Assembly: GCA_944377435.1 (NCBI GenBank)
Contig: CALWEY010000052.1
Coordinates: 1 to 55,107, forward strand
DNA length: 55,107 nucleotides
Direction: 5' to 3'
Source: an uncultured Clostridia bacterium
Lineage (GTDB): Bacteria > Bacillota > Clostridia > Christensenellales > UBA1242
The notes below the pieces were generated by a model. That model was given only the letters and a program-made list of their open reading frames with translations, ran no database searches and was not told where the DNA came from. The first letter of the stretch is position 1. Every line of letters begins with the position of its first letter. This document shows positions 1 to 55,107 of the stretch, one piece after another. Both the position numbers and the translations under genes were made by a program.

Positions 1-108
1 TGTGCAATAAGTATTGCTGTTGCAATGATGATACTTTCAAAATATAACTTAAAAAGAAGTGATATATTAAAACAACAACTTTTGTCTAAGCAAAAACGCA
101 AAAAATAA
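1..108 (+). CDS. 3' end of an upstream gene (5' truncated by the window); hydrophobic segment then a basic tail
   Basis: Frame 1 is open from base 1 to TAA at 106-108 (CAISIAVAMMILSKYNLKRSDILKQQLLSKQKRKK*). It is too short to assign a family. Confidence 0.4.
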   Translation, partial: CAISIAVAMMILSKYNLKRSDILKQQLLSKQKRKK

Positions 109-147
109 GTGTATAGTTTTTTAATAATAAAAAAATTGTGCTATAAT

Positions 148-1416
148 ATGCGTATGAAAACAAATATAAAAATTGAAGTTTCGCCAAATTTAGAGAAATT
201 GGCAAAATTGTTAAAAAATAAAGCTGAACTATTTATTGTTGGTGGATATGTAAGAAATCAAATTCTTGGCATTGGAGGAACAGATGTTGACCTTTGCAGT
301 AAACTGACTCCTGAAAAAATTAAAGAGTGTTTAAAAGATACAAATTTTGTTGTTAAAGACAAAAATAAAAAACTTGGAACAGTAACAATTTCTATTGGCA
401 AAGAAGTTTATGAACACACAACATTTAGAACAGAAGTTTATGACGACACAGGTAGGCATTGTCCAATAGCTGTAAATTTTGTTGATGATATAAGACAAGA
501 CGCAAAACGCCGTGATTTTACAATAAATTGTATTTATTATAGCATAACAAAACAAAGAATAATTGATATATATTCTGGCCTATACGACCTTGAAAAAAGA
601 ACAATAAAAACAATTGAAACACCACAGTTTGTATTTAATAATGACGGGCTAAGAATACTTCGCATGATTAGAATTGCCTGTGAATTAAATTTTAAAATTG
701 ACAAACAAACATATAAAACTGCGACGCTTATGTCATATAGGCTTAAAGATATAACCGGAATAAGAAAGCAAAGAGAACTATTGCTTATTTTAAATGCAAA
801 AAATAAATATAGTGTTTCAAAGAAAAATGCACATATAAGAGCACTTGAATATTTTAATCAAATGCAACTTTTTTCGGCATTTTATAGCAGTGTTTCTAAA
901 ATAAAACTTAAAATGGTGAAAAAGAACGATATAGATCTTCTTTGTGCACTTTTAATTGATATGATAAATGCAATAAATCCCGACTGTGTTGAGTACTATT
1001 TAAAATATATGCTTGGACCAAAGGGACTAGATTTTACAACCAAACAACAAGAATATTTAATAAATGTTGTGTGTGGTTATTTTGATGCACTTAATAAATT
1101 AAATAACAAAAATTATTTTTTCAAATATTTTGACAATTTTAAAACAATTGGAAAGTTTATTACAATAAAAAATAGATTTTTGTTTAATAGATACAATTTC
1201 TTTTATAAGTATATAGTAAACTACAATGTTCCAATAACAATAAAAGATTTAAAAGTAAGCGGAGAAGACATTAAAAAATATAAACCCAAAATGCCAGAAA
1301 AATATTATGGGCAACTATTAAAAGAACTTTTAAACAAAGTATTTGACGGCGAAATAGAAAACACAAAAGAACAGTTGGTAACGGAGATAAAAGCATATGA
1401 TTATAGAAATAATTAG
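148..1416 (+). CDS. cca: CCA-adding tRNA nucleotidyltransferase / poly(A) polymerase family
   Basis: Motifs GGYVRNQILG...GTDVDL and RRDFTINCIYY are typical of the PolyA_pol/CCA family head domain. The track ORF starts at GTG 109. I prefer ATG 148 or 154 because an extended -10 (TGTGCTATAAT, 137-147) lies inside the 109-start extension. The start is uncertain. Confidence 0.8.
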   Translation: MRMKTNIKIEVSPNLEKLAKLLKNKAELFIVGGYVRNQILGIGGTDVDLCSKLTPEKIKECLKDTNFVVKDKNKKLGTVTISIGKEVYEHTTFRTEVYDDTGRHCPIAVNFVDDIRQDAKRRDFTINCIYYSITKQRIIDIYSGLYDLEKRTIKTIETPQFVFNNDGLRILRMIRIACELNFKIDKQTYKTATLMSYRLKDITGIRKQRELLLILNAKNKYSVSKKNAHIRALEYFNQMQLFSAFYSSVSKIKLKMVKKNDIDLLCALLIDMINAINPDCVEYYLKYMLGPKGLDFTTKQQEYLINVVCGYFDALNKLNNKNYFFKYFDNFKTIGKFITIKNRFLFNRYNFFYKYIVNYNVPITIKDLKVSGEDIKKYKPKMPEKYYGQLLKELLNKVFDGEIENTKEQLVTEIKAYDYRNN

Positions 1417-2701
1417 TTTAGTATTAAGTTTTGTTGTTTTAATAATTTGCACAAGTTTAATATATGTTGTGGTAAAAAATAACAAAAAACAAAGTCCAAC
1501 ATTTCAACTTGACCAAGTTTTAGAGCAAATCAAACAAAACACACTAAATCAAAACGAATTAAACTCGCAATTAAACAAAATACTTTTGCAAAACATAAAA
1601 AACTCAAATGATATGGTTTTAAGCACAATGTCGAATAACAACGGACTTCAACTCCAACAGTTAAGCGATATATTAAACAGACTTAATGTTGTTTTGCAAA
1701 CAAACGAACAGTCAATGAAAAATGCAATAAATGTTATAGAAAATGGGCTTATTAGACTTCAACAAGACAACGAGAAAAAACTTGAACAAATGCGACAAAC
1801 GGTAGACGAAAAACTTAATGTAAGTTTAGAAAATAGACTAACTCAATCGTTTAATATCATAAATGAAAGACTGCAATCTGTATACGAAGGAATTGGAGTT
1901 ATGAAACAACTTGCAACAGGTGTTGGCGATCTTAAAAAAGTTTTAAACAATGTTAAAACTCGTGGTGTGTGGGGAGAAATTCAACTTGAAAACTTACTTG
2001 AACAAATTTTAACAAAAGATCAATATTTGTGCCAAGTAAACATAAACCCAAGCAATCAAGACAGAGTTGACTTTGTAATAAAAATGCCGGGCAAAGACGA
2101 TAGTGGCGAAGTATACTTGCCAATTGATGCAAAATTTCCAATAGAAGACTATCAGCGTTTAATAGACGCAAGTGAGCAAGGGAATAAAGAAGAAGTTGAC
2201 TTGGCTGTTAAGGGAATAGAAAGAAGAGTAAAAGAAGAAGCAAAAAAGATTAAAGAGAAATATATTTTAATTCCAAAAACAACAGATTTTGCCGTAATGT
2301 ATTTGCCAATAGAAGGAATGTATGCAGAAGTTTTAAGAATTCCAGGACTGTGCGAACATTTGCAACAGGAATATAAAGTTGTTGTTTGTGGACCAACAAC
2401 TCTTTCGGCATTACTCAATAGTTTGCAACTTGGTTTTAAGAGTTTAACAATAGAAAAGCGTTCAAGCGAAGTTTGGAATTTACTCAGTGTGTTTAAGCGT
2501 GAGTTTACAAAGTTTGTAGATTTACTTGCAAAAACGCAGAAAAAATTAACAGAGGCATCAAACACAATAGAATTTGCAACAAAAAAATCAAAAACAATAG
2601 AGCGAAAATTAAAAGATGTTGCATCTGTAACTGATACAACCATTGATGTCTTAGATTTTGAAAGCATAGGAGAAGAATCAGATAGTGAAGAAAATGAGTA
2701 A
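1397..2701 (+). CDS. rmuC: DNA recombination protein RmuC
   Basis: It has an N-terminal TM helix, a long Q/N-rich coiled coil, then the RmuC nuclease-like core (GVWGEIQLENLLE...DFVIKMP...LPIDAKFPIEDY). It overlaps the cca stop by 20 nt. Confidence 0.85.
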   Translation: MIIEIISLVLSFVVLIICTSLIYVVVKNNKKQSPTFQLDQVLEQIKQNTLNQNELNSQLNKILLQNIKNSNDMVLSTMSNNNGLQLQQLSDILNRLNVVLQTNEQSMKNAINVIENGLIRLQQDNEKKLEQMRQTVDEKLNVSLENRLTQSFNIINERLQSVYEGIGVMKQLATGVGDLKKVLNNVKTRGVWGEIQLENLLEQILTKDQYLCQVNINPSNQDRVDFVIKMPGKDDSGEVYLPIDAKFPIEDYQRLIDASEQGNKEEVDLAVKGIERRVKEEAKKIKEKYILIPKTTDFAVMYLPIEGMYAEVLRIPGLCEHLQQEYKVVVCGPTTLSALLNSLQLGFKSLTIEKRSSEVWNLLSVFKREFTKFVDLLAKTQKKLTEASNTIEFATKKSKTIERKLKDVASVTDTTIDVLDFESIGEESDSEENE

Positions 2702-4310
2702 TGAAGTTTATTTATATTGGTTAAACAATATATTGGACAAAAAAATTAAAAAACAATTACAACAATTAACAACAGAACAAATAGAAGCAAATTTTTCTTG
2801 TAGTTTAAGTTTTGGTACGGCGGGAATGCGTGGAACAATGGAACAAGGCACAAACAACATAAACGAACTTACAGTAACAAAACTAGCACAAAGTTTATCT
2901 TTGTATATGCAACAAAATAATAAAAAAAGCGTTGTTATATGTTTTGATACAAGAAAAAACAGCAAAAAATTTGCACAGTTATTTGCAAAAGTATTAGATA
3001 AAAACAAGATTAAAGTTTATATTTTTAAAAATTTTGCACCAACTCCACTGTGTGTTTTTGCAACAACAAAATATAAGGCAGATTACGGAGTTATGATAAC
3101 TGCAAGCCATAATAATAAAACATATAACGGGATAAAAATTTATGGCGACTTAGGGATTCAAATAAATAAAGAAGTTCAAGAAGCAATTTCAAAAATATTT
3201 GATGAAACAAATGAAATAGATGTTTATAACAATGTTTATAAACACAAACTTTCAAAAAATGTATGTTTTTTAACAAAAAAAGTTATAGATGAATTTACAA
3301 AAAATCCAAAAGACAAAATTAAGAAAAATCTAAAAATTGTATACACTCCACTAAACGGAACAGGAAAAAGTGCAGTAACAAAACTTTTAAAGCAAAATGG
3401 TTTTAAATTTAAAATTCCAACAAAGCAAAAATATGCAAGTGGAGAATTTAAAACTTGTCCATATCCAAACCCAGAATTTATTGAAGCGTTTAAAGAGAGT
3501 TTAAATCTTGCAACAAAAAATGATGCAGATATAATTGTTGCAACTGATCCAGATGCCGATAGAATAGGCGTTATGGTAAAGCATAACAGTGAATATGTAA
3601 AACTTACAGGAAATGAAGTTGGCTATATTTTTGCTGAATATCTTTTAACTAAAAATACAAATAAAAATAAATTTGTTGTAACAAGTGTTGTTTCAAGTCC
3701 GTTAATTGATGATATATGCAAAAATCACAGTGCAAAACTATATAAAACACTTACAGGGTTTATGAGTTTAGGAACAAAAGATTATGAACTTCAAAAAAAA
3801 TACGGCAAAGACGCATTTTGTTTGTGTTATGAAGAGAGTTGTGGTTATGTTGTAAAAAATAGTTACTATGATAAAGACGGAATTTTTGCTTCACTTGAAA
3901 TTTGTAACATTGCAAATACATTAAAAAAGGAAAGCAAAACTTTAATAGATTATCTAAACGAAATATATGCAAAATATGGCTATATGACAACAGTTGGCGA
4001 CAGTGTAAAATTTGAAGGTGCAAACAGTTTACAAAAAATGAATGCTGTGGTAAATAATCTAAGACAAAATAAACCTCAAAGTATACAAAATAGAAAAATA
4101 ACAAAAATAATCGATTATTATATTGATGACACAGGATTAGACAAACAAAACTTTATAGAATATCACGCAAAGGATATAATATTTATAATAAGGCCAAGTG
4201 GCACAGAACCAAAACTAAAAATATACCTTTTTGTTAAGGGCGAAAAAGAAATCATAAACGAAACAGCACAAAAAGTGTTAAGTGAAATAAAAACAAAATT
4301 ATTAAAATGA
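2685..4310 (+). CDS. pgcA: Alpha-phosphoglucomutase / phosphomannomutase family (PgcA-like)
   Basis: Motifs: FGTAGMRG, active-site-Ser loop ITASHNNKTYNGIKIY, metal loop ATDPDADRIG, and the C-terminal RPSGTEPKLKIY loop. An alternative start at ATG 2694 gives an ATGAGTAA overlap with rmuC. Confidence 0.8.
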   Translation: MKKMSNEVYLYWLNNILDKKIKKQLQQLTTEQIEANFSCSLSFGTAGMRGTMEQGTNNINELTVTKLAQSLSLYMQQNNKKSVVICFDTRKNSKKFAQLFAKVLDKNKIKVYIFKNFAPTPLCVFATTKYKADYGVMITASHNNKTYNGIKIYGDLGIQINKEVQEAISKIFDETNEIDVYNNVYKHKLSKNVCFLTKKVIDEFTKNPKDKIKKNLKIVYTPLNGTGKSAVTKLLKQNGFKFKIPTKQKYASGEFKTCPYPNPEFIEAFKESLNLATKNDADIIVATDPDADRIGVMVKHNSEYVKLTGNEVGYIFAEYLLTKNTNKNKFVVTSVVSSPLIDDICKNHSAKLYKTLTGFMSLGTKDYELQKKYGKDAFCLCYEESCGYVVKNSYYDKDGIFASLEICNIANTLKKESKTLIDYLNEIYAKYGYMTTVGDSVKFEGANSLQKMNAVVNNLRQNKPQSIQNRKITKIIDYYIDDTGLDKQNFIEYHAKDIIFIIRPSGTEPKLKIYLFVKGEKEIINETAQKVLSEIKTKLLK

Positions 4311-6112
4311 ACGAAAAAATAAAACAAAAATTAAAAGACCTAACTACAAAAAGTGGCGTGTATGTTATGCACTCAGCAAGTGGGGCGGTTATATATGTTG
4401 GAAAGGCTAAAAATCTTAAAAACAGAGTTAGCCAATATTTTAACAACTCCATTAAGCCAACAAAAGTTATGGCAATGGTGGAGCATGTTGATTATTTTGA
4501 ATATTTTATAACACTAAGCGAGCGTGATGCTTTTGCACTTGAAAACAATTTAATAAAAAAATACAAGCCGTTTTATAACATTCTTTTAAAAGACGATAAA
4601 GCATACCCATACATTAAAGTAACAATTAAAGACGATTATCCAAGAATGGAAGTTGTAAGAAAAATAAAAAATGACGGTGCAAAATATTTTGGACCGTATA
4701 TTTCTTCAATAAGTCCATATGCACTAATCAAAATAGTAAATATGGCATTTCCACTTAGAACATGTAAAGGCGCTCTCCCTAAAAAACCTAAAAGACCATG
4801 TTTAAATTATTCGCTTGGACTTTGCAGTGCACCATGTAGCAAGCTTGTTTCAAAAGAAGACTATAAAAAAATAGTTTACAAAGCAATGGATTTTTTAAGG
4901 GGCAATGACAACGAAATAGAAAAAATTTTAACAGAAAAAATGCAACTTGCAAGCAGTATACAAAATTTTGAACGCGCACTTGAAATTAGAGATATGATAA
5001 AAATGGTTAATAATTTAAAACAAAAAGTTGTTGCCGATCTTCCAACAGATAAATCTATTGATGTAATTAGTTATGTAAACAACGGAATAGTTGGTGCGAT
5101 ATGCGTTCTTACAATAAGACATGGAAAAGTACTTGGTGTAAAAACTCAAAGTGTTATTGATGCAAGTATAGACGAAAAAGATACAATGAGCCAGTTTATT
5201 GTTCAGTACTATTCAAAGCATGAGTGTCCAAAAGAAATTTTAACAAATATAGAAGTGGAAGATTTAACAGAAGAAATAATAAAGGCAAAAATAACATGTC
5301 CACAAAAAGGCACAAAAAATCACTTAATAAAAATGGCAACTCTAAATGCACAAGAATATTTAAACAAAGTAGAGTACAAAGAAAATTTAGAATATGATAA
5401 AACAGTTGGTGCACTAGAAAAATTAAAAGACAAATTAAACCTAACTGCTGTTCCAAACAGAATAGAGTGCTATGATATATCTCATATTAGTGGGACAAAT
5501 CAAGTTGCATCAATGGTTGTTTTTATTGCTGGAAAAGTTGCAAAAAACATGTATAGAAAATTTAAAATCGCAAATTATGAAAAAGGCTCAAACGACTTTG
5601 AAAGTTTAAAACAAACCTTAAAAAGAAGATTAACCGAACTAAGTGGCGAAGATGTAAGTTTTAGTCAAAAACCGGACTTAATTGTTATTGACGGCGGTAA
5701 AGGACAACTAAGTTCAACATATGAAGTTTTAAAAAGTTTTAATGTGCAAATAGACATGATTTCGCTGGCAAAAAGTTTTGAAGAGGTTTTTGTGCCAAAT
5801 AAGAGTGAACCAATTATGTTAAAAAGAGGTTCAAGCGAGTTAAGAATACTCCAAAATATCCGTGATGAAGCACACCGTTTTGACATTACTTTCCATAGAA
5901 AACTAAGAACAAAAAATGAAATAAAATCTCCACTAGATGATATAAAAGGACTTGGAAAAGTAAAAAAACAAGCACTATTAAATCAGTTTAAAACGATTGA
6001 CGAAATTCAAAAGGCAAGTGTTGAAGAATTAAATTTAGTTAAGGGCATAGACTTAAATTTAGCAATAAAGATTAAAAACTTTGTTGAAAATTTAAAAAAC
6101 GAACAAAAATAA
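4307..6112 (+). CDS. uvrC: Excinuclease ABC subunit C
   Basis: GIY-YIG N-terminus (GVYVMHSASGAVIYVGKAKNLKNRVSQYF), UVR domain, endonuclease V-like domain and C-terminal HhH. ATGA overlap with the pgcA stop. Confidence 0.95.
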   Translation: MNEKIKQKLKDLTTKSGVYVMHSASGAVIYVGKAKNLKNRVSQYFNNSIKPTKVMAMVEHVDYFEYFITLSERDAFALENNLIKKYKPFYNILLKDDKAYPYIKVTIKDDYPRMEVVRKIKNDGAKYFGPYISSISPYALIKIVNMAFPLRTCKGALPKKPKRPCLNYSLGLCSAPCSKLVSKEDYKKIVYKAMDFLRGNDNEIEKILTEKMQLASSIQNFERALEIRDMIKMVNNLKQKVVADLPTDKSIDVISYVNNGIVGAICVLTIRHGKVLGVKTQSVIDASIDEKDTMSQFIVQYYSKHECPKEILTNIEVEDLTEEIIKAKITCPQKGTKNHLIKMATLNAQEYLNKVEYKENLEYDKTVGALEKLKDKLNLTAVPNRIECYDISHISGTNQVASMVVFIAGKVAKNMYRKFKIANYEKGSNDFESLKQTLKRRLTELSGEDVSFSQKPDLIVIDGGKGQLSSTYEVLKSFNVQIDMISLAKSFEEVFVPNKSEPIMLKRGSSELRILQNIRDEAHRFDITFHRKLRTKNEIKSPLDDIKGLGKVKKQALLNQFKTIDEIQKASVEELNLVKGIDLNLAIKIKNFVENLKNEQK

Positions 6113-6148
6113 TGTAAAAAAAAATTTTTTTATTGGTATAATAAAAAT

Positions 6149-7591
6149 ATGAAAAAAACAAAACTATTTTTTATAATTGTTTTGGCAATATTGAATTTTT
6201 ATATATTGCCAAATTTTATTTATGTAAACAATGCCAATGCTTTTGCTCAAACATATACTAACAATGACAATTTTATTGTTAGAGCATATGGAGATTCTAT
6301 TTCGGCTGGTTATGGACTAGATGGTTATAATGACTATGTAAATAAGACAAGTTTAATTACAAAAGAAAGTTATCCAAATGTTTTTATGAAAGGCTACATT
6401 CAAACTTTTGGTGGGGAAATTAAAAGTTTTGCCGTAACAGGGGATAAAACGAAAAATTTAGTAAAAGATTTAACGCCTTATATAAATAAAACAGCACAAG
6501 ATTATCAAGATTTTTGTAAAACAAATATTTTTACATTATGTATTGGAGCAAATAATATACTTTCTGTTGCTTCATCAAACTTAGAAAAACTTTTAAAGGG
6601 CGAAATGAAAATAAGTGAATATGAACTTATACTTGGACAACAAGTAGAATTATTTGAAAGTGATTACACAAATTCTATTTTACCAGCACTAACACAAAAC
6701 GCAGATGCAAAAGTTTTTGTTATGACAATTTATAATCCATATAAGTATGTAACATTTAACGATATTAAAGTAGACACGCAAAACGCACAAAACAATTTTT
6801 TAGTAACAACAGTTTTGTCGGCACTAGATCAAACATTTCAAGAAGTGTTAAAAACAACTATAACATATTTAGAAAAAGTAAATGACATAATTAGACAAAG
6901 CGCAAACGATAACATAATTGTTGTAGATATATATAAACTTTTTGAAACATTTACAAAAGAACAGTATAAAGACTATATAAATGCCGATCTTTCAAAAATG
7001 ACAATAACAAAAGAACTTTACGAAAGCATAGATTGGCAAAATATGAACTTTTCCAACTTGTTTAAAAATTTAACAGCATGTGCTGATCCGCATCCAACAT
7101 CACAGGGACAAGAAGTAATTGCAAATTGTCATAAAGAAAATTTTGCGGTTTTTAAATTAAACATGGAAACAGATTTGTCAGAAATTGAAAATGATGAGCA
7201 AAATGTAAACTTTAAAATTGTAAAAGTGGGCGGAAGAGATGATTATAATTTTAAATTATACAAAAACATAAAAAATAATGTAACTCTTGTAAAAGAGACA
7301 AAAGAATATAATTTTTTTGTTCAAGCAAAAGATATTGATGGAGACGGATATTTTTATCTTGACATATACGAAAACAATAAAAAAGTTGGGCAAAGTAACA
7401 TAGTAAAATACAATTATAAGTTACAAACAAGTCAAGATACAACACAAACCGAAACCCCAAAACAACCTTTGCCACAAAACAACAATATAAATAGTATAGT
7501 AATTGGAAGTATTATTTTTGTTGGAATAGTTGCTTTTTGCATAGTTGGGTATATAATATTTAAAAGTTATAAAAAAAATAATATAAAATAG
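6149..7591 (+). CDS. Secreted, membrane-anchored SGNH/GDSL-family hydrolase
   Basis: Signal peptide (..NNANAFAQ), block I GDSISAGYG, block III GANN, and a C-terminal TM helix plus basic tail (IVIGSIIFVGIVAFCIVGYIIFKSYKKNN). Confidence 0.7.
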   Translation: MKKTKLFFIIVLAILNFYILPNFIYVNNANAFAQTYTNNDNFIVRAYGDSISAGYGLDGYNDYVNKTSLITKESYPNVFMKGYIQTFGGEIKSFAVTGDKTKNLVKDLTPYINKTAQDYQDFCKTNIFTLCIGANNILSVASSNLEKLLKGEMKISEYELILGQQVELFESDYTNSILPALTQNADAKVFVMTIYNPYKYVTFNDIKVDTQNAQNNFLVTTVLSALDQTFQEVLKTTITYLEKVNDIIRQSANDNIIVVDIYKLFETFTKEQYKDYINADLSKMTITKELYESIDWQNMNFSNLFKNLTACADPHPTSQGQEVIANCHKENFAVFKLNMETDLSEIENDEQNVNFKIVKVGGRDDYNFKLYKNIKNNVTLVKETKEYNFFVQAKDIDGDGYFYLDIYENNKKVGQSNIVKYNYKLQTSQDTTQTETPKQPLPQNNNINSIVIGSIIFVGIVAFCIVGYIIFKSYKKNNIK

Positions 7592-7612
7592 TTTAAAGGT
7601 TAAAATATAATT

Positions 7613-8584
7613 ATGGAAGTAGCAGTTTCTGTTTTAGTCCTTGCGATTGCAATATTTCTTGTAGTGAAAGGTGGCGATATATTTGTATCGTCATCATCTT
7701 CGCTTGCAAAAAAGATGCATATTCCTCAAATTGTATTTGGTGCAACATTTGTAAGTTTGGCAACAACTTTGGGGGAACTTTTAATTTCAATATTTTCAAG
7801 TGTAGATGGAACGACAGACCTTGCGGTTGGAAATGCTGTCGGCTCTGCAATTTGTAATATTGCTCTAATTTGTGGAATTGGTTTTTTGTTTATGCAATCA
7901 ACCTTAAATAAAGGTGGAACTTTAAAGTACTATCTTTTACTATTAGTTACAATTTTTATAACAGTAGTTGGGTTTTTCTATGAGATTTTTGTTTGGCAAG
8001 CAATAGTTTTAATAATTATAACAGTTTTGTTTTTTGTGTTTAATTATGTTGATGCAAAATCATATTATAAAACATCAAACAAAAAAGAAGAAGATGAAGA
8101 AAATCATAAACCACTTTGGCTTTTAATTATTTTATTTTTGCTTGGTGCAGTTGCACTTGGTGGAGGTGCCTATCTTCTTGTGGACAAAGTTGAATTTTTA
8201 GCAAAGGCACTTGGAGTTAGTGAACAATTTATTGGACTTACGGTTGTTGCTATTGGAACAAGTTTGCCAGAACTTACAACAATGCTTACATCAATAAAAA
8301 AGAAATCGCCAGACCTTGCTATTGGAAATATAATTGGCGCAAATATATTAAATTTAACGCTAATTTTAGCAGTTCCAAGACTTATAGCATTTAATCAGGG
8401 AATGCCAATATCAAAAGAAACAGCATTTATCAGCTTACCATTTTGTTTAATCTTAACCTTAATTTTAGTAATTCCAATACTTTTAAAAAGAAAAACTTAT
8501 AAATGGCAAGGAATAATATTTTTAACAATGTATGCACTATATGTTGTGTACTTAATTTTAAATGCAATTTTTAAATTTGTATAA
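7613..8584 (+). CDS. Ca2+/Na+ antiporter (CaCA family, YrbG-like) membrane protein
   Basis: About 10 TM segments with the two alpha-repeat signatures GNAVGSAICNI and GNIIGANILNL, separated by an acidic loop. Confidence 0.8.
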   Translation: MEVAVSVLVLAIAIFLVVKGGDIFVSSSSSLAKKMHIPQIVFGATFVSLATTLGELLISIFSSVDGTTDLAVGNAVGSAICNIALICGIGFLFMQSTLNKGGTLKYYLLLLVTIFITVVGFFYEIFVWQAIVLIIITVLFFVFNYVDAKSYYKTSNKKEEDEENHKPLWLLIILFLLGAVALGGGAYLLVDKVEFLAKALGVSEQFIGLTVVAIGTSLPELTTMLTSIKKKSPDLAIGNIIGANILNLTLILAVPRLIAFNQGMPISKETAFISLPFCLILTLILVIPILLKRKTYKWQGIIFLTMYALYVVYLILNAIFKFV

Positions 8585-8711
8585 AATAACATAATTCCAC
8601 AAATATCTATGCATAGAATATGCATTTTAAAAATATTAAATATAACATAACAATAAAAAAGAGCATAAAAAACATAACCTCAAAAAAGTTATACCTTATG
8701 TATCAACAAAG

Positions 8712-8902
8712 TTATGCACAACAGCATAAAAAATCAACACATTAAAACATATCAAAAATAGTTATAAACAAATAACATTATGTGGAAATGTGGATAACTT
8801 GTCAAATTTTATCCACTTTTAACCAAAATACGATAAAAATTTATAAATAAAGACCAAAATGAATAAATATGCAAATGTGGAAATGTGGATAACTTTTTCA
8901 CA
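8712..8902. promoter_or_regulatory. DnaA-box cluster in the 407-bp intergenic region upstream of mrnC-rlmB-sigH
   Basis: Perfect TTATNCACA matches: TTATGCACA at 8712-8720, and TGTGGATAA (= TTATCCACA on the minus strand) at 8789-8797 and 8884-8892. One-mismatch boxes: 8762-8770 (TTATAAACA), 8809-8817 (TTATCCACT) and 8894-8902 (TTTTTCACA). Confidence 0.6.
8780..8895 (+). repeat. Perfect 21-bp direct repeat ATGTGGAAATGTGGATAACTT (8780-8800 and 8875-8895)
   Basis: The two copies were read directly and are 95 bp apart start to start. Each carries a degenerate plus a perfect DnaA box in tandem. Confidence 0.9.
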
Positions 8903-9000
8903 TTTTTTTTTATAACTTATCTATACCTTATTTAGATGTTTGACAACACAGGCTATACAATATATACTTTTAAGTAAAGTTACAAAAAGTATTGGAGAAT

Positions 9001-9405
9001 ATGGAAACGCAAATAAACATCATGCAAAACAAATTAGACCAAACAAGTCCGCTTGTGTTAGCATTTGTTGGAGATAGTGTCCACACTTTGTATGTAAGAG
9101 AAAATATTATAAAAGAAGGTATACACAAACTAAAAGACTATAATAAATCGTGCAACTTTTTGTGTAGAGCAAAAACACAAAGTAAGGTGCTAGACAAACT
9201 AGAGCCATTGTTAACAGCAAAAGAGCAAGAAATTGTAAGGCGAACAAGGAACGCAAAAAATCATCACACAGCAAAAAATTCAAATTTAGTTGACTATAAA
9301 AAAGCAACTTGCTTTGAAGCACTTGTGGGATATTTGTACCTTAATGGTGAAACACAAAGACTACAACAATTTTTAAAAATATCAATAGAAGAAAGGAAAG
9401 AATAA
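9001..9405 (+). CDS. mrnC: Mini-ribonuclease 3
   Basis: About 135 aa with LAFVGDSVHTLYVRE near the N-terminus and FEALVGYLYL near the C-terminus (Mini-III signature). It sits immediately upstream of rlmB as in B. subtilis (yazC-yacO). The track ORF begins at TTG 8992. Confidence 0.85.
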   Translation: METQINIMQNKLDQTSPLVLAFVGDSVHTLYVRENIIKEGIHKLKDYNKSCNFLCRAKTQSKVLDKLEPLLTAKEQEIVRRTRNAKNHHTAKNSNLVDYKKATCFEALVGYLYLNGETQRLQQFLKISIEERKE

Positions 9406-10124
9406 TGATAGTAGAAGGGAAAAATGCAGTTAGAGAACTGATAAATAGTGGTGCAACAATAAACAAACTCTATGTTGAAAACAATTTAAGAGATGGTGTA
9501 AGCAATCAAATAATAGCACTTGCAAAAAGCAAAAAAATTAGAATAGATTTTGTTCCAAAAGAAGTTTTAGACAAAAAAAGTCCAACAAAAAGACATCAAG
9601 GTTTTTTGTGCGATACAGTAGATTTTGTGTATTGCGATGTTGACGACATCTTAAAAAATGCTGAAAATAAAGGCGAAGCACCATTTATAGTAATATTAGA
9701 CGGAATCGAAGATCCACACAATATGGGGGCAATAATAAGAACATGTGAATGTGCAGGAGTTCATGGCATAATAATTCCAAAGCATAGGTCTTGCCAGATA
9801 AATGATACAGTAATAAAAACAAGTGCAGGAGCAACACTTAATATGCTTGTTGCAAGCGTTACAAATTTAAATAGTACTATAGAATATCTAAAAAAGAACA
9901 ATGTTTGGGTGTATGGACTTGAACTTGGCGGAAAAGATATTTATAAAACAAATTTAAGCGGAAGCATCGCTCTTGTGGTTGGAAGTGAAGGCTTTGGAAT
10001 AAGCAGACTTGTAAAGGAAAATTGTGATGAAATAATCTCTCTTCCACAAAAAGGAAAAATAAACAGTTTGAATGCAAGTGTTGCATGCTCTATTGCAGTT
10101 TATGAAATTTTAAAACAAAGGTAA
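9405..10124 (+). CDS. rlmB: 23S rRNA (guanosine-2'-O)-methyltransferase, TrmH/SpoU family (RlmB/YacO)
   Basis: SpoU-type motifs: LDGIEDPHNMGAIIRT, LVVGSEGFGIS, IPQKGKINSLNASVA. There is an N-terminal substrate-binding domain. TAATG overlap with mrnC. Confidence 0.8.
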   Translation: MIVEGKNAVRELINSGATINKLYVENNLRDGVSNQIIALAKSKKIRIDFVPKEVLDKKSPTKRHQGFLCDTVDFVYCDVDDILKNAENKGEAPFIVILDGIEDPHNMGAIIRTCECAGVHGIIIPKHRSCQINDTVIKTSAGATLNMLVASVTNLNSTIEYLKKNNVWVYGLELGGKDIYKTNLSGSIALVVGSEGFGISRLVKENCDEIISLPQKGKINSLNASVACSIAVYEILKQR

Positions 10125-10126
10125 AA

Positions 10127-10729
10127 ATGGAAAATTTAACAGACGAAGAACTAATAGATTTAGCAAAAAATGGCGATGAAATGGCATTAGATTTTTTGTT
10201 GGATAGATACAAAGTTCTTGCCAGTAAAATTGCTAGAAGTTATTTTTTAGTTGGTGCAGAATATGAAGATTTGTTGCAAGAAGCCATGATTGGACTTTAT
10301 AAGGCATATATAAGTTATGACAAGAATAGCAAAGCGAGTTTTTCAACTTTTGCCAGAACATGTATAACGAGAAATGTTCAAACGGCAGTAAAAACGGCAA
10401 ATAGGAAAAAAAATCAAATACTCAATAGTAGCATATCACTAACAAATCAAGGTGGATTACAAAAACAAGGCGACGAAGACGAAGATATAACTTTAATAAT
10501 TCCCTCAAATAGCCTAACACCAGATGAAAAGCTTATAGAAAGTGAAACACTTCAAAGCATAAAAGAAAAAATAAAACAGTGTTTGTCAAAGTTTGAACTT
10601 GATGTCTTAGTTTTATATTTGCAAGGATATTCGTACACACAAATTGCACAAAAACTAAACTTAACAAATAAAAGTATCGACAATGCACTTTCAAGAATAA
10701 GACATAAATTAAGTTTTTTAAAAAAATAA
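10127..10729 (+). CDS. sigH: RNA polymerase sigma factor SigH (sigma-30-like)
   Basis: Collinear with B. subtilis SigH blocks: ARSYFLVGAEYEDLLQEAMIGLYKA, FSTFARTCITRNVQTAVKTANRKK, LSKFELDVLVLYLQGYSYTQIA, KSIDNALSRIRHKL. The mrnC-rlmB-sigH synteny is conserved. Confidence 0.85.
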   Translation: MENLTDEELIDLAKNGDEMALDFLLDRYKVLASKIARSYFLVGAEYEDLLQEAMIGLYKAYISYDKNSKASFSTFARTCITRNVQTAVKTANRKKNQILNSSISLTNQGGLQKQGDEDEDITLIIPSNSLTPDEKLIESETLQSIKEKIKQCLSKFELDVLVLYLQGYSYTQIAQKLNLTNKSIDNALSRIRHKLSFLKK

Positions 10730-10753
10730 AGCGAAAAAATATTCGCTTTTTTT
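10730..10753 (+). terminator. Intrinsic terminator after sigH
   Basis: AGCGAA-aaaaata-TTCGCT followed by T7. Confidence 0.75.
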
Positions 10754-10909
10754 ATTTATATAAATTTAATAATAATTTATGTTGCAAAAAATGTATAAAA
10801 AAAAAGAATGATAAATTAGTTTTATATTCCGACAAAAATGTAATATAAATTATAAATTATTTTTAACATTTTTTTATAAATCACCTTTATTATAAAGGCG
10901 AGGTGATTT

Positions 10910-13210
10910 ATGGAAAAAGTATACAGTCAAGAAAACAAATTATTTATATTTTGCAAATATGTTTTATTTTTTATAGTTTTTTATTTATTACAAAAAGCAC
11001 AAATAAACGGTGTGATTAGTCCGTTTGGTTTTGGAATATATTTTGCACTTATTTGGTGCAATCAAAACATTTTAATTTTGTCGCCACTCTACATAGCATC
11101 AAGTTATTTAAACAATTTAGTTTTATATGATTTATATTCGGCAATTGCCACTTGCCTTGTTATGATGCTTATTTATGGTGTGCACCTTAAACTTAAAAAA
11201 CCAATAAAACCAATGCTTATGCTTTTGTATGCACTACTTAGTCAAGCAGTGAGCGTGTTTTTAAAAATATACAGCGGAACAATTTGGTGGATAGTATGCG
11301 TTGAACTTGTGTTTGGACTTTTATATATGTTTGCATGCATGAAAGTTTTTGAAAGCTTAATTGTTAGGGGAATAACACGAAAGTTTACACTTATTCAAAC
11401 AATTTGCCTTGGTGCATTTTTTGCAAGTTTAACTTGTGGACTTAGAGCAATAACATTATTTGATTTTGATTTTGCAAAATTGTTTTTAGCATTTGTAGTT
11501 ATATTTTCAACTCTTGTTTTACCAATCTTGGAAAGTGCACTCTTAACAATGGTGTTTTCGGCAGGAACACTACTCTATGACAACAATGCATATTTAGTTG
11601 CACCAATAATTATATGGTGGCTTGTATGTTCGTGTTTTAGGGGACGACATAGAATTTTTGCGTGTTTAAGTTTGATTGTTACAGAACTTATGTGTGTGTA
11701 TTATTTTAATTTTTATTACACTACATCATTTATAACATTTTTGCCATGTATAATTAGTGGACTTGTTGCGCTGTGTATTCCAAAAGCATACTATCAGGCA
11801 CTTACAGAGAACTATAATTCAAGTTTTGTTAACAGAAGTTTAGAAACAATAATAAACAGAAATCGAGACAATATACATAAACGACTTTTAAAACTTTCGC
11901 AAGTTTTTGGCGAAATGGACAAAGTTTTTAGAAGTATGATAAAAGGCAAAGAAAGTGAAAACGAACTAAAATCACTTTTAGTTACCGAAATAAAAAGCAA
12001 ACTTTGTGCTTCGTGTCCAGAAAAAAATAGATGTCATAAAACTTATGGAGATGAAACAAATTCAATACTAACAACCCTTTCAAATGTTGCTTTTGAAAAA
12101 GGACGAATAACACTTTTAGACATTCCAAGCGTGTTAACGGGAAGATGTTTTAAAATAAATCAACTTGTTTACACGGTAAACGATTTAATAGAACAGTACA
12201 AAAGTTATGCTTCGCTTCTTGGCAGTATAGACGCAAGCAAGGTTTTAATAAGCGAGCAGTTGTATGGTGTTAGCAATGTTTTAAAAGACCTTGCAAAAGA
12301 TGTTGGCAAAAATGTGATATTTGACAACGGACTAGAAAAAGAAATAATTGACGAGCTTGTTTACAACGATATAGTTTGCAGTGATGCAATAGTTTACCAT
12401 GAAAATCAAAATATTGTTTCGTGCGTTTTCGAGGTTAGAAAAGAAGACAGTTTAAAAAGCAAAATAAACAGCATTGTGTCAAAAGTATGTAAAACAAAAA
12501 TGCTTGTAGAAACAGACGAATCTAGTTCCCATGCCGGTTGGCAAATTTTAAATTTAAAAACTGCACCAAAATATGACATTATTTTTGGAACCAGCGCACA
12601 TACAAAATCTTCGTCAACAAAAAGTGGCGACAGTTATTCTATAATAAGAATAGAAGACGGCAAAATTTTAATGGCACTCTGTGATGGAATGGGCAGTGGA
12701 GAAAAAGCAGAACGAACAAGTCAAACAGCAATATCTCTTGTTGAAAATTTCTACAAAGCGGGATTTGAAAGTGACATAATTTTGTCAAGCGTAAACAAAT
12801 TTTTGTCGCTTGGGAGCACAGATGTGTTTTCGTGTTTAGACATGGCAATAATAGACTTAAAAAATGGCAGTGCAGATTTTGTTAAACTTGGCGCCACAAA
12901 CGGATTTATAAAACACGGCGACACAATTAGTGTAATTGAATGTAATGCACTTCCACTTGGAATAATATCAAATGCCACTCCAACAATAAAGACAACAATG
13001 CTACATAGCGGAGATATGATTGTAATATGTACTGACGGCGTAACCGATAGTTTTGCAAGCGATGATGAAATGACAGATTTTGTAAACAATATAAACTCAT
13101 TAAATCCGCAAGAAGTGGCGGATACTCTTATGGATAAGGCTCTTGAAAACAATCATCAAACGGCACTTGATGATATGACCATTGTTGTAGCAAAAATTTT
13201 TGCTAGATAA
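10910..13210 (+). CDS. spoIIE: Stage II sporulation protein E (PP2C phosphatase with polytopic membrane domain)
   Basis: About 10 N-terminal TM helices, a central regulatory region and a C-terminal PP2C domain (MALCDGMGSGEKAERTSQTAISLVENF ... ICTDGVTD ... DDMTIVVAKI). SD GAGGTG lies before the ATG. Confidence 0.9.
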   Translation: MEKVYSQENKLFIFCKYVLFFIVFYLLQKAQINGVISPFGFGIYFALIWCNQNILILSPLYIASSYLNNLVLYDLYSAIATCLVMMLIYGVHLKLKKPIKPMLMLLYALLSQAVSVFLKIYSGTIWWIVCVELVFGLLYMFACMKVFESLIVRGITRKFTLIQTICLGAFFASLTCGLRAITLFDFDFAKLFLAFVVIFSTLVLPILESALLTMVFSAGTLLYDNNAYLVAPIIIWWLVCSCFRGRHRIFACLSLIVTELMCVYYFNFYYTTSFITFLPCIISGLVALCIPKAYYQALTENYNSSFVNRSLETIINRNRDNIHKRLLKLSQVFGEMDKVFRSMIKGKESENELKSLLVTEIKSKLCASCPEKNRCHKTYGDETNSILTTLSNVAFEKGRITLLDIPSVLTGRCFKINQLVYTVNDLIEQYKSYASLLGSIDASKVLISEQLYGVSNVLKDLAKDVGKNVIFDNGLEKEIIDELVYNDIVCSDAIVYHENQNIVSCVFEVRKEDSLKSKINSIVSKVCKTKMLVETDESSSHAGWQILNLKTAPKYDIIFGTSAHTKSSSTKSGDSYSIIRIEDGKILMALCDGMGSGEKAERTSQTAISLVENFYKAGFESDIILSSVNKFLSLGSTDVFSCLDMAIIDLKNGSADFVKLGATNGFIKHGDTISVIECNALPLGIISNATPTIKTTMLHSGDMIVICTDGVTDSFASDDEMTDFVNNINSLNPQEVADTLMDKALENNHQTALDDMTIVVAKIFAR

Positions 13211-13248
13211 TATTTGACAAAAAAACATATATTATATAATCTATTTGC

Positions 13249-13338
13249 ATGAAAAAACTAATTTATACTTTAATAATAACTTTTATATGTTTTGCAATTA
13301 TGCTAACATCATTTATTTTAATATGTTTAAATCCATAA
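13249..13338 (+). CDS. Possible 29-aa hydrophobic micropeptide (MKKLIYTLIITFICFAIMLTSFILICLNP)
   Basis: An ATG..TAA ORF with no SD. It is preceded by TTGACA (13214-13219) and TATAAT (13235-13240, 15-nt spacer), so it could be leaderless. A terminator follows immediately. This is a speculative call. Confidence 0.25.
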   Translation: MKKLIYTLIITFICFAIMLTSFILICLNP

Positions 13339-13373
13339 AAAAAACCAAGATTTAATAAATTCTTGGTTTTTTT
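13337..13373. terminator. Bidirectional intrinsic terminator between spoIIE (and the micropeptide ORF) and scfB
   Basis: AAAAAACCAAGA-loop-TCTTGGTTTTTT. The A-run and T-run allow function on both strands. Confidence 0.75.
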
Positions 13374-13391
13374 ATATAAAATTATTTAAAT

Positions 13392-14765
13392 TTATTTATT
13401 TTCCTTTGCAACTTGCATCATGATTGCACATTCAATTCTTTTCTTAAAGAGTTTACAGCCATAGTCATAAACACCTGTAATATCGCCTGTCGCATGATAA
13501 GCATTTGCTGCACATCCACCACTGCAATAAAGTTTTGCCCAACAAGATGCACAATCTTTTCTTGCATATGCATTGCAATTTTTAAACTTGTTGACTAAAT
13601 CTACATTTGTTATTCCGTCATAAATATTGCCTAAACTATATTTACTGTCGCCAACAAATTGATGGCAAGGGAAAAGTTTTCCCCATGGTGTTACTGCCAT
13701 ATATTCTGTTCCACTGCCACAACCACTTATCCTTTTATATATGCAGGGTCCATTTTTTAAATCGAGCATATAGTGATAAAATGTAAATGGTCTGCCTTCC
13801 TTTTCTCTTTTTAACATTTCTTTTGCAAGAATTTCGTATTGTTCATACAAAATTGGCAAGTCTTCTTCGGTTAGGGCATAAGGGTCTTTTGGACTGCACA
13901 CAACAGGTTCCATGCTTAGTTCGGTAAAGCCAAGGTCTGCCATGTGAAAAATATCTTTTGTAAAATCGGTGTTGTTGTGAGTAAATGTTCCACGAACATA
14001 ATAGTTTTTATTGCCACGCTTTTTAACAAAGTCTAAAAATTTTGGAACAATTATGTCATATGAGCCTTGCCCTGAAATTGTTTTTCTTAAACGGTCGTGA
14101 ACTTTTTTTCTTCCGTCTAAACTTAAAACAACATTGTGCATTTCTTTGTTTGCAAAATCTATTACATCGTCGTTTAAACTCATTCCATTTGTTGTTAGCG
14201 TAAATCTAAAATTTTTGCCTTTTTCTTTTTCTATACTTCTTGCATATGCTACAATTTTTTTAACAACATCAAAGTTTAGAAGTGGCTCGCCCCCAAAGAA
14301 ATCTACTTCCAAGTTTCTTCTTGTTCCACTGTTTTCAATTAAAAAATCAATGGCACGCTTTCCAACTTCATAACTCATAATTGCACGCTCGCCGTGATAT
14401 TTACCTTGACTTGCAAAGCAGTATTCACAGTTAACATTGCAGGTGTGAGCAAGATGCAAACAAAGTGCTTTTACAACTGTGTTTCTATTTTTAAAATCAA
14501 ATGCTTTGCCTTCAAATGTGTCAGGTGTGAAGAGTTGTTTGTTTGCTTTTAGTTCTTCTATATCACTAAAAACATCTTCAATTTCTTGACTTGTTACAGT
14601 TTTATCATTTTTATATTTTTCAAGCATTTTTGCTTTTATTTCTTCTTTTGGTGTGTTTTCATATAGTGAAATAATATCATATGCAAGATCGTCAACCGAA
14701 TGTACGCTTCCACTAAAAACATCTATAACAATATTGTATCCGTTTAATTTATATTGATGTATCAT
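13392..14765 (-). CDS. scfB: Radical SAM/SPASM thioether-forming SCIFF peptide maturase
   Basis: CNVNCEYC (CxxxCxxC) radical-SAM cluster, a C-terminal Cys-rich SPASM region (CGSG..C..CASCWAKLYCSGGCAANAY) and a MIHQYKLNGYNIVIDVFSGSVHSVDD N-terminus typical of SCIFF maturases. It lies directly downstream of a SCIFF precursor gene. Confidence 0.9.
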   Translation of the reverse strand: MIHQYKLNGYNIVIDVFSGSVHSVDDLAYDIISLYENTPKEEIKAKMLEKYKNDKTVTSQEIEDVFSDIEELKANKQLFTPDTFEGKAFDFKNRNTVVKALCLHLAHTCNVNCEYCFASQGKYHGERAIMSYEVGKRAIDFLIENSGTRRNLEVDFFGGEPLLNFDVVKKIVAYARSIEKEKGKNFRFTLTTNGMSLNDDVIDFANKEMHNVVLSLDGRKKVHDRLRKTISGQGSYDIIVPKFLDFVKKRGNKNYYVRGTFTHNNTDFTKDIFHMADLGFTELSMEPVVCSPKDPYALTEEDLPILYEQYEILAKEMLKREKEGRPFTFYHYMLDLKNGPCIYKRISGCGSGTEYMAVTPWGKLFPCHQFVGDSKYSLGNIYDGITNVDLVNKFKNCNAYARKDCASCWAKLYCSGGCAANAYHATGDITGVYDYGCKLFKKRIECAIMMQVAKENK

Positions 14766-14790
14766 TTTTTTCTCCGTAGTAAAAAGTAAT

Positions 14791-14858
14791 AAAAATGCCG
14801 AAAAGAAAACTTAACGGCATTACATTAAAAATGCCGAAAAGAAAATCTTATCGGCAAA
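14791..14858 (-). terminator. Two tandem near-identical hairpin+U5 elements between scfA and scfB (partial terminators/attenuators)
   Basis: Minus-strand RNA reads UGCCGAUAAGAUUUUCUUUUCGGCA-UUUUU, then AUGCCGUUAAGUUUUCUUUUCGGCAU-UUUUU. On the plus strand these are AAAAATGCCGAAAAGAAAA(C/T)TTA(A/T)CGGCA at about 14791-14820 and 14827-14856. Confidence 0.55.
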
Positions 14859-14878
14859 ATGTTTGTGTGTGCCTTAAA

Positions 14879-15028
14879 TTAGTCTGCACAATTTTCGCAT
14901 TTTTGGTTTGCAACACCACATGATGTTTTGCAAGCTGATTGGCAAGATGTTTGACATTCGCCACAACCACATGTTGAAAGGTCTTGGTCAACCAATTTTC
15001 TTGTGTTTAATGTTTGTATTCTTTTCAT
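14879..15028 (-). CDS. scfA: SCIFF (six-cysteines-in-forty-five) ribosomal peptide precursor, 49 aa. It is not in the ORF track.
   Basis: My translation is MKRIQTLNTRKLVDQDLSTCGCGECQTSCQSACKTSCGVANQKCENCAD*. The core GCGECQTSCQSACKTSC..NQ.CE is the SCIFF signature. A strong SD (AAGGAG) lies 7 nt upstream of ATG 15028. Confidence 0.9.
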   Translation of the reverse strand: MKRIQTLNTRKLVDQDLSTCGCGECQTSCQSACKTSCGVANQKCENCAD

Positions 15029-15070
15029 AATAGTCTCCTTATGTACATTTATAGTGTATAAATTTTGTGT

Positions 15071-16471
15071 TTATTTGTCAAGGTTTTTTAAAACTTTAAT
15101 CTCTTTTGGCAGTTTATTAAAATCACTTATAACATTGAGATTGTTTTTTTCTAATGACATAATATATTCATATATTTCTTTTGTGATAACTTGCCCCGGA
15201 ACTAAAATTGGAATGCCCGGTGGATAAACATAAACAAACTCTTTGCAAACTCTGTTTATGCTTTCTTTAAACTTAACATTTTCGCCTTCTCGTGTCGTTG
15301 CGTTGTGGATTGTGATTACACTTAAACTATCGGTATTTTTTATAAAAACATCATTTTTTGAATGTTCCAAATTTTTGTCTATTTTTAAAAGCACATTGCA
15401 TAAACGCATTAAATCTTTTTTTGTGTCAAAGATTGTGCTCATTGCAAGTGCATAATTTGTGTAACACATTTCAAGTTCAATTTTGTTTTCTCTTAATTTT
15501 TGCATAAGTGTTTCGCCACTTATATTTGTGTTGTTTGTAAAAATAACAATTTTTGTTTTATCAAAATCATAAAATGGAATAGTTGTGTTATATCCAAGAA
15601 TATATAAGTGTTTTAATTTAGATATTTTGTTTTTAAACAAGTTTAAATTTTTTTGTAGTTTTTCATAATATTTTTTGCCATGCTTTTGCATAAAAGTTAT
15701 ACATTCGTCAATTGACGCCATAAGTATATATGATGGGCTAGAAGTTTCAAAAGTTGCTAAATTTTTTTGAATTTTGTATAAGTCAACTCGTTTAGAACAA
15801 ACATGAAGTAGGGCAGTTTGAGTTAAAGAAGGAAGTGTTTTGTGCAAGCTGTTTATAACAATATCTGCACCAAAGTTTATTGCCGATTTGTTTTCAAGAA
15901 AAAGATGTGCGCCATGTGCTTCGTCAACAATAAGAGGAATGTTAAATTTGTGCACAACTTTTGCAATTTCTTTTATGTTTGAAATCACACCTTCATATGT
16001 TGGTGAAGTTATTAAAACGCATTTTGCATCTTTGTTTTTTTCTAAACAATTTTTAACATCATTTGCCAGTATATCGCAAAAAATATTTGTGTCTTGGTCA
16101 AAGTGTGCGTCAATAAAAACATGTTGTAAATTTAAAAGTTCAATGGCGTTAAAAACAGATTTATGACAATTTTTTGCAATAATAATTTTATCGCCAATAT
16201 CACAACACGATTTAATTGCAGTAAGTATTCCACATGTACTTCCGTTTATCAAATAAAAAGATTGCACTGTTTTATATAAATTTGTTGCCTTTGTCATGCA
16301 AGCTTTTAAAATTGTTTTTGCGTTATGTAGGTTGTCAAACCCATCAATCTCTGTTATGTCAAGATTATAAGGAAGTGAATTTTTTATAAAATTGTGTCTT
16401 TTGTGTCCGGGCATATGCATGGCTGTTATATGTTTTTTAGAATAGTTTTTTAAAAGTTTGTATAATCTCAT
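15071..16471 (-). CDS. PLP-dependent Orn/Lys/Arg decarboxylase family protein (SpeA/YaaO-like)
   Basis: MPGHKRH N-terminal motif, DEAHGAH, and the PLP-lysine motif SLHKTLPSLTQ. Size is typical of the family (466 aa). Confidence 0.8.
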   Translation of the reverse strand: MRLYKLLKNYSKKHITAMHMPGHKRHNFIKNSLPYNLDITEIDGFDNLHNAKTILKACMTKATNLYKTVQSFYLINGSTCGILTAIKSCCDIGDKIIIAKNCHKSVFNAIELLNLQHVFIDAHFDQDTNIFCDILANDVKNCLEKNKDAKCVLITSPTYEGVISNIKEIAKVVHKFNIPLIVDEAHGAHLFLENKSAINFGADIVINSLHKTLPSLTQTALLHVCSKRVDLYKIQKNLATFETSSPSYILMASIDECITFMQKHGKKYYEKLQKNLNLFKNKISKLKHLYILGYNTTIPFYDFDKTKIVIFTNNTNISGETLMQKLRENKIELEMCYTNYALAMSTIFDTKKDLMRLCNVLLKIDKNLEHSKNDVFIKNTDSLSVITIHNATTREGENVKFKESINRVCKEFVYVYPPGIPILVPGQVITKEIYEYIMSLEKNNLNVISDFNKLPKEIKVLKNLDK

Positions 16472-16509
16472 GCTAAAATTATATCAAATTGCAATAAAAA
16501 GTTAAAGTA

Positions 16510-16541
16510 AAAAATGCAGAGTTTTTTGCTCTGCATTTTTA
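16510..16541. terminator. Intrinsic terminator downstream of glmS (A-run and T-run on either side)
   Basis: ATGCAGAG-tttttg-CTCTGCAT, flanked by AAAA and TTTTT. Confidence 0.7.
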
Positions 16542-16553
16542 TCTTAAAAAAAT

Positions 16554-18347
16554 TTATTCAACAGTAACACTTTTTGCAAGATTTCTTGGCTTGTCGGGAC
16601 TATATCCTAGTTTTAAACAAGTTTTAACTGCAAGAGTTTGAAATGGAATTATAGAAAGCATACTTGCAAGGTCTTCACAAGACTTATCAAAATAGTAAAC
16701 AAAATCAACATCTTTTAAACTTGTTTCACTAATGGTTAAATTAGTAACTAAAATAATGTTTCCGCCACGAGATTTAATTTCGCTTGCACTTGCAAGATTT
16801 TTAGATAAAAGTTCTTTTTTTGTTGCAATTACAAAAACAAGACTTTTGTTGTCAACAAGCGACAAAGTGCCGTGTTTAAGTTCGCCAGACGGCAAACTTA
16901 CGCAGTTTATGTAAGTTATCTCTTTAAGTTTTAGTCCGGCTTCCATTGCTGAAATATAATCTTCGCCCTTGCCAATAAAGAAAACTTTTTCACTTTTTAA
17001 AACCACATTTGATATGTCATCTATGTAATTTATATTATGAAAGAAATCGGCTTTTTCTAGTCTTTTAAGTTTTTTTATTATGTCGATGTTTTTATGCTTT
17101 AAAGTGTTATACATATGTAAACTAAGCATATAAAAAACAAAAAGCATAGCGTTATACGCTTTTGTTGAAATTACAGCAATTTCCATACCTGCACAAAGTG
17201 GCAAAAGTATGTTTGATTGCCTAGCAATAGAAGAATAAGGAACATTTACAAGTGAAACAATTTTTGCTTTTCTTTGTTTTGCAAGTTTTAAACATAGTAG
17301 CGTGTCGGCAGTTTCGCCACTTTGACTACAAAAAATACAAAGAGTATTTTTATCAATATGTGGTTTAGAATATCTAAATTCGCTTGCAATATGAGCTGAA
17401 CATTCTATGCCGGTTTTTTCTTGTATGTATTTTGCACCCATAAGACAAGCGTGATATGCTGTTCCACAGCCAATAAGTTTTATGTTGTTTATGTTGTGTA
17501 AAAACTTATAGTCTATTTTGTCAAAATACTTTGTTGAACTATATGATTTTATTATATTGTTTAAAACATGTGGTATTTCTTCAATTTCTTTTTCTGCAAA
17601 ATAGTTATATTGGCCTTTTGTTGCTGATTTCTCAAAAACAGACACCTTTGTTTTTTTAACTTTAACTTCTTTTAAATCAAAATCATAAAAACTTATTTCG
17701 TCTTTTTTTGCAACGCATATTGAATTTTCTGGCAAAACATAATAATCTTCAAAGTTTTCGCCAAAACATATAGGATCGCTACATGCTAATACTTCATCAT
17801 TATTTTTTGAAACATAAAGCGGGCTGTTTTTTCTTGCTAAAAACAAAGTATCTTTTTCATTTTTATTTAAAACACAAAAAGCAAAACTCCCTTCAAGTTT
17901 TTTTATTGTTTTGCTTATTGCTTGTAAAATTGTTCCTGTTTGCAAAGCTAAAAGATTAGGTACAACTTCGGTGTCTGTTTCACCGTATAATTTTATATTT
18001 TTATCAAGTAGTTCTTTTTTTAAATCAAGGTGGTTTTCTATTATACCATTATGTACCACGCACCATACTTTATCAAAACTTAAATGCGGATGGGTGTTAT
18101 TTAGGCTAACGCTTCCATGGGTTGCCCATCTGGTATGTGCTATGCCACAATGAGATTTTATCTTTGTGTTTAGGTTTTTACTTAAATTTTTTATCTCGCC
18201 TAAACTTTTATGTATATAAAATTTGTCGTTATCAAAAAGACAAATTCCAGAAGAATCATAACCACGGTATTCTAATTTTTTAAGATTGTCAATGATTATT
18301 TCTGCTGTGTTTTCTTTTTGACCTATGTAACCAATTATGCCACACAT
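16554..18347 (-). CDS. glmS: Glutamine--fructose-6-phosphate aminotransferase
   Basis: The MCGIIGYIG N-terminus provides the catalytic Cys after Met removal, with SD AAGGAG upstream of ATG 18347. Two SIS domains follow and the C-terminus is ...LAKSVTVE. The track ORF (to 18470) is an upstream in-frame extension. Confidence 0.95.
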   Translation of the reverse strand: MCGIIGYIGQKENTAEIIIDNLKKLEYRGYDSSGICLFDNDKFYIHKSLGEIKNLSKNLNTKIKSHCGIAHTRWATHGSVSLNNTHPHLSFDKVWCVVHNGIIENHLDLKKELLDKNIKLYGETDTEVVPNLLALQTGTILQAISKTIKKLEGSFAFCVLNKNEKDTLFLARKNSPLYVSKNNDEVLACSDPICFGENFEDYYVLPENSICVAKKDEISFYDFDLKEVKVKKTKVSVFEKSATKGQYNYFAEKEIEEIPHVLNNIIKSYSSTKYFDKIDYKFLHNINNIKLIGCGTAYHACLMGAKYIQEKTGIECSAHIASEFRYSKPHIDKNTLCIFCSQSGETADTLLCLKLAKQRKAKIVSLVNVPYSSIARQSNILLPLCAGMEIAVISTKAYNAMLFVFYMLSLHMYNTLKHKNIDIIKKLKRLEKADFFHNINYIDDISNVVLKSEKVFFIGKGEDYISAMEAGLKLKEITYINCVSLPSGELKHGTLSLVDNKSLVFVIATKKELLSKNLASASEIKSRGGNIILVTNLTISETSLKDVDFVYYFDKSCEDLASMLSIIPFQTLAVKTCLKLGYSPDKPRNLAKSVTVE

Positions 18348-18479
18348 ATTTACTCCTTGAATGTGAAATAGGTTATAACCATTGATTACGAACTCGCATG
18401 CTTTTTGTCGTAACATATAATAATATGAAAATTGCACTAAATAAGACACAAAACAAATTGATATAAACAAAAATCATAC

Positions 18480-18508
18480 TTGAAAAAATACATATGTCGT
18501 GTTATACT
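18480..18508 (+). promoter_or_regulatory. Sigma-A-type promoter for the 18546 operon
   Basis: TTGAAA (18480-18485), a 17-nt spacer, then the extended -10 TGT-TATACT (18500-18508). Confidence 0.6.
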
Positions 18509-18545
18509 TAATAGGCAATTTAATAAAATATTTAAGGAGTAAAAA

Positions 18546-19040
18546 ATGGTTGATTTTAAATTGAATACAATAGAAACAAATTATATACAACACATTGTTG
18601 TTGAATTTACATATAGATTGAGAGAAAGATATAGGGATATGTTAATTGATACTAACAAAGACAATGTAGAAGGCGAAATGCCAACATACGATAAAGCAAA
18701 ATTTAAAGAATTTGAAAATAGATTAGAAGATTTTAGAGAATTCTTAATGGATACTTTTGCCTATGAAATTTTAACAAAGGATTACCTATATTACAATTCA
18801 GATTGCCAATATGAGGATGACGAAAAAGATTTTGGAATGCAAATTGAAATGGGTGCAATGGACACTTTTGGAAAAGACATAAAACAAATTTTAGGGCCAA
18901 ATTTATCTATTACAATTTCTGCCGACAAAAAAAGTGCAGTTTTTAATATCAAACAATTAAAAGACGGAATAATTAAAACAAACAAGTTAAAAATAATAAA
19001 TGAATATAGAGTAAAAAAAGACGACGAAATGGTAAAATAA
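18546..19040 (+). CDS. Hypothetical acidic cytoplasmic protein (164 aa)
   Basis: Strong SD (AAGGAG) and a clean ORF, 1 nt from the downstream glycosyltransferase gene. I recognise no motif. Confidence 0.6.
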   Translation: MVDFKLNTIETNYIQHIVVEFTYRLRERYRDMLIDTNKDNVEGEMPTYDKAKFKEFENRLEDFREFLMDTFAYEILTKDYLYYNSDCQYEDDEKDFGMQIEMGAMDTFGKDIKQILGPNLSITISADKKSAVFNIKQLKDGIIKTNKLKIINEYRVKKDDEMVK

Positions 19041-19041
19041 A

Positions 19042-20226
19042 ATGGAACAATTAAATATAGGATTGTTTTTAGATACATTTTTCCCCATGATAGATGGTGT
19101 TATTATGGTTTTAGACAATTATGCAAAAAGACTAAATAAGATTGCTAATGTAACTGTTTTTTGTCCAAAACCAAACGATAAAAAATATAAGGGCGAATTT
19201 GAGTATAAAGTAGTAAGAAGCAAAAGAATAAAATTTTATCATTATGATTATAGTTTAGCTGTTCCTGTTTTTGATAAAAAATTTAAAAAAGCATTAAAAC
19301 AATCTAACTTAGATATTGTGCATATTCACTCGCCATTTACAATAGGAAAAATAGGATTAAAGTACGCAAAAAAGCACAATATTCCATGTATCGCGACACT
19401 TCATTCTCAATATAAAAAAGATTTTTATAAAGCAACTCATAGTAAAATATTAACAAATATATTGCTTAAAAATATTATGAAAGTGTTTAATGCTTGTGAT
19501 GAGTGTTGGGCTGTAAACGAAGAAATTAAAAAGTTATTTATAGAGGAATATAAGCTAAAAGCACCTTGCACTGTTCAATTAAATGGAACAGATATGTTGC
19601 CAGTTGAAAACAAAGAACAAGCCATAGAAGAAATAAACAAAAAATATAATATTGATGCAAATGAAAAAGTTTTTTTGTTTGTTGGACGACTTGTTGTACT
19701 CAAAAACATATTATTTATTGTTGATGCTTTAAAAATTTTAAAAGATAAAGGTTTTAAATTTAAAATGCTTTATTGTGGGAGTGGACCAGACGAAAATGAA
19801 CTTCGCAATAAAATAAAAAAGAATAGACTAGAAGAAGAAGTAACATTGTGTGGAAGAATAGAAGACAGAATAACAATGAGCAAAATATTTAACAGAGCAG
19901 ACTTATTTTTGTTTCCTTCTTTATACGATGCAAATTCTTTGGTTCAAATAGAAGCGTCAAGTCAAAAAACTCCAACATTGTTTTTAAGGGGGGCAAGAAC
20001 AGCAGGAACTGTTACAGAAGATGTAAATGGCTTTATAGGCGAAAATGACGCAAATAAATACGCACAAAAAATAATTGACATTTTTAATGATGAAAAACAT
20101 TACAATGAAGTTTGTGAAAACGCATATAATCAACTATATTTAACTTGGGATAAAATAGTAGAAAAAGTTTACAACGATTATTTGAGGTTAATAGAAGACA
20201 AGAAAACAAATAAAAAACACGAATAA
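19042..20226 (+). CDS. GT-B fold glycosyltransferase, family 4
   Basis: N-terminal FFPMIDGV, HIHSPF, and a C-terminal E-x7-E-like region (PSLYDANSLVQIEASSQKTP). Size is typical of the family (394 aa). Confidence 0.8.
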   Translation: MEQLNIGLFLDTFFPMIDGVIMVLDNYAKRLNKIANVTVFCPKPNDKKYKGEFEYKVVRSKRIKFYHYDYSLAVPVFDKKFKKALKQSNLDIVHIHSPFTIGKIGLKYAKKHNIPCIATLHSQYKKDFYKATHSKILTNILLKNIMKVFNACDECWAVNEEIKKLFIEEYKLKAPCTVQLNGTDMLPVENKEQAIEEINKKYNIDANEKVFLFVGRLVVLKNILFIVDALKILKDKGFKFKMLYCGSGPDENELRNKIKKNRLEEEVTLCGRIEDRITMSKIFNRADLFLFPSLYDANSLVQIEASSQKTPTLFLRGARTAGTVTEDVNGFIGENDANKYAQKIIDIFNDEKHYNEVCENAYNQLYLTWDKIVEKVYNDYLRLIEDKKTNKKHE

Positions 20227-20240
20227 ATCGTGTTTTTTTT
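20214..20240 (+). terminator. Intrinsic terminator with the stop codon in the loop
   Basis: ACACGA-ataaa-TCGTGT followed by T8. Confidence 0.75.
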
Positions 20241-20258
20241 ATTGTATTTTTTAACATA

Positions 20259-21818
20259 TTAATTTATTTTTTGTAATTTTTTATTTGCAACAAAAATAAT
20301 AAAATATAATAATGCAAAAAATATAAAAATTAAAATAGACAAAATAATTAAAAAATAATAAATAAGAGAAATATTAACATAAAAGTAAATAACCGTTGCT
20401 AGCATAACAAATATAAGTGGAATAAGTACAGATAAAAATGAACTTAATGACTGTTTAACAAGAACAGTGTCGTTTTGAGTTGTTAAATTTGGAAAACATA
20501 TATTCATAGCAATACCTAGCATGCAAAGAGTTAAATTGAAAAATAAAGAGAAGCCCAAAATCATCAAAAATAACCAAAAAGAAATGTTGTAACTAATTGT
20601 AAAAATAATTGACGAAACAAATATAAAAGGCAATCCAACTAAAAACGCAAAAGTAATTTTACTCCAAACTATTTGACTAAAAGACAAAGGTAAACTTTTT
20701 AAAACACTAAAATTTTGTCGTTCTATAGAAATTGAAACTGCTGAGATGTTTGCTGTTGAAAGAAGGAAACTAAAAGCAGTAATAATTACAATACTAAGTG
20801 TAATAGAGTTAATTGGCATAATTTCGCGAAGATTATAAATAAGAGATTTGTCAACAGCAAAGTAAATAGAAACACCAAGTAAAATTAAATATGCAAAAAG
20901 AGTGTTAAAAACATACATTGGACTTGAAAAATATTTTTTGCTCTCTTTACTTAAAAGCGATACAAAAATAGGTTTACTTTTGTAATGTATTTTAGATTTT
21001 GATGCGTTAGATGAGTTAAGTTCTGTGCACATTTTAAAAAATGTTACATAAACAAAATAATAGATAAATACACTTAAACAGCAAGCCAATAAAATATTAT
21101 ATAAAAGAAACAACACATTGTTTTGCGTAATTGAAATATAAAACCAATTTATCCAAGGCAGATATTTAATAAAACTTGTAGAGTTGGAATTTTGCATTAG
21201 GTCAAAAACATTTATTTGCATATAAAAATACATAAATAGACCAAAAAATATAAATAGTGCCAAAGTGGAGAATAAATTTTTATACTTAATTTTTTTTGTT
21301 ATAAAACTAGAAAAACAAGTTATAAGACAACTTAAACAAAGTGGAACAATAGGTTCAACAAAAAAGCCAAGCAAAGAACATATAAAACTTACAAAATTAA
21401 AACCGTTGTAAATATAGTATATAATAGTAAAAGGCACAACAAAAACAAATTGATACAAGTATCCTAAAAGTAAAATACTGATTAGTTTTGAAAGTATAAT
21501 TGTGCTCTTTTTTATTGGCATGCTAAAAAGTGTGTCGTTGTCTTTACTTTTATATAAAACATTAGAGCACGAACTAAAAAATAAAAATACAACAAAAAAA
21601 TTGGAAGCTAAAATTGAAAAGGCAATCAAAAATTCATAATTTGTTAAATTTGACTCTTTAAAAACCTGAACAAAGGAATAAGCATAAAAAGTGGAAAAAC
21701 CCAATAAAAATAAAAGAGCAAATAAAATTAAAAATTTATTTAGTTTAGACTGTTTTTTATTTGTTGGATTTATTGCTGATAAAAAATTTAGTTTTATTAG
21801 TGCTAAAAGATTATTCAT
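20259..21818 (-). CDS. Polytopic membrane protein, putative permease partner of the adjacent ABC ATPase
   Basis: It has 12 or more hydrophobic segments. The start at ATG 21818 overlaps the ATPase stop (ATGAATAA). The track ORF start at 21863 lies inside the ATPase gene. Confidence 0.7.
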   Translation of the reverse strand: MNNLLALIKLNFLSAINPTNKKQSKLNKFLILFALLFLLGFSTFYAYSFVQVFKESNLTNYEFLIAFSILASNFFVVFLFFSSCSNVLYKSKDNDTLFSMPIKKSTIILSKLISILLLGYLYQFVFVVPFTIIYYIYNGFNFVSFICSLLGFFVEPIVPLCLSCLITCFSSFITKKIKYKNLFSTLALFIFFGLFMYFYMQINVFDLMQNSNSTSFIKYLPWINWFYISITQNNVLFLLYNILLACCLSVFIYYFVYVTFFKMCTELNSSNASKSKIHYKSKPIFVSLLSKESKKYFSSPMYVFNTLFAYLILLGVSIYFAVDKSLIYNLREIMPINSITLSIVIITAFSFLLSTANISAVSISIERQNFSVLKSLPLSFSQIVWSKITFAFLVGLPFIFVSSIIFTISYNISFWLFLMILGFSLFFNLTLCMLGIAMNICFPNLTTQNDTVLVKQSLSSFLSVLIPLIFVMLATVIYFYVNISLIYYFLIILSILIFIFFALLYFIIFVANKKLQKIN

Positions 21819-22521
21819 TTTCGCTAAGCTCCAAAAAGATATTTTCAAGAGTGTCATCGCCAAGGATTTCTTTCATTGTGCCTTGCTTTACTATTTTGCC
21901 GTCATTTAAAATTATAACATGGTCACAAAGTTTTTCAGCAACTTCCAAAATATGAGTTGAAAAAAAGATTGATACGCCTAATTTTGTTAAATCTTTCATT
22001 ATGGTTTTTAGTTTGTGTGTGCTTGTTGGGTCAAGTCCAACAAAAGGCTCGTCTAGTATTATTAGTTTTGGGTTGTGCACGAGTGCAGAAATGATTGCAA
22101 GTTTTTGTTTCATTCCGTGTGAAAACGATGAAATTTGTTGCCCTAAATTATCCTTTATTTCAAACATTGACGCATACATTTCTATTCTTTGTTTTCGGTC
22201 TTCTTTGTTAATTTTGTAAATATCACAAACAAAATTCAAGTATGATATTGCCGTCATAAATTCGTACATACTTGGATTATCTGGAATATATGCAAATGTT
22301 TGTTTTGCTTCTATGGTTTGAGTTTTCATGTTCTTGCCGTTAACAATTATTTCGCCTTCATCAAAATCAATTATCCCGCAAACACATTTAATTGTTGTGG
22401 TTTTTCCAGCGCCGTTTTTTCCAATAAAAGCGCAAAGTTCTCCATCTTTAACCGTTAACGATAAATTGTCAACGGCTTTTTTTGTGCCATAAGTTTTTGT
22501 TAAATTTTTAATTTCAAGCAT
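21811..22521 (-). CDS. ABC transporter ATP-binding protein
   Basis: Walker A GKNGAGKTT, Q-loop, signature FSHGMKQKL, Walker B LIILDEPFVGLD, and an H-loop STH. Confidence 0.9.
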   Translation of the reverse strand: MLEIKNLTKTYGTKKAVDNLSLTVKDGELCAFIGKNGAGKTTTIKCVCGIIDFDEGEIIVNGKNMKTQTIEAKQTFAYIPDNPSMYEFMTAISYLNFVCDIYKINKEDRKQRIEMYASMFEIKDNLGQQISSFSHGMKQKLAIISALVHNPKLIILDEPFVGLDPTSTHKLKTIMKDLTKLGVSIFFSTHILEVAEKLCDHVIILNDGKIVKQGTMKEILGDDTLENIFLELSENE

Positions 22522-22623
22522 TGTTCCTCCAAAAGTTATTAAATTGATTATAGTGTATAGTTTCTTATATTTAAAGTCAAATATATAATATACTATTATA
22601 GTGAGTATAATTTTTTATGTTTG

Positions 22624-22652
22624 TTGACATACATTTTAATATGTTGTAATAT
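22624..22652 (+). promoter_or_regulatory. Sigma-A-type promoter for the P-type ATPase gene
   Basis: TTGACA (22624-22629), a 17-nt spacer, then TAATAT (22647-22652). Confidence 0.5.
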
Positions 22653-22684
22653 TTAATTATATTATATATTAAGGTAAAATAAGA

Positions 22685-25183
22685 TTGAAACTAAGAAAAA
22701 CATTTGACATTATAAGATATAATCCAACGGTTAGCGAGGGTCTTTTAACCGATCAAGTAAAAGAGCGTACCGAACATAAATTATTTAACAAAGTAAAGCA
22801 AAAAACAGGAAAATCTTTTTTTAGGATTGTTTTTGAAAATGTCTTTACATTTTTTAATTTTATATGGATTTTAATTTTTACAGCTCTTATGCTTGTTGAA
22901 AGTTACGGCGACTTATTGTTTATTGTTGTAATTTTTTTAAATACTTTAATTTCAATAATTCAAGAGTGCAAAGCAAAAGTTGTTGTTGACAAATTAAGTT
23001 TAGTAACAATGCCAAAAGTTAAGGTTATACGAAACGGTCAAACAATTGAAATGCAATCAGAAAAAATAGTTTTAGACGATGTTATATGTTTAGAAATAGG
23101 AAATTCAATTCCTGCAGATTGCGTTGTTTTAGATGGAAAATTGGAAGTAAACGAAAGTTTGCTTACAGGGGAAAGTGATGCAGTAAAAAAAGCCGAAGGC
23201 GACAAACTTTTAGCGGGAAGTTTTATAATAAGTGGTGCTTGCCACGCACGAGTTGACAAAATTGGCAAAGACAATTATATTCAATCAATTGCAAGTCAAG
23301 CCAAAAAATTTAAGAGCCCAAATTCAAGTTTAAACAAAGATTTAAACGCAATCATCAAATATATAGGAATAGCAATTATACCTGTTGGTGTTTTAATGTT
23401 TGTAAACAACTATTTTTCATATGATAATAGTTGGCAGTACGCTGTAACAAAAACTTGTGGTGCGCTTATTGGCATGGTGCCCGCAGGTATGTTTTTGCTT
23501 GTAACGGTTGCACTTGCTGTTGGAGTTATAAAGTTAAGTAAAAAACGAACGCTTGTTAAAGATTTGTACTCAATAGAAATGCTTGCAAGAGCAAATGTTT
23601 TGTGTCTTGACAAAACAGGAACTATAACAGACGGAACTATGCAAGTTAGCGAACTTATAGATTTAGATAGAATACAAGATATTTCAAATGCAGACATAAT
23701 TTCAAATATTTTATACACACAACAAACAAACAATTCAACATCAAATGCAATGCTCGAAGAGTTTGGAAAAAAGAACAATTTTAAGGTGCTGTACAATTTA
23801 GATTTTTCTTCAAAAAGAAAATGTACAGCAACAAGTTTCGAAAAATTGGGGACATTTGTTTTAGGTGCTCCCGAGTTTACAAAATGTAGACTTTCTAAAA
23901 AGATAAAAAATTTAATATACGAACACACTTCAAAAGGAAAAAGAGTGCTACTTCTTGCACATTCACAAAGTTTTTTAGATGAACAAGAAAAGTTGCCAAC
24001 CGACAGCACTCCGCTGGCACTTATAACAATTGAAGACCATATAAGAGACGATGCATATGAGACAATAGAGTGGTTTAAACAAAACAATGTACAAATAAAA
24101 ATAATATCTGGCGATAATCCAATAACGGTAAGCAATATTGCAAAAAGAGTGGGTGTGGAAAACGCTGATGCAAGTGTATCGCTTGAAGGCATGAGTTTAG
24201 TTGAAGTTGAAAAAATTGCAACAAACTTTACTGTTTTTGGCAGAGTTAGTCCAGAGCAAAAGCATACGCTTGTAAAAGCACTTAAAAAACAAGGATATGT
24301 TGTTGCAATGACAGGTGACGGAGTAAATGACACACTTGCATTAAAGGAATCCGATTGTTCAATTGCAATGGCTGATGGAAGTGAAGTGGCAAGAAATTTA
24401 AGTAATCTAGTTTTAATGGATTCAAAATTTTCTTCACTTCCAGCAGTGGTAAAAGAGGGCAGACAGGTAATAAATAATGTACAGCAATCATCTACATTGT
24501 TTTTAATGAAAACATTGTTTACAATACTGTTATCATTGTTTAGTATAGTAACAATGTCGGGATATCCTTTCCAACCCGTTCAAATGTTTTTACTTGAAAT
24601 GTTTGTAATTGGTCTGCCATCAGTTATTCTTGCACTTCAACCAAATACAAATCTAATAAAAGGCGATTTTATTCCTGTTGTATTAAAGCGCAGTATTCCT
24701 AGTGGTCTTTTGATGTTTTTAAATGTTTTTGGTGTTATTATACTTGCAAAATTTAATTTAATAAATGCAGAAGAATTTTCGACTTTGTCTACATTAGTTT
24801 TAATTTTTACAGGTTATATAAATTTATTTTTCTTGTGTTTGCCATTAACAAAGATAAGGGTAGGTTGTTTAATTTTGTCTTTTGCGTGCATTGTGATATC
24901 AATACTTGCAATGGGCGACTTCTTTGGAATGACGGCAATTAACATTAAGGTGGCAATTCTTCTTACTATATTTATGCTAATAGCAATTCCATTACACATT
25001 TTTATTCCAAGAATAATAAAGAAAATAGAATTAAGGATAAAACAACGACAAATAAATAATCAAGATAAAAAAACAAAATATAAGCGAAAAGCAGTTTATA
25101 TTGACAAGACACTAGAAAAATCTTCACAAAAATCAAACAGCGATGTAAATATTGAAGAAATAAATGTTGATGAAAAAAAATAA
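22685..25183 (+). CDS. Cation-transporting P-type ATPase (HAD-IC family)
   Basis: TGES actuator motif, DKTGTIT phosphorylation site, MTGDGVNDTLALKESD hinge, and 8-10 TM segments. There is no CPC/CPH heavy-metal motif. TTG start. The tail is Lys-rich. Confidence 0.9.
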   Translation: MKLRKTFDIIRYNPTVSEGLLTDQVKERTEHKLFNKVKQKTGKSFFRIVFENVFTFFNFIWILIFTALMLVESYGDLLFIVVIFLNTLISIIQECKAKVVVDKLSLVTMPKVKVIRNGQTIEMQSEKIVLDDVICLEIGNSIPADCVVLDGKLEVNESLLTGESDAVKKAEGDKLLAGSFIISGACHARVDKIGKDNYIQSIASQAKKFKSPNSSLNKDLNAIIKYIGIAIIPVGVLMFVNNYFSYDNSWQYAVTKTCGALIGMVPAGMFLLVTVALAVGVIKLSKKRTLVKDLYSIEMLARANVLCLDKTGTITDGTMQVSELIDLDRIQDISNADIISNILYTQQTNNSTSNAMLEEFGKKNNFKVLYNLDFSSKRKCTATSFEKLGTFVLGAPEFTKCRLSKKIKNLIYEHTSKGKRVLLLAHSQSFLDEQEKLPTDSTPLALITIEDHIRDDAYETIEWFKQNNVQIKIISGDNPITVSNIAKRVGVENADASVSLEGMSLVEVEKIATNFTVFGRVSPEQKHTLVKALKKQGYVVAMTGDGVNDTLALKESDCSIAMADGSEVARNLSNLVLMDSKFSSLPAVVKEGRQVINNVQQSSTLFLMKTLFTILLSLFSIVTMSGYPFQPVQMFLLEMFVIGLPSVILALQPNTNLIKGDFIPVVLKRSIPSGLLMFLNVFGVIILAKFNLINAEEFSTLSTLVLIFTGYINLFFLCLPLTKIRVGCLILSFACIVISILAMGDFFGMTAINIKVAILLTIFMLIAIPLHIFIPRIIKKIELRIKQRQINNQDKKTKYKRKAVYIDKTLEKSSQKSNSDVNIEEINVDEKK

Positions 25184-25208
25184 AACAGAAATTTCTGTTT
25201 TATTTTTT
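25183..25208. terminator. Bidirectional terminator between the ATPase and radC
   Basis: AAAACAGAAATTTCTGTTTT followed by TATTTTTT. Confidence 0.65.
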
Positions 25209-25911
25209 ATAAATTGTCTTTTGGAAATAAAATATTATTTTTAAACGAAAATAATCCATCTTCGCCAATTATAACATTGTCAATCATAATTATTCCAAGA
25301 GTTTCAAGCATAACTGCAATTCTTTCATTTGCATCATAATCTTTTGGAGATGGTGTTGCCTTTCCTAAAGGGTGATTATGTGCAATCATTACTGCTTTTG
25401 CTTTGTGTCTTAAAATAGTTTTTGAAAATTCTATCTTATTTATTTTAACTTCGCAAAGTTCTCCATCGGAAAGTTTTTTATATCCAGAAAAGGTATTGTT
25501 GTTACTTATAAAACCAACAATAACACATTCGCTTGCATACATTTCAAAAATGGGATTAAAAAAGTCGTAAATATCCTTGTAAGTTTTGCAAGAAAATTTT
25601 TTTGAGTTTTTATCTTTTAAGTAAAGATCAAAAATTTGTGGCAAATAGGTTATAGTTTTAGCGGTAACTTCTCCAACGCCACCTACATTCATTAAGTCAT
25701 ATGGGTCTGCATCTAAAATTTTAGATAGAGAACCAAATTCATTAAGAAGTTTGTGAGCAATAACATTAGTGTCGCACCTAGCATGAGTCATAGTTAAAAT
25801 TTGTTCAACAACTTGAACTTCACTAAGTGCTTCTAATCCTGCAGTATCTATTAAATTTCGTAGTCGTTTACGATGTCCGTTGTGCTCGTGAACATCTTTT
25901 GTATTATCCAT
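25207..25911 (-). CDS. radC: RadC-like JAB/MPN domain protein
   Basis: N-terminal HhH-like region and a C-terminal JAMM motif HNHPLGKATPSPKDYD. Confidence 0.85.
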   Translation of the reverse strand: MDNTKDVHEHNGHRKRLRNLIDTAGLEALSEVQVVEQILTMTHARCDTNVIAHKLLNEFGSLSKILDADPYDLMNVGGVGEVTAKTITYLPQIFDLYLKDKNSKKFSCKTYKDIYDFFNPIFEMYASECVIVGFISNNNTFSGYKKLSDGELCEVKINKIEFSKTILRHKAKAVMIAHNHPLGKATPSPKDYDANERIAVMLETLGIIMIDNVIIGEDGLFSFKNNILFPKDNL

Positions 25912-25928
25912 GTTTCGATTATATCACA

Positions 25929-25944
25929 CAAGCAAATTTGCTTG
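25929..25944. promoter_or_regulatory. Perfect 16-bp palindrome CAAGCAAATTTGCTTG in the radC/degV divergent region (candidate operator)
   Basis: Read directly. There is no loop, so a protein-binding site is more likely than a hairpin. It lies 8 nt upstream of TTGACA (25952-25957)-17 nt-TAATAC (25975-25980), which faces degV. Confidence 0.4.
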
Positions 25945-26008
25945 CAAGTGTTTGACAATATTACAGTGTTTATGTAATACTTTTAATATAGAACAGTATA
26001 GGTGATTT

Positions 26009-26845
26009 ATGAGAATAGGAATTAGTGCGGATAGCACATGCGATTTGCCAAAAGAATTTGTAGAAAAATATGATATAAGAATAAATGCAATGCCTTTTTC
26101 GCTTGGAGAAAATGATTTAAGACATGACGGTGTTACAGGGACAAGCAAAGATGTTTTTGATTATGTTGAAAGAACAGGTAAACTTCCAACAACTTCGGCA
26201 TATAACGAGTATGAATACACGGAGCACTTTAATAAAATAAAAAAAGATTATGATGCAATTATACATTTTTCTTTTTCTTGGGAAATTTCTTCAACGGGAT
26301 TAAATGCTCGAAGAGCAAGTGAAAACATGGAAAATGTTTATACAATAGATACTCAAAATCTTTCTTGCGGAATATCTTTGTTAATTCTTGAATGTTGCGA
26401 ATTAAGAGAACAAGGACTTGGTGTTAAAGAGATTATAGACAGAATAGAAAAATTAAAATCAAAAGTGCAAACTTCATTTTTAATAGACACATTAAAATAT
26501 TTACACAAAGGCGGAAGATGTAGCAGTGTTGCTTTAATAGGTTCAAAAATATTAAGCATAAAACCACGAATAAGCGTTATAAATGGAAAAATGGAAGTAA
26601 CAAAAAAATATTTAGGAAACATAAATAGTTGTTTGTTAAAATATTGTGAGGATATTTTAAAAGAAGTTCCGGCAAATAAAAAGAGAGTCTTTGTTGCATA
26701 CTCATCACCACTTGATGCAAAAGACAAAATTGTTAAAAAGTTAAAAGATTATGGCTTTGAAGAAATAATTGAAGCACAAACCGGACCATCTATTTGTATA
26801 CATTGTGGTAAGGGAACACTTGGAATAATATACTTAACAAAATAA
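26009..26845 (+). CDS. DegV family fatty-acid-binding protein (copy 1)
   Basis: Typical DegV N-terminus (IGISADSTCDLPKEFVEKYDI..MPF), TSAYN, and the GGRCS loop. Confidence 0.85.
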   Translation: MRIGISADSTCDLPKEFVEKYDIRINAMPFSLGENDLRHDGVTGTSKDVFDYVERTGKLPTTSAYNEYEYTEHFNKIKKDYDAIIHFSFSWEISSTGLNARRASENMENVYTIDTQNLSCGISLLILECCELREQGLGVKEIIDRIEKLKSKVQTSFLIDTLKYLHKGGRCSSVALIGSKILSIKPRISVINGKMEVTKKYLGNINSCLLKYCEDILKEVPANKKRVFVAYSSPLDAKDKIVKKLKDYGFEEIIEAQTGPSICIHCGKGTLGIIYLTK

Positions 26846-26856
26846 GGAGAAGGTTT

Positions 26857-27693
26857 ATGAAAATTTGTATATCTTGCGATAGTACTTGTGATATTCCAAA
26901 AGATTTATTACAAAAGTACGACATTCATTTGATGCCAATAACAATAATGCTTGGCACAAAAGAACATCATGATGGAATTGATGTTACACCAGAAGATATT
27001 TTCAATTTTGTAGATAAAACTAATGAACTTCCAAAAACTTCTGCTGTAAATGTTTATGAATATACAGAATATTTTAAAAAACTTAGACAAGAATATGATG
27101 CAATAATTCATTTTTCGCTTTCGTTTGCAATATCTTCAACGGGAAACAACGCAAGACTCGCAAGTAATGATGTTGACAATGTCTATGTTATAGATACAAA
27201 AAGCTTGTCAAGTGGCTCTGGTCTTTTAGCTCTTTCATGTGTTGATAAAATTAAAGAAGGCAAAGATATTAAAACCATTGTAAAAGAACTAGAAGAAGAA
27301 GCAAACAAAGTACAAGCATCATTTCTTCTTGATACGCTACGCTTTTTGCATAAAGGCGGTAGGTGTTCTGGTATAGCTCTTCTTGGTGCAAATGTGTTAA
27401 AAATAAAACCAAGAATAAGTTTAGTAGATGGAAAAATGCAAGTTACAAAAAAATATCGTGGAAATATTGAAGATGCATTACTAAAATATGCAGATGACTT
27501 ATTAAAAGAAGTGCCACCAAACAAAAAAAGAGTTTTTGTAACTTATTCTAGTCCTGTTGAGCCTACAAGAACAAAACTTCTTGAAAAACTAAAAAATTAT
27601 GGATTTGAAGAGGTATTAGAAAGCAGTGCCTGTGCAACAATATGTACACATTGTGGAAGAAAAACTCTTGGAGTGTTATATATAGCAGAATAA
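26857..27693 (+). CDS. DegV family fatty-acid-binding protein (copy 2, tandem paralog)
   Basis: Same length (278 aa) and collinear with copy 1: ICISCDSTCDIPKDLLQKYDI, TSAVN, LHKGGRCSGIALLGA. I estimate roughly half the residues are identical by eye. Confidence 0.85.
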   Translation: MKICISCDSTCDIPKDLLQKYDIHLMPITIMLGTKEHHDGIDVTPEDIFNFVDKTNELPKTSAVNVYEYTEYFKKLRQEYDAIIHFSLSFAISSTGNNARLASNDVDNVYVIDTKSLSSGSGLLALSCVDKIKEGKDIKTIVKELEEEANKVQASFLLDTLRFLHKGGRCSGIALLGANVLKIKPRISLVDGKMQVTKKYRGNIEDALLKYADDLLKEVPPNKKRVFVTYSSPVEPTRTKLLEKLKNYGFEEVLESSACATICTHCGRKTLGVLYIAE

Positions 27694-27695
27694 AA

Positions 27696-27720
27696 AGCGA
27701 CCGTGCTGGTCGTTTTTTTT
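27696..27720 (+). terminator. Intrinsic terminator after degV copy 2
   Basis: AGCGACC-gtgct-GGTCGTT followed by a T-run. Confidence 0.75.
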
Positions 27721-27782
27721 ATAACAAAACGCTACAATCCTTTAAAATAGTGGGGTTTAGCAACTTTTTTTGCAATTTTAGT

Positions 27783-27810
27783 TTGAAAATATAAAAAAAT
27801 GGTCTATAAT
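27783..27810 (+). promoter_or_regulatory. Sigma-A-type promoter for hup
   Basis: TTGAAA (27783-27788), a 16-nt spacer, then TATAAT (27805-27810). Confidence 0.6.
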
Positions 27811-27857
27811 ATAAATACTTAAAGGAATCTTTAAGAATAAACAAAAAGGGGACATAG

Positions 27858-28130
27858 ATGAACAAAGGAGAATTTATTAAAGCTATGGCTGATAAGGCTT
27901 CATTAACAGTTAAAGAAGCAGGCGTAGCATATGATGCTTTCGTAGGAGCAGTAACAGATGCTTTAAAACAAGGCGACAAGGTTCAACTTGTTGGATTTGG
28001 AACATTTGAAGTTCGTGAAAAAGCAGCAAGAGAAGGTATTAACCCTCAAACAAAAGAAAAGGTTAAAATTGCAGCTTCAAAAGCACCTGTATTAAAATTT
28101 GGAAAAGCATATAAAGATCTTTTCAACTAA
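27858..28130 (+). CDS. hup: Nucleoid protein HU
   Basis: 90 aa. MNKGEFIKAMADKA...GFGTFEVREKAAREGINPQTKEKVKIAASKAPVLKFGKAYKD is the canonical HU/IHF fold sequence. Confidence 0.95.
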   Translation: MNKGEFIKAMADKASLTVKEAGVAYDAFVGAVTDALKQGDKVQLVGFGTFEVREKAAREGINPQTKEKVKIAASKAPVLKFGKAYKDLFN

Positions 28131-28142
28131 TCTAAATTGTCT

Positions 28143-28176
28143 AAAAAAATCACCGCAAATGTGGTGATTTTTTTTA
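28143..28176 (+). terminator. Intrinsic terminator after hup
   Basis: ATCACCGC-aaat-GTGGTGAT followed by T8. Confidence 0.8.
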
Positions 28177-28240
28177 TATAAAAACATTGTAATCAAATAA
28201 ACGAAACAAGTTTATTGAATAATATTTAACTTTAAAATTA

Positions 28241-28984
28241 TTAGTCTTCCATATCTGCATTTGCTATTTTTTCTTTTGCTTTCTTTTTGTCGAGTTTAGC
28301 TTGTTTTACATCAATCTTTTTTGTTAATATTTTTGCGTGTTCATAAATGTTGTCATGAACTTCTATAAATTCTTTGCAGTATTTTTTTATTGAATCATTA
28401 AACGCATTAAATTCAGGTAAATATTGGTTAGGTCCTGCAAGTTTAACTGTCATGCCGTTTGATTTGTGCTGGCGTTTTGTTTCATAGTTTTCATATTTTA
28501 TGTCTTCAAGGCACATATATGCCCTAAAACCAGAACCGCTTATAACCTTATATGCATTTGCGTTGATAAATATAGAAATTTTTGGAACGGCATTTTTAAT
28601 AACATTTTCAAGGTCAATATATATTGGTGTTGAAAATATACCTTTAATGCCATCAACCAAGTAAAAAGAGTGATCCTTAATTGTGTCTTTAACACCAACT
28701 TTATGAGAAAAAACTTTTTGTGTTTTTGCTTTTAAATTTGAAGCTTGTTCAACTTTAAAAAACACTCGATCGTCTTCTTGAATTCTTGAAAGAACAATTC
28801 CAGCTTTATACAAAATATCGTTTGGTGTATCATAAAAAGTTTCACTACTTTTTACAGGGCCAAAATATTGAAATCTATAAAATTTTAAGATGTGTTCAAG
28901 AGCGAGTATTTTCCCAAAAGGTTTATCGGTTAGGGCTTCGTATTTTACAACATCATTATTTTGAAGTTCTACAAACTTTCCCAC
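28241..28984 (-). CDS. Hypothetical protein, possibly a CYTH-like (triphosphate tunnel) domain
   Basis: The ORF is clean. ETFYDTPNDILYKAGIVLSRIQEDDRVFFKVE resembles the Y-[YF]-[DE]-T-P-[DN]..L...G..LR.R block of CYTH proteins such as YgiF. The N-terminal ExExK motif is not intact (LEHILKF). The family call has low confidence. Confidence 0.35.
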   Translation of the reverse strand: MGKFVELQNNDVVKYEALTDKPFGKILALEHILKFYRFQYFGPVKSSETFYDTPNDILYKAGIVLSRIQEDDRVFFKVEQASNLKAKTQKVFSHKVGVKDTIKDHSFYLVDGIKGIFSTPIYIDLENVIKNAVPKISIFINANAYKVISGSGFRAYMCLEDIKYENYETKRQHKSNGMTVKLAGPNQYLPEFNAFNDSIKKYCKEFIEVHDNIYEHAKILTKKIDVKQAKLDKKKAKEKIANADMED

Positions 28985-29082
28985 AATTCCTCCTAATATA
29001 TGTTTAGTTTATCTAATTTAACAAAAAAAATCAATTATTATAATTAAATTGGGTAAATTAAATAATTATTATAAATAAAAAA

Positions 29083-29111
29083 TTGCGAATTTTTTATATT
29101 ATTGTTATAAT
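29083..29111 (+). promoter_or_regulatory. Sigma-A-type promoter for the small membrane protein gene
   Basis: TTGCGA (29083-29088), a 17-nt spacer ending in TGT, then TATAAT (29106-29111). Confidence 0.55.
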
Positions 29112-29171
29112 AAATGTGAAAATTGTGTTAAAGATAATATTCATAATTTTAGATTAAACAGGGAGATAAAT

Positions 29172-29459
29172 ATGGAAGATAAAGACAAAGAAAGCAAAAT
29201 ATACACATATGTAGGCTTGACTGTTGCTGTTGCTTCAATGATTATGTATTTATTTGTAAGTTATTATATGTTTGGTCTTGCAAAACTTCTTTTTAACATT
29301 GGAAATGTTATTTTAGGTGCAAGTTCAATTATTTTTGCTTGTTTTGGTTATAGAGCAGATAATAAAGCACTAACACTTGTAAATATGGCAACTTTTTGCA
29401 TATCAATAACTATTATGATTTCGCTTATATTTGAAATAGTAAGAAATTATATATTTTAA
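29172..29459 (+). CDS. Small membrane protein (95 aa, about 3 TM)
   Basis: SD GGGAG lies before the ATG. It has three hydrophobic segments and its own promoter and terminator. Confidence 0.6.
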   Translation: MEDKDKESKIYTYVGLTVAVASMIMYLFVSYYMFGLAKLLFNIGNVILGASSIIFACFGYRADNKALTLVNMATFCISITIMISLIFEIVRNYIF

Positions 29460-29462
29460 ACT

Positions 29463-29507
29463 AAATACACTTATTTTTCTTAATGTTAAATAAGTGTATT
29501 TTATTTT
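29463..29507 (+). terminator. Intrinsic terminator (12-bp perfect stem)
   Basis: AAATACACTTAT-15 nt loop-ATAAGTGTATTT followed by TATTTT. Confidence 0.75.
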
Positions 29508-29548
29508 GATAAAGTAAAAAAAAAGTATATAATTATGCAAGGAGAATT

Positions 29549-30646
29549 ATGTATCAAGCACTGTACAGAAAATATAGGCCAAAAACATTTGATCAAATTG
29601 TTGGGCAAGACCATATTGTAGAAACACTTAAAAATCAAATTAAAGCAGGGCAAATCAACCATGCTTATCTTTTTACTGGCACAAGGGGAACGGGAAAAAC
29701 AACAACAGCAAAAATTTTTGCAAGGGCAATAAATTGTTTAAATCCACAAAACGGTTCACCATGTTATGAATGTGAAATATGCAAAGCGCTTAGCGACAAT
29801 AATAATGTAGATGTTGTGGAAATAGACGCTGCTTCTAATAATAGGGTTGACGAAATAAGAGACATAAGGGAAAAAGTAAAATTTTTGCCGGTGAATGGGA
29901 AATATAAAGTATATATTATAGACGAAGTTCATATGCTTACAGAAAGTGCATTTAATGCACTGCTTAAAACACTTGAAGAACCACCATCGCACATAGTTTT
30001 TATTTTAGCAACAACAGAGGTTCACAAACTCCCGGCAACAATTCTTTCAAGATGTATGCGTTTTGACTTTCATTTGATTAGCGACGAAGTTTTAATAAAA
30101 CAATTAAAACAAATTTTTAAAAACGAAAATGTAGAATGTGAAGAAGATGCATATAAACTCATTGCTTCGGCGGCAGAAGGGAGTGATAGAGATATGCTTT
30201 CTATTGCAGATTGCATGGTGGCATATTCTCACGGAAAAATAACAGCAGAACTTGTCATGAATATCTTGGGCAGTACAAATCATGAAACATACCTTACTAT
30301 ATGCAAAAGTATTCACAATAAAGACATAGGAACGGCACTAACAGTTTTAGATACCATTCAAAAATCAGGCAAAAACATGAGTGTAGTTGCAAAAGATTTA
30401 ACTTTGTGTTTTAGAAACTTGTTAGTTGCAAAAACTTGTGAAAATGCCAACAATATGCTCAATTTTACAACGGAAGTTTATGAAAAGTATAAATCACTTT
30501 CTAATGAGTTTGATGCAAAAGAACTTATGGAAAACATGAAAATATTTTCAGCGATTGAAGCGGAGATAAAATATGCAATTTCGCCTAGAACTTTAATCGA
30601 AACAGCAATTGTGTCGTGTTTAACCGACAGTCAAAAAAAAAACTAA
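29549..30646 (+). CDS. dnaX: DNA polymerase III subunit gamma/tau, N-terminal 365 aa (domains I-III), ending just after an A10 run
   Basis: Walker A GTRGTGKTTTAKIFARAINC, Zn module CYECEICKAL, Walker B IIDEVHML, and the SRC motif (LSRCMRF). Stop TAA is at 30644-30646. Confidence 0.9.
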   Translation: MYQALYRKYRPKTFDQIVGQDHIVETLKNQIKAGQINHAYLFTGTRGTGKTTTAKIFARAINCLNPQNGSPCYECEICKALSDNNNVDVVEIDAASNNRVDEIRDIREKVKFLPVNGKYKVYIIDEVHMLTESAFNALLKTLEEPPSHIVFILATTEVHKLPATILSRCMRFDFHLISDEVLIKQLKQIFKNENVECEEDAYKLIASAAEGSDRDMLSIADCMVAYSHGKITAELVMNILGSTNHETYLTICKSIHNKDIGTALTVLDTIQKSGKNMSVVAKDLTLCFRNLLVAKTCENANNMLNFTTEVYEKYKSLSNEFDAKELMENMKIFSAIEAEIKYAISPRTLIETAIVSCLTDSQKKN

Positions 30647-31023
30647 TGATGATAACTAAACAATCAAAACTAAAAGAAAATGCAAGCAATGTAAATTACA
30701 AAAATCTTTCAGCACGAACGCTATGGGGAAAAATTATTGTATATTTAAGAGAACATAACAATATTATTTTGCACATTGTTTGTGGTGATATAACAGATGT
30801 TTCTATTGATGGTGATAAGTTTATAATAAAAACTACGGAACAGAGTATTATAGATATGCTTAACGAAGCCGACAATTACAAACAATTACAAAAAGCTTTT
30901 GAATATTTTGGTTTTCACGATATAGAAATACAAAAAAGTAAAAAACAAATAACTGACGAAGACAACATTAAAATATTAAATAAATATTTTAATAACGAAG
31001 TAATAATAATAAACAAAAAATAA
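30646..31023 (+). CDS. dnaX: DnaX C-terminal (tau-like) segment in the -1 frame relative to dnaX
   Basis: The -1 frame is open across the A10 run (the track ORF starts at 30616). The first ATG (30646) overlaps the dnaX stop as TAATG. The sequence LWGKIIVYLREHNNIILHIVCGDITDVSIDGDKFIIKT...FGFHDIEI matches the pattern of the Firmicute DnaX C-terminal domain. Confidence 0.6.
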   Translation: MMITKQSKLKENASNVNYKNLSARTLWGKIIVYLREHNNIILHIVCGDITDVSIDGDKFIIKTTEQSIIDMLNEADNYKQLQKAFEYFGFHDIEIQKSKKQITDEDNIKILNKYFNNEVIIINKK

Positions 31024-31033
31024 GGAGAATAAC

Positions 31034-31363
31034 ATGAATAATTTTAGAGGTGGATTTGGAGGATTTAACGGAGCAAATCTTCAAAATTTAATGAGACAGG
31101 CACAAAAAATGCAACAAGATATGGAAAAGGCAAAAGAAGAACTTGTAAACACAGATTTTGTTGGAACTAGTGGTGGTGGAATGGTTCAAATAACACTTAC
31201 AGGAGATAAAAAAGCAAAAAAGGTTGAGATAAAACAAGAAGTTGTTGACCCAGATGATGTAGAAATGTTGGAAGACTTAATTCAATCAGCAATAAACGAT
31301 GCTGTTGAAAAAATAACAAAAGCCGAGCAAGAAAAATTGCCATCACTTCCACAAGGATTATAA
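31034..31363 (+). CDS. ybaB: Nucleoid-associated protein YbaB/EbfC
   Basis: 109 aa with NLQNLMRQAQKMQQDMEKAKEEL...GGGMVQITLTGDKK. The dnaX-ybaB-recR synteny is conserved. Confidence 0.9.
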   Translation: MNNFRGGFGGFNGANLQNLMRQAQKMQQDMEKAKEELVNTDFVGTSGGGMVQITLTGDKKAKKVEIKQEVVDPDDVEMLEDLIQSAINDAVEKITKAEQEKLPSLPQGL

Positions 31364-31364
31364 A

Positions 31365-31952
31365 ATGTATATAGAATCATTAGAAAAACTTATAAATTCG
31401 TTTCGTAAACTCCCAGGCGTGGGCTATAAAACGGCACAAAGATATGCGTATAGCATTTTAAACGGAAGTCTTGAAAACGCAAAAGAATTTGCCGACAGCA
31501 TTGTTTCAGCAAAAGAAAAAATTAAGTTCTGTGCAGAATGTGGTAATTTTTCGGAAACTGATGTTTGTGAAAATTGTTTAAAGAAAAATAAAGACATAAT
31601 TTGCGTTGTCAAAGAACCTAAAGATGTTGTTGCAATGGAAAAAGTTAAAAGTTTTGACGGAGTTTTTCATGTTTTGCATGGAACAATTAGTCCACTAGAA
31701 AACAGGGGACCAAATGATATAAGAATAAAAGAACTTTTGCAAAGAGTTCAAAAATACCATACAAAAGAAGTTATTATGGCAACAAATCCAGATGTTGAAG
31801 GCGATGCAACAGCAATGTATATTTCAAAACTGTTAGAACCATTAAATGTAAAAGTAACTCGCTTAGCACAGGGTGTAAGCATGGGAAGTGAACTTGAATT
31901 TGCCGATGAAGTAACACTGACCAGAGCACTTGAAAGCAGAATAAAAATATGA
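31365..31952 (+). CDS. recR: Recombination protein RecR
   Basis: HhH N-terminus (LPGVGYKTAQRYAY), C4 zinc finger (CAECGNFSETDVCENC) and a Toprim domain (VVKEPKDVVAMEK...ATNPDVEGDATA). Confidence 0.95.
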   Translation: MYIESLEKLINSFRKLPGVGYKTAQRYAYSILNGSLENAKEFADSIVSAKEKIKFCAECGNFSETDVCENCLKKNKDIICVVKEPKDVVAMEKVKSFDGVFHVLHGTISPLENRGPNDIRIKELLQRVQKYHTKEVIMATNPDVEGDATAMYISKLLEPLNVKVTRLAQGVSMGSELEFADEVTLTRALESRIKI

Positions 31953-32198
31953 TACAAAATATTTTAAATTTAACAAAATAAAAAAAATGCGTTTTTAGTA
32001 ATAGTATTTTGTTTATAAACCATTTTTTTATTTATTATATCCTATCTTTAAATTTTATTAAAAAAAACTTACAATTAATATTTTAGTTGTTGCTAGTTAA
32101 ATTTTCATTTATAGATCATTATTTTTAGGATTTTAATTATAAAAGGGTCAAATAAATTTAAACATTTACAAATTAGTTAATTTATAAAGGAGTTGTCT

Positions 32199-32657
32199 AT
32201 GGAAAAAACCAAAAACAAAAACATATATTTATGTTTATTTTTGGCTGTGATATTATTATTTTCTTGCGTTTTTTTGTTTACTGGGTGTGGTGATAATAAT
32301 GATACTTCAACAGATGGTGACACTGATACATCATCTGTAACAAGAATTCAACTTACAGTTAATAATATTTCTCGTTATTTGGGTATTAATTATAGTGTAG
32401 AAAAAACAAAGTATAATTCTAATACAATAGCAAATTATGTAAACCATGTGTATAGTGTTGAAACATATAGTCTTGGAGAATATCGCTTTGTAAACCTTGT
32501 GATTGAAATAGGTGTGACAGGAGCAAAAGATCAGAACAGAATCAGTGAAAATGGTTATGGTTCGTTTTTCTTCGTGAGAAATGGTCCGTTGCAACCTTTT
32601 ATGTCTCCAACAAGACCAGTTTTTAAAAGGGTGGTGTCTGGTTATGTTGAAGTTTAA
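32199..32657 (+). CDS. Lipoprotein, unknown function (152 aa)
   Basis: SD AAGGAG lies 6 nt before ATG 32199. Signal peptide with lipobox LFTGC followed by GDNNDTSTDGDTD. Confidence 0.65.
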   Translation: MEKTKNKNIYLCLFLAVILLFSCVFLFTGCGDNNDTSTDGDTDTSSVTRIQLTVNNISRYLGINYSVEKTKYNSNTIANYVNHVYSVETYSLGEYRFVNLVIEIGVTGAKDQNRISENGYGSFFFVRNGPLQPFMSPTRPVFKRVVSGYVEV

Positions 32658-33381
32658 AAATATAAAGAACATATTATTGATTTTGCCGTTATTTCTTTTT
32701 TCAATAATTTCTATGTATGGTTGCAATGAACAAAAATTCAACATTTCATTTTATTTAGATGGTGCATATTTAGAAACTCAAGAAACAAGTGATTATGTTA
32801 ATTATCCAAATTTTTTTGTTGCAGATGGAAATGTTATTGATGGTTGGTATTTAGATGTAAATTATTCTGAAAAGTTTAATTTTTCAAATAAAATTATGGA
32901 AGATATATCGTTATATGGTAGAAGTTTAACATATGTAGAAGCGTTTAGTAAATTGGTTAATCAAAGTGGCGAAGAAGTGTCAGATCATGAAGTTGGAGTA
33001 TCAAACGCAGGTGGTTTAGCAATTAAACTACTTGGGGGAACAGGAGTTATTAAAACAAATGGTTATTTAATTAATTATAATAATTCTATTTATATTTTAG
33101 AACATAATCGCGTTGATAAGTATAATCATTATGTTTTCATTTGGGATTTAAAAACGGGACAAGGTAGCATAACAATTGCCGAAATAGATACTTATAGAGT
33201 TCAATTTATGGCATTATTTAATTTAAGTTATGAAATGGACATAAAATCAATAGAAGATACAATTTTTTATGATACTCAAGTGTCAACGGATTACATTTAT
33301 AAAAATGGTATTGTAAAAACAAAAAAAGCCATACAGGAGTATTTAACTCAACTTGACGAATTAATAAGGATAAATTTTTGA
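32644..33381 (+). CDS. Lipoprotein, unknown function (245 aa)
   Basis: An internal start gives MLKFKNIKNILLILPLFLFSIISMYGCNEQ (lipobox SMYGC). It overlaps the upstream lipoprotein gene by 14 nt. Confidence 0.65.
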   Translation: MLKFKNIKNILLILPLFLFSIISMYGCNEQKFNISFYLDGAYLETQETSDYVNYPNFFVADGNVIDGWYLDVNYSEKFNFSNKIMEDISLYGRSLTYVEAFSKLVNQSGEEVSDHEVGVSNAGGLAIKLLGGTGVIKTNGYLINYNNSIYILEHNRVDKYNHYVFIWDLKTGQGSITIAEIDTYRVQFMALFNLSYEMDIKSIEDTIFYDTQVSTDYIYKNGIVKTKKAIQEYLTQLDELIRINF

Positions 33382-33425
33382 TTTTAAACATAATTAAAAA
33401 TTTGTAAATTATAGTTTAAAAAAAC

Positions 33426-33509
33426 AAAAAAAGAACTTTACTATTTGAAATGAAGCCCAAAAGTTAGACAACTTTAGGGTGTTCACTTCATTTTGTAGAG
33501 TTCTTTTTT
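33426..33509. terminator. Long three-segment hairpin flanked by A6/T6, acting as a bidirectional terminator between convergent genes
   Basis: Paired segments: GAACTTTAC/GTAGAGTTC, AAATGAAG/CTTCATTT, and CCCAAAAGTT/AACTTTAGGG around the loop AGAC. AAAAAA lies 5' and TTTTTT lies 3'. Confidence 0.6.
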
Positions 33510-33529
33510 ATGTAGCAATTAAATAAAAT

Positions 33530-33796
33530 TTAATCTTCGTTTTCTAATTCTTTTATAAAATCATTTATTACTTTTTTTGCGTCTTCATTATTTTCGTTTA
33601 TTGTGTCAATAAGTTCATATAACATAACAAGTTTTTCATGATTAACTGCTTTTTCATATTTAACAGACGCATCTATGTTTAGTGGATTGCCACACTTTGG
33701 ACAAAAATTTAATTTTAATGTTCCATCTTTTGAAACTTTTTGACCACAGCCTGCACAAGTTATGTTTTGACCGTCAGTTCTTATTCCTTCCATCAT
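33530..33796 (-). CDS. Small zinc-ribbon protein (88 aa) with an acidic C-terminal helix
   Basis: CAGC...(15 aa)...CPKC. ATGA start/stop overlap with the upstream gene. It is the last gene of the operon. Confidence 0.6.
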   Translation of the reverse strand: MMEGIRTDGQNITCAGCGQKVSKDGTLKLNFCPKCGNPLNIDASVKYEKAVNHEKLVMLYELIDTINENNEDAKKVINDFIKELENED

Positions 33797-35001
33797 ACTT
33801 TTTCTTCTCCCTTATTTTGTTTTTTGTTTTTTCTTTCATCAACAAATTCGATGTTTTTCTTATTTTCTTTTACTTTTATTTTTTCTTTTGCTTTGTGTAT
33901 TGAAGAAGTAATTTGTTTTGATGTTGACTTGGAAAGTTTTTCATTCATTTTTTCAAGTGATGCAGAAAGTTCGTTAAACAGTTCTATGTAACTATTGCTT
34001 TTGTTGTCTGCTATGACAGAACTGATATAATTTGATGAATCTATTTTTGTTGGGTGAGGATATCTGTAATCAACTCTATCAGCACGAACAAAATTGTTTT
34101 TGTCCATCATAATCTTAAACCAGTCATTATTTAAAGTATAAGCTCCAACTTTTGGTCTTTTTTCATTTGTTTTATCATATTCATACATTCCGCCAAAGGC
34201 AATAAACCAGCATGGTTTTGTTGTTGTTTTTCCGTCTTTATTTACATAAGTTGTAAGTCCGCAAGAATACCAATTTGTTTTGCTTGTTGTACAAAAATAA
34301 ATATCGTGACCAGGATTGTTGTTTGCAAATTTTTGCATTGAAATTGCAAGTGAACGAACTGTATTAATTTTTTCATTATAATGAAGGAGTGAAACTTGCT
34401 TTGATTTTTGATTGCTTAAATTTAATGTAAGATGGAAGCCGGCATTTACAAGTTTGTTTTTCATGTCCATCATGTTGGCAAGTTTCGCCATTAGATCGGG
34501 ACCACCATTGTCTATTATTTCTTTTTCTTTTAAACCTCTAACTAAAATAATTTTGTCTTTTATACTATTCAATTTTTTGTAAGCATAAGCAAGTTGTTCT
34601 TTGTATGGTAATGTGTCCTCGTTATTTCCTGTTGTAACTCTTGTAAAGATATCTGAAACAATAACAACAGGGTTTGTTGCGTTTTTAATTTGTTCAATTA
34701 TGTAGTCTAACCATTTTTCATTCATTGCACATTTATATGAAGCAGGATATTTAACTCTTTTTCCATCTGGTAAAAGTTTGTATGCTTTTCCCAAATTTAA
34801 TTCACACAAGCCGTTAAGTCCAACATCTTTGCTATAAACTTTAAGTGCAATTGTCTTTTGAGTTTGTTCTTCTTTTGATTCTTCAATTTCTAAGTCTATA
34901 TCCTTTAAAGTGTTCTCATCAAAAGGTTGGTCAATTTCTTCTTTTAATTTAATTTTTTTACCTATGGCATCTAATGCTCTCTTGCCATTATCTGTACTCA
35001 T
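33793..35001 (-). CDS. Degenerate (probably non-catalytic) paralog of the upstream metallophosphoesterase
   Basis: Collinear with gene 1, but the metal-ligand motifs are replaced: VVIVSDIFT vs LIGIGDMMN, ILVRGLKEKE vs VWIHSGNHERR, LLHYNE vs VTHHGD, FCTTSKT vs IGHKHT. FIAFGGMYEY vs LPAFGGGQYGY is retained. SD AAGGAG. The N-terminus is acidic and the C-terminus is Lys-rich. Confidence 0.5.
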   Translation of the reverse strand: MSTDNGKRALDAIGKKIKLKEEIDQPFDENTLKDIDLEIEESKEEQTQKTIALKVYSKDVGLNGLCELNLGKAYKLLPDGKRVKYPASYKCAMNEKWLDYIIEQIKNATNPVVIVSDIFTRVTTGNNEDTLPYKEQLAYAYKKLNSIKDKIILVRGLKEKEIIDNGGPDLMAKLANMMDMKNKLVNAGFHLTLNLSNQKSKQVSLLHYNEKINTVRSLAISMQKFANNNPGHDIYFCTTSKTNWYSCGLTTYVNKDGKTTTKPCWFIAFGGMYEYDKTNEKRPKVGAYTLNNDWFKIMMDKNNFVRADRVDYRYPHPTKIDSSNYISSVIADNKSNSYIELFNELSASLEKMNEKLSKSTSKQITSSIHKAKEKIKVKENKKNIEFVDERKNKKQNKGEEKV

Positions 35002-35011
35002 CTAATACTCC

Positions 35012-36172
35012 TTAATCTTTATTATAGTACCAATCGTTGCTTTCTATTTTTTGTGGACTATTTGTTTTGTTATTTGTTTTCTTCTTGCTTTCGGCATCTT
35101 CTAAAATAAGTTTAACAATTTTTGACTTAATTTCGTTGTCCATCTCTAAACCTGTTTTTTCTAAAATTTCTACAATTTCTAGAAATTTTCCGTATATTAT
35201 AGGTTTAATATTTTGAATGTTTTTATCTATAATTTTTACACTTTCCTTAACGCATTTATCTTTAAGTGAATATGTTCCACTTGAAAGAATTGGAATAGAT
35301 TTTGTAACTGTTACCAAAGGTGGTTGCATATTATAAGGATTCTTTTTATCGTAGAGTGGATTTAGTGCAGTTGTAATTTCAAGGGCATAGTATGGACATT
35401 TGCAGATTGGCTTTAATCCTTTTTCATAACCATACTGACCACCACCAAAAGCAGGGAGTACTATGTTTAATTCATCTTTTCTTACACGCTTTCCGTTTTT
35501 GTCTATAATTACTTTAGATTTGATAAAAGACTGGAAAGTATGTTTATGTCCAATTGCATTTATCAAAGATTCTTGGTTAATAGACGCGTTGTTTTCTGGA
35601 TTGCCACTATCTCCGTGATGCGTTACAAGATTAAATGTGTGTCTTTTTGATTTTGTGTAAGGACATTTTAATGTAATTGTTGTGTCGGCAAAACATGGGG
35701 CATAAGTTTTTGGAATTCCAAGTGCTTGTGTTGCTTGTTCAACAGGGTTTATACCTGTATTTTTATCTATTCTTCTTTCGTGATTTCCTGAATGTATCCA
35801 AACAACTTTATCTTGTTTTGCAACTTGTTTTAAAAGCGAAACAAAAACATTTAATTGTTCTTGTGGATAGGCAATATCCTCAAACATGTTGCTCACAGAA
35901 TTTAAAATTGCGGTGTTCATCATGTCTCCTATACCAATAAGTTTTGCATTAGGAGTTTGAAGAACATAGTCTAAAACTTTCATTGCTTCATCAATATCAA
36001 AATCGACAGAACCAATGTGCCAATCGCCTATAAATACAAGGACAACTGTGTCGTACTTATTTGATAAGTCAACATTGCAGGTTTTTACTCCGTAATCACT
36101 TGAAGATGTTTGTTTTTGACGATAAGAATTTATATTATCATCATTTTTAACTTTGTTTAAAATTTCTGGCAT
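35012..36172 (-). CDS. Calcineurin-like metallophosphoesterase (SbcD/Mre11-like motif set), 386 aa
   Basis: All five motifs are present in order: GDWHIG, GIGDMMN, GNHE, THHG, GHKH. The start at ATG 36172 has SD GAGGTG. The track ORF start at 36208 lies upstream of the promoter -10. Confidence 0.75.
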   Translation of the reverse strand: MPEILNKVKNDDNINSYRQKQTSSSDYGVKTCNVDLSNKYDTVVLVFIGDWHIGSVDFDIDEAMKVLDYVLQTPNAKLIGIGDMMNTAILNSVSNMFEDIAYPQEQLNVFVSLLKQVAKQDKVVWIHSGNHERRIDKNTGINPVEQATQALGIPKTYAPCFADTTITLKCPYTKSKRHTFNLVTHHGDSGNPENNASINQESLINAIGHKHTFQSFIKSKVIIDKNGKRVRKDELNIVLPAFGGGQYGYEKGLKPICKCPYYALEITTALNPLYDKKNPYNMQPPLVTVTKSIPILSSGTYSLKDKCVKESVKIIDKNIQNIKPIIYGKFLEIVEILEKTGLEMDNEIKSKIVKLILEDAESKKKTNNKTNSPQKIESNDWYYNKD

Positions 36173-36194
36173 ATTCACCTCAATAATCACTGTC

Positions 36195-36224
36195 ATTATA
36201 ACATTCAAAATTAACCAATGTCAA
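36195..36224 (-). promoter_or_regulatory. Near-consensus sigma-A promoter of the metallophosphoesterase operon
   Basis: On the minus strand: TTGACA (36224-36219), an 18-nt spacer ending in TGT, then TATAAT (36200-36195). Confidence 0.65.
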
Positions 36225-36338
36225 TACAAGATTGTCGAAAAAGAAGCGATGACCATAGTTAAAATTTTGTGCTCTACAACATATAGAAAACTTGAAAAAT
36301 TTATTACATTATATTGAAAAAATAAAAAAATGTTTATT

Positions 36339-36371
36339 AAAAAAAACAAGACTGCATGTCTTGTTTTTTTT
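36339..36371. terminator. Intrinsic terminator downstream of mscS, isolating it from the next operon
   Basis: AACAAGAC-tgcat-GTCTTGTT, flanked by A- and T-runs. Confidence 0.75.
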
Positions 36372-37422
36372 ATTTTTTTGAATTTTTCTTTTCTAATTTT
36401 GCTTTCTTTTCGTTGGCTTTTGTTTCTTTTAGTTTTTGCTTTTCTTGTTTATGTATAAGTTTTTTCTCTTTAGTTTTTTTAGATAGTTTATAAAGCATTA
36501 TGTCTATTGCATCGCCAGAAATATTTTCAACTGGTTTTACAGCAAGTTCTTCATTTCTCTTTTCCATAGGTGCCTTGTTGTATGGCATTTCTACTATATC
36601 GTTTCTGAGCCTTACTTCCATTTGGTCAAATGGAATAGAAATGTTGTTTCGTTTAAATTCGTTAAATACATTTTCCATAACAAAATAATAAACATCCCAA
36701 TAATCATTAGATAAACACCAACAATTTGCTGTAAATGTTATTGCACTAGAATCTAATGTTTTTAATGCGCAAAATGGGGCAGGATCTAAAAGAACCTTGT
36801 TGCAATTTTTCATTACATCTAAAACAATTTTCTTTACTTGCTCAACATCGCTTGCATAATCTACACCAAAGCTAAAAACTACTTTTCTTGTGGTATTAGC
36901 ACTATAATTTATAAGTGAACTTTCTACCACTTTTGAATTTGGTATGCTGATTACCTTGTTGTCTGTTGTTGCAATAATTGTGTGAAGCATTTTTATTTCT
37001 TTAACAGTTCCTTCAATGCTGTCTATTGCAATGTAGTCGCCTTCTTTAAATGGGTGAGTGCCGATAATTACAACTCCGTTAGCAAGGTTAGACAAACTTC
37101 CTTGCATTGCAAGAGAAATTGCAAGACCTGCTGCCGATAGTATTGCAATGAATCCTGTTATTGGTATTCCAACAAACTGACAAATTCCAAGAAGCAATAA
37201 CATATACAAACAAAATTTTAAAACGCTAAGCAAAAATTTGTATGTAACTTTTGACATTTTAGATTTTGCAAAAATTTTTTTAAGAAGCCCTATTACAATT
37301 TTTATAACAATATATCCAGCTATAAAAATGCCAATAACTTCTAATAATTTAATGCCAACAGTTTTTATAATATCAAGTGTCTGTTGACCAAGTGCTTGCC
37401 AATCAACTAATAAATTATTCAT
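36370..37422 (-). CDS. mscS: Small-conductance mechanosensitive channel (MscS family)
   Basis: Three TM helices, then the conserved beta-domain block PFKEGDYIAIDSIEGTVKEIKMLHTIIATTDNKVISIPNSKV. The tail is Lys-rich. Confidence 0.85.
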   Translation of the reverse strand: MNNLLVDWQALGQQTLDIIKTVGIKLLEVIGIFIAGYIVIKIVIGLLKKIFAKSKMSKVTYKFLLSVLKFCLYMLLLLGICQFVGIPITGFIAILSAAGLAISLAMQGSLSNLANGVVIIGTHPFKEGDYIAIDSIEGTVKEIKMLHTIIATTDNKVISIPNSKVVESSLINYSANTTRKVVFSFGVDYASDVEQVKKIVLDVMKNCNKVLLDPAPFCALKTLDSSAITFTANCWCLSNDYWDVYYFVMENVFNEFKRNNISIPFDQMEVRLRNDIVEMPYNKAPMEKRNEELAVKPVENISGDAIDIMLYKLSKKTKEKKLIHKQEKQKLKETKANEKKAKLEKKNSKK

Positions 37423-37505
37423 TTTTTCTCCTTTGTTAGTTTTTGTTTTTTAATTAAAAATATTTTAAATGTGTTACAAAAAAATGTCAAACAAACTAAT
37501 TATAC

Positions 37506-37536
37506 AAAAAAAATCACCACAGTGGTGGTGATTTTT
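37506..37536 (-). terminator. Intrinsic terminator after nrdG
   Basis: ATCACCAC-agtg-GTGGTGAT. On the minus strand it is followed by T8. Confidence 0.75.
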
Positions 37537-38023
37537 ATTCAAATAATACAATTTTATTTTCTTTTAATGTTTTTTTAACATCAATAACTCTTTGGTTGGT
37601 ACTTCCAACCCAATGAGCTTTTACATCTCTTTTGTCAAGTTCAAATTTTCCATCGCAAAGAACATCTATGTATTTAAGAATTTCTAAATTTTTTATATCT
37701 TCAAAGTTGTATCCTGTGTAAAGCCATATTGTTTTTTGTGGGAATTTTTGTTTTATTTCTTTTGCTAAACTTGTTATAGTTTGTATATTGTCTTTATAAA
37801 GTGGGTCGCCACCGGAAAATGTAATTCCACTAACATAGTCTTTTTTAAGTTCGTCAAAAATTTCATTTTTAGCACTTTCGTCAAATTCTAGTCCACCATT
37901 AGGGTCCCAAGTTATTGGATTATGACAACCTTTGCAGTGATGGGAGCAACCAGCTACCCATAAAACTACCCTAAGGCCTTCGCCGTTTAGCATATCATCT
38001 TTTGTTATGTTGTGATAATTCAT
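37535..38023 (-). CDS. nrdG: Anaerobic ribonucleoside-triphosphate reductase activating protein
   Basis: CSHHCKGCHN radical-SAM cluster near the N-terminus, 162 aa, lying 1 nt after nrdD. Confidence 0.9.
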   Translation of the reverse strand: MNYHNITKDDMLNGEGLRVVLWVAGCSHHCKGCHNPITWDPNGGLEFDESAKNEIFDELKKDYVSGITFSGGDPLYKDNIQTITSLAKEIKQKFPQKTIWLYTGYNFEDIKNLEILKYIDVLCDGKFELDKRDVKAHWVGSTNQRVIDVKKTLKENKIVLFE

Positions 38024-38024
38024 A

Positions 38025-40145
38025 TTACATACTCCGTCTATCTTTTATTTCTGCCATTTTTGCACTGTTTAATCTTGTGTCGCCTTTAACTCTGCTATAT
38101 GCAAGGTATCCGTTCATACGGTCAATTTTTGTAAGGTTTTTGCTTCCACATTTTGGACAAACATCCATATCTAATTGACTATATCCACAATCATCACAGT
38201 ACGAAAGGGAAAGGTTTACACCTTCGTAAAAACCTAGGTCCATTGCTCTTTTTACAAGAGTTTTAAATGCTTGTTTGTTGTAATCTATTGGATAACGAAC
38301 ATATTGAATTTTTCCACCATTGCACAAATTCCAGAATCTTCCTTCTTTGTCTTGCTTTTCAATTGGAGAAATCTCTTCTTTAACATGACAATGGAAACTG
38401 TTTGAAACATATTCTCTGTCGGATACATTTGGTATTATTCCGTAAAGTCTTCTAAATTGTTTAACTTGAAGTCCGCACAAATTTTCGGCAGGTGTTCCAT
38501 ATATTGCATATAGTTTGCCGTCTTTTTCTTTAAACTCATTTACTTTTTTGTTTATGTAATCTAGCACTTCCAGTGCAAATTGTCCGTCTTCAACAAGTGA
38601 TTTTTTATTATAAAGTTCTTGAAGTTCGTTTAATGCCGTTATGCCAAATGATGCTGTCGCTGTTTTAAGAAGTGGCTCAATTTTATCGTTTGGCTTTAAA
38701 TGTCCACCTAAGAAGCCACCTTCACAATAGGCGAGTGGGTTGGTTGATGCTCTAAGTTGTCCAAGGTATTCATAGGTTCTAAGATGTAGGTTTCTAATCA
38801 TTTCAAGATAATAATCTAAAACTTCATAAAAATCTCTATTTTCTTTTCTTGCTTTTGCTAAAATCATAGGCAAGTGCAATGATATAGCTCCAACATTAAA
38901 TCTTCCAACAAAAATTGGTTCATCGTTTTCGTCTGCAGGTTTCATTCCGCCACGCTTATACCAAGGAGATAAAAATGCACGACAACCCATTGGACTAATT
39001 GCTTTTTTATATTTTTTATATATGCTTGGAACATATCCTTCGCCAGTTAAACTTAACCAGTCAGGATACATTGTTTTTGAAGAGCATTCTATTCCTGCTT
39101 CAAAAACATCGTGACATGGTCCGTTTTCGCCATGTAGTGCCTCATCATATAAGAATATAATTTTGGGGAAAAGAACAGGTTTTTTGCATTCTTTTTTGCC
39201 TTGTCCATTTTTTCTAACTTCTAAGAGAGTTTTTGTTGCCATTTTGCCAAATAGGTCGGTGCTAAGTCCACATGTTGTTGCAATAAAAGGATAATCTCCA
39301 CGAGAAGATGCAACTGTGTTAAATTTGTATTCCCAACCTTGAAATCCTTGTTTGTATTCATATTGAACATCGTTTAGCGCTTCTCTTTTGCAAACTTCAT
39401 CACTAAGTCCAAGACTTTTATATTTTGCGTATTTTAAATCGTATGTTTTTTGTGCGTATTTTGAAAGTATTTTATCACATTCGGGAATTGTAAAACCACC
39501 ATATTGTTGACTTGCAGCGGACAATACAATATCTCCAATTACATCAAAAGCTGTATCAAGTGTTTTAGGTTCGTTGTACCAGATGTTTCCCATTTCAAAG
39601 CCACCCGTTAAAACCTCTTCAACATTAAACAAACAACAGTTCATTGTATCTCGTCTTGCAGACATATCGTGAATGTATATGTATCCATCATTTATTGCTT
39701 GAATTTCATTTTTATTTAAGAAGAATTTTTTGTAAAGTTCTTTGTTTAACTGATTAAAAATTAAACTTCTTTTTGTTGAAACTAAACTGCTGTCAGAATT
39801 TGCGTTTTCTTTGTCTCCGATGTACATAATTGATTGACTTTTTTGATAAATGTCATCAAGCATTGCAACAAAATCTTGTTTGTAATCTCTGTAATCTTTA
39901 TAACTTTTTGCAACTTTTGGGAAATATGTTTCAAGTGCTTCTTCAACAATGCTATGCATAGTTTTAATTGGCACTTTGTCGGTGTGCAAATTTTCAACAT
40001 TTGCGTTTACTCTTGCACATATCTTGTCTAAATCTTCTTTTGAAAAGGTAACAAGAACCCTTTCTGCTGATTTAGAAATGGCTTTTACAACCTTGTTGAT
40101 ATCATAATCTTCTAAACTACCATCTTTTTTTATAACTTGTACCAT
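38025..40145 (-). CDS. nrdD: Anaerobic ribonucleoside-triphosphate reductase
   Basis: N-terminal ATP-cone (VIKKDGSLEDYDINKV), C-terminal Zn site CDDCGY...CPKCGS and glycyl-radical motif RMNGYLAY. The start at ATG 40145 has SD AAGGAGG. The track ORF start at 40202 is an extension. Confidence 0.95.
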   Translation of the reverse strand: MVQVIKKDGSLEDYDINKVVKAISKSAERVLVTFSKEDLDKICARVNANVENLHTDKVPIKTMHSIVEEALETYFPKVAKSYKDYRDYKQDFVAMLDDIYQKSQSIMYIGDKENANSDSSLVSTKRSLIFNQLNKELYKKFFLNKNEIQAINDGYIYIHDMSARRDTMNCCLFNVEEVLTGGFEMGNIWYNEPKTLDTAFDVIGDIVLSAASQQYGGFTIPECDKILSKYAQKTYDLKYAKYKSLGLSDEVCKREALNDVQYEYKQGFQGWEYKFNTVASSRGDYPFIATTCGLSTDLFGKMATKTLLEVRKNGQGKKECKKPVLFPKIIFLYDEALHGENGPCHDVFEAGIECSSKTMYPDWLSLTGEGYVPSIYKKYKKAISPMGCRAFLSPWYKRGGMKPADENDEPIFVGRFNVGAISLHLPMILAKARKENRDFYEVLDYYLEMIRNLHLRTYEYLGQLRASTNPLAYCEGGFLGGHLKPNDKIEPLLKTATASFGITALNELQELYNKKSLVEDGQFALEVLDYINKKVNEFKEKDGKLYAIYGTPAENLCGLQVKQFRRLYGIIPNVSDREYVSNSFHCHVKEEISPIEKQDKEGRFWNLCNGGKIQYVRYPIDYNKQAFKTLVKRAMDLGFYEGVNLSLSYCDDCGYSQLDMDVCPKCGSKNLTKIDRMNGYLAYSRVKGDTRLNSAKMAEIKDRRSM

Positions 40146-40167
40146 ATATTGTCCTCCTTGATAACAA

Positions 40168-40215
40168 TTACAACATATTGTGGTTTTAATTATTTTTGAC
40201 ACCTATATATTGCGA
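40168..40215. promoter_or_regulatory. Pair of NrdR-box-like palindromes upstream of nrdD
   Basis: On the minus strand: CCACAATATGTTGTAA (40183-40168, 12/16 to acaCwAtATaTwGtgt) and TCGCAATATATAGGTG (40215-40200, 11/16). The centre-to-centre distance is 32 bp, the spacing expected for tandem NrdR boxes. Confidence 0.45.
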
Positions 40216-40400
40216 TTATGAAATAAAGCATATCACATTAATATTTTTTTGTACAATAAAAAATGCAAACTTTAACAAATATTTTTTTTATAAAAAAGTG
40301 AGGTAGCAGTTTTAAAAACAATGTGGTTATAAAAACAAAACTACACAAAAAATTTGTCAAAAAAAACATAAAATGATACACTCTTCGCAAGGAGAAAAAT

Positions 40401-40721
40401 ATGTTAAGTGAAGAGGAAAGATTAAAAGTTTATGATAAAGCCACAGAACTTTGGGGGCTTGTTGCTCAATATGATCAATGTGTTGAAGAGATGGGAGAGT
40501 TGATTGTTGCAATAAACAAATATAAAAGAAAAGTTCTTTATAAAGAATATAAAGGTGATAACAAAATTGTTGAAAATTTAGTTGAAGAAATTGCCGATGT
40601 AAGTATTTGTTTAGAACAAATGCGACACTTTTTTAAAGATTATAACATTGATGAAGTTATAGAGAAAAAAATGCAGAAATTTTTAGGACAAATAAAAGAA
40701 ATGGAAAAAGAGCAAAAATAA
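40401..40721 (+). CDS. MazG-like all-alpha nucleotide pyrophosphohydrolase (small)
   Basis: EEMGELIVAINKYKR and EEIADVSICLEQM correspond to the paired EExxE/D metal-binding helices of the MazG/YpjD-type fold. 106 aa. Confidence 0.7.
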   Translation: MLSEEERLKVYDKATELWGLVAQYDQCVEEMGELIVAINKYKRKVLYKEYKGDNKIVENLVEEIADVSICLEQMRHFFKDYNIDEVIEKKMQKFLGQIKEMEKEQK

Positions 40722-40820
40722 GTTAATAATTTTTTTAAAATGATATATAATAAAATAAGTCTTGCAAGTGTTTAAAATAAGGTTAATATGTCAGCAACTT
40801 TTTACACATTGTTTAGATAT

Positions 40821-40851
40821 AAAAAAAGAACACAGGAAAGTGTTCTTTTTT
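40821..40851. terminator. Bidirectional terminator between the mazG-like and rel-like genes
   Basis: AGAACAC-aggaaa-GTGTTCT, flanked by A7 and T6. Confidence 0.75.
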
Positions 40852-42316
40852 AATTGTATTTTTTTTCAAAATATTTTATTAAAACTCTTTGTGTGTTTTC
40901 GTTTTTGCAATAGGCAAGCCATCTGAGTTCGGCGATATTTACATTTAGTCCATTTTTATCAAGTTCGCAAACAACTTCAACTTTATCGCCGTTGTTAAGT
41001 CTTGTGTATATTGGAGATTTATTAGGGGAATCGTTAATAAAAGCATATTTACAACTAAAACCAATATCATTATGAAGTTTAAAGGCAAAATCAAGCACTG
41101 TGCTATGTGATGGTATTTTAATTTTTTGTTTTGTAGGAGTTAAAACTGTTATATAGTTTGTAACAACTCCACTTGCCATTGTTTCGTCAATTATGTCTAC
41201 ATCTGTTCCAACAATTGTGCCGTTTTGTATTTCGGTAAAATGAGGTCTAGACATACATGCAATACTGAATAAATTTCTTATGTTGTCTTTTACAACTAAA
41301 TAACTATTGTTAAAGGTGTCGTAACTTAAATTTATTGCTTTTAATTTTTGTGATAAGTTGGTGTTAATAAGCATGTCGTAAAGAAGCTCCATATAATTTT
41401 TGGTTTGCTCTTTTTCATTAAGAACAATGTATATGTTATAAGTTGGAACACTTATGAAATTGCTTTCTTTAATTTTTGTAAGTTTGCTTATTTCAAAGTG
41501 TGATGTTATGCTGTTGTAAATTTCTAGTTGTGTTTTTGGTTCTATTATAACCTTATACAAAGATATATTAGCTTTTAGTGATTTAAGATATACATCAACT
41601 TCTCTTTCAATTTCTTCTTTTAGTTGCATTAAATAGTTTTTAGTGTTTTTAATGTATCTATTGTAAAAGTATATAAAATCTTTATTTTCTTCTTCTGTTG
41701 AAATTAAAAAACATTCGTTTCTTATGTTGTCATAAAAATATTTAGTCTTTAAAAGTTTTGCAAGTGGTATTATCCATTTTCTTGTTTCGTTTACTTTTGC
41801 TTCTTTTTTGTATTTAGGAAAAATTCCAATTGTTTGCAAATTATTTAATCGGTCGGCGAATTTTATATAAAATCCAAACTTATTATTTTTTCCAATTGAA
41901 ATTAGTTTTTGATATGTCCTGTCTTCCATTGCTTGTTTTAAAAAGTCATCTGTGTTTGAAAAAAGGTTTTCATTATCGGGCATAAAATTTTCTTTTGTTA
42001 TTGCTGTAACTGCATCGACAATTTCTGCAATTTGTTTATTAAATGTTTTTTCTATTTCTTTTATGGTAACTCCGCAATCTTCTACTGTATCGTGTAGTAG
42101 GGCACTACAAATTACATCGGTGTTAAAATCAAGATGCTCTAAAATATAGGCAACTTGAACAGGGTGCAAAATATAGGGCTCGCCACTTTTTCTAAATTGA
42201 TTTTCATGTTTTTGTTTTGCAAAGTTATAGGCTTTGATTACATTTGAAATATCTAAACTGTTTTTTTGTCGTAAGTTGTTTAGAATTTCGTTAAATATTG
42301 TTTCATAATTATTCAT
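40850..42316 (-). CDS. RelA/SpoT homolog with an intact HD (p)ppGpp hydrolase domain, a degenerate synthetase-like region and a TGS domain, but no ACT/RRM C-terminus
   Basis: HD motifs are present: RKSGEPYILHP, LLHDTVED, KFADRLNNLQT. TGS domain: ITVLTPTKQKIKIPSHSTVLDFAFKLHNDIGFSCKYAFIN...LNNGDKVEVV. The synthetase signatures (RxKxxxSxxxK, DYIxxPKxNGYxSxH, EVQIRT) are not conserved. The start at ATG 42316 overlaps the upstream stop (ATGAATAA). Confidence 0.8.
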   Translation of the reverse strand: MNNYETIFNEILNNLRQKNSLDISNVIKAYNFAKQKHENQFRKSGEPYILHPVQVAYILEHLDFNTDVICSALLHDTVEDCGVTIKEIEKTFNKQIAEIVDAVTAITKENFMPDNENLFSNTDDFLKQAMEDRTYQKLISIGKNNKFGFYIKFADRLNNLQTIGIFPKYKKEAKVNETRKWIIPLAKLLKTKYFYDNIRNECFLISTEEENKDFIYFYNRYIKNTKNYLMQLKEEIEREVDVYLKSLKANISLYKVIIEPKTQLEIYNSITSHFEISKLTKIKESNFISVPTYNIYIVLNEKEQTKNYMELLYDMLINTNLSQKLKAINLSYDTFNNSYLVVKDNIRNLFSIACMSRPHFTEIQNGTIVGTDVDIIDETMASGVVTNYITVLTPTKQKIKIPSHSTVLDFAFKLHNDIGFSCKYAFINDSPNKSPIYTRLNNGDKVEVVCELDKNGLNVNIAELRWLAYCKNENTQRVLIKYFEKKYN

Positions 42317-43283
42317 AGTCGGCGTCCTTAATAAGTCTATAATAGTTATCGTCTTCCATGTTGCTAACTTTTGCAAATCTAAACATGTTGGAATCCACGG
42401 CGTCGCTAATTATGTTTTGAACGCTATCTTCCACAATTCGTTTTTGTTGAAACTCGTTAAGTCCCGATTTTGTTGGGCTTAAATATAGTCGTTTAATTAA
42501 ATTTATTAAATCTGTAATTTCGTTTTTTACATTTACTTCTGCAATATCTAAGGCTAAAAGGTTATAAATTTCCCCGTCTGGAATGTTAAAGGCTATGCTT
42601 GAAAATATAATATATTGAATACAAGGAACATGTTCTCTGCCACGGGAGATAGAGTTTACTGTTCCTAGTCCGCCAATATATTTTTTATTAGATGGTGGAT
42701 TGTTTAAAATTATTAAACATTTATCGTTGTTATTTTTTAAACTTACAAAAATTTGTGTTTGGTTTTGTTCTAAATTTCCCCAATAGTAGTTTTCAAACTG
42801 TGTATAAAATTCATTTATTTTTTGAATATCTCCATCATAAGAGTTTAATGTTTTTAAATATTCTTCGGCTTTTTCTCTTGGAACCATAAAAAGTCCATAA
42901 GACTTTAACCCCCTTGGAGATGAAAAATCAACATCGTTTACAACCGAAATAATTCCAAAGGTCAAAATGTCATAGTTATAACTTCCAACTTTTCCTTTAT
43001 ATGCGCTGGAATTGTAGTAATATACAATATAATTTCCAATAAATTTTGTGTAGTTTTCGTTGTTTGAAATGTTTAAACTGTTTTTGTCGATTTCAGAAAC
43101 TAAAAATTGGTCGATGTCAATTTTATATGCCTTTTTTAATTGTAATAAAAATATTATTGACGGCATGCTTTTTCCGCTTAAATAATTTGCAATGCTACTT
43201 GCGGAAAAACCTGTTTTTTCTGCTACATCTTTTTGCGTATAAAGGTCTGTTAAATATTTTAAATTTTTTATAAATGTTTCCAT
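42309..43283 (-). CDS. XRE-family HTH protein with a roughly 250-aa uncharacterised C-terminal domain
   Basis: The N-terminus YTQKDVAEKTGFSASSIANYLSGKSMPSIIFLLQLKKAYKIDIDQFL is a classic HTH_3. I do not recognise the rest. SD AAGGAGG. Confidence 0.7.
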   Translation of the reverse strand: METFIKNLKYLTDLYTQKDVAEKTGFSASSIANYLSGKSMPSIIFLLQLKKAYKIDIDQFLVSEIDKNSLNISNNENYTKFIGNYIVYYYNSSAYKGKVGSYNYDILTFGIISVVNDVDFSSPRGLKSYGLFMVPREKAEEYLKTLNSYDGDIQKINEFYTQFENYYWGNLEQNQTQIFVSLKNNNDKCLIILNNPPSNKKYIGGLGTVNSISRGREHVPCIQYIIFSSIAFNIPDGEIYNLLALDIAEVNVKNEITDLINLIKRLYLSPTKSGLNEFQQKRIVEDSVQNIISDAVDSNMFRFAKVSNMEDDNYYRLIKDADYE

Positions 43284-43406
43284 AAAACCTCCTTATGAAA
43301 ACATTCTATACAAAAAATAATTAAAAATCAACAATATTATAATAAAAAAGCATATTATTATAAATAACAAAATTGATTTTACTGATGTTTGATTTATAAT
43401 AATAAA

Positions 43407-44333
43407 TTAAATTTCGTTTATTTCACTAATTTTGTCGTTAAGCATAGTTATTTCATAATCTTTTGCGTCTTGGCTATAGTACAGCGTGTAACAAAGTGGA
43501 GAAAATGATAAAATGCCTATTTTTTCAAAATTTCCAAAATAATTTGAAAGTTGTTCTTCCGTTAAATTTTCTTTTAAATTTGAATCTAAATATGTTTTTG
43601 CAAGATTGAAATCTTGCACTTTTATTGCTTCAAAAAAATTATAGGGAACAAGCAGTTTGTTTTTTGCATTTTTAATTTGTGGATTTTGAGTGTAAAGCGA
43701 GTTGTCCTTTATTGTGATATCGGCTTCTTGAACAAAGGAACAAACTTTAATATGCTTTGCCATGTCGTCTATATTTTGCTGTGTTTTTATATTATTTCCA
43801 TCAATTTCTATTTTGTCACCATCAACCTGACTAAATACATTATTTGAAACATTAAAAACAACAAGGGTTTTTCCGTTTTTATGATTACATAAAATATTGA
43901 TGTTATTTTCCACAACGAAACTTGATGCGCTTAATATATTGGTTTCGTAAACATATTCACCTTTTGATGAAAATATTTTTATTCTGTCTTCATAACAACT
44001 TATTGTGTATTTAATATTTTTAATTGTATGAGATGCGGTATAAACAACAATATTTGATGCAATTAAAAACGGATTTATAAAAAGTTCGGTTCTATTTTTA
44101 AAATTGTACATTTTAACACACGCACTTTGTGTTTTTATATTTGAGTTTTCACTTTCAAGATTTATGCAATAGGGAATGGATAAATGAGATTGGTTAATTG
44201 GATATACTTTTATTAACAAATTGTTTTTTTCGCAATTTAAAATTTCAACATAATTTGTTTGTTCTAAAAAGTAGTTTTGATTTTCTATCTCTAAAAGGAA
44301 ACTTTTATTTGAATATATTTTTAAATCTTTCAT
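43407..44333 (-). CDS. Hypothetical protein (308 aa)
   Basis: A clean ORF rich in N/I/K. I recognise no motif. Confidence 0.6.
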   Translation of the reverse strand: MKDLKIYSNKSFLLEIENQNYFLEQTNYVEILNCEKNNLLIKVYPINQSHLSIPYCINLESENSNIKTQSACVKMYNFKNRTELFINPFLIASNIVVYTASHTIKNIKYTISCYEDRIKIFSSKGEYVYETNILSASSFVVENNINILCNHKNGKTLVVFNVSNNVFSQVDGDKIEIDGNNIKTQQNIDDMAKHIKVCSFVQEADITIKDNSLYTQNPQIKNAKNKLLVPYNFFEAIKVQDFNLAKTYLDSNLKENLTEEQLSNYFGNFEKIGILSFSPLCYTLYYSQDAKDYEITMLNDKISEINEI

Positions 44334-44437
44334 GCTGTATTATATGAGATAAATATAACGAAAATACTTTATTGTTTTTCTATTTATTGTTTAATAAATT
44401 TTTTTTTGTCAATACTTACCAAGAAAAAGGAGATAAT

Positions 44438-45277
44438 ATGAAAGAATATTCAAAATGGAAAGATGATGAAGTTATTAAACTTTTCAAATTTATAGAAACT
44501 GGGAAAAAAGAAAACAAATGTTTGTCAGCACTTTTTAGTGAGTTTGCTTCAATGACAAATAGAATGCCAAACAGTGTAAGGAATTATTACTATGCAGAGT
44601 TAAATTGTTTGCAAAACGACAAAGCAAGGCAAAAAAGATTAAATATTGATTTAACTCTTCATCAAAAGGTTGACCAAAAAGAATTTTCAAATGAAGAAAC
44701 AAAAGAACTTGTTTTAAATATATTAAAACAAACATCAAAAGGATTGTCAGTAAGAAAAGCGTGTTTAAATTTAGCTGACGGCGATATAAACAAAATGGTA
44801 AGATTTCAAAACAAATTTAGGACAGTTGTTTTAAAAGATAAAAATTTGTACGAGAGTTGCATAAATGAATTAAAAAATAAGGGGGTAAGTGTGAAAACTA
44901 AATTGCCAAATAATGTAATTAGCATGCCAGACAGAAGAAATATATTAACCGAAAGTGATATAAACAGTTTGTTTTTAGGGCTTGTGAAACTAGTGAAAAA
45001 ACAAGCGACAATGCAAGCCAGCACAAACTTAAAACAAGAATGTGAAAGGGCAAATCAGGCACTTAGGAAAACACTTGTTGAACTAAGTGAAAAAGATAAC
45101 GAGTTAAAAATGCTTAGAAAGCAATTTAAAGTATTAAATATGCAAAATTCTAAACTTGTTGAAGAAGTAAAACAGCTTAGGGGTAAGAACGCTGAACTTT
45201 TAACAAAGCAAAATAAACTCTCTGCACTTAAAAAATTTACTCAAAGATATGAGAATAAAATGAATGAAATCAATTAG
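44438..45277 (+). CDS. Myb/SANT-like DNA-binding protein with a C-terminal coiled coil, RsfA-like
   Basis: SD AAGGAG lies before ATG 44438. W-x2-DE..(L)..G...LSALFSEFA....R..NSVRNYYY resembles the RsfA (prespore regulator) Myb-like domain. The C-terminal heptad-rich region resembles RsfA. Confidence 0.45.
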   Translation: MKEYSKWKDDEVIKLFKFIETGKKENKCLSALFSEFASMTNRMPNSVRNYYYAELNCLQNDKARQKRLNIDLTLHQKVDQKEFSNEETKELVLNILKQTSKGLSVRKACLNLADGDINKMVRFQNKFRTVVLKDKNLYESCINELKNKGVSVKTKLPNNVISMPDRRNILTESDINSLFLGLVKLVKKQATMQASTNLKQECERANQALRKTLVELSEKDNELKMLRKQFKVLNMQNSKLVEEVKQLRGKNAELLTKQNKLSALKKFTQRYENKMNEIN

Positions 45278-45298
45278 TTTAATTCATTCATAAAATAG

Positions 45299-45328
45299 TT
45301 GACTAAAATTATAGATGTTTGATAATAT
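45299..45328 (+). promoter_or_regulatory. Sigma-A-type promoter for the secreted protein gene
   Basis: TTGACT (45299-45304), an 18-nt spacer ending in TGA, then TAATAT (45323-45328). Confidence 0.55.
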
Positions 45329-45364
45329 ATAAATGAATTATATTTATAAATTCAAGAGGAAGAA

Positions 45365-45943
45365 ATGAGTAAAAGAATTAGACTTGTGTTAAGTATTTGT
45401 ATTTTGGCATTGTGTTTAAGTACACTTACTTTTGGTGTGCTTGCTGCAGTGCAAAAAAACAATCAAATAAAAGGCGAAATTGGGTTTAGTGCCGATAACT
45501 GTAATGTGTCTATTTCAGCATCTATAAGTGGTGCTGTAAAAGAAGATGGCAGTGCAAACAATGCAAATTTAGCAACAACAACAGTAACAGATAATCTTGC
45601 TTGGCAAATAAATGATGTTTTGTGCTTTGATGAAAAAAACTATCCAACAATTCCAGATATTGTAATAACATTTGTTGTAACAAACAACTCTTCAACAGTA
45701 GCTGTTAAAGTAACAGCCTCTCTTGGTTCTGCAATACCAACAGATCATGTAAGTGCAACATTTGCAAGTACTGTTGGAACATGGTCAAATACAGACGGTA
45801 TAACTCTTGGCAAAAAGGGTGGCACAGAAGCAAGTAGTGCAACAATCACTTTAACAATTCATTTAACCGATAAAGTAAATACACTTCCTGCAACACAAGG
45901 AAGATTGGTAAGTTTTAAGTTTGAAACTCCAACAAATTCATAA
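45365..45943 (+). CDS. Secreted protein of unknown function (192 aa)
   Basis: N-terminal signal peptide (MSKRIRLVLSICILALCLSTLTFGVLAAV). The mature part is Ser/Thr/Asn-rich and looks beta-rich. SD GAGGAAG. Confidence 0.6.
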   Translation: MSKRIRLVLSICILALCLSTLTFGVLAAVQKNNQIKGEIGFSADNCNVSISASISGAVKEDGSANNANLATTTVTDNLAWQINDVLCFDEKNYPTIPDIVITFVVTNNSSTVAVKVTASLGSAIPTDHVSATFASTVGTWSNTDGITLGKKGGTEASSATITLTIHLTDKVNTLPATQGRLVSFKFETPTNS

Positions 45944-45964
45944 ATTTTTAAATTGTTTAAATAC

Positions 45965-45994
45965 AAGTACGGCAATGTTTTGCTGTACTTTTTT
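45965..45994 (+). terminator. Intrinsic terminator after the secreted protein gene
   Basis: AGTACGGCAA-tgtt-TTGCTGTACT followed by T6. Confidence 0.7.
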
Positions 45995-46032
45995 ATTTGC
46001 TAAAAAACACCTTGTTTGTTATTATATAGTAA

Positions 46033-49000
46033 ATGGCTGTAAAGATTATTGTAGGACAAAAATTAAATTGTGTTAGTGAAGAGGTTATTAGGTCTATTGA
46101 CGAAAATAGGCAAGATTTTTCGTGTGATAATATTGTTATAGTTCCTGATAGATTTTCAATGGTTGCCGAAAAACTTATTTTTGAAATTTTAAATATAAAG
46201 GCAACATTCAATATTCATGTAATGGGAATAAATAAACTTGCAAAAAAAATTATTGATGATGCTTTGCTTAATTGCGTTTATGTTGATAGTGTTGAAAGTA
46301 CTTTTATTTTGTATAGGGCAATTCAAAAAGCAAAAAACAATTTTTTATGTTTTTCAAAAAATATAAGTCAAGGGCTTTTAGAAAAAATAAAAAATGCACT
46401 TTCACTAATTAGGTCAAGTGATGTAACAGTTAATGATTTAAGACAAAACTTAAATTTTGTTGATGAAAATCAAAAATCAAAGATGCAGGATATTTTGTCT
46501 GTTTATGAAGAATATGAAAAACTTTTAGATGGAAAATTAGACGCAACAACTGTATTAAAAACTTTTAATGCTTTAATTGATACATCATTACAACTAAAAA
46601 ACACAAATATATATTTTTGTGGTTTTGATAGTTTTACAAAACAAGGATATGAAATAATTAAAAAAATATCAAAATGTTGTAAAAATTTAATTGTGGGAGT
46701 TTTGCACTCTTCTAATAATTCAAATGCAAATATATTTGACAACGAAATGTATGATGAACTTACATCATTTTTTAATGATAATAAAATTGAATTTACTGTA
46801 ACAAACATAAAACAAAATTTATCTTATGAACAAGATTTAATATTTAAAAATGTTTTTGGTTATAACATACAGAAAAAACAAAATTTCAACTATGCAAAAG
46901 TGGTAGAAATGCCATCTAAGCAAGATGAAATTGAAAATGTTGCAAAGCGTATTTGTTATTTAGTAAAAAATAAACAATGCAAATTTAGTGATATAAATAT
47001 AGCCACAAACAGCAGTTATTTTGATGATATAGAAAACATTTTTAACGAATATAACATTTCTTATTATATTGATAAAAACACAAATTTTTTACAAATACCT
47101 CTAACAAATTTTATAAAATATGCCTTTGATGTTTGCCTAGAAAATTATAGTCAAGAAAGCATAATCAATTTTTTAAGTAATTATTTTTGCAATATAGAAA
47201 AACTTGAAAAAGACAATATAGAAAATTTTATATTAGAAAATAACATTGAATATAAAAAGTTTAATAAACTAATGGAAAATTATCCATTGTTGCAATTAAA
47301 TAAACTTCAAGACTTTGTAAATCAACTAAAAAGCGAGGGTACAGTTTCTTATTATATCGAACAAGTTAAAAATCTTTTAGAAAGTTTTGAAATTCCTAGT
47401 CAGATAGAAAATCTATGTGAAGAATTTAACAAAAACAATGATTTAAAAAATGAAAAAATATATGTTCAAGTGTGGGATAAAATAACATCTTTAAATGAGA
47501 AATTTATAAACATATTAAATGACGAACCAATAAATGTAACAGATTTTTATGAACTTTACTTAAATGCATTAGGAAATATAAACATTTCGCAAATACCGTT
47601 AAATTTAGATTGTGTTTATGTTGGCGATAGTTCTTCAAGCTTTTTTGAAACAAAAAACTATATGTTTGTCCTTGGAGCAAATCAAGATGTTCTACCAATA
47701 ACAATAAAAGATTTAGGGCTTATAAGCGACAAGGAAATAGAAAATTTGTCACAAAAATTAAAAATATCTCCAACAGTAAAAATGATAAATAGACGAAATA
47801 GATTTAAACTTTTTGATATTTTAAGCGATGCTAAACAAAATTTATTTGTTTATTATCGTTTAACAGATGATGATGGACAAAAAATGTTGCCGGCAAAATT
47901 TGTTACAGATATTTTAAGGTTGGGTGCAAACAAATTTAATATAGCATATTTTGAAGAAAATTTTGCCGATGATAATGTTTTAGAAAAAATAAAATTCAAT
48001 AATCCATATACATTTGTGGCACTTAAAAATATCTCAAAAAACAGTGCCATAAGTCCCGTTTTAAAAACTGCCTTGCAAAAATTGGGTGAGTTTAAAGAAT
48101 TTAATTTTGTAAACAAAGAAAAAGTTATATCTGGTAAAGATATGTTAAACTTTAATAAAACAAAAATAAGTCAAATAGAAAGTTACTATGAATGTCCGTT
48201 TAAGCACTTTGCAAGATATGGAATAAAACTTGTAGAAAAAAAGGACGGAGCAATTAAACCAAATGATTTTGGTAATTTTTTGCACGAATTTTGTAAATAT
48301 TTTGTTGATTATATAAAAGAAAATAAAATTGAAAAAGACAACCAAGTATCAAGTGTTGTAGATAAAGTTTTCAACAAACTTTTAAACAAAACGGAGTATT
48401 CATATTTTAACGATAAAGAGAATTTATACACAAAAGAAATTTTGTACAATGAAGTTAAAAGATTTGCTGTTTTTGTAAGCTACGAACAAAAAATAAGCAA
48501 TTTTAAAATTTTTAAAACAGAATTTAAATTTGGCGACAAATTAGACGATTTAAGTGTTTATGTAGATAATGAAAAATATAGTATAGTTGGAATTGTTGAT
48601 AGAATAGATATGTGTGATGATAATTTTAGAATAATAGACTATAAAACAGGTTCACTAGCAAGTTCAAATGCTAAAATTGAAAACTTATATAATGGTACAA
48701 AAATTCAGGTTTATGTTTATTTAAAAGCCATAGCCAACAAATTTAATCTTAAACCTTTTGGTGCATTTTATTTGCCAATAAACAACTCATATTTAGATAC
48801 AAAACAAGATGAGTACAAAATGCAAGGTTATTTTATTGATGATATAAACTTAATTGAAAAAGCCGATACTTCGCTAAGTTTTGAAAACAATAAAAGTAAA
48901 TTGTTTGAAGTGCAGTATTCCCTAAACAAAAAATATGTTCAAGACAACATTAAAAAACTTGTATATAGTAAAAATGTTACAAAAGAAGAAATGCACGCAA

Positions 49001-49200
49001 TGGTTGAATATTCAATAAAGATTGTTGAACAGGCAATAAAAGAAATATTAGATGGGAATACGCAAATTTCACCAATAGAAGATAGTTGTAAATTCTGTGA
49101 ATATAAATCTATTTGCGGGGTTGACGAAAGTGGAAAAGTAGCACGACAAATAGATGCTAAAATAAGTCCTAAAACATTTTTGGGAGAAAACAATGAGTAA
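46033..49200 (+). CDS. addB: ATP-dependent helicase/deoxyribonuclease subunit B
   Basis: 1055 aa, immediately upstream of and overlapping addA. It has a C-terminal RecB-type nuclease with Fe-S cysteines (YYECPFKHF ... CKFCEYKSIC) and the nuclease motif IVDRIDM...IIDYKTG. Confidence 0.9.
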   Translation: MAVKIIVGQKLNCVSEEVIRSIDENRQDFSCDNIVIVPDRFSMVAEKLIFEILNIKATFNIHVMGINKLAKKIIDDALLNCVYVDSVESTFILYRAIQKAKNNFLCFSKNISQGLLEKIKNALSLIRSSDVTVNDLRQNLNFVDENQKSKMQDILSVYEEYEKLLDGKLDATTVLKTFNALIDTSLQLKNTNIYFCGFDSFTKQGYEIIKKISKCCKNLIVGVLHSSNNSNANIFDNEMYDELTSFFNDNKIEFTVTNIKQNLSYEQDLIFKNVFGYNIQKKQNFNYAKVVEMPSKQDEIENVAKRICYLVKNKQCKFSDINIATNSSYFDDIENIFNEYNISYYIDKNTNFLQIPLTNFIKYAFDVCLENYSQESIINFLSNYFCNIEKLEKDNIENFILENNIEYKKFNKLMENYPLLQLNKLQDFVNQLKSEGTVSYYIEQVKNLLESFEIPSQIENLCEEFNKNNDLKNEKIYVQVWDKITSLNEKFINILNDEPINVTDFYELYLNALGNINISQIPLNLDCVYVGDSSSSFFETKNYMFVLGANQDVLPITIKDLGLISDKEIENLSQKLKISPTVKMINRRNRFKLFDILSDAKQNLFVYYRLTDDDGQKMLPAKFVTDILRLGANKFNIAYFEENFADDNVLEKIKFNNPYTFVALKNISKNSAISPVLKTALQKLGEFKEFNFVNKEKVISGKDMLNFNKTKISQIESYYECPFKHFARYGIKLVEKKDGAIKPNDFGNFLHEFCKYFVDYIKENKIEKDNQVSSVVDKVFNKLLNKTEYSYFNDKENLYTKEILYNEVKRFAVFVSYEQKISNFKIFKTEFKFGDKLDDLSVYVDNEKYSIVGIVDRIDMCDDNFRIIDYKTGSLASSNAKIENLYNGTKIQVYVYLKAIANKFNLKPFGAFYLPINNSYLDTKQDEYKMQGYFIDDINLIEKADTSLSFENNKSKLFEVQYSLNKKYVQDNIKKLVYSKNVTKEEMHAMVEYSIKIVEQAIKEILDGNTQISPIEDSCKFCEYKSICGVDESGKVARQIDAKISPKTFLGENNE

Positions 49201-52200
49201 GGAAGTTTTTGAAAAGATACAAGAGCAGGAAGATGTTCTTTCTTCCTACAATAAAAATATTGTTGTTTCAGCTTCTGCGGGAAGCGGAAAAACTTCTGTC
49301 ATGATTAGAAAAATTGTAGATTTAATATTAAACAAAGGTGTACATGTAAAAGAACTTTTAGTGTTAACATATACAAACGCAGCTGCAAGTGAAATGAAAC
49401 AAAAACTTATAGATTACATGAGTGAGCAGGCACAAAATAACAAACAACTTTTAGACGAAATGGAAGATGTAAGTCTTGCAGATATTTCAACAGTTGATAG
49501 TTTTTGTCAAAAAATTGTAAAAAGATATTTTTATGCTATAGATATTGATCCCGGATTTAACATTATTCAAGGAAGTTTGCAAAAACAAATTCAATTAAAG
49601 GCATTAAAAAAAGCACTTGATATATACAAAGAAAAAAACAGTGAAAAATATTTCAATTTGTTTGATATTTACGCAAAAAACAGAACAGACAAAAACATTA
49701 TAAACTTAATTATGAAATTGTATGACTATTCCTGTTCCATTTTAAATTATGAGGGATGGAAAAGTAAATCACTGGAATTATTCAAAAATCAACAAGCAGG
49801 CACAATACTTTACAACAAGTATGTTCAAATAATAGATTCAATTTATAATAAATTTAATAAATTTTTAAACCAATCATCTCAATTGGAGTTTAAAAAATAT
49901 TGTGAACAGTTAAATCAAAACCTTTCACAAATAGAATTGTTAAAAAAAGCCAAAGATTTTGCCGATTTAATAGAAGTTGCACAAAATATAGAATTAAAAT
50001 CTGTGCCACAAAAAGAAGATAGAGATGTTGGGTTGCAACCAAAAATAAAACAAACAAAAGAATATTTAACGGATGTGTTAAACGAAATAAAAAGATACGA
50101 GAGTAAAAAAATATATTTAAATTCTATTGAAGCGTGCGAATATACAACACATACAATTTTTGAAATATGCGATATATTTATAAAAGAGTACAACAAAATA
50201 AAAAAACAAAAAAATGTTTATGATTATAATGATATTGAAAGGTTAACAATTAAACTTTTTGAAAATGAAGATATATTAAACACGGTTAAAAGTTCTTATA
50301 AAAATATTTTTATAGATGAATTTCAAGACGCAAATCTGGTGCAAGAAAAAATAATAACAAGTTTAAAAAACGGAAATAATTTGTTTTTTGTTGGCGATTT
50401 AAAACAAGCTATTTATGGGTTTAGACAATCCAACTCTAAAATATTTGAACGAATTTGCAAAGATTTCGACCAGGACGCAAAAACCAATGGCAATTCGCAA
50501 GCTTTATACTTAAATTGCAATTTTAGAACAACTTCTAAAATACTGTTGTTTATAAATCAAATATTTTCTGTTATTATGACAGAAAATACGGCGGGATTAA
50601 ACTATAAAGATAAAGCAAAATTAGTCCCAAAAGCAAAATATCAAAACGAAAAAACTCCATGTGTAGAACTAAATATTTTATATAAAGATGAAAAAGAAGA
50701 AAGGGAATTGCCCGAAGTTTATAGCGTTTTAAATCAAAACAATAACCAAGATGTGAAAGATGGCGTAATTGAAGCAAACTTTGTTGCAGAAAAAATTACA
50801 AGTTTATTAAATGAAGAAATATTCGATATAAAATTGGGAAAATATCGCAAAGTTAAATATAGCGATATTGCAGTTTTGTTTAGGAAAAGGACAACTCAAA
50901 ACGATTTCGTTTCCGCATTAAATGAGTTTAATATTCCAACGCAAGAAAATTCTAACAAAGATTTAGAGCAAACTTATGATGTTATGGTTTTAATAAACTT
51001 ATTAAAAATTGCCTCTAATTTTAATGATGATTATTCTCTTGCAAGTGTAATGATGTCCGATATTTTTTGTTTTGATGTTGATGAAATGCTTGAAATAAGA
51101 AATAATGGTAATTATAAATATTTCTATGAGTGTGTAAAAAACTACAATAAAAATGACGAAATAACACAAAAAATTTGTAAAATGATGCAAATTTTAAGTA
51201 ATTTTACAAATATTTTAACATTTAGCGGAATAAATAAAGCACTTTTATATGTTGTTAAAGAACAAAATTATGAATATAAATTGTCTAATTATTTAAACGG
51301 GTATGCACGAATAAAAAATGTAAAAGACTATATAAATTCTTTCAATAATTCAAACTTTAATTTTAGTGTAAGTGAATATCTAAACTTTTTAAAACAAAGT
51401 ACTCGTGAGCAAAAAGTTGCATCTGGAGTTGTAAGTCAAGATGTTGTAACTTTAACAACAATGCATGCAAGCAAGGGGCTTGAATGGCCAATTGTTATAA
51501 TTCCAAATTTAAATTCAAACTTTAACAGAGCACCAAACGAAAGTGAAATTGCATTAAATGAAGAACTAGGTGTGGGAGTTAAATATTATGATAGAACTTT
51601 AAGGAAAAAACACGAGAGTGTGTTTTATGATTTAGTAAAAAATCAAAATAAAGAAAGTGAGTTTAGCGAAAAAATAAGATTGTTGTATGTGGCACTAACA
51701 AGAGCAAAAAACAAACTTATATTAGTTGGAACAAAAGAAAAATTAAACTTTTATAAATACGAAGATGAAAGACAAATAAAATCATCGCAATCATATTTAG
51801 ATTTTATAGTTAATTCGTTTGGAGAAGAAGATATACAAAAAATATTAAATAAACAAAGTTTTAATATATATAACGATGAACAATATTTATGCAACATGTT
51901 AAATGGAAATTGTTATATTACAAACTCAGAAAGCAAAAATGTAAACATCTTTAAAACTAATCTTGATGAGCGCAATGTTAAAGAGTTAGAAGAATATATA
52001 AGAGAAGATTATTTTAACAGAGAAGCAACAAAAAAGGCACAAAAGAATTCTGTTTCAAAAATTATGCAAGAAGATGGTTATTCAAGTTATAATACTGCAC
52101 CTAAAAATTTGGATATAGCAGAACATTTAAACGACATTGATAAAAATGAAATTGGTTCTGCCTATCATAAGGTTTTAGAAATGATAGATTTTAATTCAAG

Positions 52201-52633
52201 TTGTGGCGCTTATAATATAAAAGAAATTATAAATAATCTGGAAAAGGAACAATTATTCAAAAAAGAAGTTTTAAACTTACTTGATGTCAATTTAATACAA
52301 AAAAATGTAGAACTGTTATCCAAAATGTCAAATGGTAACATTGTTTTAAAAGAACACAGTTTTATAATGCAGTTGCCTTATAATGAAGTTCAACAAAGTT
52401 CTGTTGATGATAAAATTTTAATTCAAGGAATATGCGATCTCATTATTATAAAAGAAAATAGTGCTGTATTAGTGGATTATAAATACAGTGATTTAAGCGA
52501 ACAAAATCTTTTAAATAAATATAACAAACAAATATCGCTCTATAAAAAAGCAATAGAGTATGGTTTAAATAAAAAAGTAGAAAGTGCTTTCATATTAAGT
52601 ATAAAGAAAGCTAAACTTTTAGAGTGCAAATAG
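49193..52633 (+). CDS. addA: ATP-dependent helicase/nuclease subunit A
   Basis: UvrD-type helicase motifs (ASAGSGKTS, FIDEFQDAN, FFVGDLKQAIYGFR, TMHASKGLEWP, LLYVALTRAK) and a C-terminal RecB nuclease (GICDLIIIK...VDYKYS). Confidence 0.9.
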   Translation: MSKEVFEKIQEQEDVLSSYNKNIVVSASAGSGKTSVMIRKIVDLILNKGVHVKELLVLTYTNAAASEMKQKLIDYMSEQAQNNKQLLDEMEDVSLADISTVDSFCQKIVKRYFYAIDIDPGFNIIQGSLQKQIQLKALKKALDIYKEKNSEKYFNLFDIYAKNRTDKNIINLIMKLYDYSCSILNYEGWKSKSLELFKNQQAGTILYNKYVQIIDSIYNKFNKFLNQSSQLEFKKYCEQLNQNLSQIELLKKAKDFADLIEVAQNIELKSVPQKEDRDVGLQPKIKQTKEYLTDVLNEIKRYESKKIYLNSIEACEYTTHTIFEICDIFIKEYNKIKKQKNVYDYNDIERLTIKLFENEDILNTVKSSYKNIFIDEFQDANLVQEKIITSLKNGNNLFFVGDLKQAIYGFRQSNSKIFERICKDFDQDAKTNGNSQALYLNCNFRTTSKILLFINQIFSVIMTENTAGLNYKDKAKLVPKAKYQNEKTPCVELNILYKDEKEERELPEVYSVLNQNNNQDVKDGVIEANFVAEKITSLLNEEIFDIKLGKYRKVKYSDIAVLFRKRTTQNDFVSALNEFNIPTQENSNKDLEQTYDVMVLINLLKIASNFNDDYSLASVMMSDIFCFDVDEMLEIRNNGNYKYFYECVKNYNKNDEITQKICKMMQILSNFTNILTFSGINKALLYVVKEQNYEYKLSNYLNGYARIKNVKDYINSFNNSNFNFSVSEYLNFLKQSTREQKVASGVVSQDVVTLTTMHASKGLEWPIVIIPNLNSNFNRAPNESEIALNEELGVGVKYYDRTLRKKHESVFYDLVKNQNKESEFSEKIRLLYVALTRAKNKLILVGTKEKLNFYKYEDERQIKSSQSYLDFIVNSFGEEDIQKILNKQSFNIYNDEQYLCNMLNGNCYITNSESKNVNIFKTNLDERNVKELEEYIREDYFNREATKKAQKNSVSKIMQEDGYSSYNTAPKNLDIAEHLNDIDKNEIGSAYHKVLEMIDFNSSCGAYNIKEIINNLEKEQLFKKEVLNLLDVNLIQKNVELLSKMSNGNIVLKEHSFIMQLPYNEVQQSSVDDKILIQGICDLIIIKENSAVLVDYKYSDLSEQNLLNKYNKQISLYKKAIEYGLNKKVESAFILSIKKAKLLECK

Positions 52634-52655
52634 CGTTATGCTTTTGCACTTTTTT
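52623..52655 (+). terminator. Intrinsic terminator after addA
   Basis: AGTGCAAA-12 nt loop (contains the TAG stop)-TTTGCACT followed by T5. Confidence 0.7.
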
Positions 52656-52688
52656 ATTGTAGTTTTTTAATATAAATAAATAATGTGT

Positions 52689-52779
52689 AAAAAAATAAAA
52701 AATAATTTAAAAAAAATATTAAAAAAAATAAAAAAAATATTTAAAAATATTAGTTAAAAAAATATTATTGTGATATACT
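52689..52779 (+). promoter_or_regulatory. Phased A-tract (UP-element-like) region ending in the extended -10 TGA-TATACT
   Basis: A-tracts of 5-8 nt begin at 52689, 52697, 52709, 52721, 52730, 52743 and 52756 (average spacing about 11 bp). TGATATACT lies at 52771-52779. The -35 hexamer is poor. Confidence 0.45.
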
Positions 52780-52824
52780 ACACTCGAAAAATGTATAAAA
52801 AAGGGGAAGGTTAATATGCTTTTA

Positions 52825-55107
52825 GGTGTTATTGAAAATATTTCTGATTTCATTTATCAAATAACAACAAACGGACTTACATCCGACCTTATCTTCTACA
52901 TTGGCTTAGGCTTTATCATTTTTATGGTTTTATTTTTCATGATAAAATCACGCTATGCCTATGAAGGAAGATTGGAAAGGTCACTTGAAAAAATAAATAG
53001 GTGGTTGTTTGTTCATCAACAAATTGATGAGTCGAACTTGGTCGAATTTAATAATATGATCAAAAAAACTCCAAGATTATTAAGATATCATTGGCAACAA
53101 TATATGCTCTATCGTGAGCACGAACCAAGTTTTTACATGAGTATGTATAATTGCATTGAAAAACCATTACATACAAGTTCATATAACTCAAACATTAAAA
53201 ACTTTATAGGAATTTGTGGTGCAACAATGCTTGTTACTTTTGTTTTGTCGCTTTTAAGTTATGGCAATTCACCACTTACAATCGAAAGTTTTGCAAACTC
53301 ACTTATAACTCCATTAGTGATAATGATTCTTAGCGTGTTATTTTTAATTTTACTTAGATCAATGCAAAACTTTAATTTGTCTAGTTTATATCAAAACTTT
53401 CATTTGTTTAATAGATATATTGACAAAGCTTCAACAACAATTCCAAAATATGTAGATTTTGAAATTTTATTCACAAGAAAAGAAATTCGTGGAGGAATAC
53501 CTGTTCTTAATGAATACCTTGAAAAGAGAGCTCGCCAAGAAGCTGAAGAACTTGAAAAGGCTCGTCAAAATGCAGTAGAACACGAAGTATACAATTTTGA
53601 AAGCACAGGAATTGATGGTTCGCTTATATTGGATAGAGCCATGAAAGAGTCAGAAATATTCTTAAACACTCGTCAAAGACTATTAACTCAAATTCAACAA
53701 TTTGAATCTGAAATAGATTCTTTAAAGAGAAATTACGAAAATGTTTCTAAAGACTACCAAAGAAAACTCCAAGCAAGTAAAGAAAATATAGAAAGATTAA
53801 GAACACAACAAGAAGAGTCAACAAACCGTATTGAAGTTAACTACATTAAAAAACAACAACAAGATGAAATTAAAAAGCAAGAACAACTTGAAAAAGACCA
53901 AGATGATGCAACACTTAGATACGAACAAGAAACTGCTACACTTAAACAAGAAATTGAAAAATGCAGAGCAGAACTTGAAGAAAAGAAAGAATATGTTACA
54001 AAAGCAATGCTTAGTGAATATGACACATTCTCAACAAAAATTTATAAAGCAATATTAAACGATGTTCAAGAAAAACATAAACAAGAAGTTAATGAACTTG
54101 CAGAGCAAAAAGTAGAAGCTCTTAAAGAACTTGAAAAAGCAAAAGAAATCAACAACATTAAAGATAGTGTTATAAATGATTTAAGAGAACTTATTCATCA
54201 AACAGAAGAAAAACAGAATATCAAACTAGATGCCGAAGAAGAAAAAATAGAAGAACAACTTGAAACCAGTGAAAAAGGTGAAGAAGTTCAAAAACAAGAA
54301 GAAACTGCACAAGAAAATGAGCCAAAAGTAGAAGAAAAACAGGAACCTGTTCAAGAAGATAAACAGCCAGAACAAGAAAAACAAGAAGAAACAGAAACTA
54401 AAGAAGAGTCACAAGAATCTCCACAAGGGTTCTATGATGAAAATGGATACTACTGGTTTGAAAATGGAACATATTATGATGATAAGGGATATTATCATGA
54501 TGAAGATGGTTCTATATATGACCAAGATGGAAACTTCATTCCACAAGAAGAATATGCAAAATTAACAGGCACTTCACAAGAAGAATCAAAGGAAGAAGAA
54601 TCGAAAGAAGATGATAAAGTTAACCTTAAAGATGAAGAAGTGACAGAGCCAAAAGTAGAAGAAAATGAAGAAGGCACAAAATCTAAAGAACCAACTACAG
54701 AAGAAAATGTGGTAAATGTTGCAGAAGAAAACAAAGAAGAATTAAGCAACCAAAACGAAGAGAAAGTTGAAGATGCAACTGTACAAAAGCAAGACGAAAT
54801 TGCTACAGCAGAAGTTCAAGAAGAAAAACCTACTCAAACTCAAATGGCTGATTTTGTAGATTTATTCCCAATCGTTAATGAAGAAGAATCAAACGAAGCA
54901 GAATTAAAAGAAGAAACACAAGAGTCTAAGCCAGATAATGAGGTTTTAAATAATCAACTTGAAATAAAAGATGCAGAGACAAAAAGACGCGGAAGACCAA
55001 GAAAAAACACCGAAAACAATGAAGAACCAAAGGTTGCAAAAAAGCGTGGTCGTCCAAGAAAAACAGAATTGTCTGACGAAGAACCAAAAGTAGCAAAAAA
55101 GCGTGGT
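52825..55107 (+). CDS. Large membrane-anchored coiled-coil protein with an acidic linker, a Tyr/Gly/Asp-rich segment and C-terminal AT-hook repeats. It is 3' truncated by the window and is not in the ORF track.
   Basis: By my reading, frame 1 is open from the TAG at 52822 to the window end (761 codons). It reads ...ITTNGLTSDLIFYIGLGFIIFMVLFFMIKSRY (TM) ... two more TM segments ... EKRARQEAEELEKARQNA coiled coil ... GFYDENGYYWFENGTYYDDKGYYHDEDGSIYDQDGNF ... KRRGRPRK ... KKRGRPRK ... KKRG. The start is ambiguous: GTG 52825, or ATG 52815 with a 1-nt frame change. Confidence 0.75.
54985..55107 (+). repeat. In-frame tandem repeats encoding AT-hook units (EEPKVAKKRGRPRK...), with a 57-nt period for the last two
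   Basis: GAAGAACCAAAGGTTGCAAAAAAGCGTGGT (55021-55050) recurs as GAAGAACCAAAAGTAGCAAAAAAGCGTGGT (55078-55107). An earlier RRGRPRK is at 54985-55005. The array runs off the window. Confidence 0.85.

Follow-up and report, generated by a model that had tools for sequence, protein, structure and literature searches.

The window that we analyzed, a 55,107-nucleotide stretch of DNA from an uncultured Clostridia bacterium, carries three consecutive genes on the minus strand: gene 1 (35012..36172), which encodes a 386-aa active metallophosphoesterase subunit, gene 2 (33793..35001), which encodes a 402-aa catalytically dead paralog of it, and gene 3 (33530..33796), which encodes an 88-aa zinc-ribbon protein. 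They are preceded on the same strand by a sigma-A/sigma-70-type promoter (36195..36224) composed of TTGACA, an 18-nt spacer, and a TG-extended TATAAT. Promoter-like sites between positions 33200 and 36500 show no excess in total (19 found versus 16.2 expected from shuffles), so that it is the quality of the site at 36224-36195 that matters rather than the count; this is the only 12/12 consensus match in that interval. The site is kept in the close relatives L007, L008, and L009, and a comparably strong TTGACA/TATAAT promoter lies 5' of gene 1 in nearly all other lineages. The mechanical open reading frame of gene 1 begins at a TTG (36208), and we took the ATG at 36172 as the start because homologs begin with MPEILNK and GAGGTG-N4-ATG is conserved; this Shine-Dalgarno sequence (GAGGTG, 36176..36181, minus strand), as read from the sequence, does not vary in four close relatives, nor does the ATG. 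Gene 2 starts at an ATG 10 nt beyond the stop of gene 1, the gap (GGAGTATTAG) contains a good Shine-Dalgarno sequence, and the stop of gene 2 overlaps the ATG of gene 3 in an ATGA at 33793-33796. A long hairpin at 33424..33513 (no strand assigned), between the trio and a convergent plus-strand ORF ending at 33381, is likely a bidirectional terminator (minimum free energy -32 kcal/mol, z = -6.26, 0 of 200 shuffles as stable, with flanking runs of A and T). A separate, second terminator-like hairpin (36338-36372), called on the plus strand and with a near-perfect palindromic stem and A/T runs on both sides, lies in the 161-nt intergenic region between mscS and gene 1 and extends 3 nt into the end of the mscS ORF (36370-37422). 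The promoter, ribosome-binding sites, 10-nt gap, ATGA overlap, and terminator hairpin listed in the initial annotation, which was made from the sequence alone, are thus real, and with its own promoter and terminator the operon is the self-contained, tightly coupled unit described there. We found no LexA/Cheo box upstream of gene 1 in the 18 loci searched, hence no evidence for SOS control, and an Rfam search over the whole window matched no RNA family, hence no riboswitch or leader.

The gene 1 protein consists of an N-terminal helix, a catalytic core (residues ~39-295), long C-terminal helices (302-361), and a disordered tail that bears a conserved P..K...WY motif. Its motifs GDWHIG (49-54), GIGDMMN (80-86), GNHE (129-132), THHG (184-187), and GHKH (208-211) supply all five elements (DxH, GD, GNH[DE], H, and GHxH) of the binuclear metal site of the calcineurin-like superfamily (PF00149 clan). 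Residues D50, H52, D83, N130, H131, H185, H186, and H211 do not vary among 24 homologs, and H209 hardly varies. Gene 1 narrowly passes the Pfam Metallophos threshold (21.8 bits, cut-off 21.5), only 3 of 24 family members match this model, and the gene 1 profile found no PDB sequence even at E <= 1. In Foldseek searches with the AlphaFold models of gene 1 (mean pLDDT 76) and gene 2, all top-ranking matches are phosphoesterase-fold proteins, as expected of a two-sheet beta-sandwich phosphoesterase fold. The best PDB fold matches of gene 1 are weak (E ~1e-4, TM 0.3-0.5) and are led by LpxH (1e-4), with PolD DP1 (2e-4) next and PP5 (~2e-3) and Mre11 (2.4e-2) further down. These results confirm in 24 homologs the intact five-motif enzyme that had been proposed for gene 1, but not its proposed closeness to SbcD/Mre11, for which there is no sequence match and which LpxH and PolD DP1 precede in Foldseek. 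Gene 1 is not a demonstrable SbcD/Mre11; its nearest relatives are uncharacterised phage enzymes.

These phage relatives belong to PHROG 7339 (E 5.5e-30, residues 11-234 aligned to profile positions 2-217 of 263), a family defined by clustering rather than by function, whose label "DNA repair exonuclease" was assigned by similarity alone. Its members, among them proteins of Bacillus phages Slash, Stahl, and Edson and of Marinitoga phage MPV1, share with gene 1 all five motifs as well as a family-specific S....F(E/D)D...P.EQ loop after motif II, with 24-30% identity across the greater part of the core, rising to 40% at most on shorter stretches. Phage phosphoesterases in BFVD match the gene 1 model at E 2e-17 (TM 0.56-0.71), and the profile, structure, and tblastn matches to phages together establish a phage ancestry for the fold of gene 1. 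The phage proteins differ in being short (~250-290 aa) and encoded by single genes, without a dead paralog, a zinc-ribbon partner, or long helical extensions, and they are phage genes, whereas the genes in the window are chromosomal and vertically inherited. Their surroundings vary: they adjoin PolB/primase genes (L022) or directly precede terminase/portal genes (L034, Edson, Slash), a pair of them flanks a family B polymerase, the MPV1 relative has a tail-fibre gene on one side and holin/endolysin genes on the other, and the Slash relative is followed by an endolysin gene. One relative is fused to an HTH domain. The Edson genes flanking the phosphoesterase were considered as analogues of gene 2 and found to be unrelated.

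The phage gene orders bear on the idea that gene 1 encodes a lambda-phosphatase-like protein phosphatase (Ser/Thr/Tyr/His), with genes 2 and 3 as targeting subunits. In lambda, NinI is located where the early region ends and the late genes are about to begin, and several phage relatives likewise close the early region just ahead of late genes; furthermore, the GNHE motif III and the GDxHxG motif I resemble those of the PPP family, and PP5 structures are among the weaker Foldseek matches (E ~2e-3). However, the PPP hallmark GDxVDRG is absent, GDMMNTA without the DRG stands in its place, no Pfam or NCBIfam phosphatase family matches, and the TM-scores to PP5 are only ~0.2. We thus rejected membership of the PPP family on motif II and the weak PP5 fold matches, and we regard a protein phosphatase as highly improbable.

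Gene 2 has the same overall architecture as gene 1 (an N-terminal helix, a phosphoesterase core, and a helix of 57-60 residues), with a basic core (net +14), a 57-residue C-terminal helix, and a K-rich tail ending in a GEEK-like motif. An hhalign comparison of the two (E 3.7e-4, 176 columns) shows the motif III and V ligands substituted in gene 2 (N130 to L, H131 to K, H211 to I). This alignment, when run globally, is unreliable at the N-terminus for mapping motif I, and there the secondary structure suggests that GDWHIG of gene 1 probably pairs with CELNLG of gene 2. In tblastn searches gene 1 matches gene 2 of L031-L033 at E ~3e-4, a gene 2 profile search retrieves active phosphoesterases of 250-275 aa, and the gene 2 AlphaFold model (pLDDT 75) matches Mre11, Vps29, Pol delta p50, SMPDL3A, and PolD DP1. 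Against PHROG 7339, gene 2 reaches only E 0.013, and no Pfam family is consistent across its 24 members; the DUF3990 and Flocculin matches from the scan of 24 members per family were dismissed as noise. Gene 2 is as conserved as gene 1, with 39 invariant columns among 24 homologs, and the residues that never vary are concentrated in the loops equivalent to those of the former active-site motifs. Gene 3 carries four cysteines (C14xxC17...C32xxC35, of the CxxC...CPxCG type) followed by an acidic helical tail; the cysteine pattern and the tail are kept in 13 further loci of the alignment, and Pfam zinc-ribbon matches are sub-threshold only. The collinear paralog without metal ligands and the acidic-tailed zinc ribbon of the initial annotation therefore both hold up.

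The trio co-occurs in the same order in every locus whose contig allowed this to be checked, at gene 1 identities from 99% down to 35%, and all hosts are uncultured low-GC Clostridia metagenome-assembled genomes (MAGs). Only L025 is without gene 3, which otherwise always follows gene 2; we count this exception against a three-subunit reading. The trio is thus co-conserved, and the lack of co-conservation that had been put forward as evidence against the unit is not what the survey found. In the window, core genes of the chromosome surround the trio (dnaX-ybaB-recR on one side, mscS-nrdG-nrdD on the other); the mscS-trio-recR/dnaX gene order persists in relatives at 56-66% identity, the divergence of the trio parallels that of its neighbour genes, and its composition is native, with no GC anomaly. 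Its placement in an accessory insertion, as initially suggested, is not supported by these observations: the trio is chromosomal and vertically inherited. In different deep lineages it occupies different chromosomal sites. No SbcC/Rad50-like gene adjoins it in the window or in the flanks of any fetched locus. Its immediate neighbours include recR (L011, L027, L035), RecD2 (L017, L018), and radC with ruvCAB (L031, L037), so that genes of DNA metabolism are found in 3 of ~8 independent contexts (rough post hoc binomial p ~0.04, which is marginal); other contexts are glmS, mscL, and spoIIP/prfA.

The same observations weigh on the suggestion of anti-phage defence, according to which a phage-derived nuclease would be restrained by the dead paralog and the zinc-ribbon partner in a defence or conflict module. 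The phage-type catalytic domain, the self-contained unit with its own promoter and terminator, and the different chromosomal sites across deep lineages would fit such a module. Yet genes 1 and 2 have no match in PADLOC-DB v2, where gene 3 has just two, both at chance level (E 0.04-0.07); no integrase, transposase, restriction, or other defence genes adjoin the trio, it stays at the same site within lineages down to 56% identity, its divergence follows that of housekeeping neighbours, and its composition is native. Moreover, gene 2 was not found in 50,697 phage records or 72,556 plasmid records; on plasmids there is no copy of the trio, gene 2 is unmatched, and gene 1 has two distant metallophosphoesterase matches (25-30% identity). 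Pattern-seeded scans found no gene 2 relatives in IMG/VR, and scans of viral contigs with the distant dead-paralog groups A4 and A6 likewise gave none, with the proviso for both that short peptide patterns can miss distant relatives. We therefore do not uphold the defence proposal and give it hardly any credence.

Pfam, NCBIfam, PADLOC, and PDB sequence searches yielded no named system for the trio, in agreement with the initial annotation; public records label its genes merely "metallophosphoesterase" or "hypothetical", and full-text literature searches returned neither a described system of phosphoesterase, inactive paralog, and zinc ribbon nor a phage anti-defence phosphoesterase of the gene 1 type. 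Besides the phage enzymes, three known systems resemble it in part. Like Mre11-Rad50/SbcCD, the trio has a binuclear metallophosphoesterase, would act as a nuclease in the form of a dimer of phosphoesterase-fold subunits, and contains long helical elements and a CxxC zinc site, and T. maritima Mre11 is the best PDB match of the gene 2 model (E 8e-6). SbcCD differs in its SbcC/Rad50 ATPase partner, which has no counterpart next to the trio; Mre11 is a homodimer, whereas the trio would pair an active with a dead subunit; and neither the Mre11 capping/DNA-binding domain (Mre11_DNA_bind, SbcD_C) nor any family-level Mre11/SbcD match was detected in the trio by Pfam, NCBIfam, or PDB sequence searches. 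In PolD DP1 and Pol delta p50, the fold likewise exists both as an active version (DP1) and as an inactivated one (B-subunit) and attaches to a zinc-binding module, and both proteins are among the top PDB matches of genes 1 and 2 (E 2e-4, TM ~0.35). Polymerase B-subunits differ from the trio in their N-terminal OB domain, which we did not detect in it, and in that no polymerase gene adjoins it; the score of 19.8 bits with the NCBIfam DP1 model NF003118 is far below its cut-off of 445, which places the trio outside the polymerase small subunits. LpxH (UDP-2,3-diacylglucosamine pyrophosphatase) is the top PDB fold match of gene 1, and one gene 1 homolog has been auto-annotated as LpxH by JGI. 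The likeness is limited to TM 0.3-0.5 and 11-12% identity without a family-level sequence match, LpxH is a single-subunit enzyme unlike the trio, and the hosts of the trio are Bacillota, which presumably do not make lipid A. That the weak PDB matches of gene 1 are led by a nucleotide-sugar pyrophosphatase is an observation that we count against a nucleic-acid substrate, as is the fact that none of the sequence or structure matches points to a particular substrate.

The main rival to such a substrate is a nucleotide or alarmone phosphohydrolase, acting on (p)ppGpp-related, Ap4A-type, or cyclic nucleotides in the same pathway as a Rel-like hydrolase, with the dead paralog as a regulatory ligand-binding subunit. 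It owes this rank to one lineage (L017, L018) in which a Rel-like HD+TGS gene begins 9 nt past the gene 3 stop with its own GGAG and thus joins a four-gene operon, a co-transcription that points to nucleotide signalling. In L013, L014, L016, and L038, the trio, an HTH gene, and the Rel-like gene follow in this order on one strand, and in the window the HTH/Rel-like pair lies ~5 kb upstream of the trio on the same strand. The Rel-like protein retains its HD hydrolase motif and lacks an alignable synthetase domain; many metallophosphoesterases act on nucleotides (ApaH, CpdA/Rv0805), and LpxH is itself a pyrophosphatase. Against this, the LpxH match is weak, L001, L004, L005, L023, and L031 have no Rel-like gene within 8 kb of the trio, and the linkage could reflect shared gene-order ancestry, since the linked loci share other neighbours too. 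Two large subunits with helices of ~60 residues and a zinc ribbon would also be unusual for a small-molecule hydrolase. On balance, we consider this reading unlikely, though one to be taken seriously.

We tentatively favor, at somewhat under even confidence, a constitutive complex of active enzyme, pseudoenzyme, and zinc ribbon that derives from a phage enzyme and cuts phosphodiester bonds at nucleic-acid ends. Translational coupling and the matching helical extensions suggest that the three products assemble into one constitutively expressed cytoplasmic enzyme complex. Gene 1 would be its catalytic binuclear-metal phosphoesterase subunit, and gene 2, a duplicate without metal ligands but with a strongly conserved, basic, remodelled pocket, would be a non-catalytic partner that serves in substrate binding or scaffolding. 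The small zinc-ribbon subunit encoded by gene 3 would probably dock through its helical tail on the long C-terminal helices of both large subunits. The catalytic module would have come from short (~250 aa) phage phosphoesterases and been duplicated, extended, and fixed in the chromosome of a low-GC Clostridia clade, where the trio would perform a vertically inherited housekeeping function; this housekeeping character is suggested by the core flanks, the kept synteny, the neighbour-like divergence, and the strong promoter without a LexA/Cheo box. The likeliest substrate would be a nucleic-acid end or another DNA/RNA phosphodiester, so that the trio might be a small enzyme that cleaves nucleic acids or processes their ends in concert with replication and recombination, with an enzyme/pseudoenzyme pair in place of an Mre11 homodimer with a Rad50 ATPase. 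We lean toward nucleic acids because of the recR, RecD2, and radC-ruvCAB neighbours, the phage contexts, the HTH fusion, the PolD DP1, p50, and Mre11 matches, and the basic core of gene 2. As evidence, the positive charge of gene 2 carries little weight, since the proteomes of AT-rich genomes are generally lysine-rich, and both the inconsistency of the phage contexts and the co-transcription with the Rel-like gene count against this reading. More speculatively, and as something of a long shot, the trio could be an ATPase-independent DNA- or RNA-end nuclease heterotrimer with a zinc-ribbon clamp that is essential to a clade of reduced-genome gut Clostridia, or else an alarmone-degrading enzyme wired to a synthetase-less Rel homolog.

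Replication in eukaryotes and archaea (polymerase B-subunits) and trafficking (Vps29) offer known examples of phosphoesterase-fold enzyme/pseudoenzyme pairs. As far as our full-text literature searches show, such a pair has not been described before as a bacterial operon. The operon is invisible to Pfam, NCBIfam, and PADLOC, yet a deep clade of uncultured gut bacteria has retained it behind a near-consensus promoter. Its practical impact is modest until a phenotype or activity is known; once worked out, the substrate of the trio would give a function to conserved dark matter of common gut MAGs and, by the same work, to the widespread phage family PHROG 7339.

The self-contained three-gene operon proposed in the initial annotation held up both as a transcription unit in the window and across the loci with which we compared it (L-numbers; contigs of relatives and some phages). 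All three minus-strand open reading frames are present: gene 1, the phosphoesterase (36172..35012, 386 aa), gene 2, its dead paralog (35001..33793, 402 aa), and gene 3, the zinc ribbon (33796..33530, 88 aa). The mechanical ORF start of gene 1 is a TTG at 36208; its ATG at 36172 is preceded by GAGGTG, and relatives keep the same start, with proteins opening MPEILNK. Genes 1 and 2 are separated by 10 nt with a GGAG inside the gap, the end of gene 2 and the start of gene 3 have an ATGA in common, and at about 33424-33513 lies a hairpin whose stability far exceeds that of shuffled sequence (z -6.3). All three genes were present in constant order in every locus long enough to judge, with gene 1 identity down to 35%, except at L025 (4135-6727), the trio locus that has diverged furthest, where genes 1 and 2 stand without the zinc-ribbon gene. 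The lack of co-conservation that the initial annotation named as a refutation was therefore not seen. At another locus (L037), an additional 84-aa Zn_ribbon_2 gene (7594-7848) directly follows gene 3. A profile search of 5.8 billion proteins returned about 60 clusters for gene 1 at E <= 1e-84, then a gap to 2e-19, where short phage-type enzymes begin; for gene 2, exhaustive HMMER on 1.84 billion representatives returned 33 proteins at E <= 1e-3, of which 8 reached E <= 1e-30. Gene 1 was found in 12 of 185,579 species-representative genomes, all of them uncultured low-GC Clostridia MAGs labeled Christensenella sp., Clostridia bacterium or Candidatus Caccopulliclostridium.

The promoter at 36224-36195 is the sole perfect 12/12 consensus match in the region and carries a TG extension. 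Near-consensus TTGACA-17/18-TATAAT sequences lie directly 5' of gene 1 in the window, L001, L004, L005, L013-L018, L025 and L031. No LexA/Cheo box was found upstream of gene 1 in the loci searched, and an Rfam search found no element. Together, these results argue for strong constitutive expression rather than damage- or phage-induced expression. In the mscS-gene 1 intergenic region, short blocks 5' of the promoter, TTCTATATGTTGTA and CTTCTTTTTCGACAAT among them (window ~36230-36330, minus strand), are kept among close relatives; they could be operator sites or reflect mere slow divergence. A terminator-like hairpin between mscS and gene 1 (36338-36372) extends 3 nt into the end of the mscS ORF. 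It was called on the plus strand, but the stem is almost perfectly palindromic and flanked by A/T runs at either end.

By its motifs and predicted fold, the trio belongs to the metallophosphoesterase superfamily. All five motifs are present in gene 1, with ligand residues invariant or nearly so among 24 homologs, and Pfam barely detects the protein (21.8 bits against a cut-off of 21.5; a Metallophos match in just 3 of 24 family members). Its strong match is to PHROG 7339, a cluster of phage metallophosphoesterases (E 5.5e-30), and on sequence the trio falls within this family of putative function. The AlphaFold model of gene 1 (pLDDT 76) consists of an N-terminal helix, a phosphoesterase core and two long C-terminal helices. 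Among predicted viral structures it matched uncharacterised phage phosphoesterases (E 2e-17, TM up to 0.71), and in the PDB the matches were weak only: LpxH (1e-4), PolD DP1 (2e-4) and Mre11 (2e-2). The earlier reading of gene 1 as closest to SbcD/Mre11-type nucleases did not survive this comparison: no Rad50/SbcC partner gene flanks the trio in the window or the compared loci, no capping domain was detected, and there is no family-level similarity.

Gene 2 has no Pfam family in a Pfam scan, and four lines of evidence from sequence and modeling show it to be a paralog of gene 1: a profile-profile alignment between the two (E 3.7e-4, 176 columns), tblastn cross-matches (E about 3e-4), active 250-275-aa phosphoesterases retrieved by the gene 2 profile from the 1.84 billion representatives, and a model (pLDDT 75) that matches Mre11, Vps29, Pol delta p50, SMPDL3A and DP1. 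In motifs III and V the metal ligands have given way to other residues (N130->L, H131->K and H211->I in gene 1 numbering) and motif I is degenerate, GDWHIG of gene 1 presumably corresponding to CELNLG. Even so, gene 2 is conserved to the same degree as gene 1, and its 39 invariant columns cluster at the former active-site loops, a pattern that marks it as a functional pseudoenzyme and not a decaying copy. Its core has a net charge of +14. Further lineages of catalytically dead gene 2-like proteins, far more divergent, occur in public metagenomes (proteins P0124, P0126, P0127-P0129, P0130, P0134 and P0136), with RGTEE, PGAVER or DGTEE at motif III. Gene 3, whose sequence is kept across lineages, encodes a zinc ribbon (CxxC...CPxCG) that ends in a helical, acidic tail. 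All three proteins are predicted to be cytoplasmic, since none has a hydrophobic segment.

The window is ordinary chromosome, with genes for a CCA-adding enzyme, phosphoglucomutase, UvrC (4307-6112, +), SpoIIE, GlmS, a P-type ATPase, DnaX-YbaB-RecR, two lipoprotein-like ORFs, the trio, MscS, NrdG, NrdD, a Rel-like protein and an HTH protein (40850-42376 and 42309-43283, minus strand) and AddB/AddA (46033-52633, +). Given AddB/AddA and UvrC, the genome encodes canonical enzymes for excision repair and for end processing at double-strand breaks besides the trio. The window also has two tandem 278-aa paralogs (26009-26845 and 26857-27693, +); a 278-aa gene at the syntenic position in L035, their putative counterpart, is DegV-family by precomputed Pfam. 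The order mscS-trio-recR/ybaB/dnaX recurs in L008, L009, L027 and L035 (56% identity), and L011 (66%) has trio-recR/ybaB/dnaX on a contig that begins at gene 1, with mscS out of view. The lipoprotein-like ORFs between recR and the trio (32193-33381, +; 154 and 266 aa, one with a weak Listeria-Bacteroides repeat match) occur in the window, L008 and L009 only; as L011, L027 and L035 lack them, it is these ORFs and not the trio that are the variable insert at the locus. Elsewhere the trio adjoins glmS (L001), mscL (L005) or spoIIP/prfA (L023), is near dnaA/dnaN (L004), follows radC and is divergent from ruvCAB (L031, L037), or has a RecD2 or UvrD-like helicase on one side and an HTH/Rel-like pair on the other (L013-L018, L038). 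Trio divergence tracks that of its neighbors (in a distant lineage, 36-46% identity vs 38-45% for the Rel-like protein; in L011, 62-73% vs 79-89% for RecR/DnaX) and thus fits vertical descent at a moderately fast rate. We found no mobile-element genes beside the trio and no gene 2 relatives in phage or plasmid collections, the plasmids yielding two distant gene 1-like metallophosphoesterases only. The initial annotation had placed the trio in an accessory insertion and suggested anti-phage defence; stable core synteny, neighbor-like divergence, native GC content and a PADLOC result of nothing beyond two chance-level gene 3 matches do not support this, and we consider a defence module very improbable.

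As for the substrate, of about eight independent arrangements, three (recR; RecD2; radC/ruvC) put the trio directly beside genes of DNA recombination or replication, an enrichment of p about 0.04 by a rough post hoc binomial estimate. Phage relatives are neighbors of a primase-like gene and of a family B polymerase that contains an intein. On the phage contig L022 (IMGVR_UViG_3300025669_000107), two active paralogs of the phosphoesterase family (2311-3129 and 7968-8720) flank these genes; pairing of phosphoesterases, there linked to a polymerase, may have its precedent in viruses. Phage members of PHROG 7339 lie repeatedly just 5' of terminase or portal genes, directly so in L034 (780-1556), Bacillus phage Edson (L021, 3977-4852) and phage Slash (L020, 3986-4759), or beside a Mu-F-like head gene; one more is at 4773-5534 of L026. 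Similarity is the sole basis on which they are labeled 'DNA repair exonuclease'. One protein, P0098, fuses an HTH domain to a PHROG 7339-type phosphoesterase. These neighbors, phage contexts, the HTH fusion and the DP1/p50/Mre11 fold matches would count for a nucleic-acid substrate.

The main rival, a nucleotide or alarmone hydrolase, is possible but rather doubtful. It draws on LpxH heading the PDB matches of gene 1 and on a Rel-like gene with its own SD (GGAG) 9 nt after gene 3 in L017 and L018 (Rel-like region 8591-10030 in L017), which makes a four-gene operon. In L013 (HTH/Rel-like region 6347-8794), L014, L016 and L038, the trio is followed by an HTH gene and then the same Rel-like gene, which in the window is 5 kb from the trio. 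The Rel-like protein aligns to Rel structures at the hydrolase and TGS domains and not at the synthetase region. At 480-508 aa, this Rel/SpoT-like protein combines a TGS domain with an HD hydrolase domain that is intact; the gene before it encodes a 324-aa HTH protein, and in distant lineages the two keep their synteny with the trio. Neither this evidence nor that for nucleic acid is decisive. A protein phosphatase is unlikely; tests of membership placed the trio outside the DP1/B-subunit, LpxH and PPP phosphatase families and the catalogued defence systems.

We tentatively propose that the trio forms a heteromeric phosphodiesterase, expressed constitutively, in which the catalytic subunit (gene 1) and the pseudoenzyme (gene 2) would bind each other via cores and long helices, with the zinc-ribbon protein anchored by its helical tail. 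In replication or recombination, the targets of such a complex would be the ends of nucleic acids. Neither the databases nor the literature searched contained a conserved bacterial operon that combines an active subunit with a dead paralog and a zinc ribbon. With a putative substrate and no sign yet of an unusual mechanism, the trio represents a real, conserved and unannotated enzyme/pseudoenzyme system of uncultured gut bacteria.
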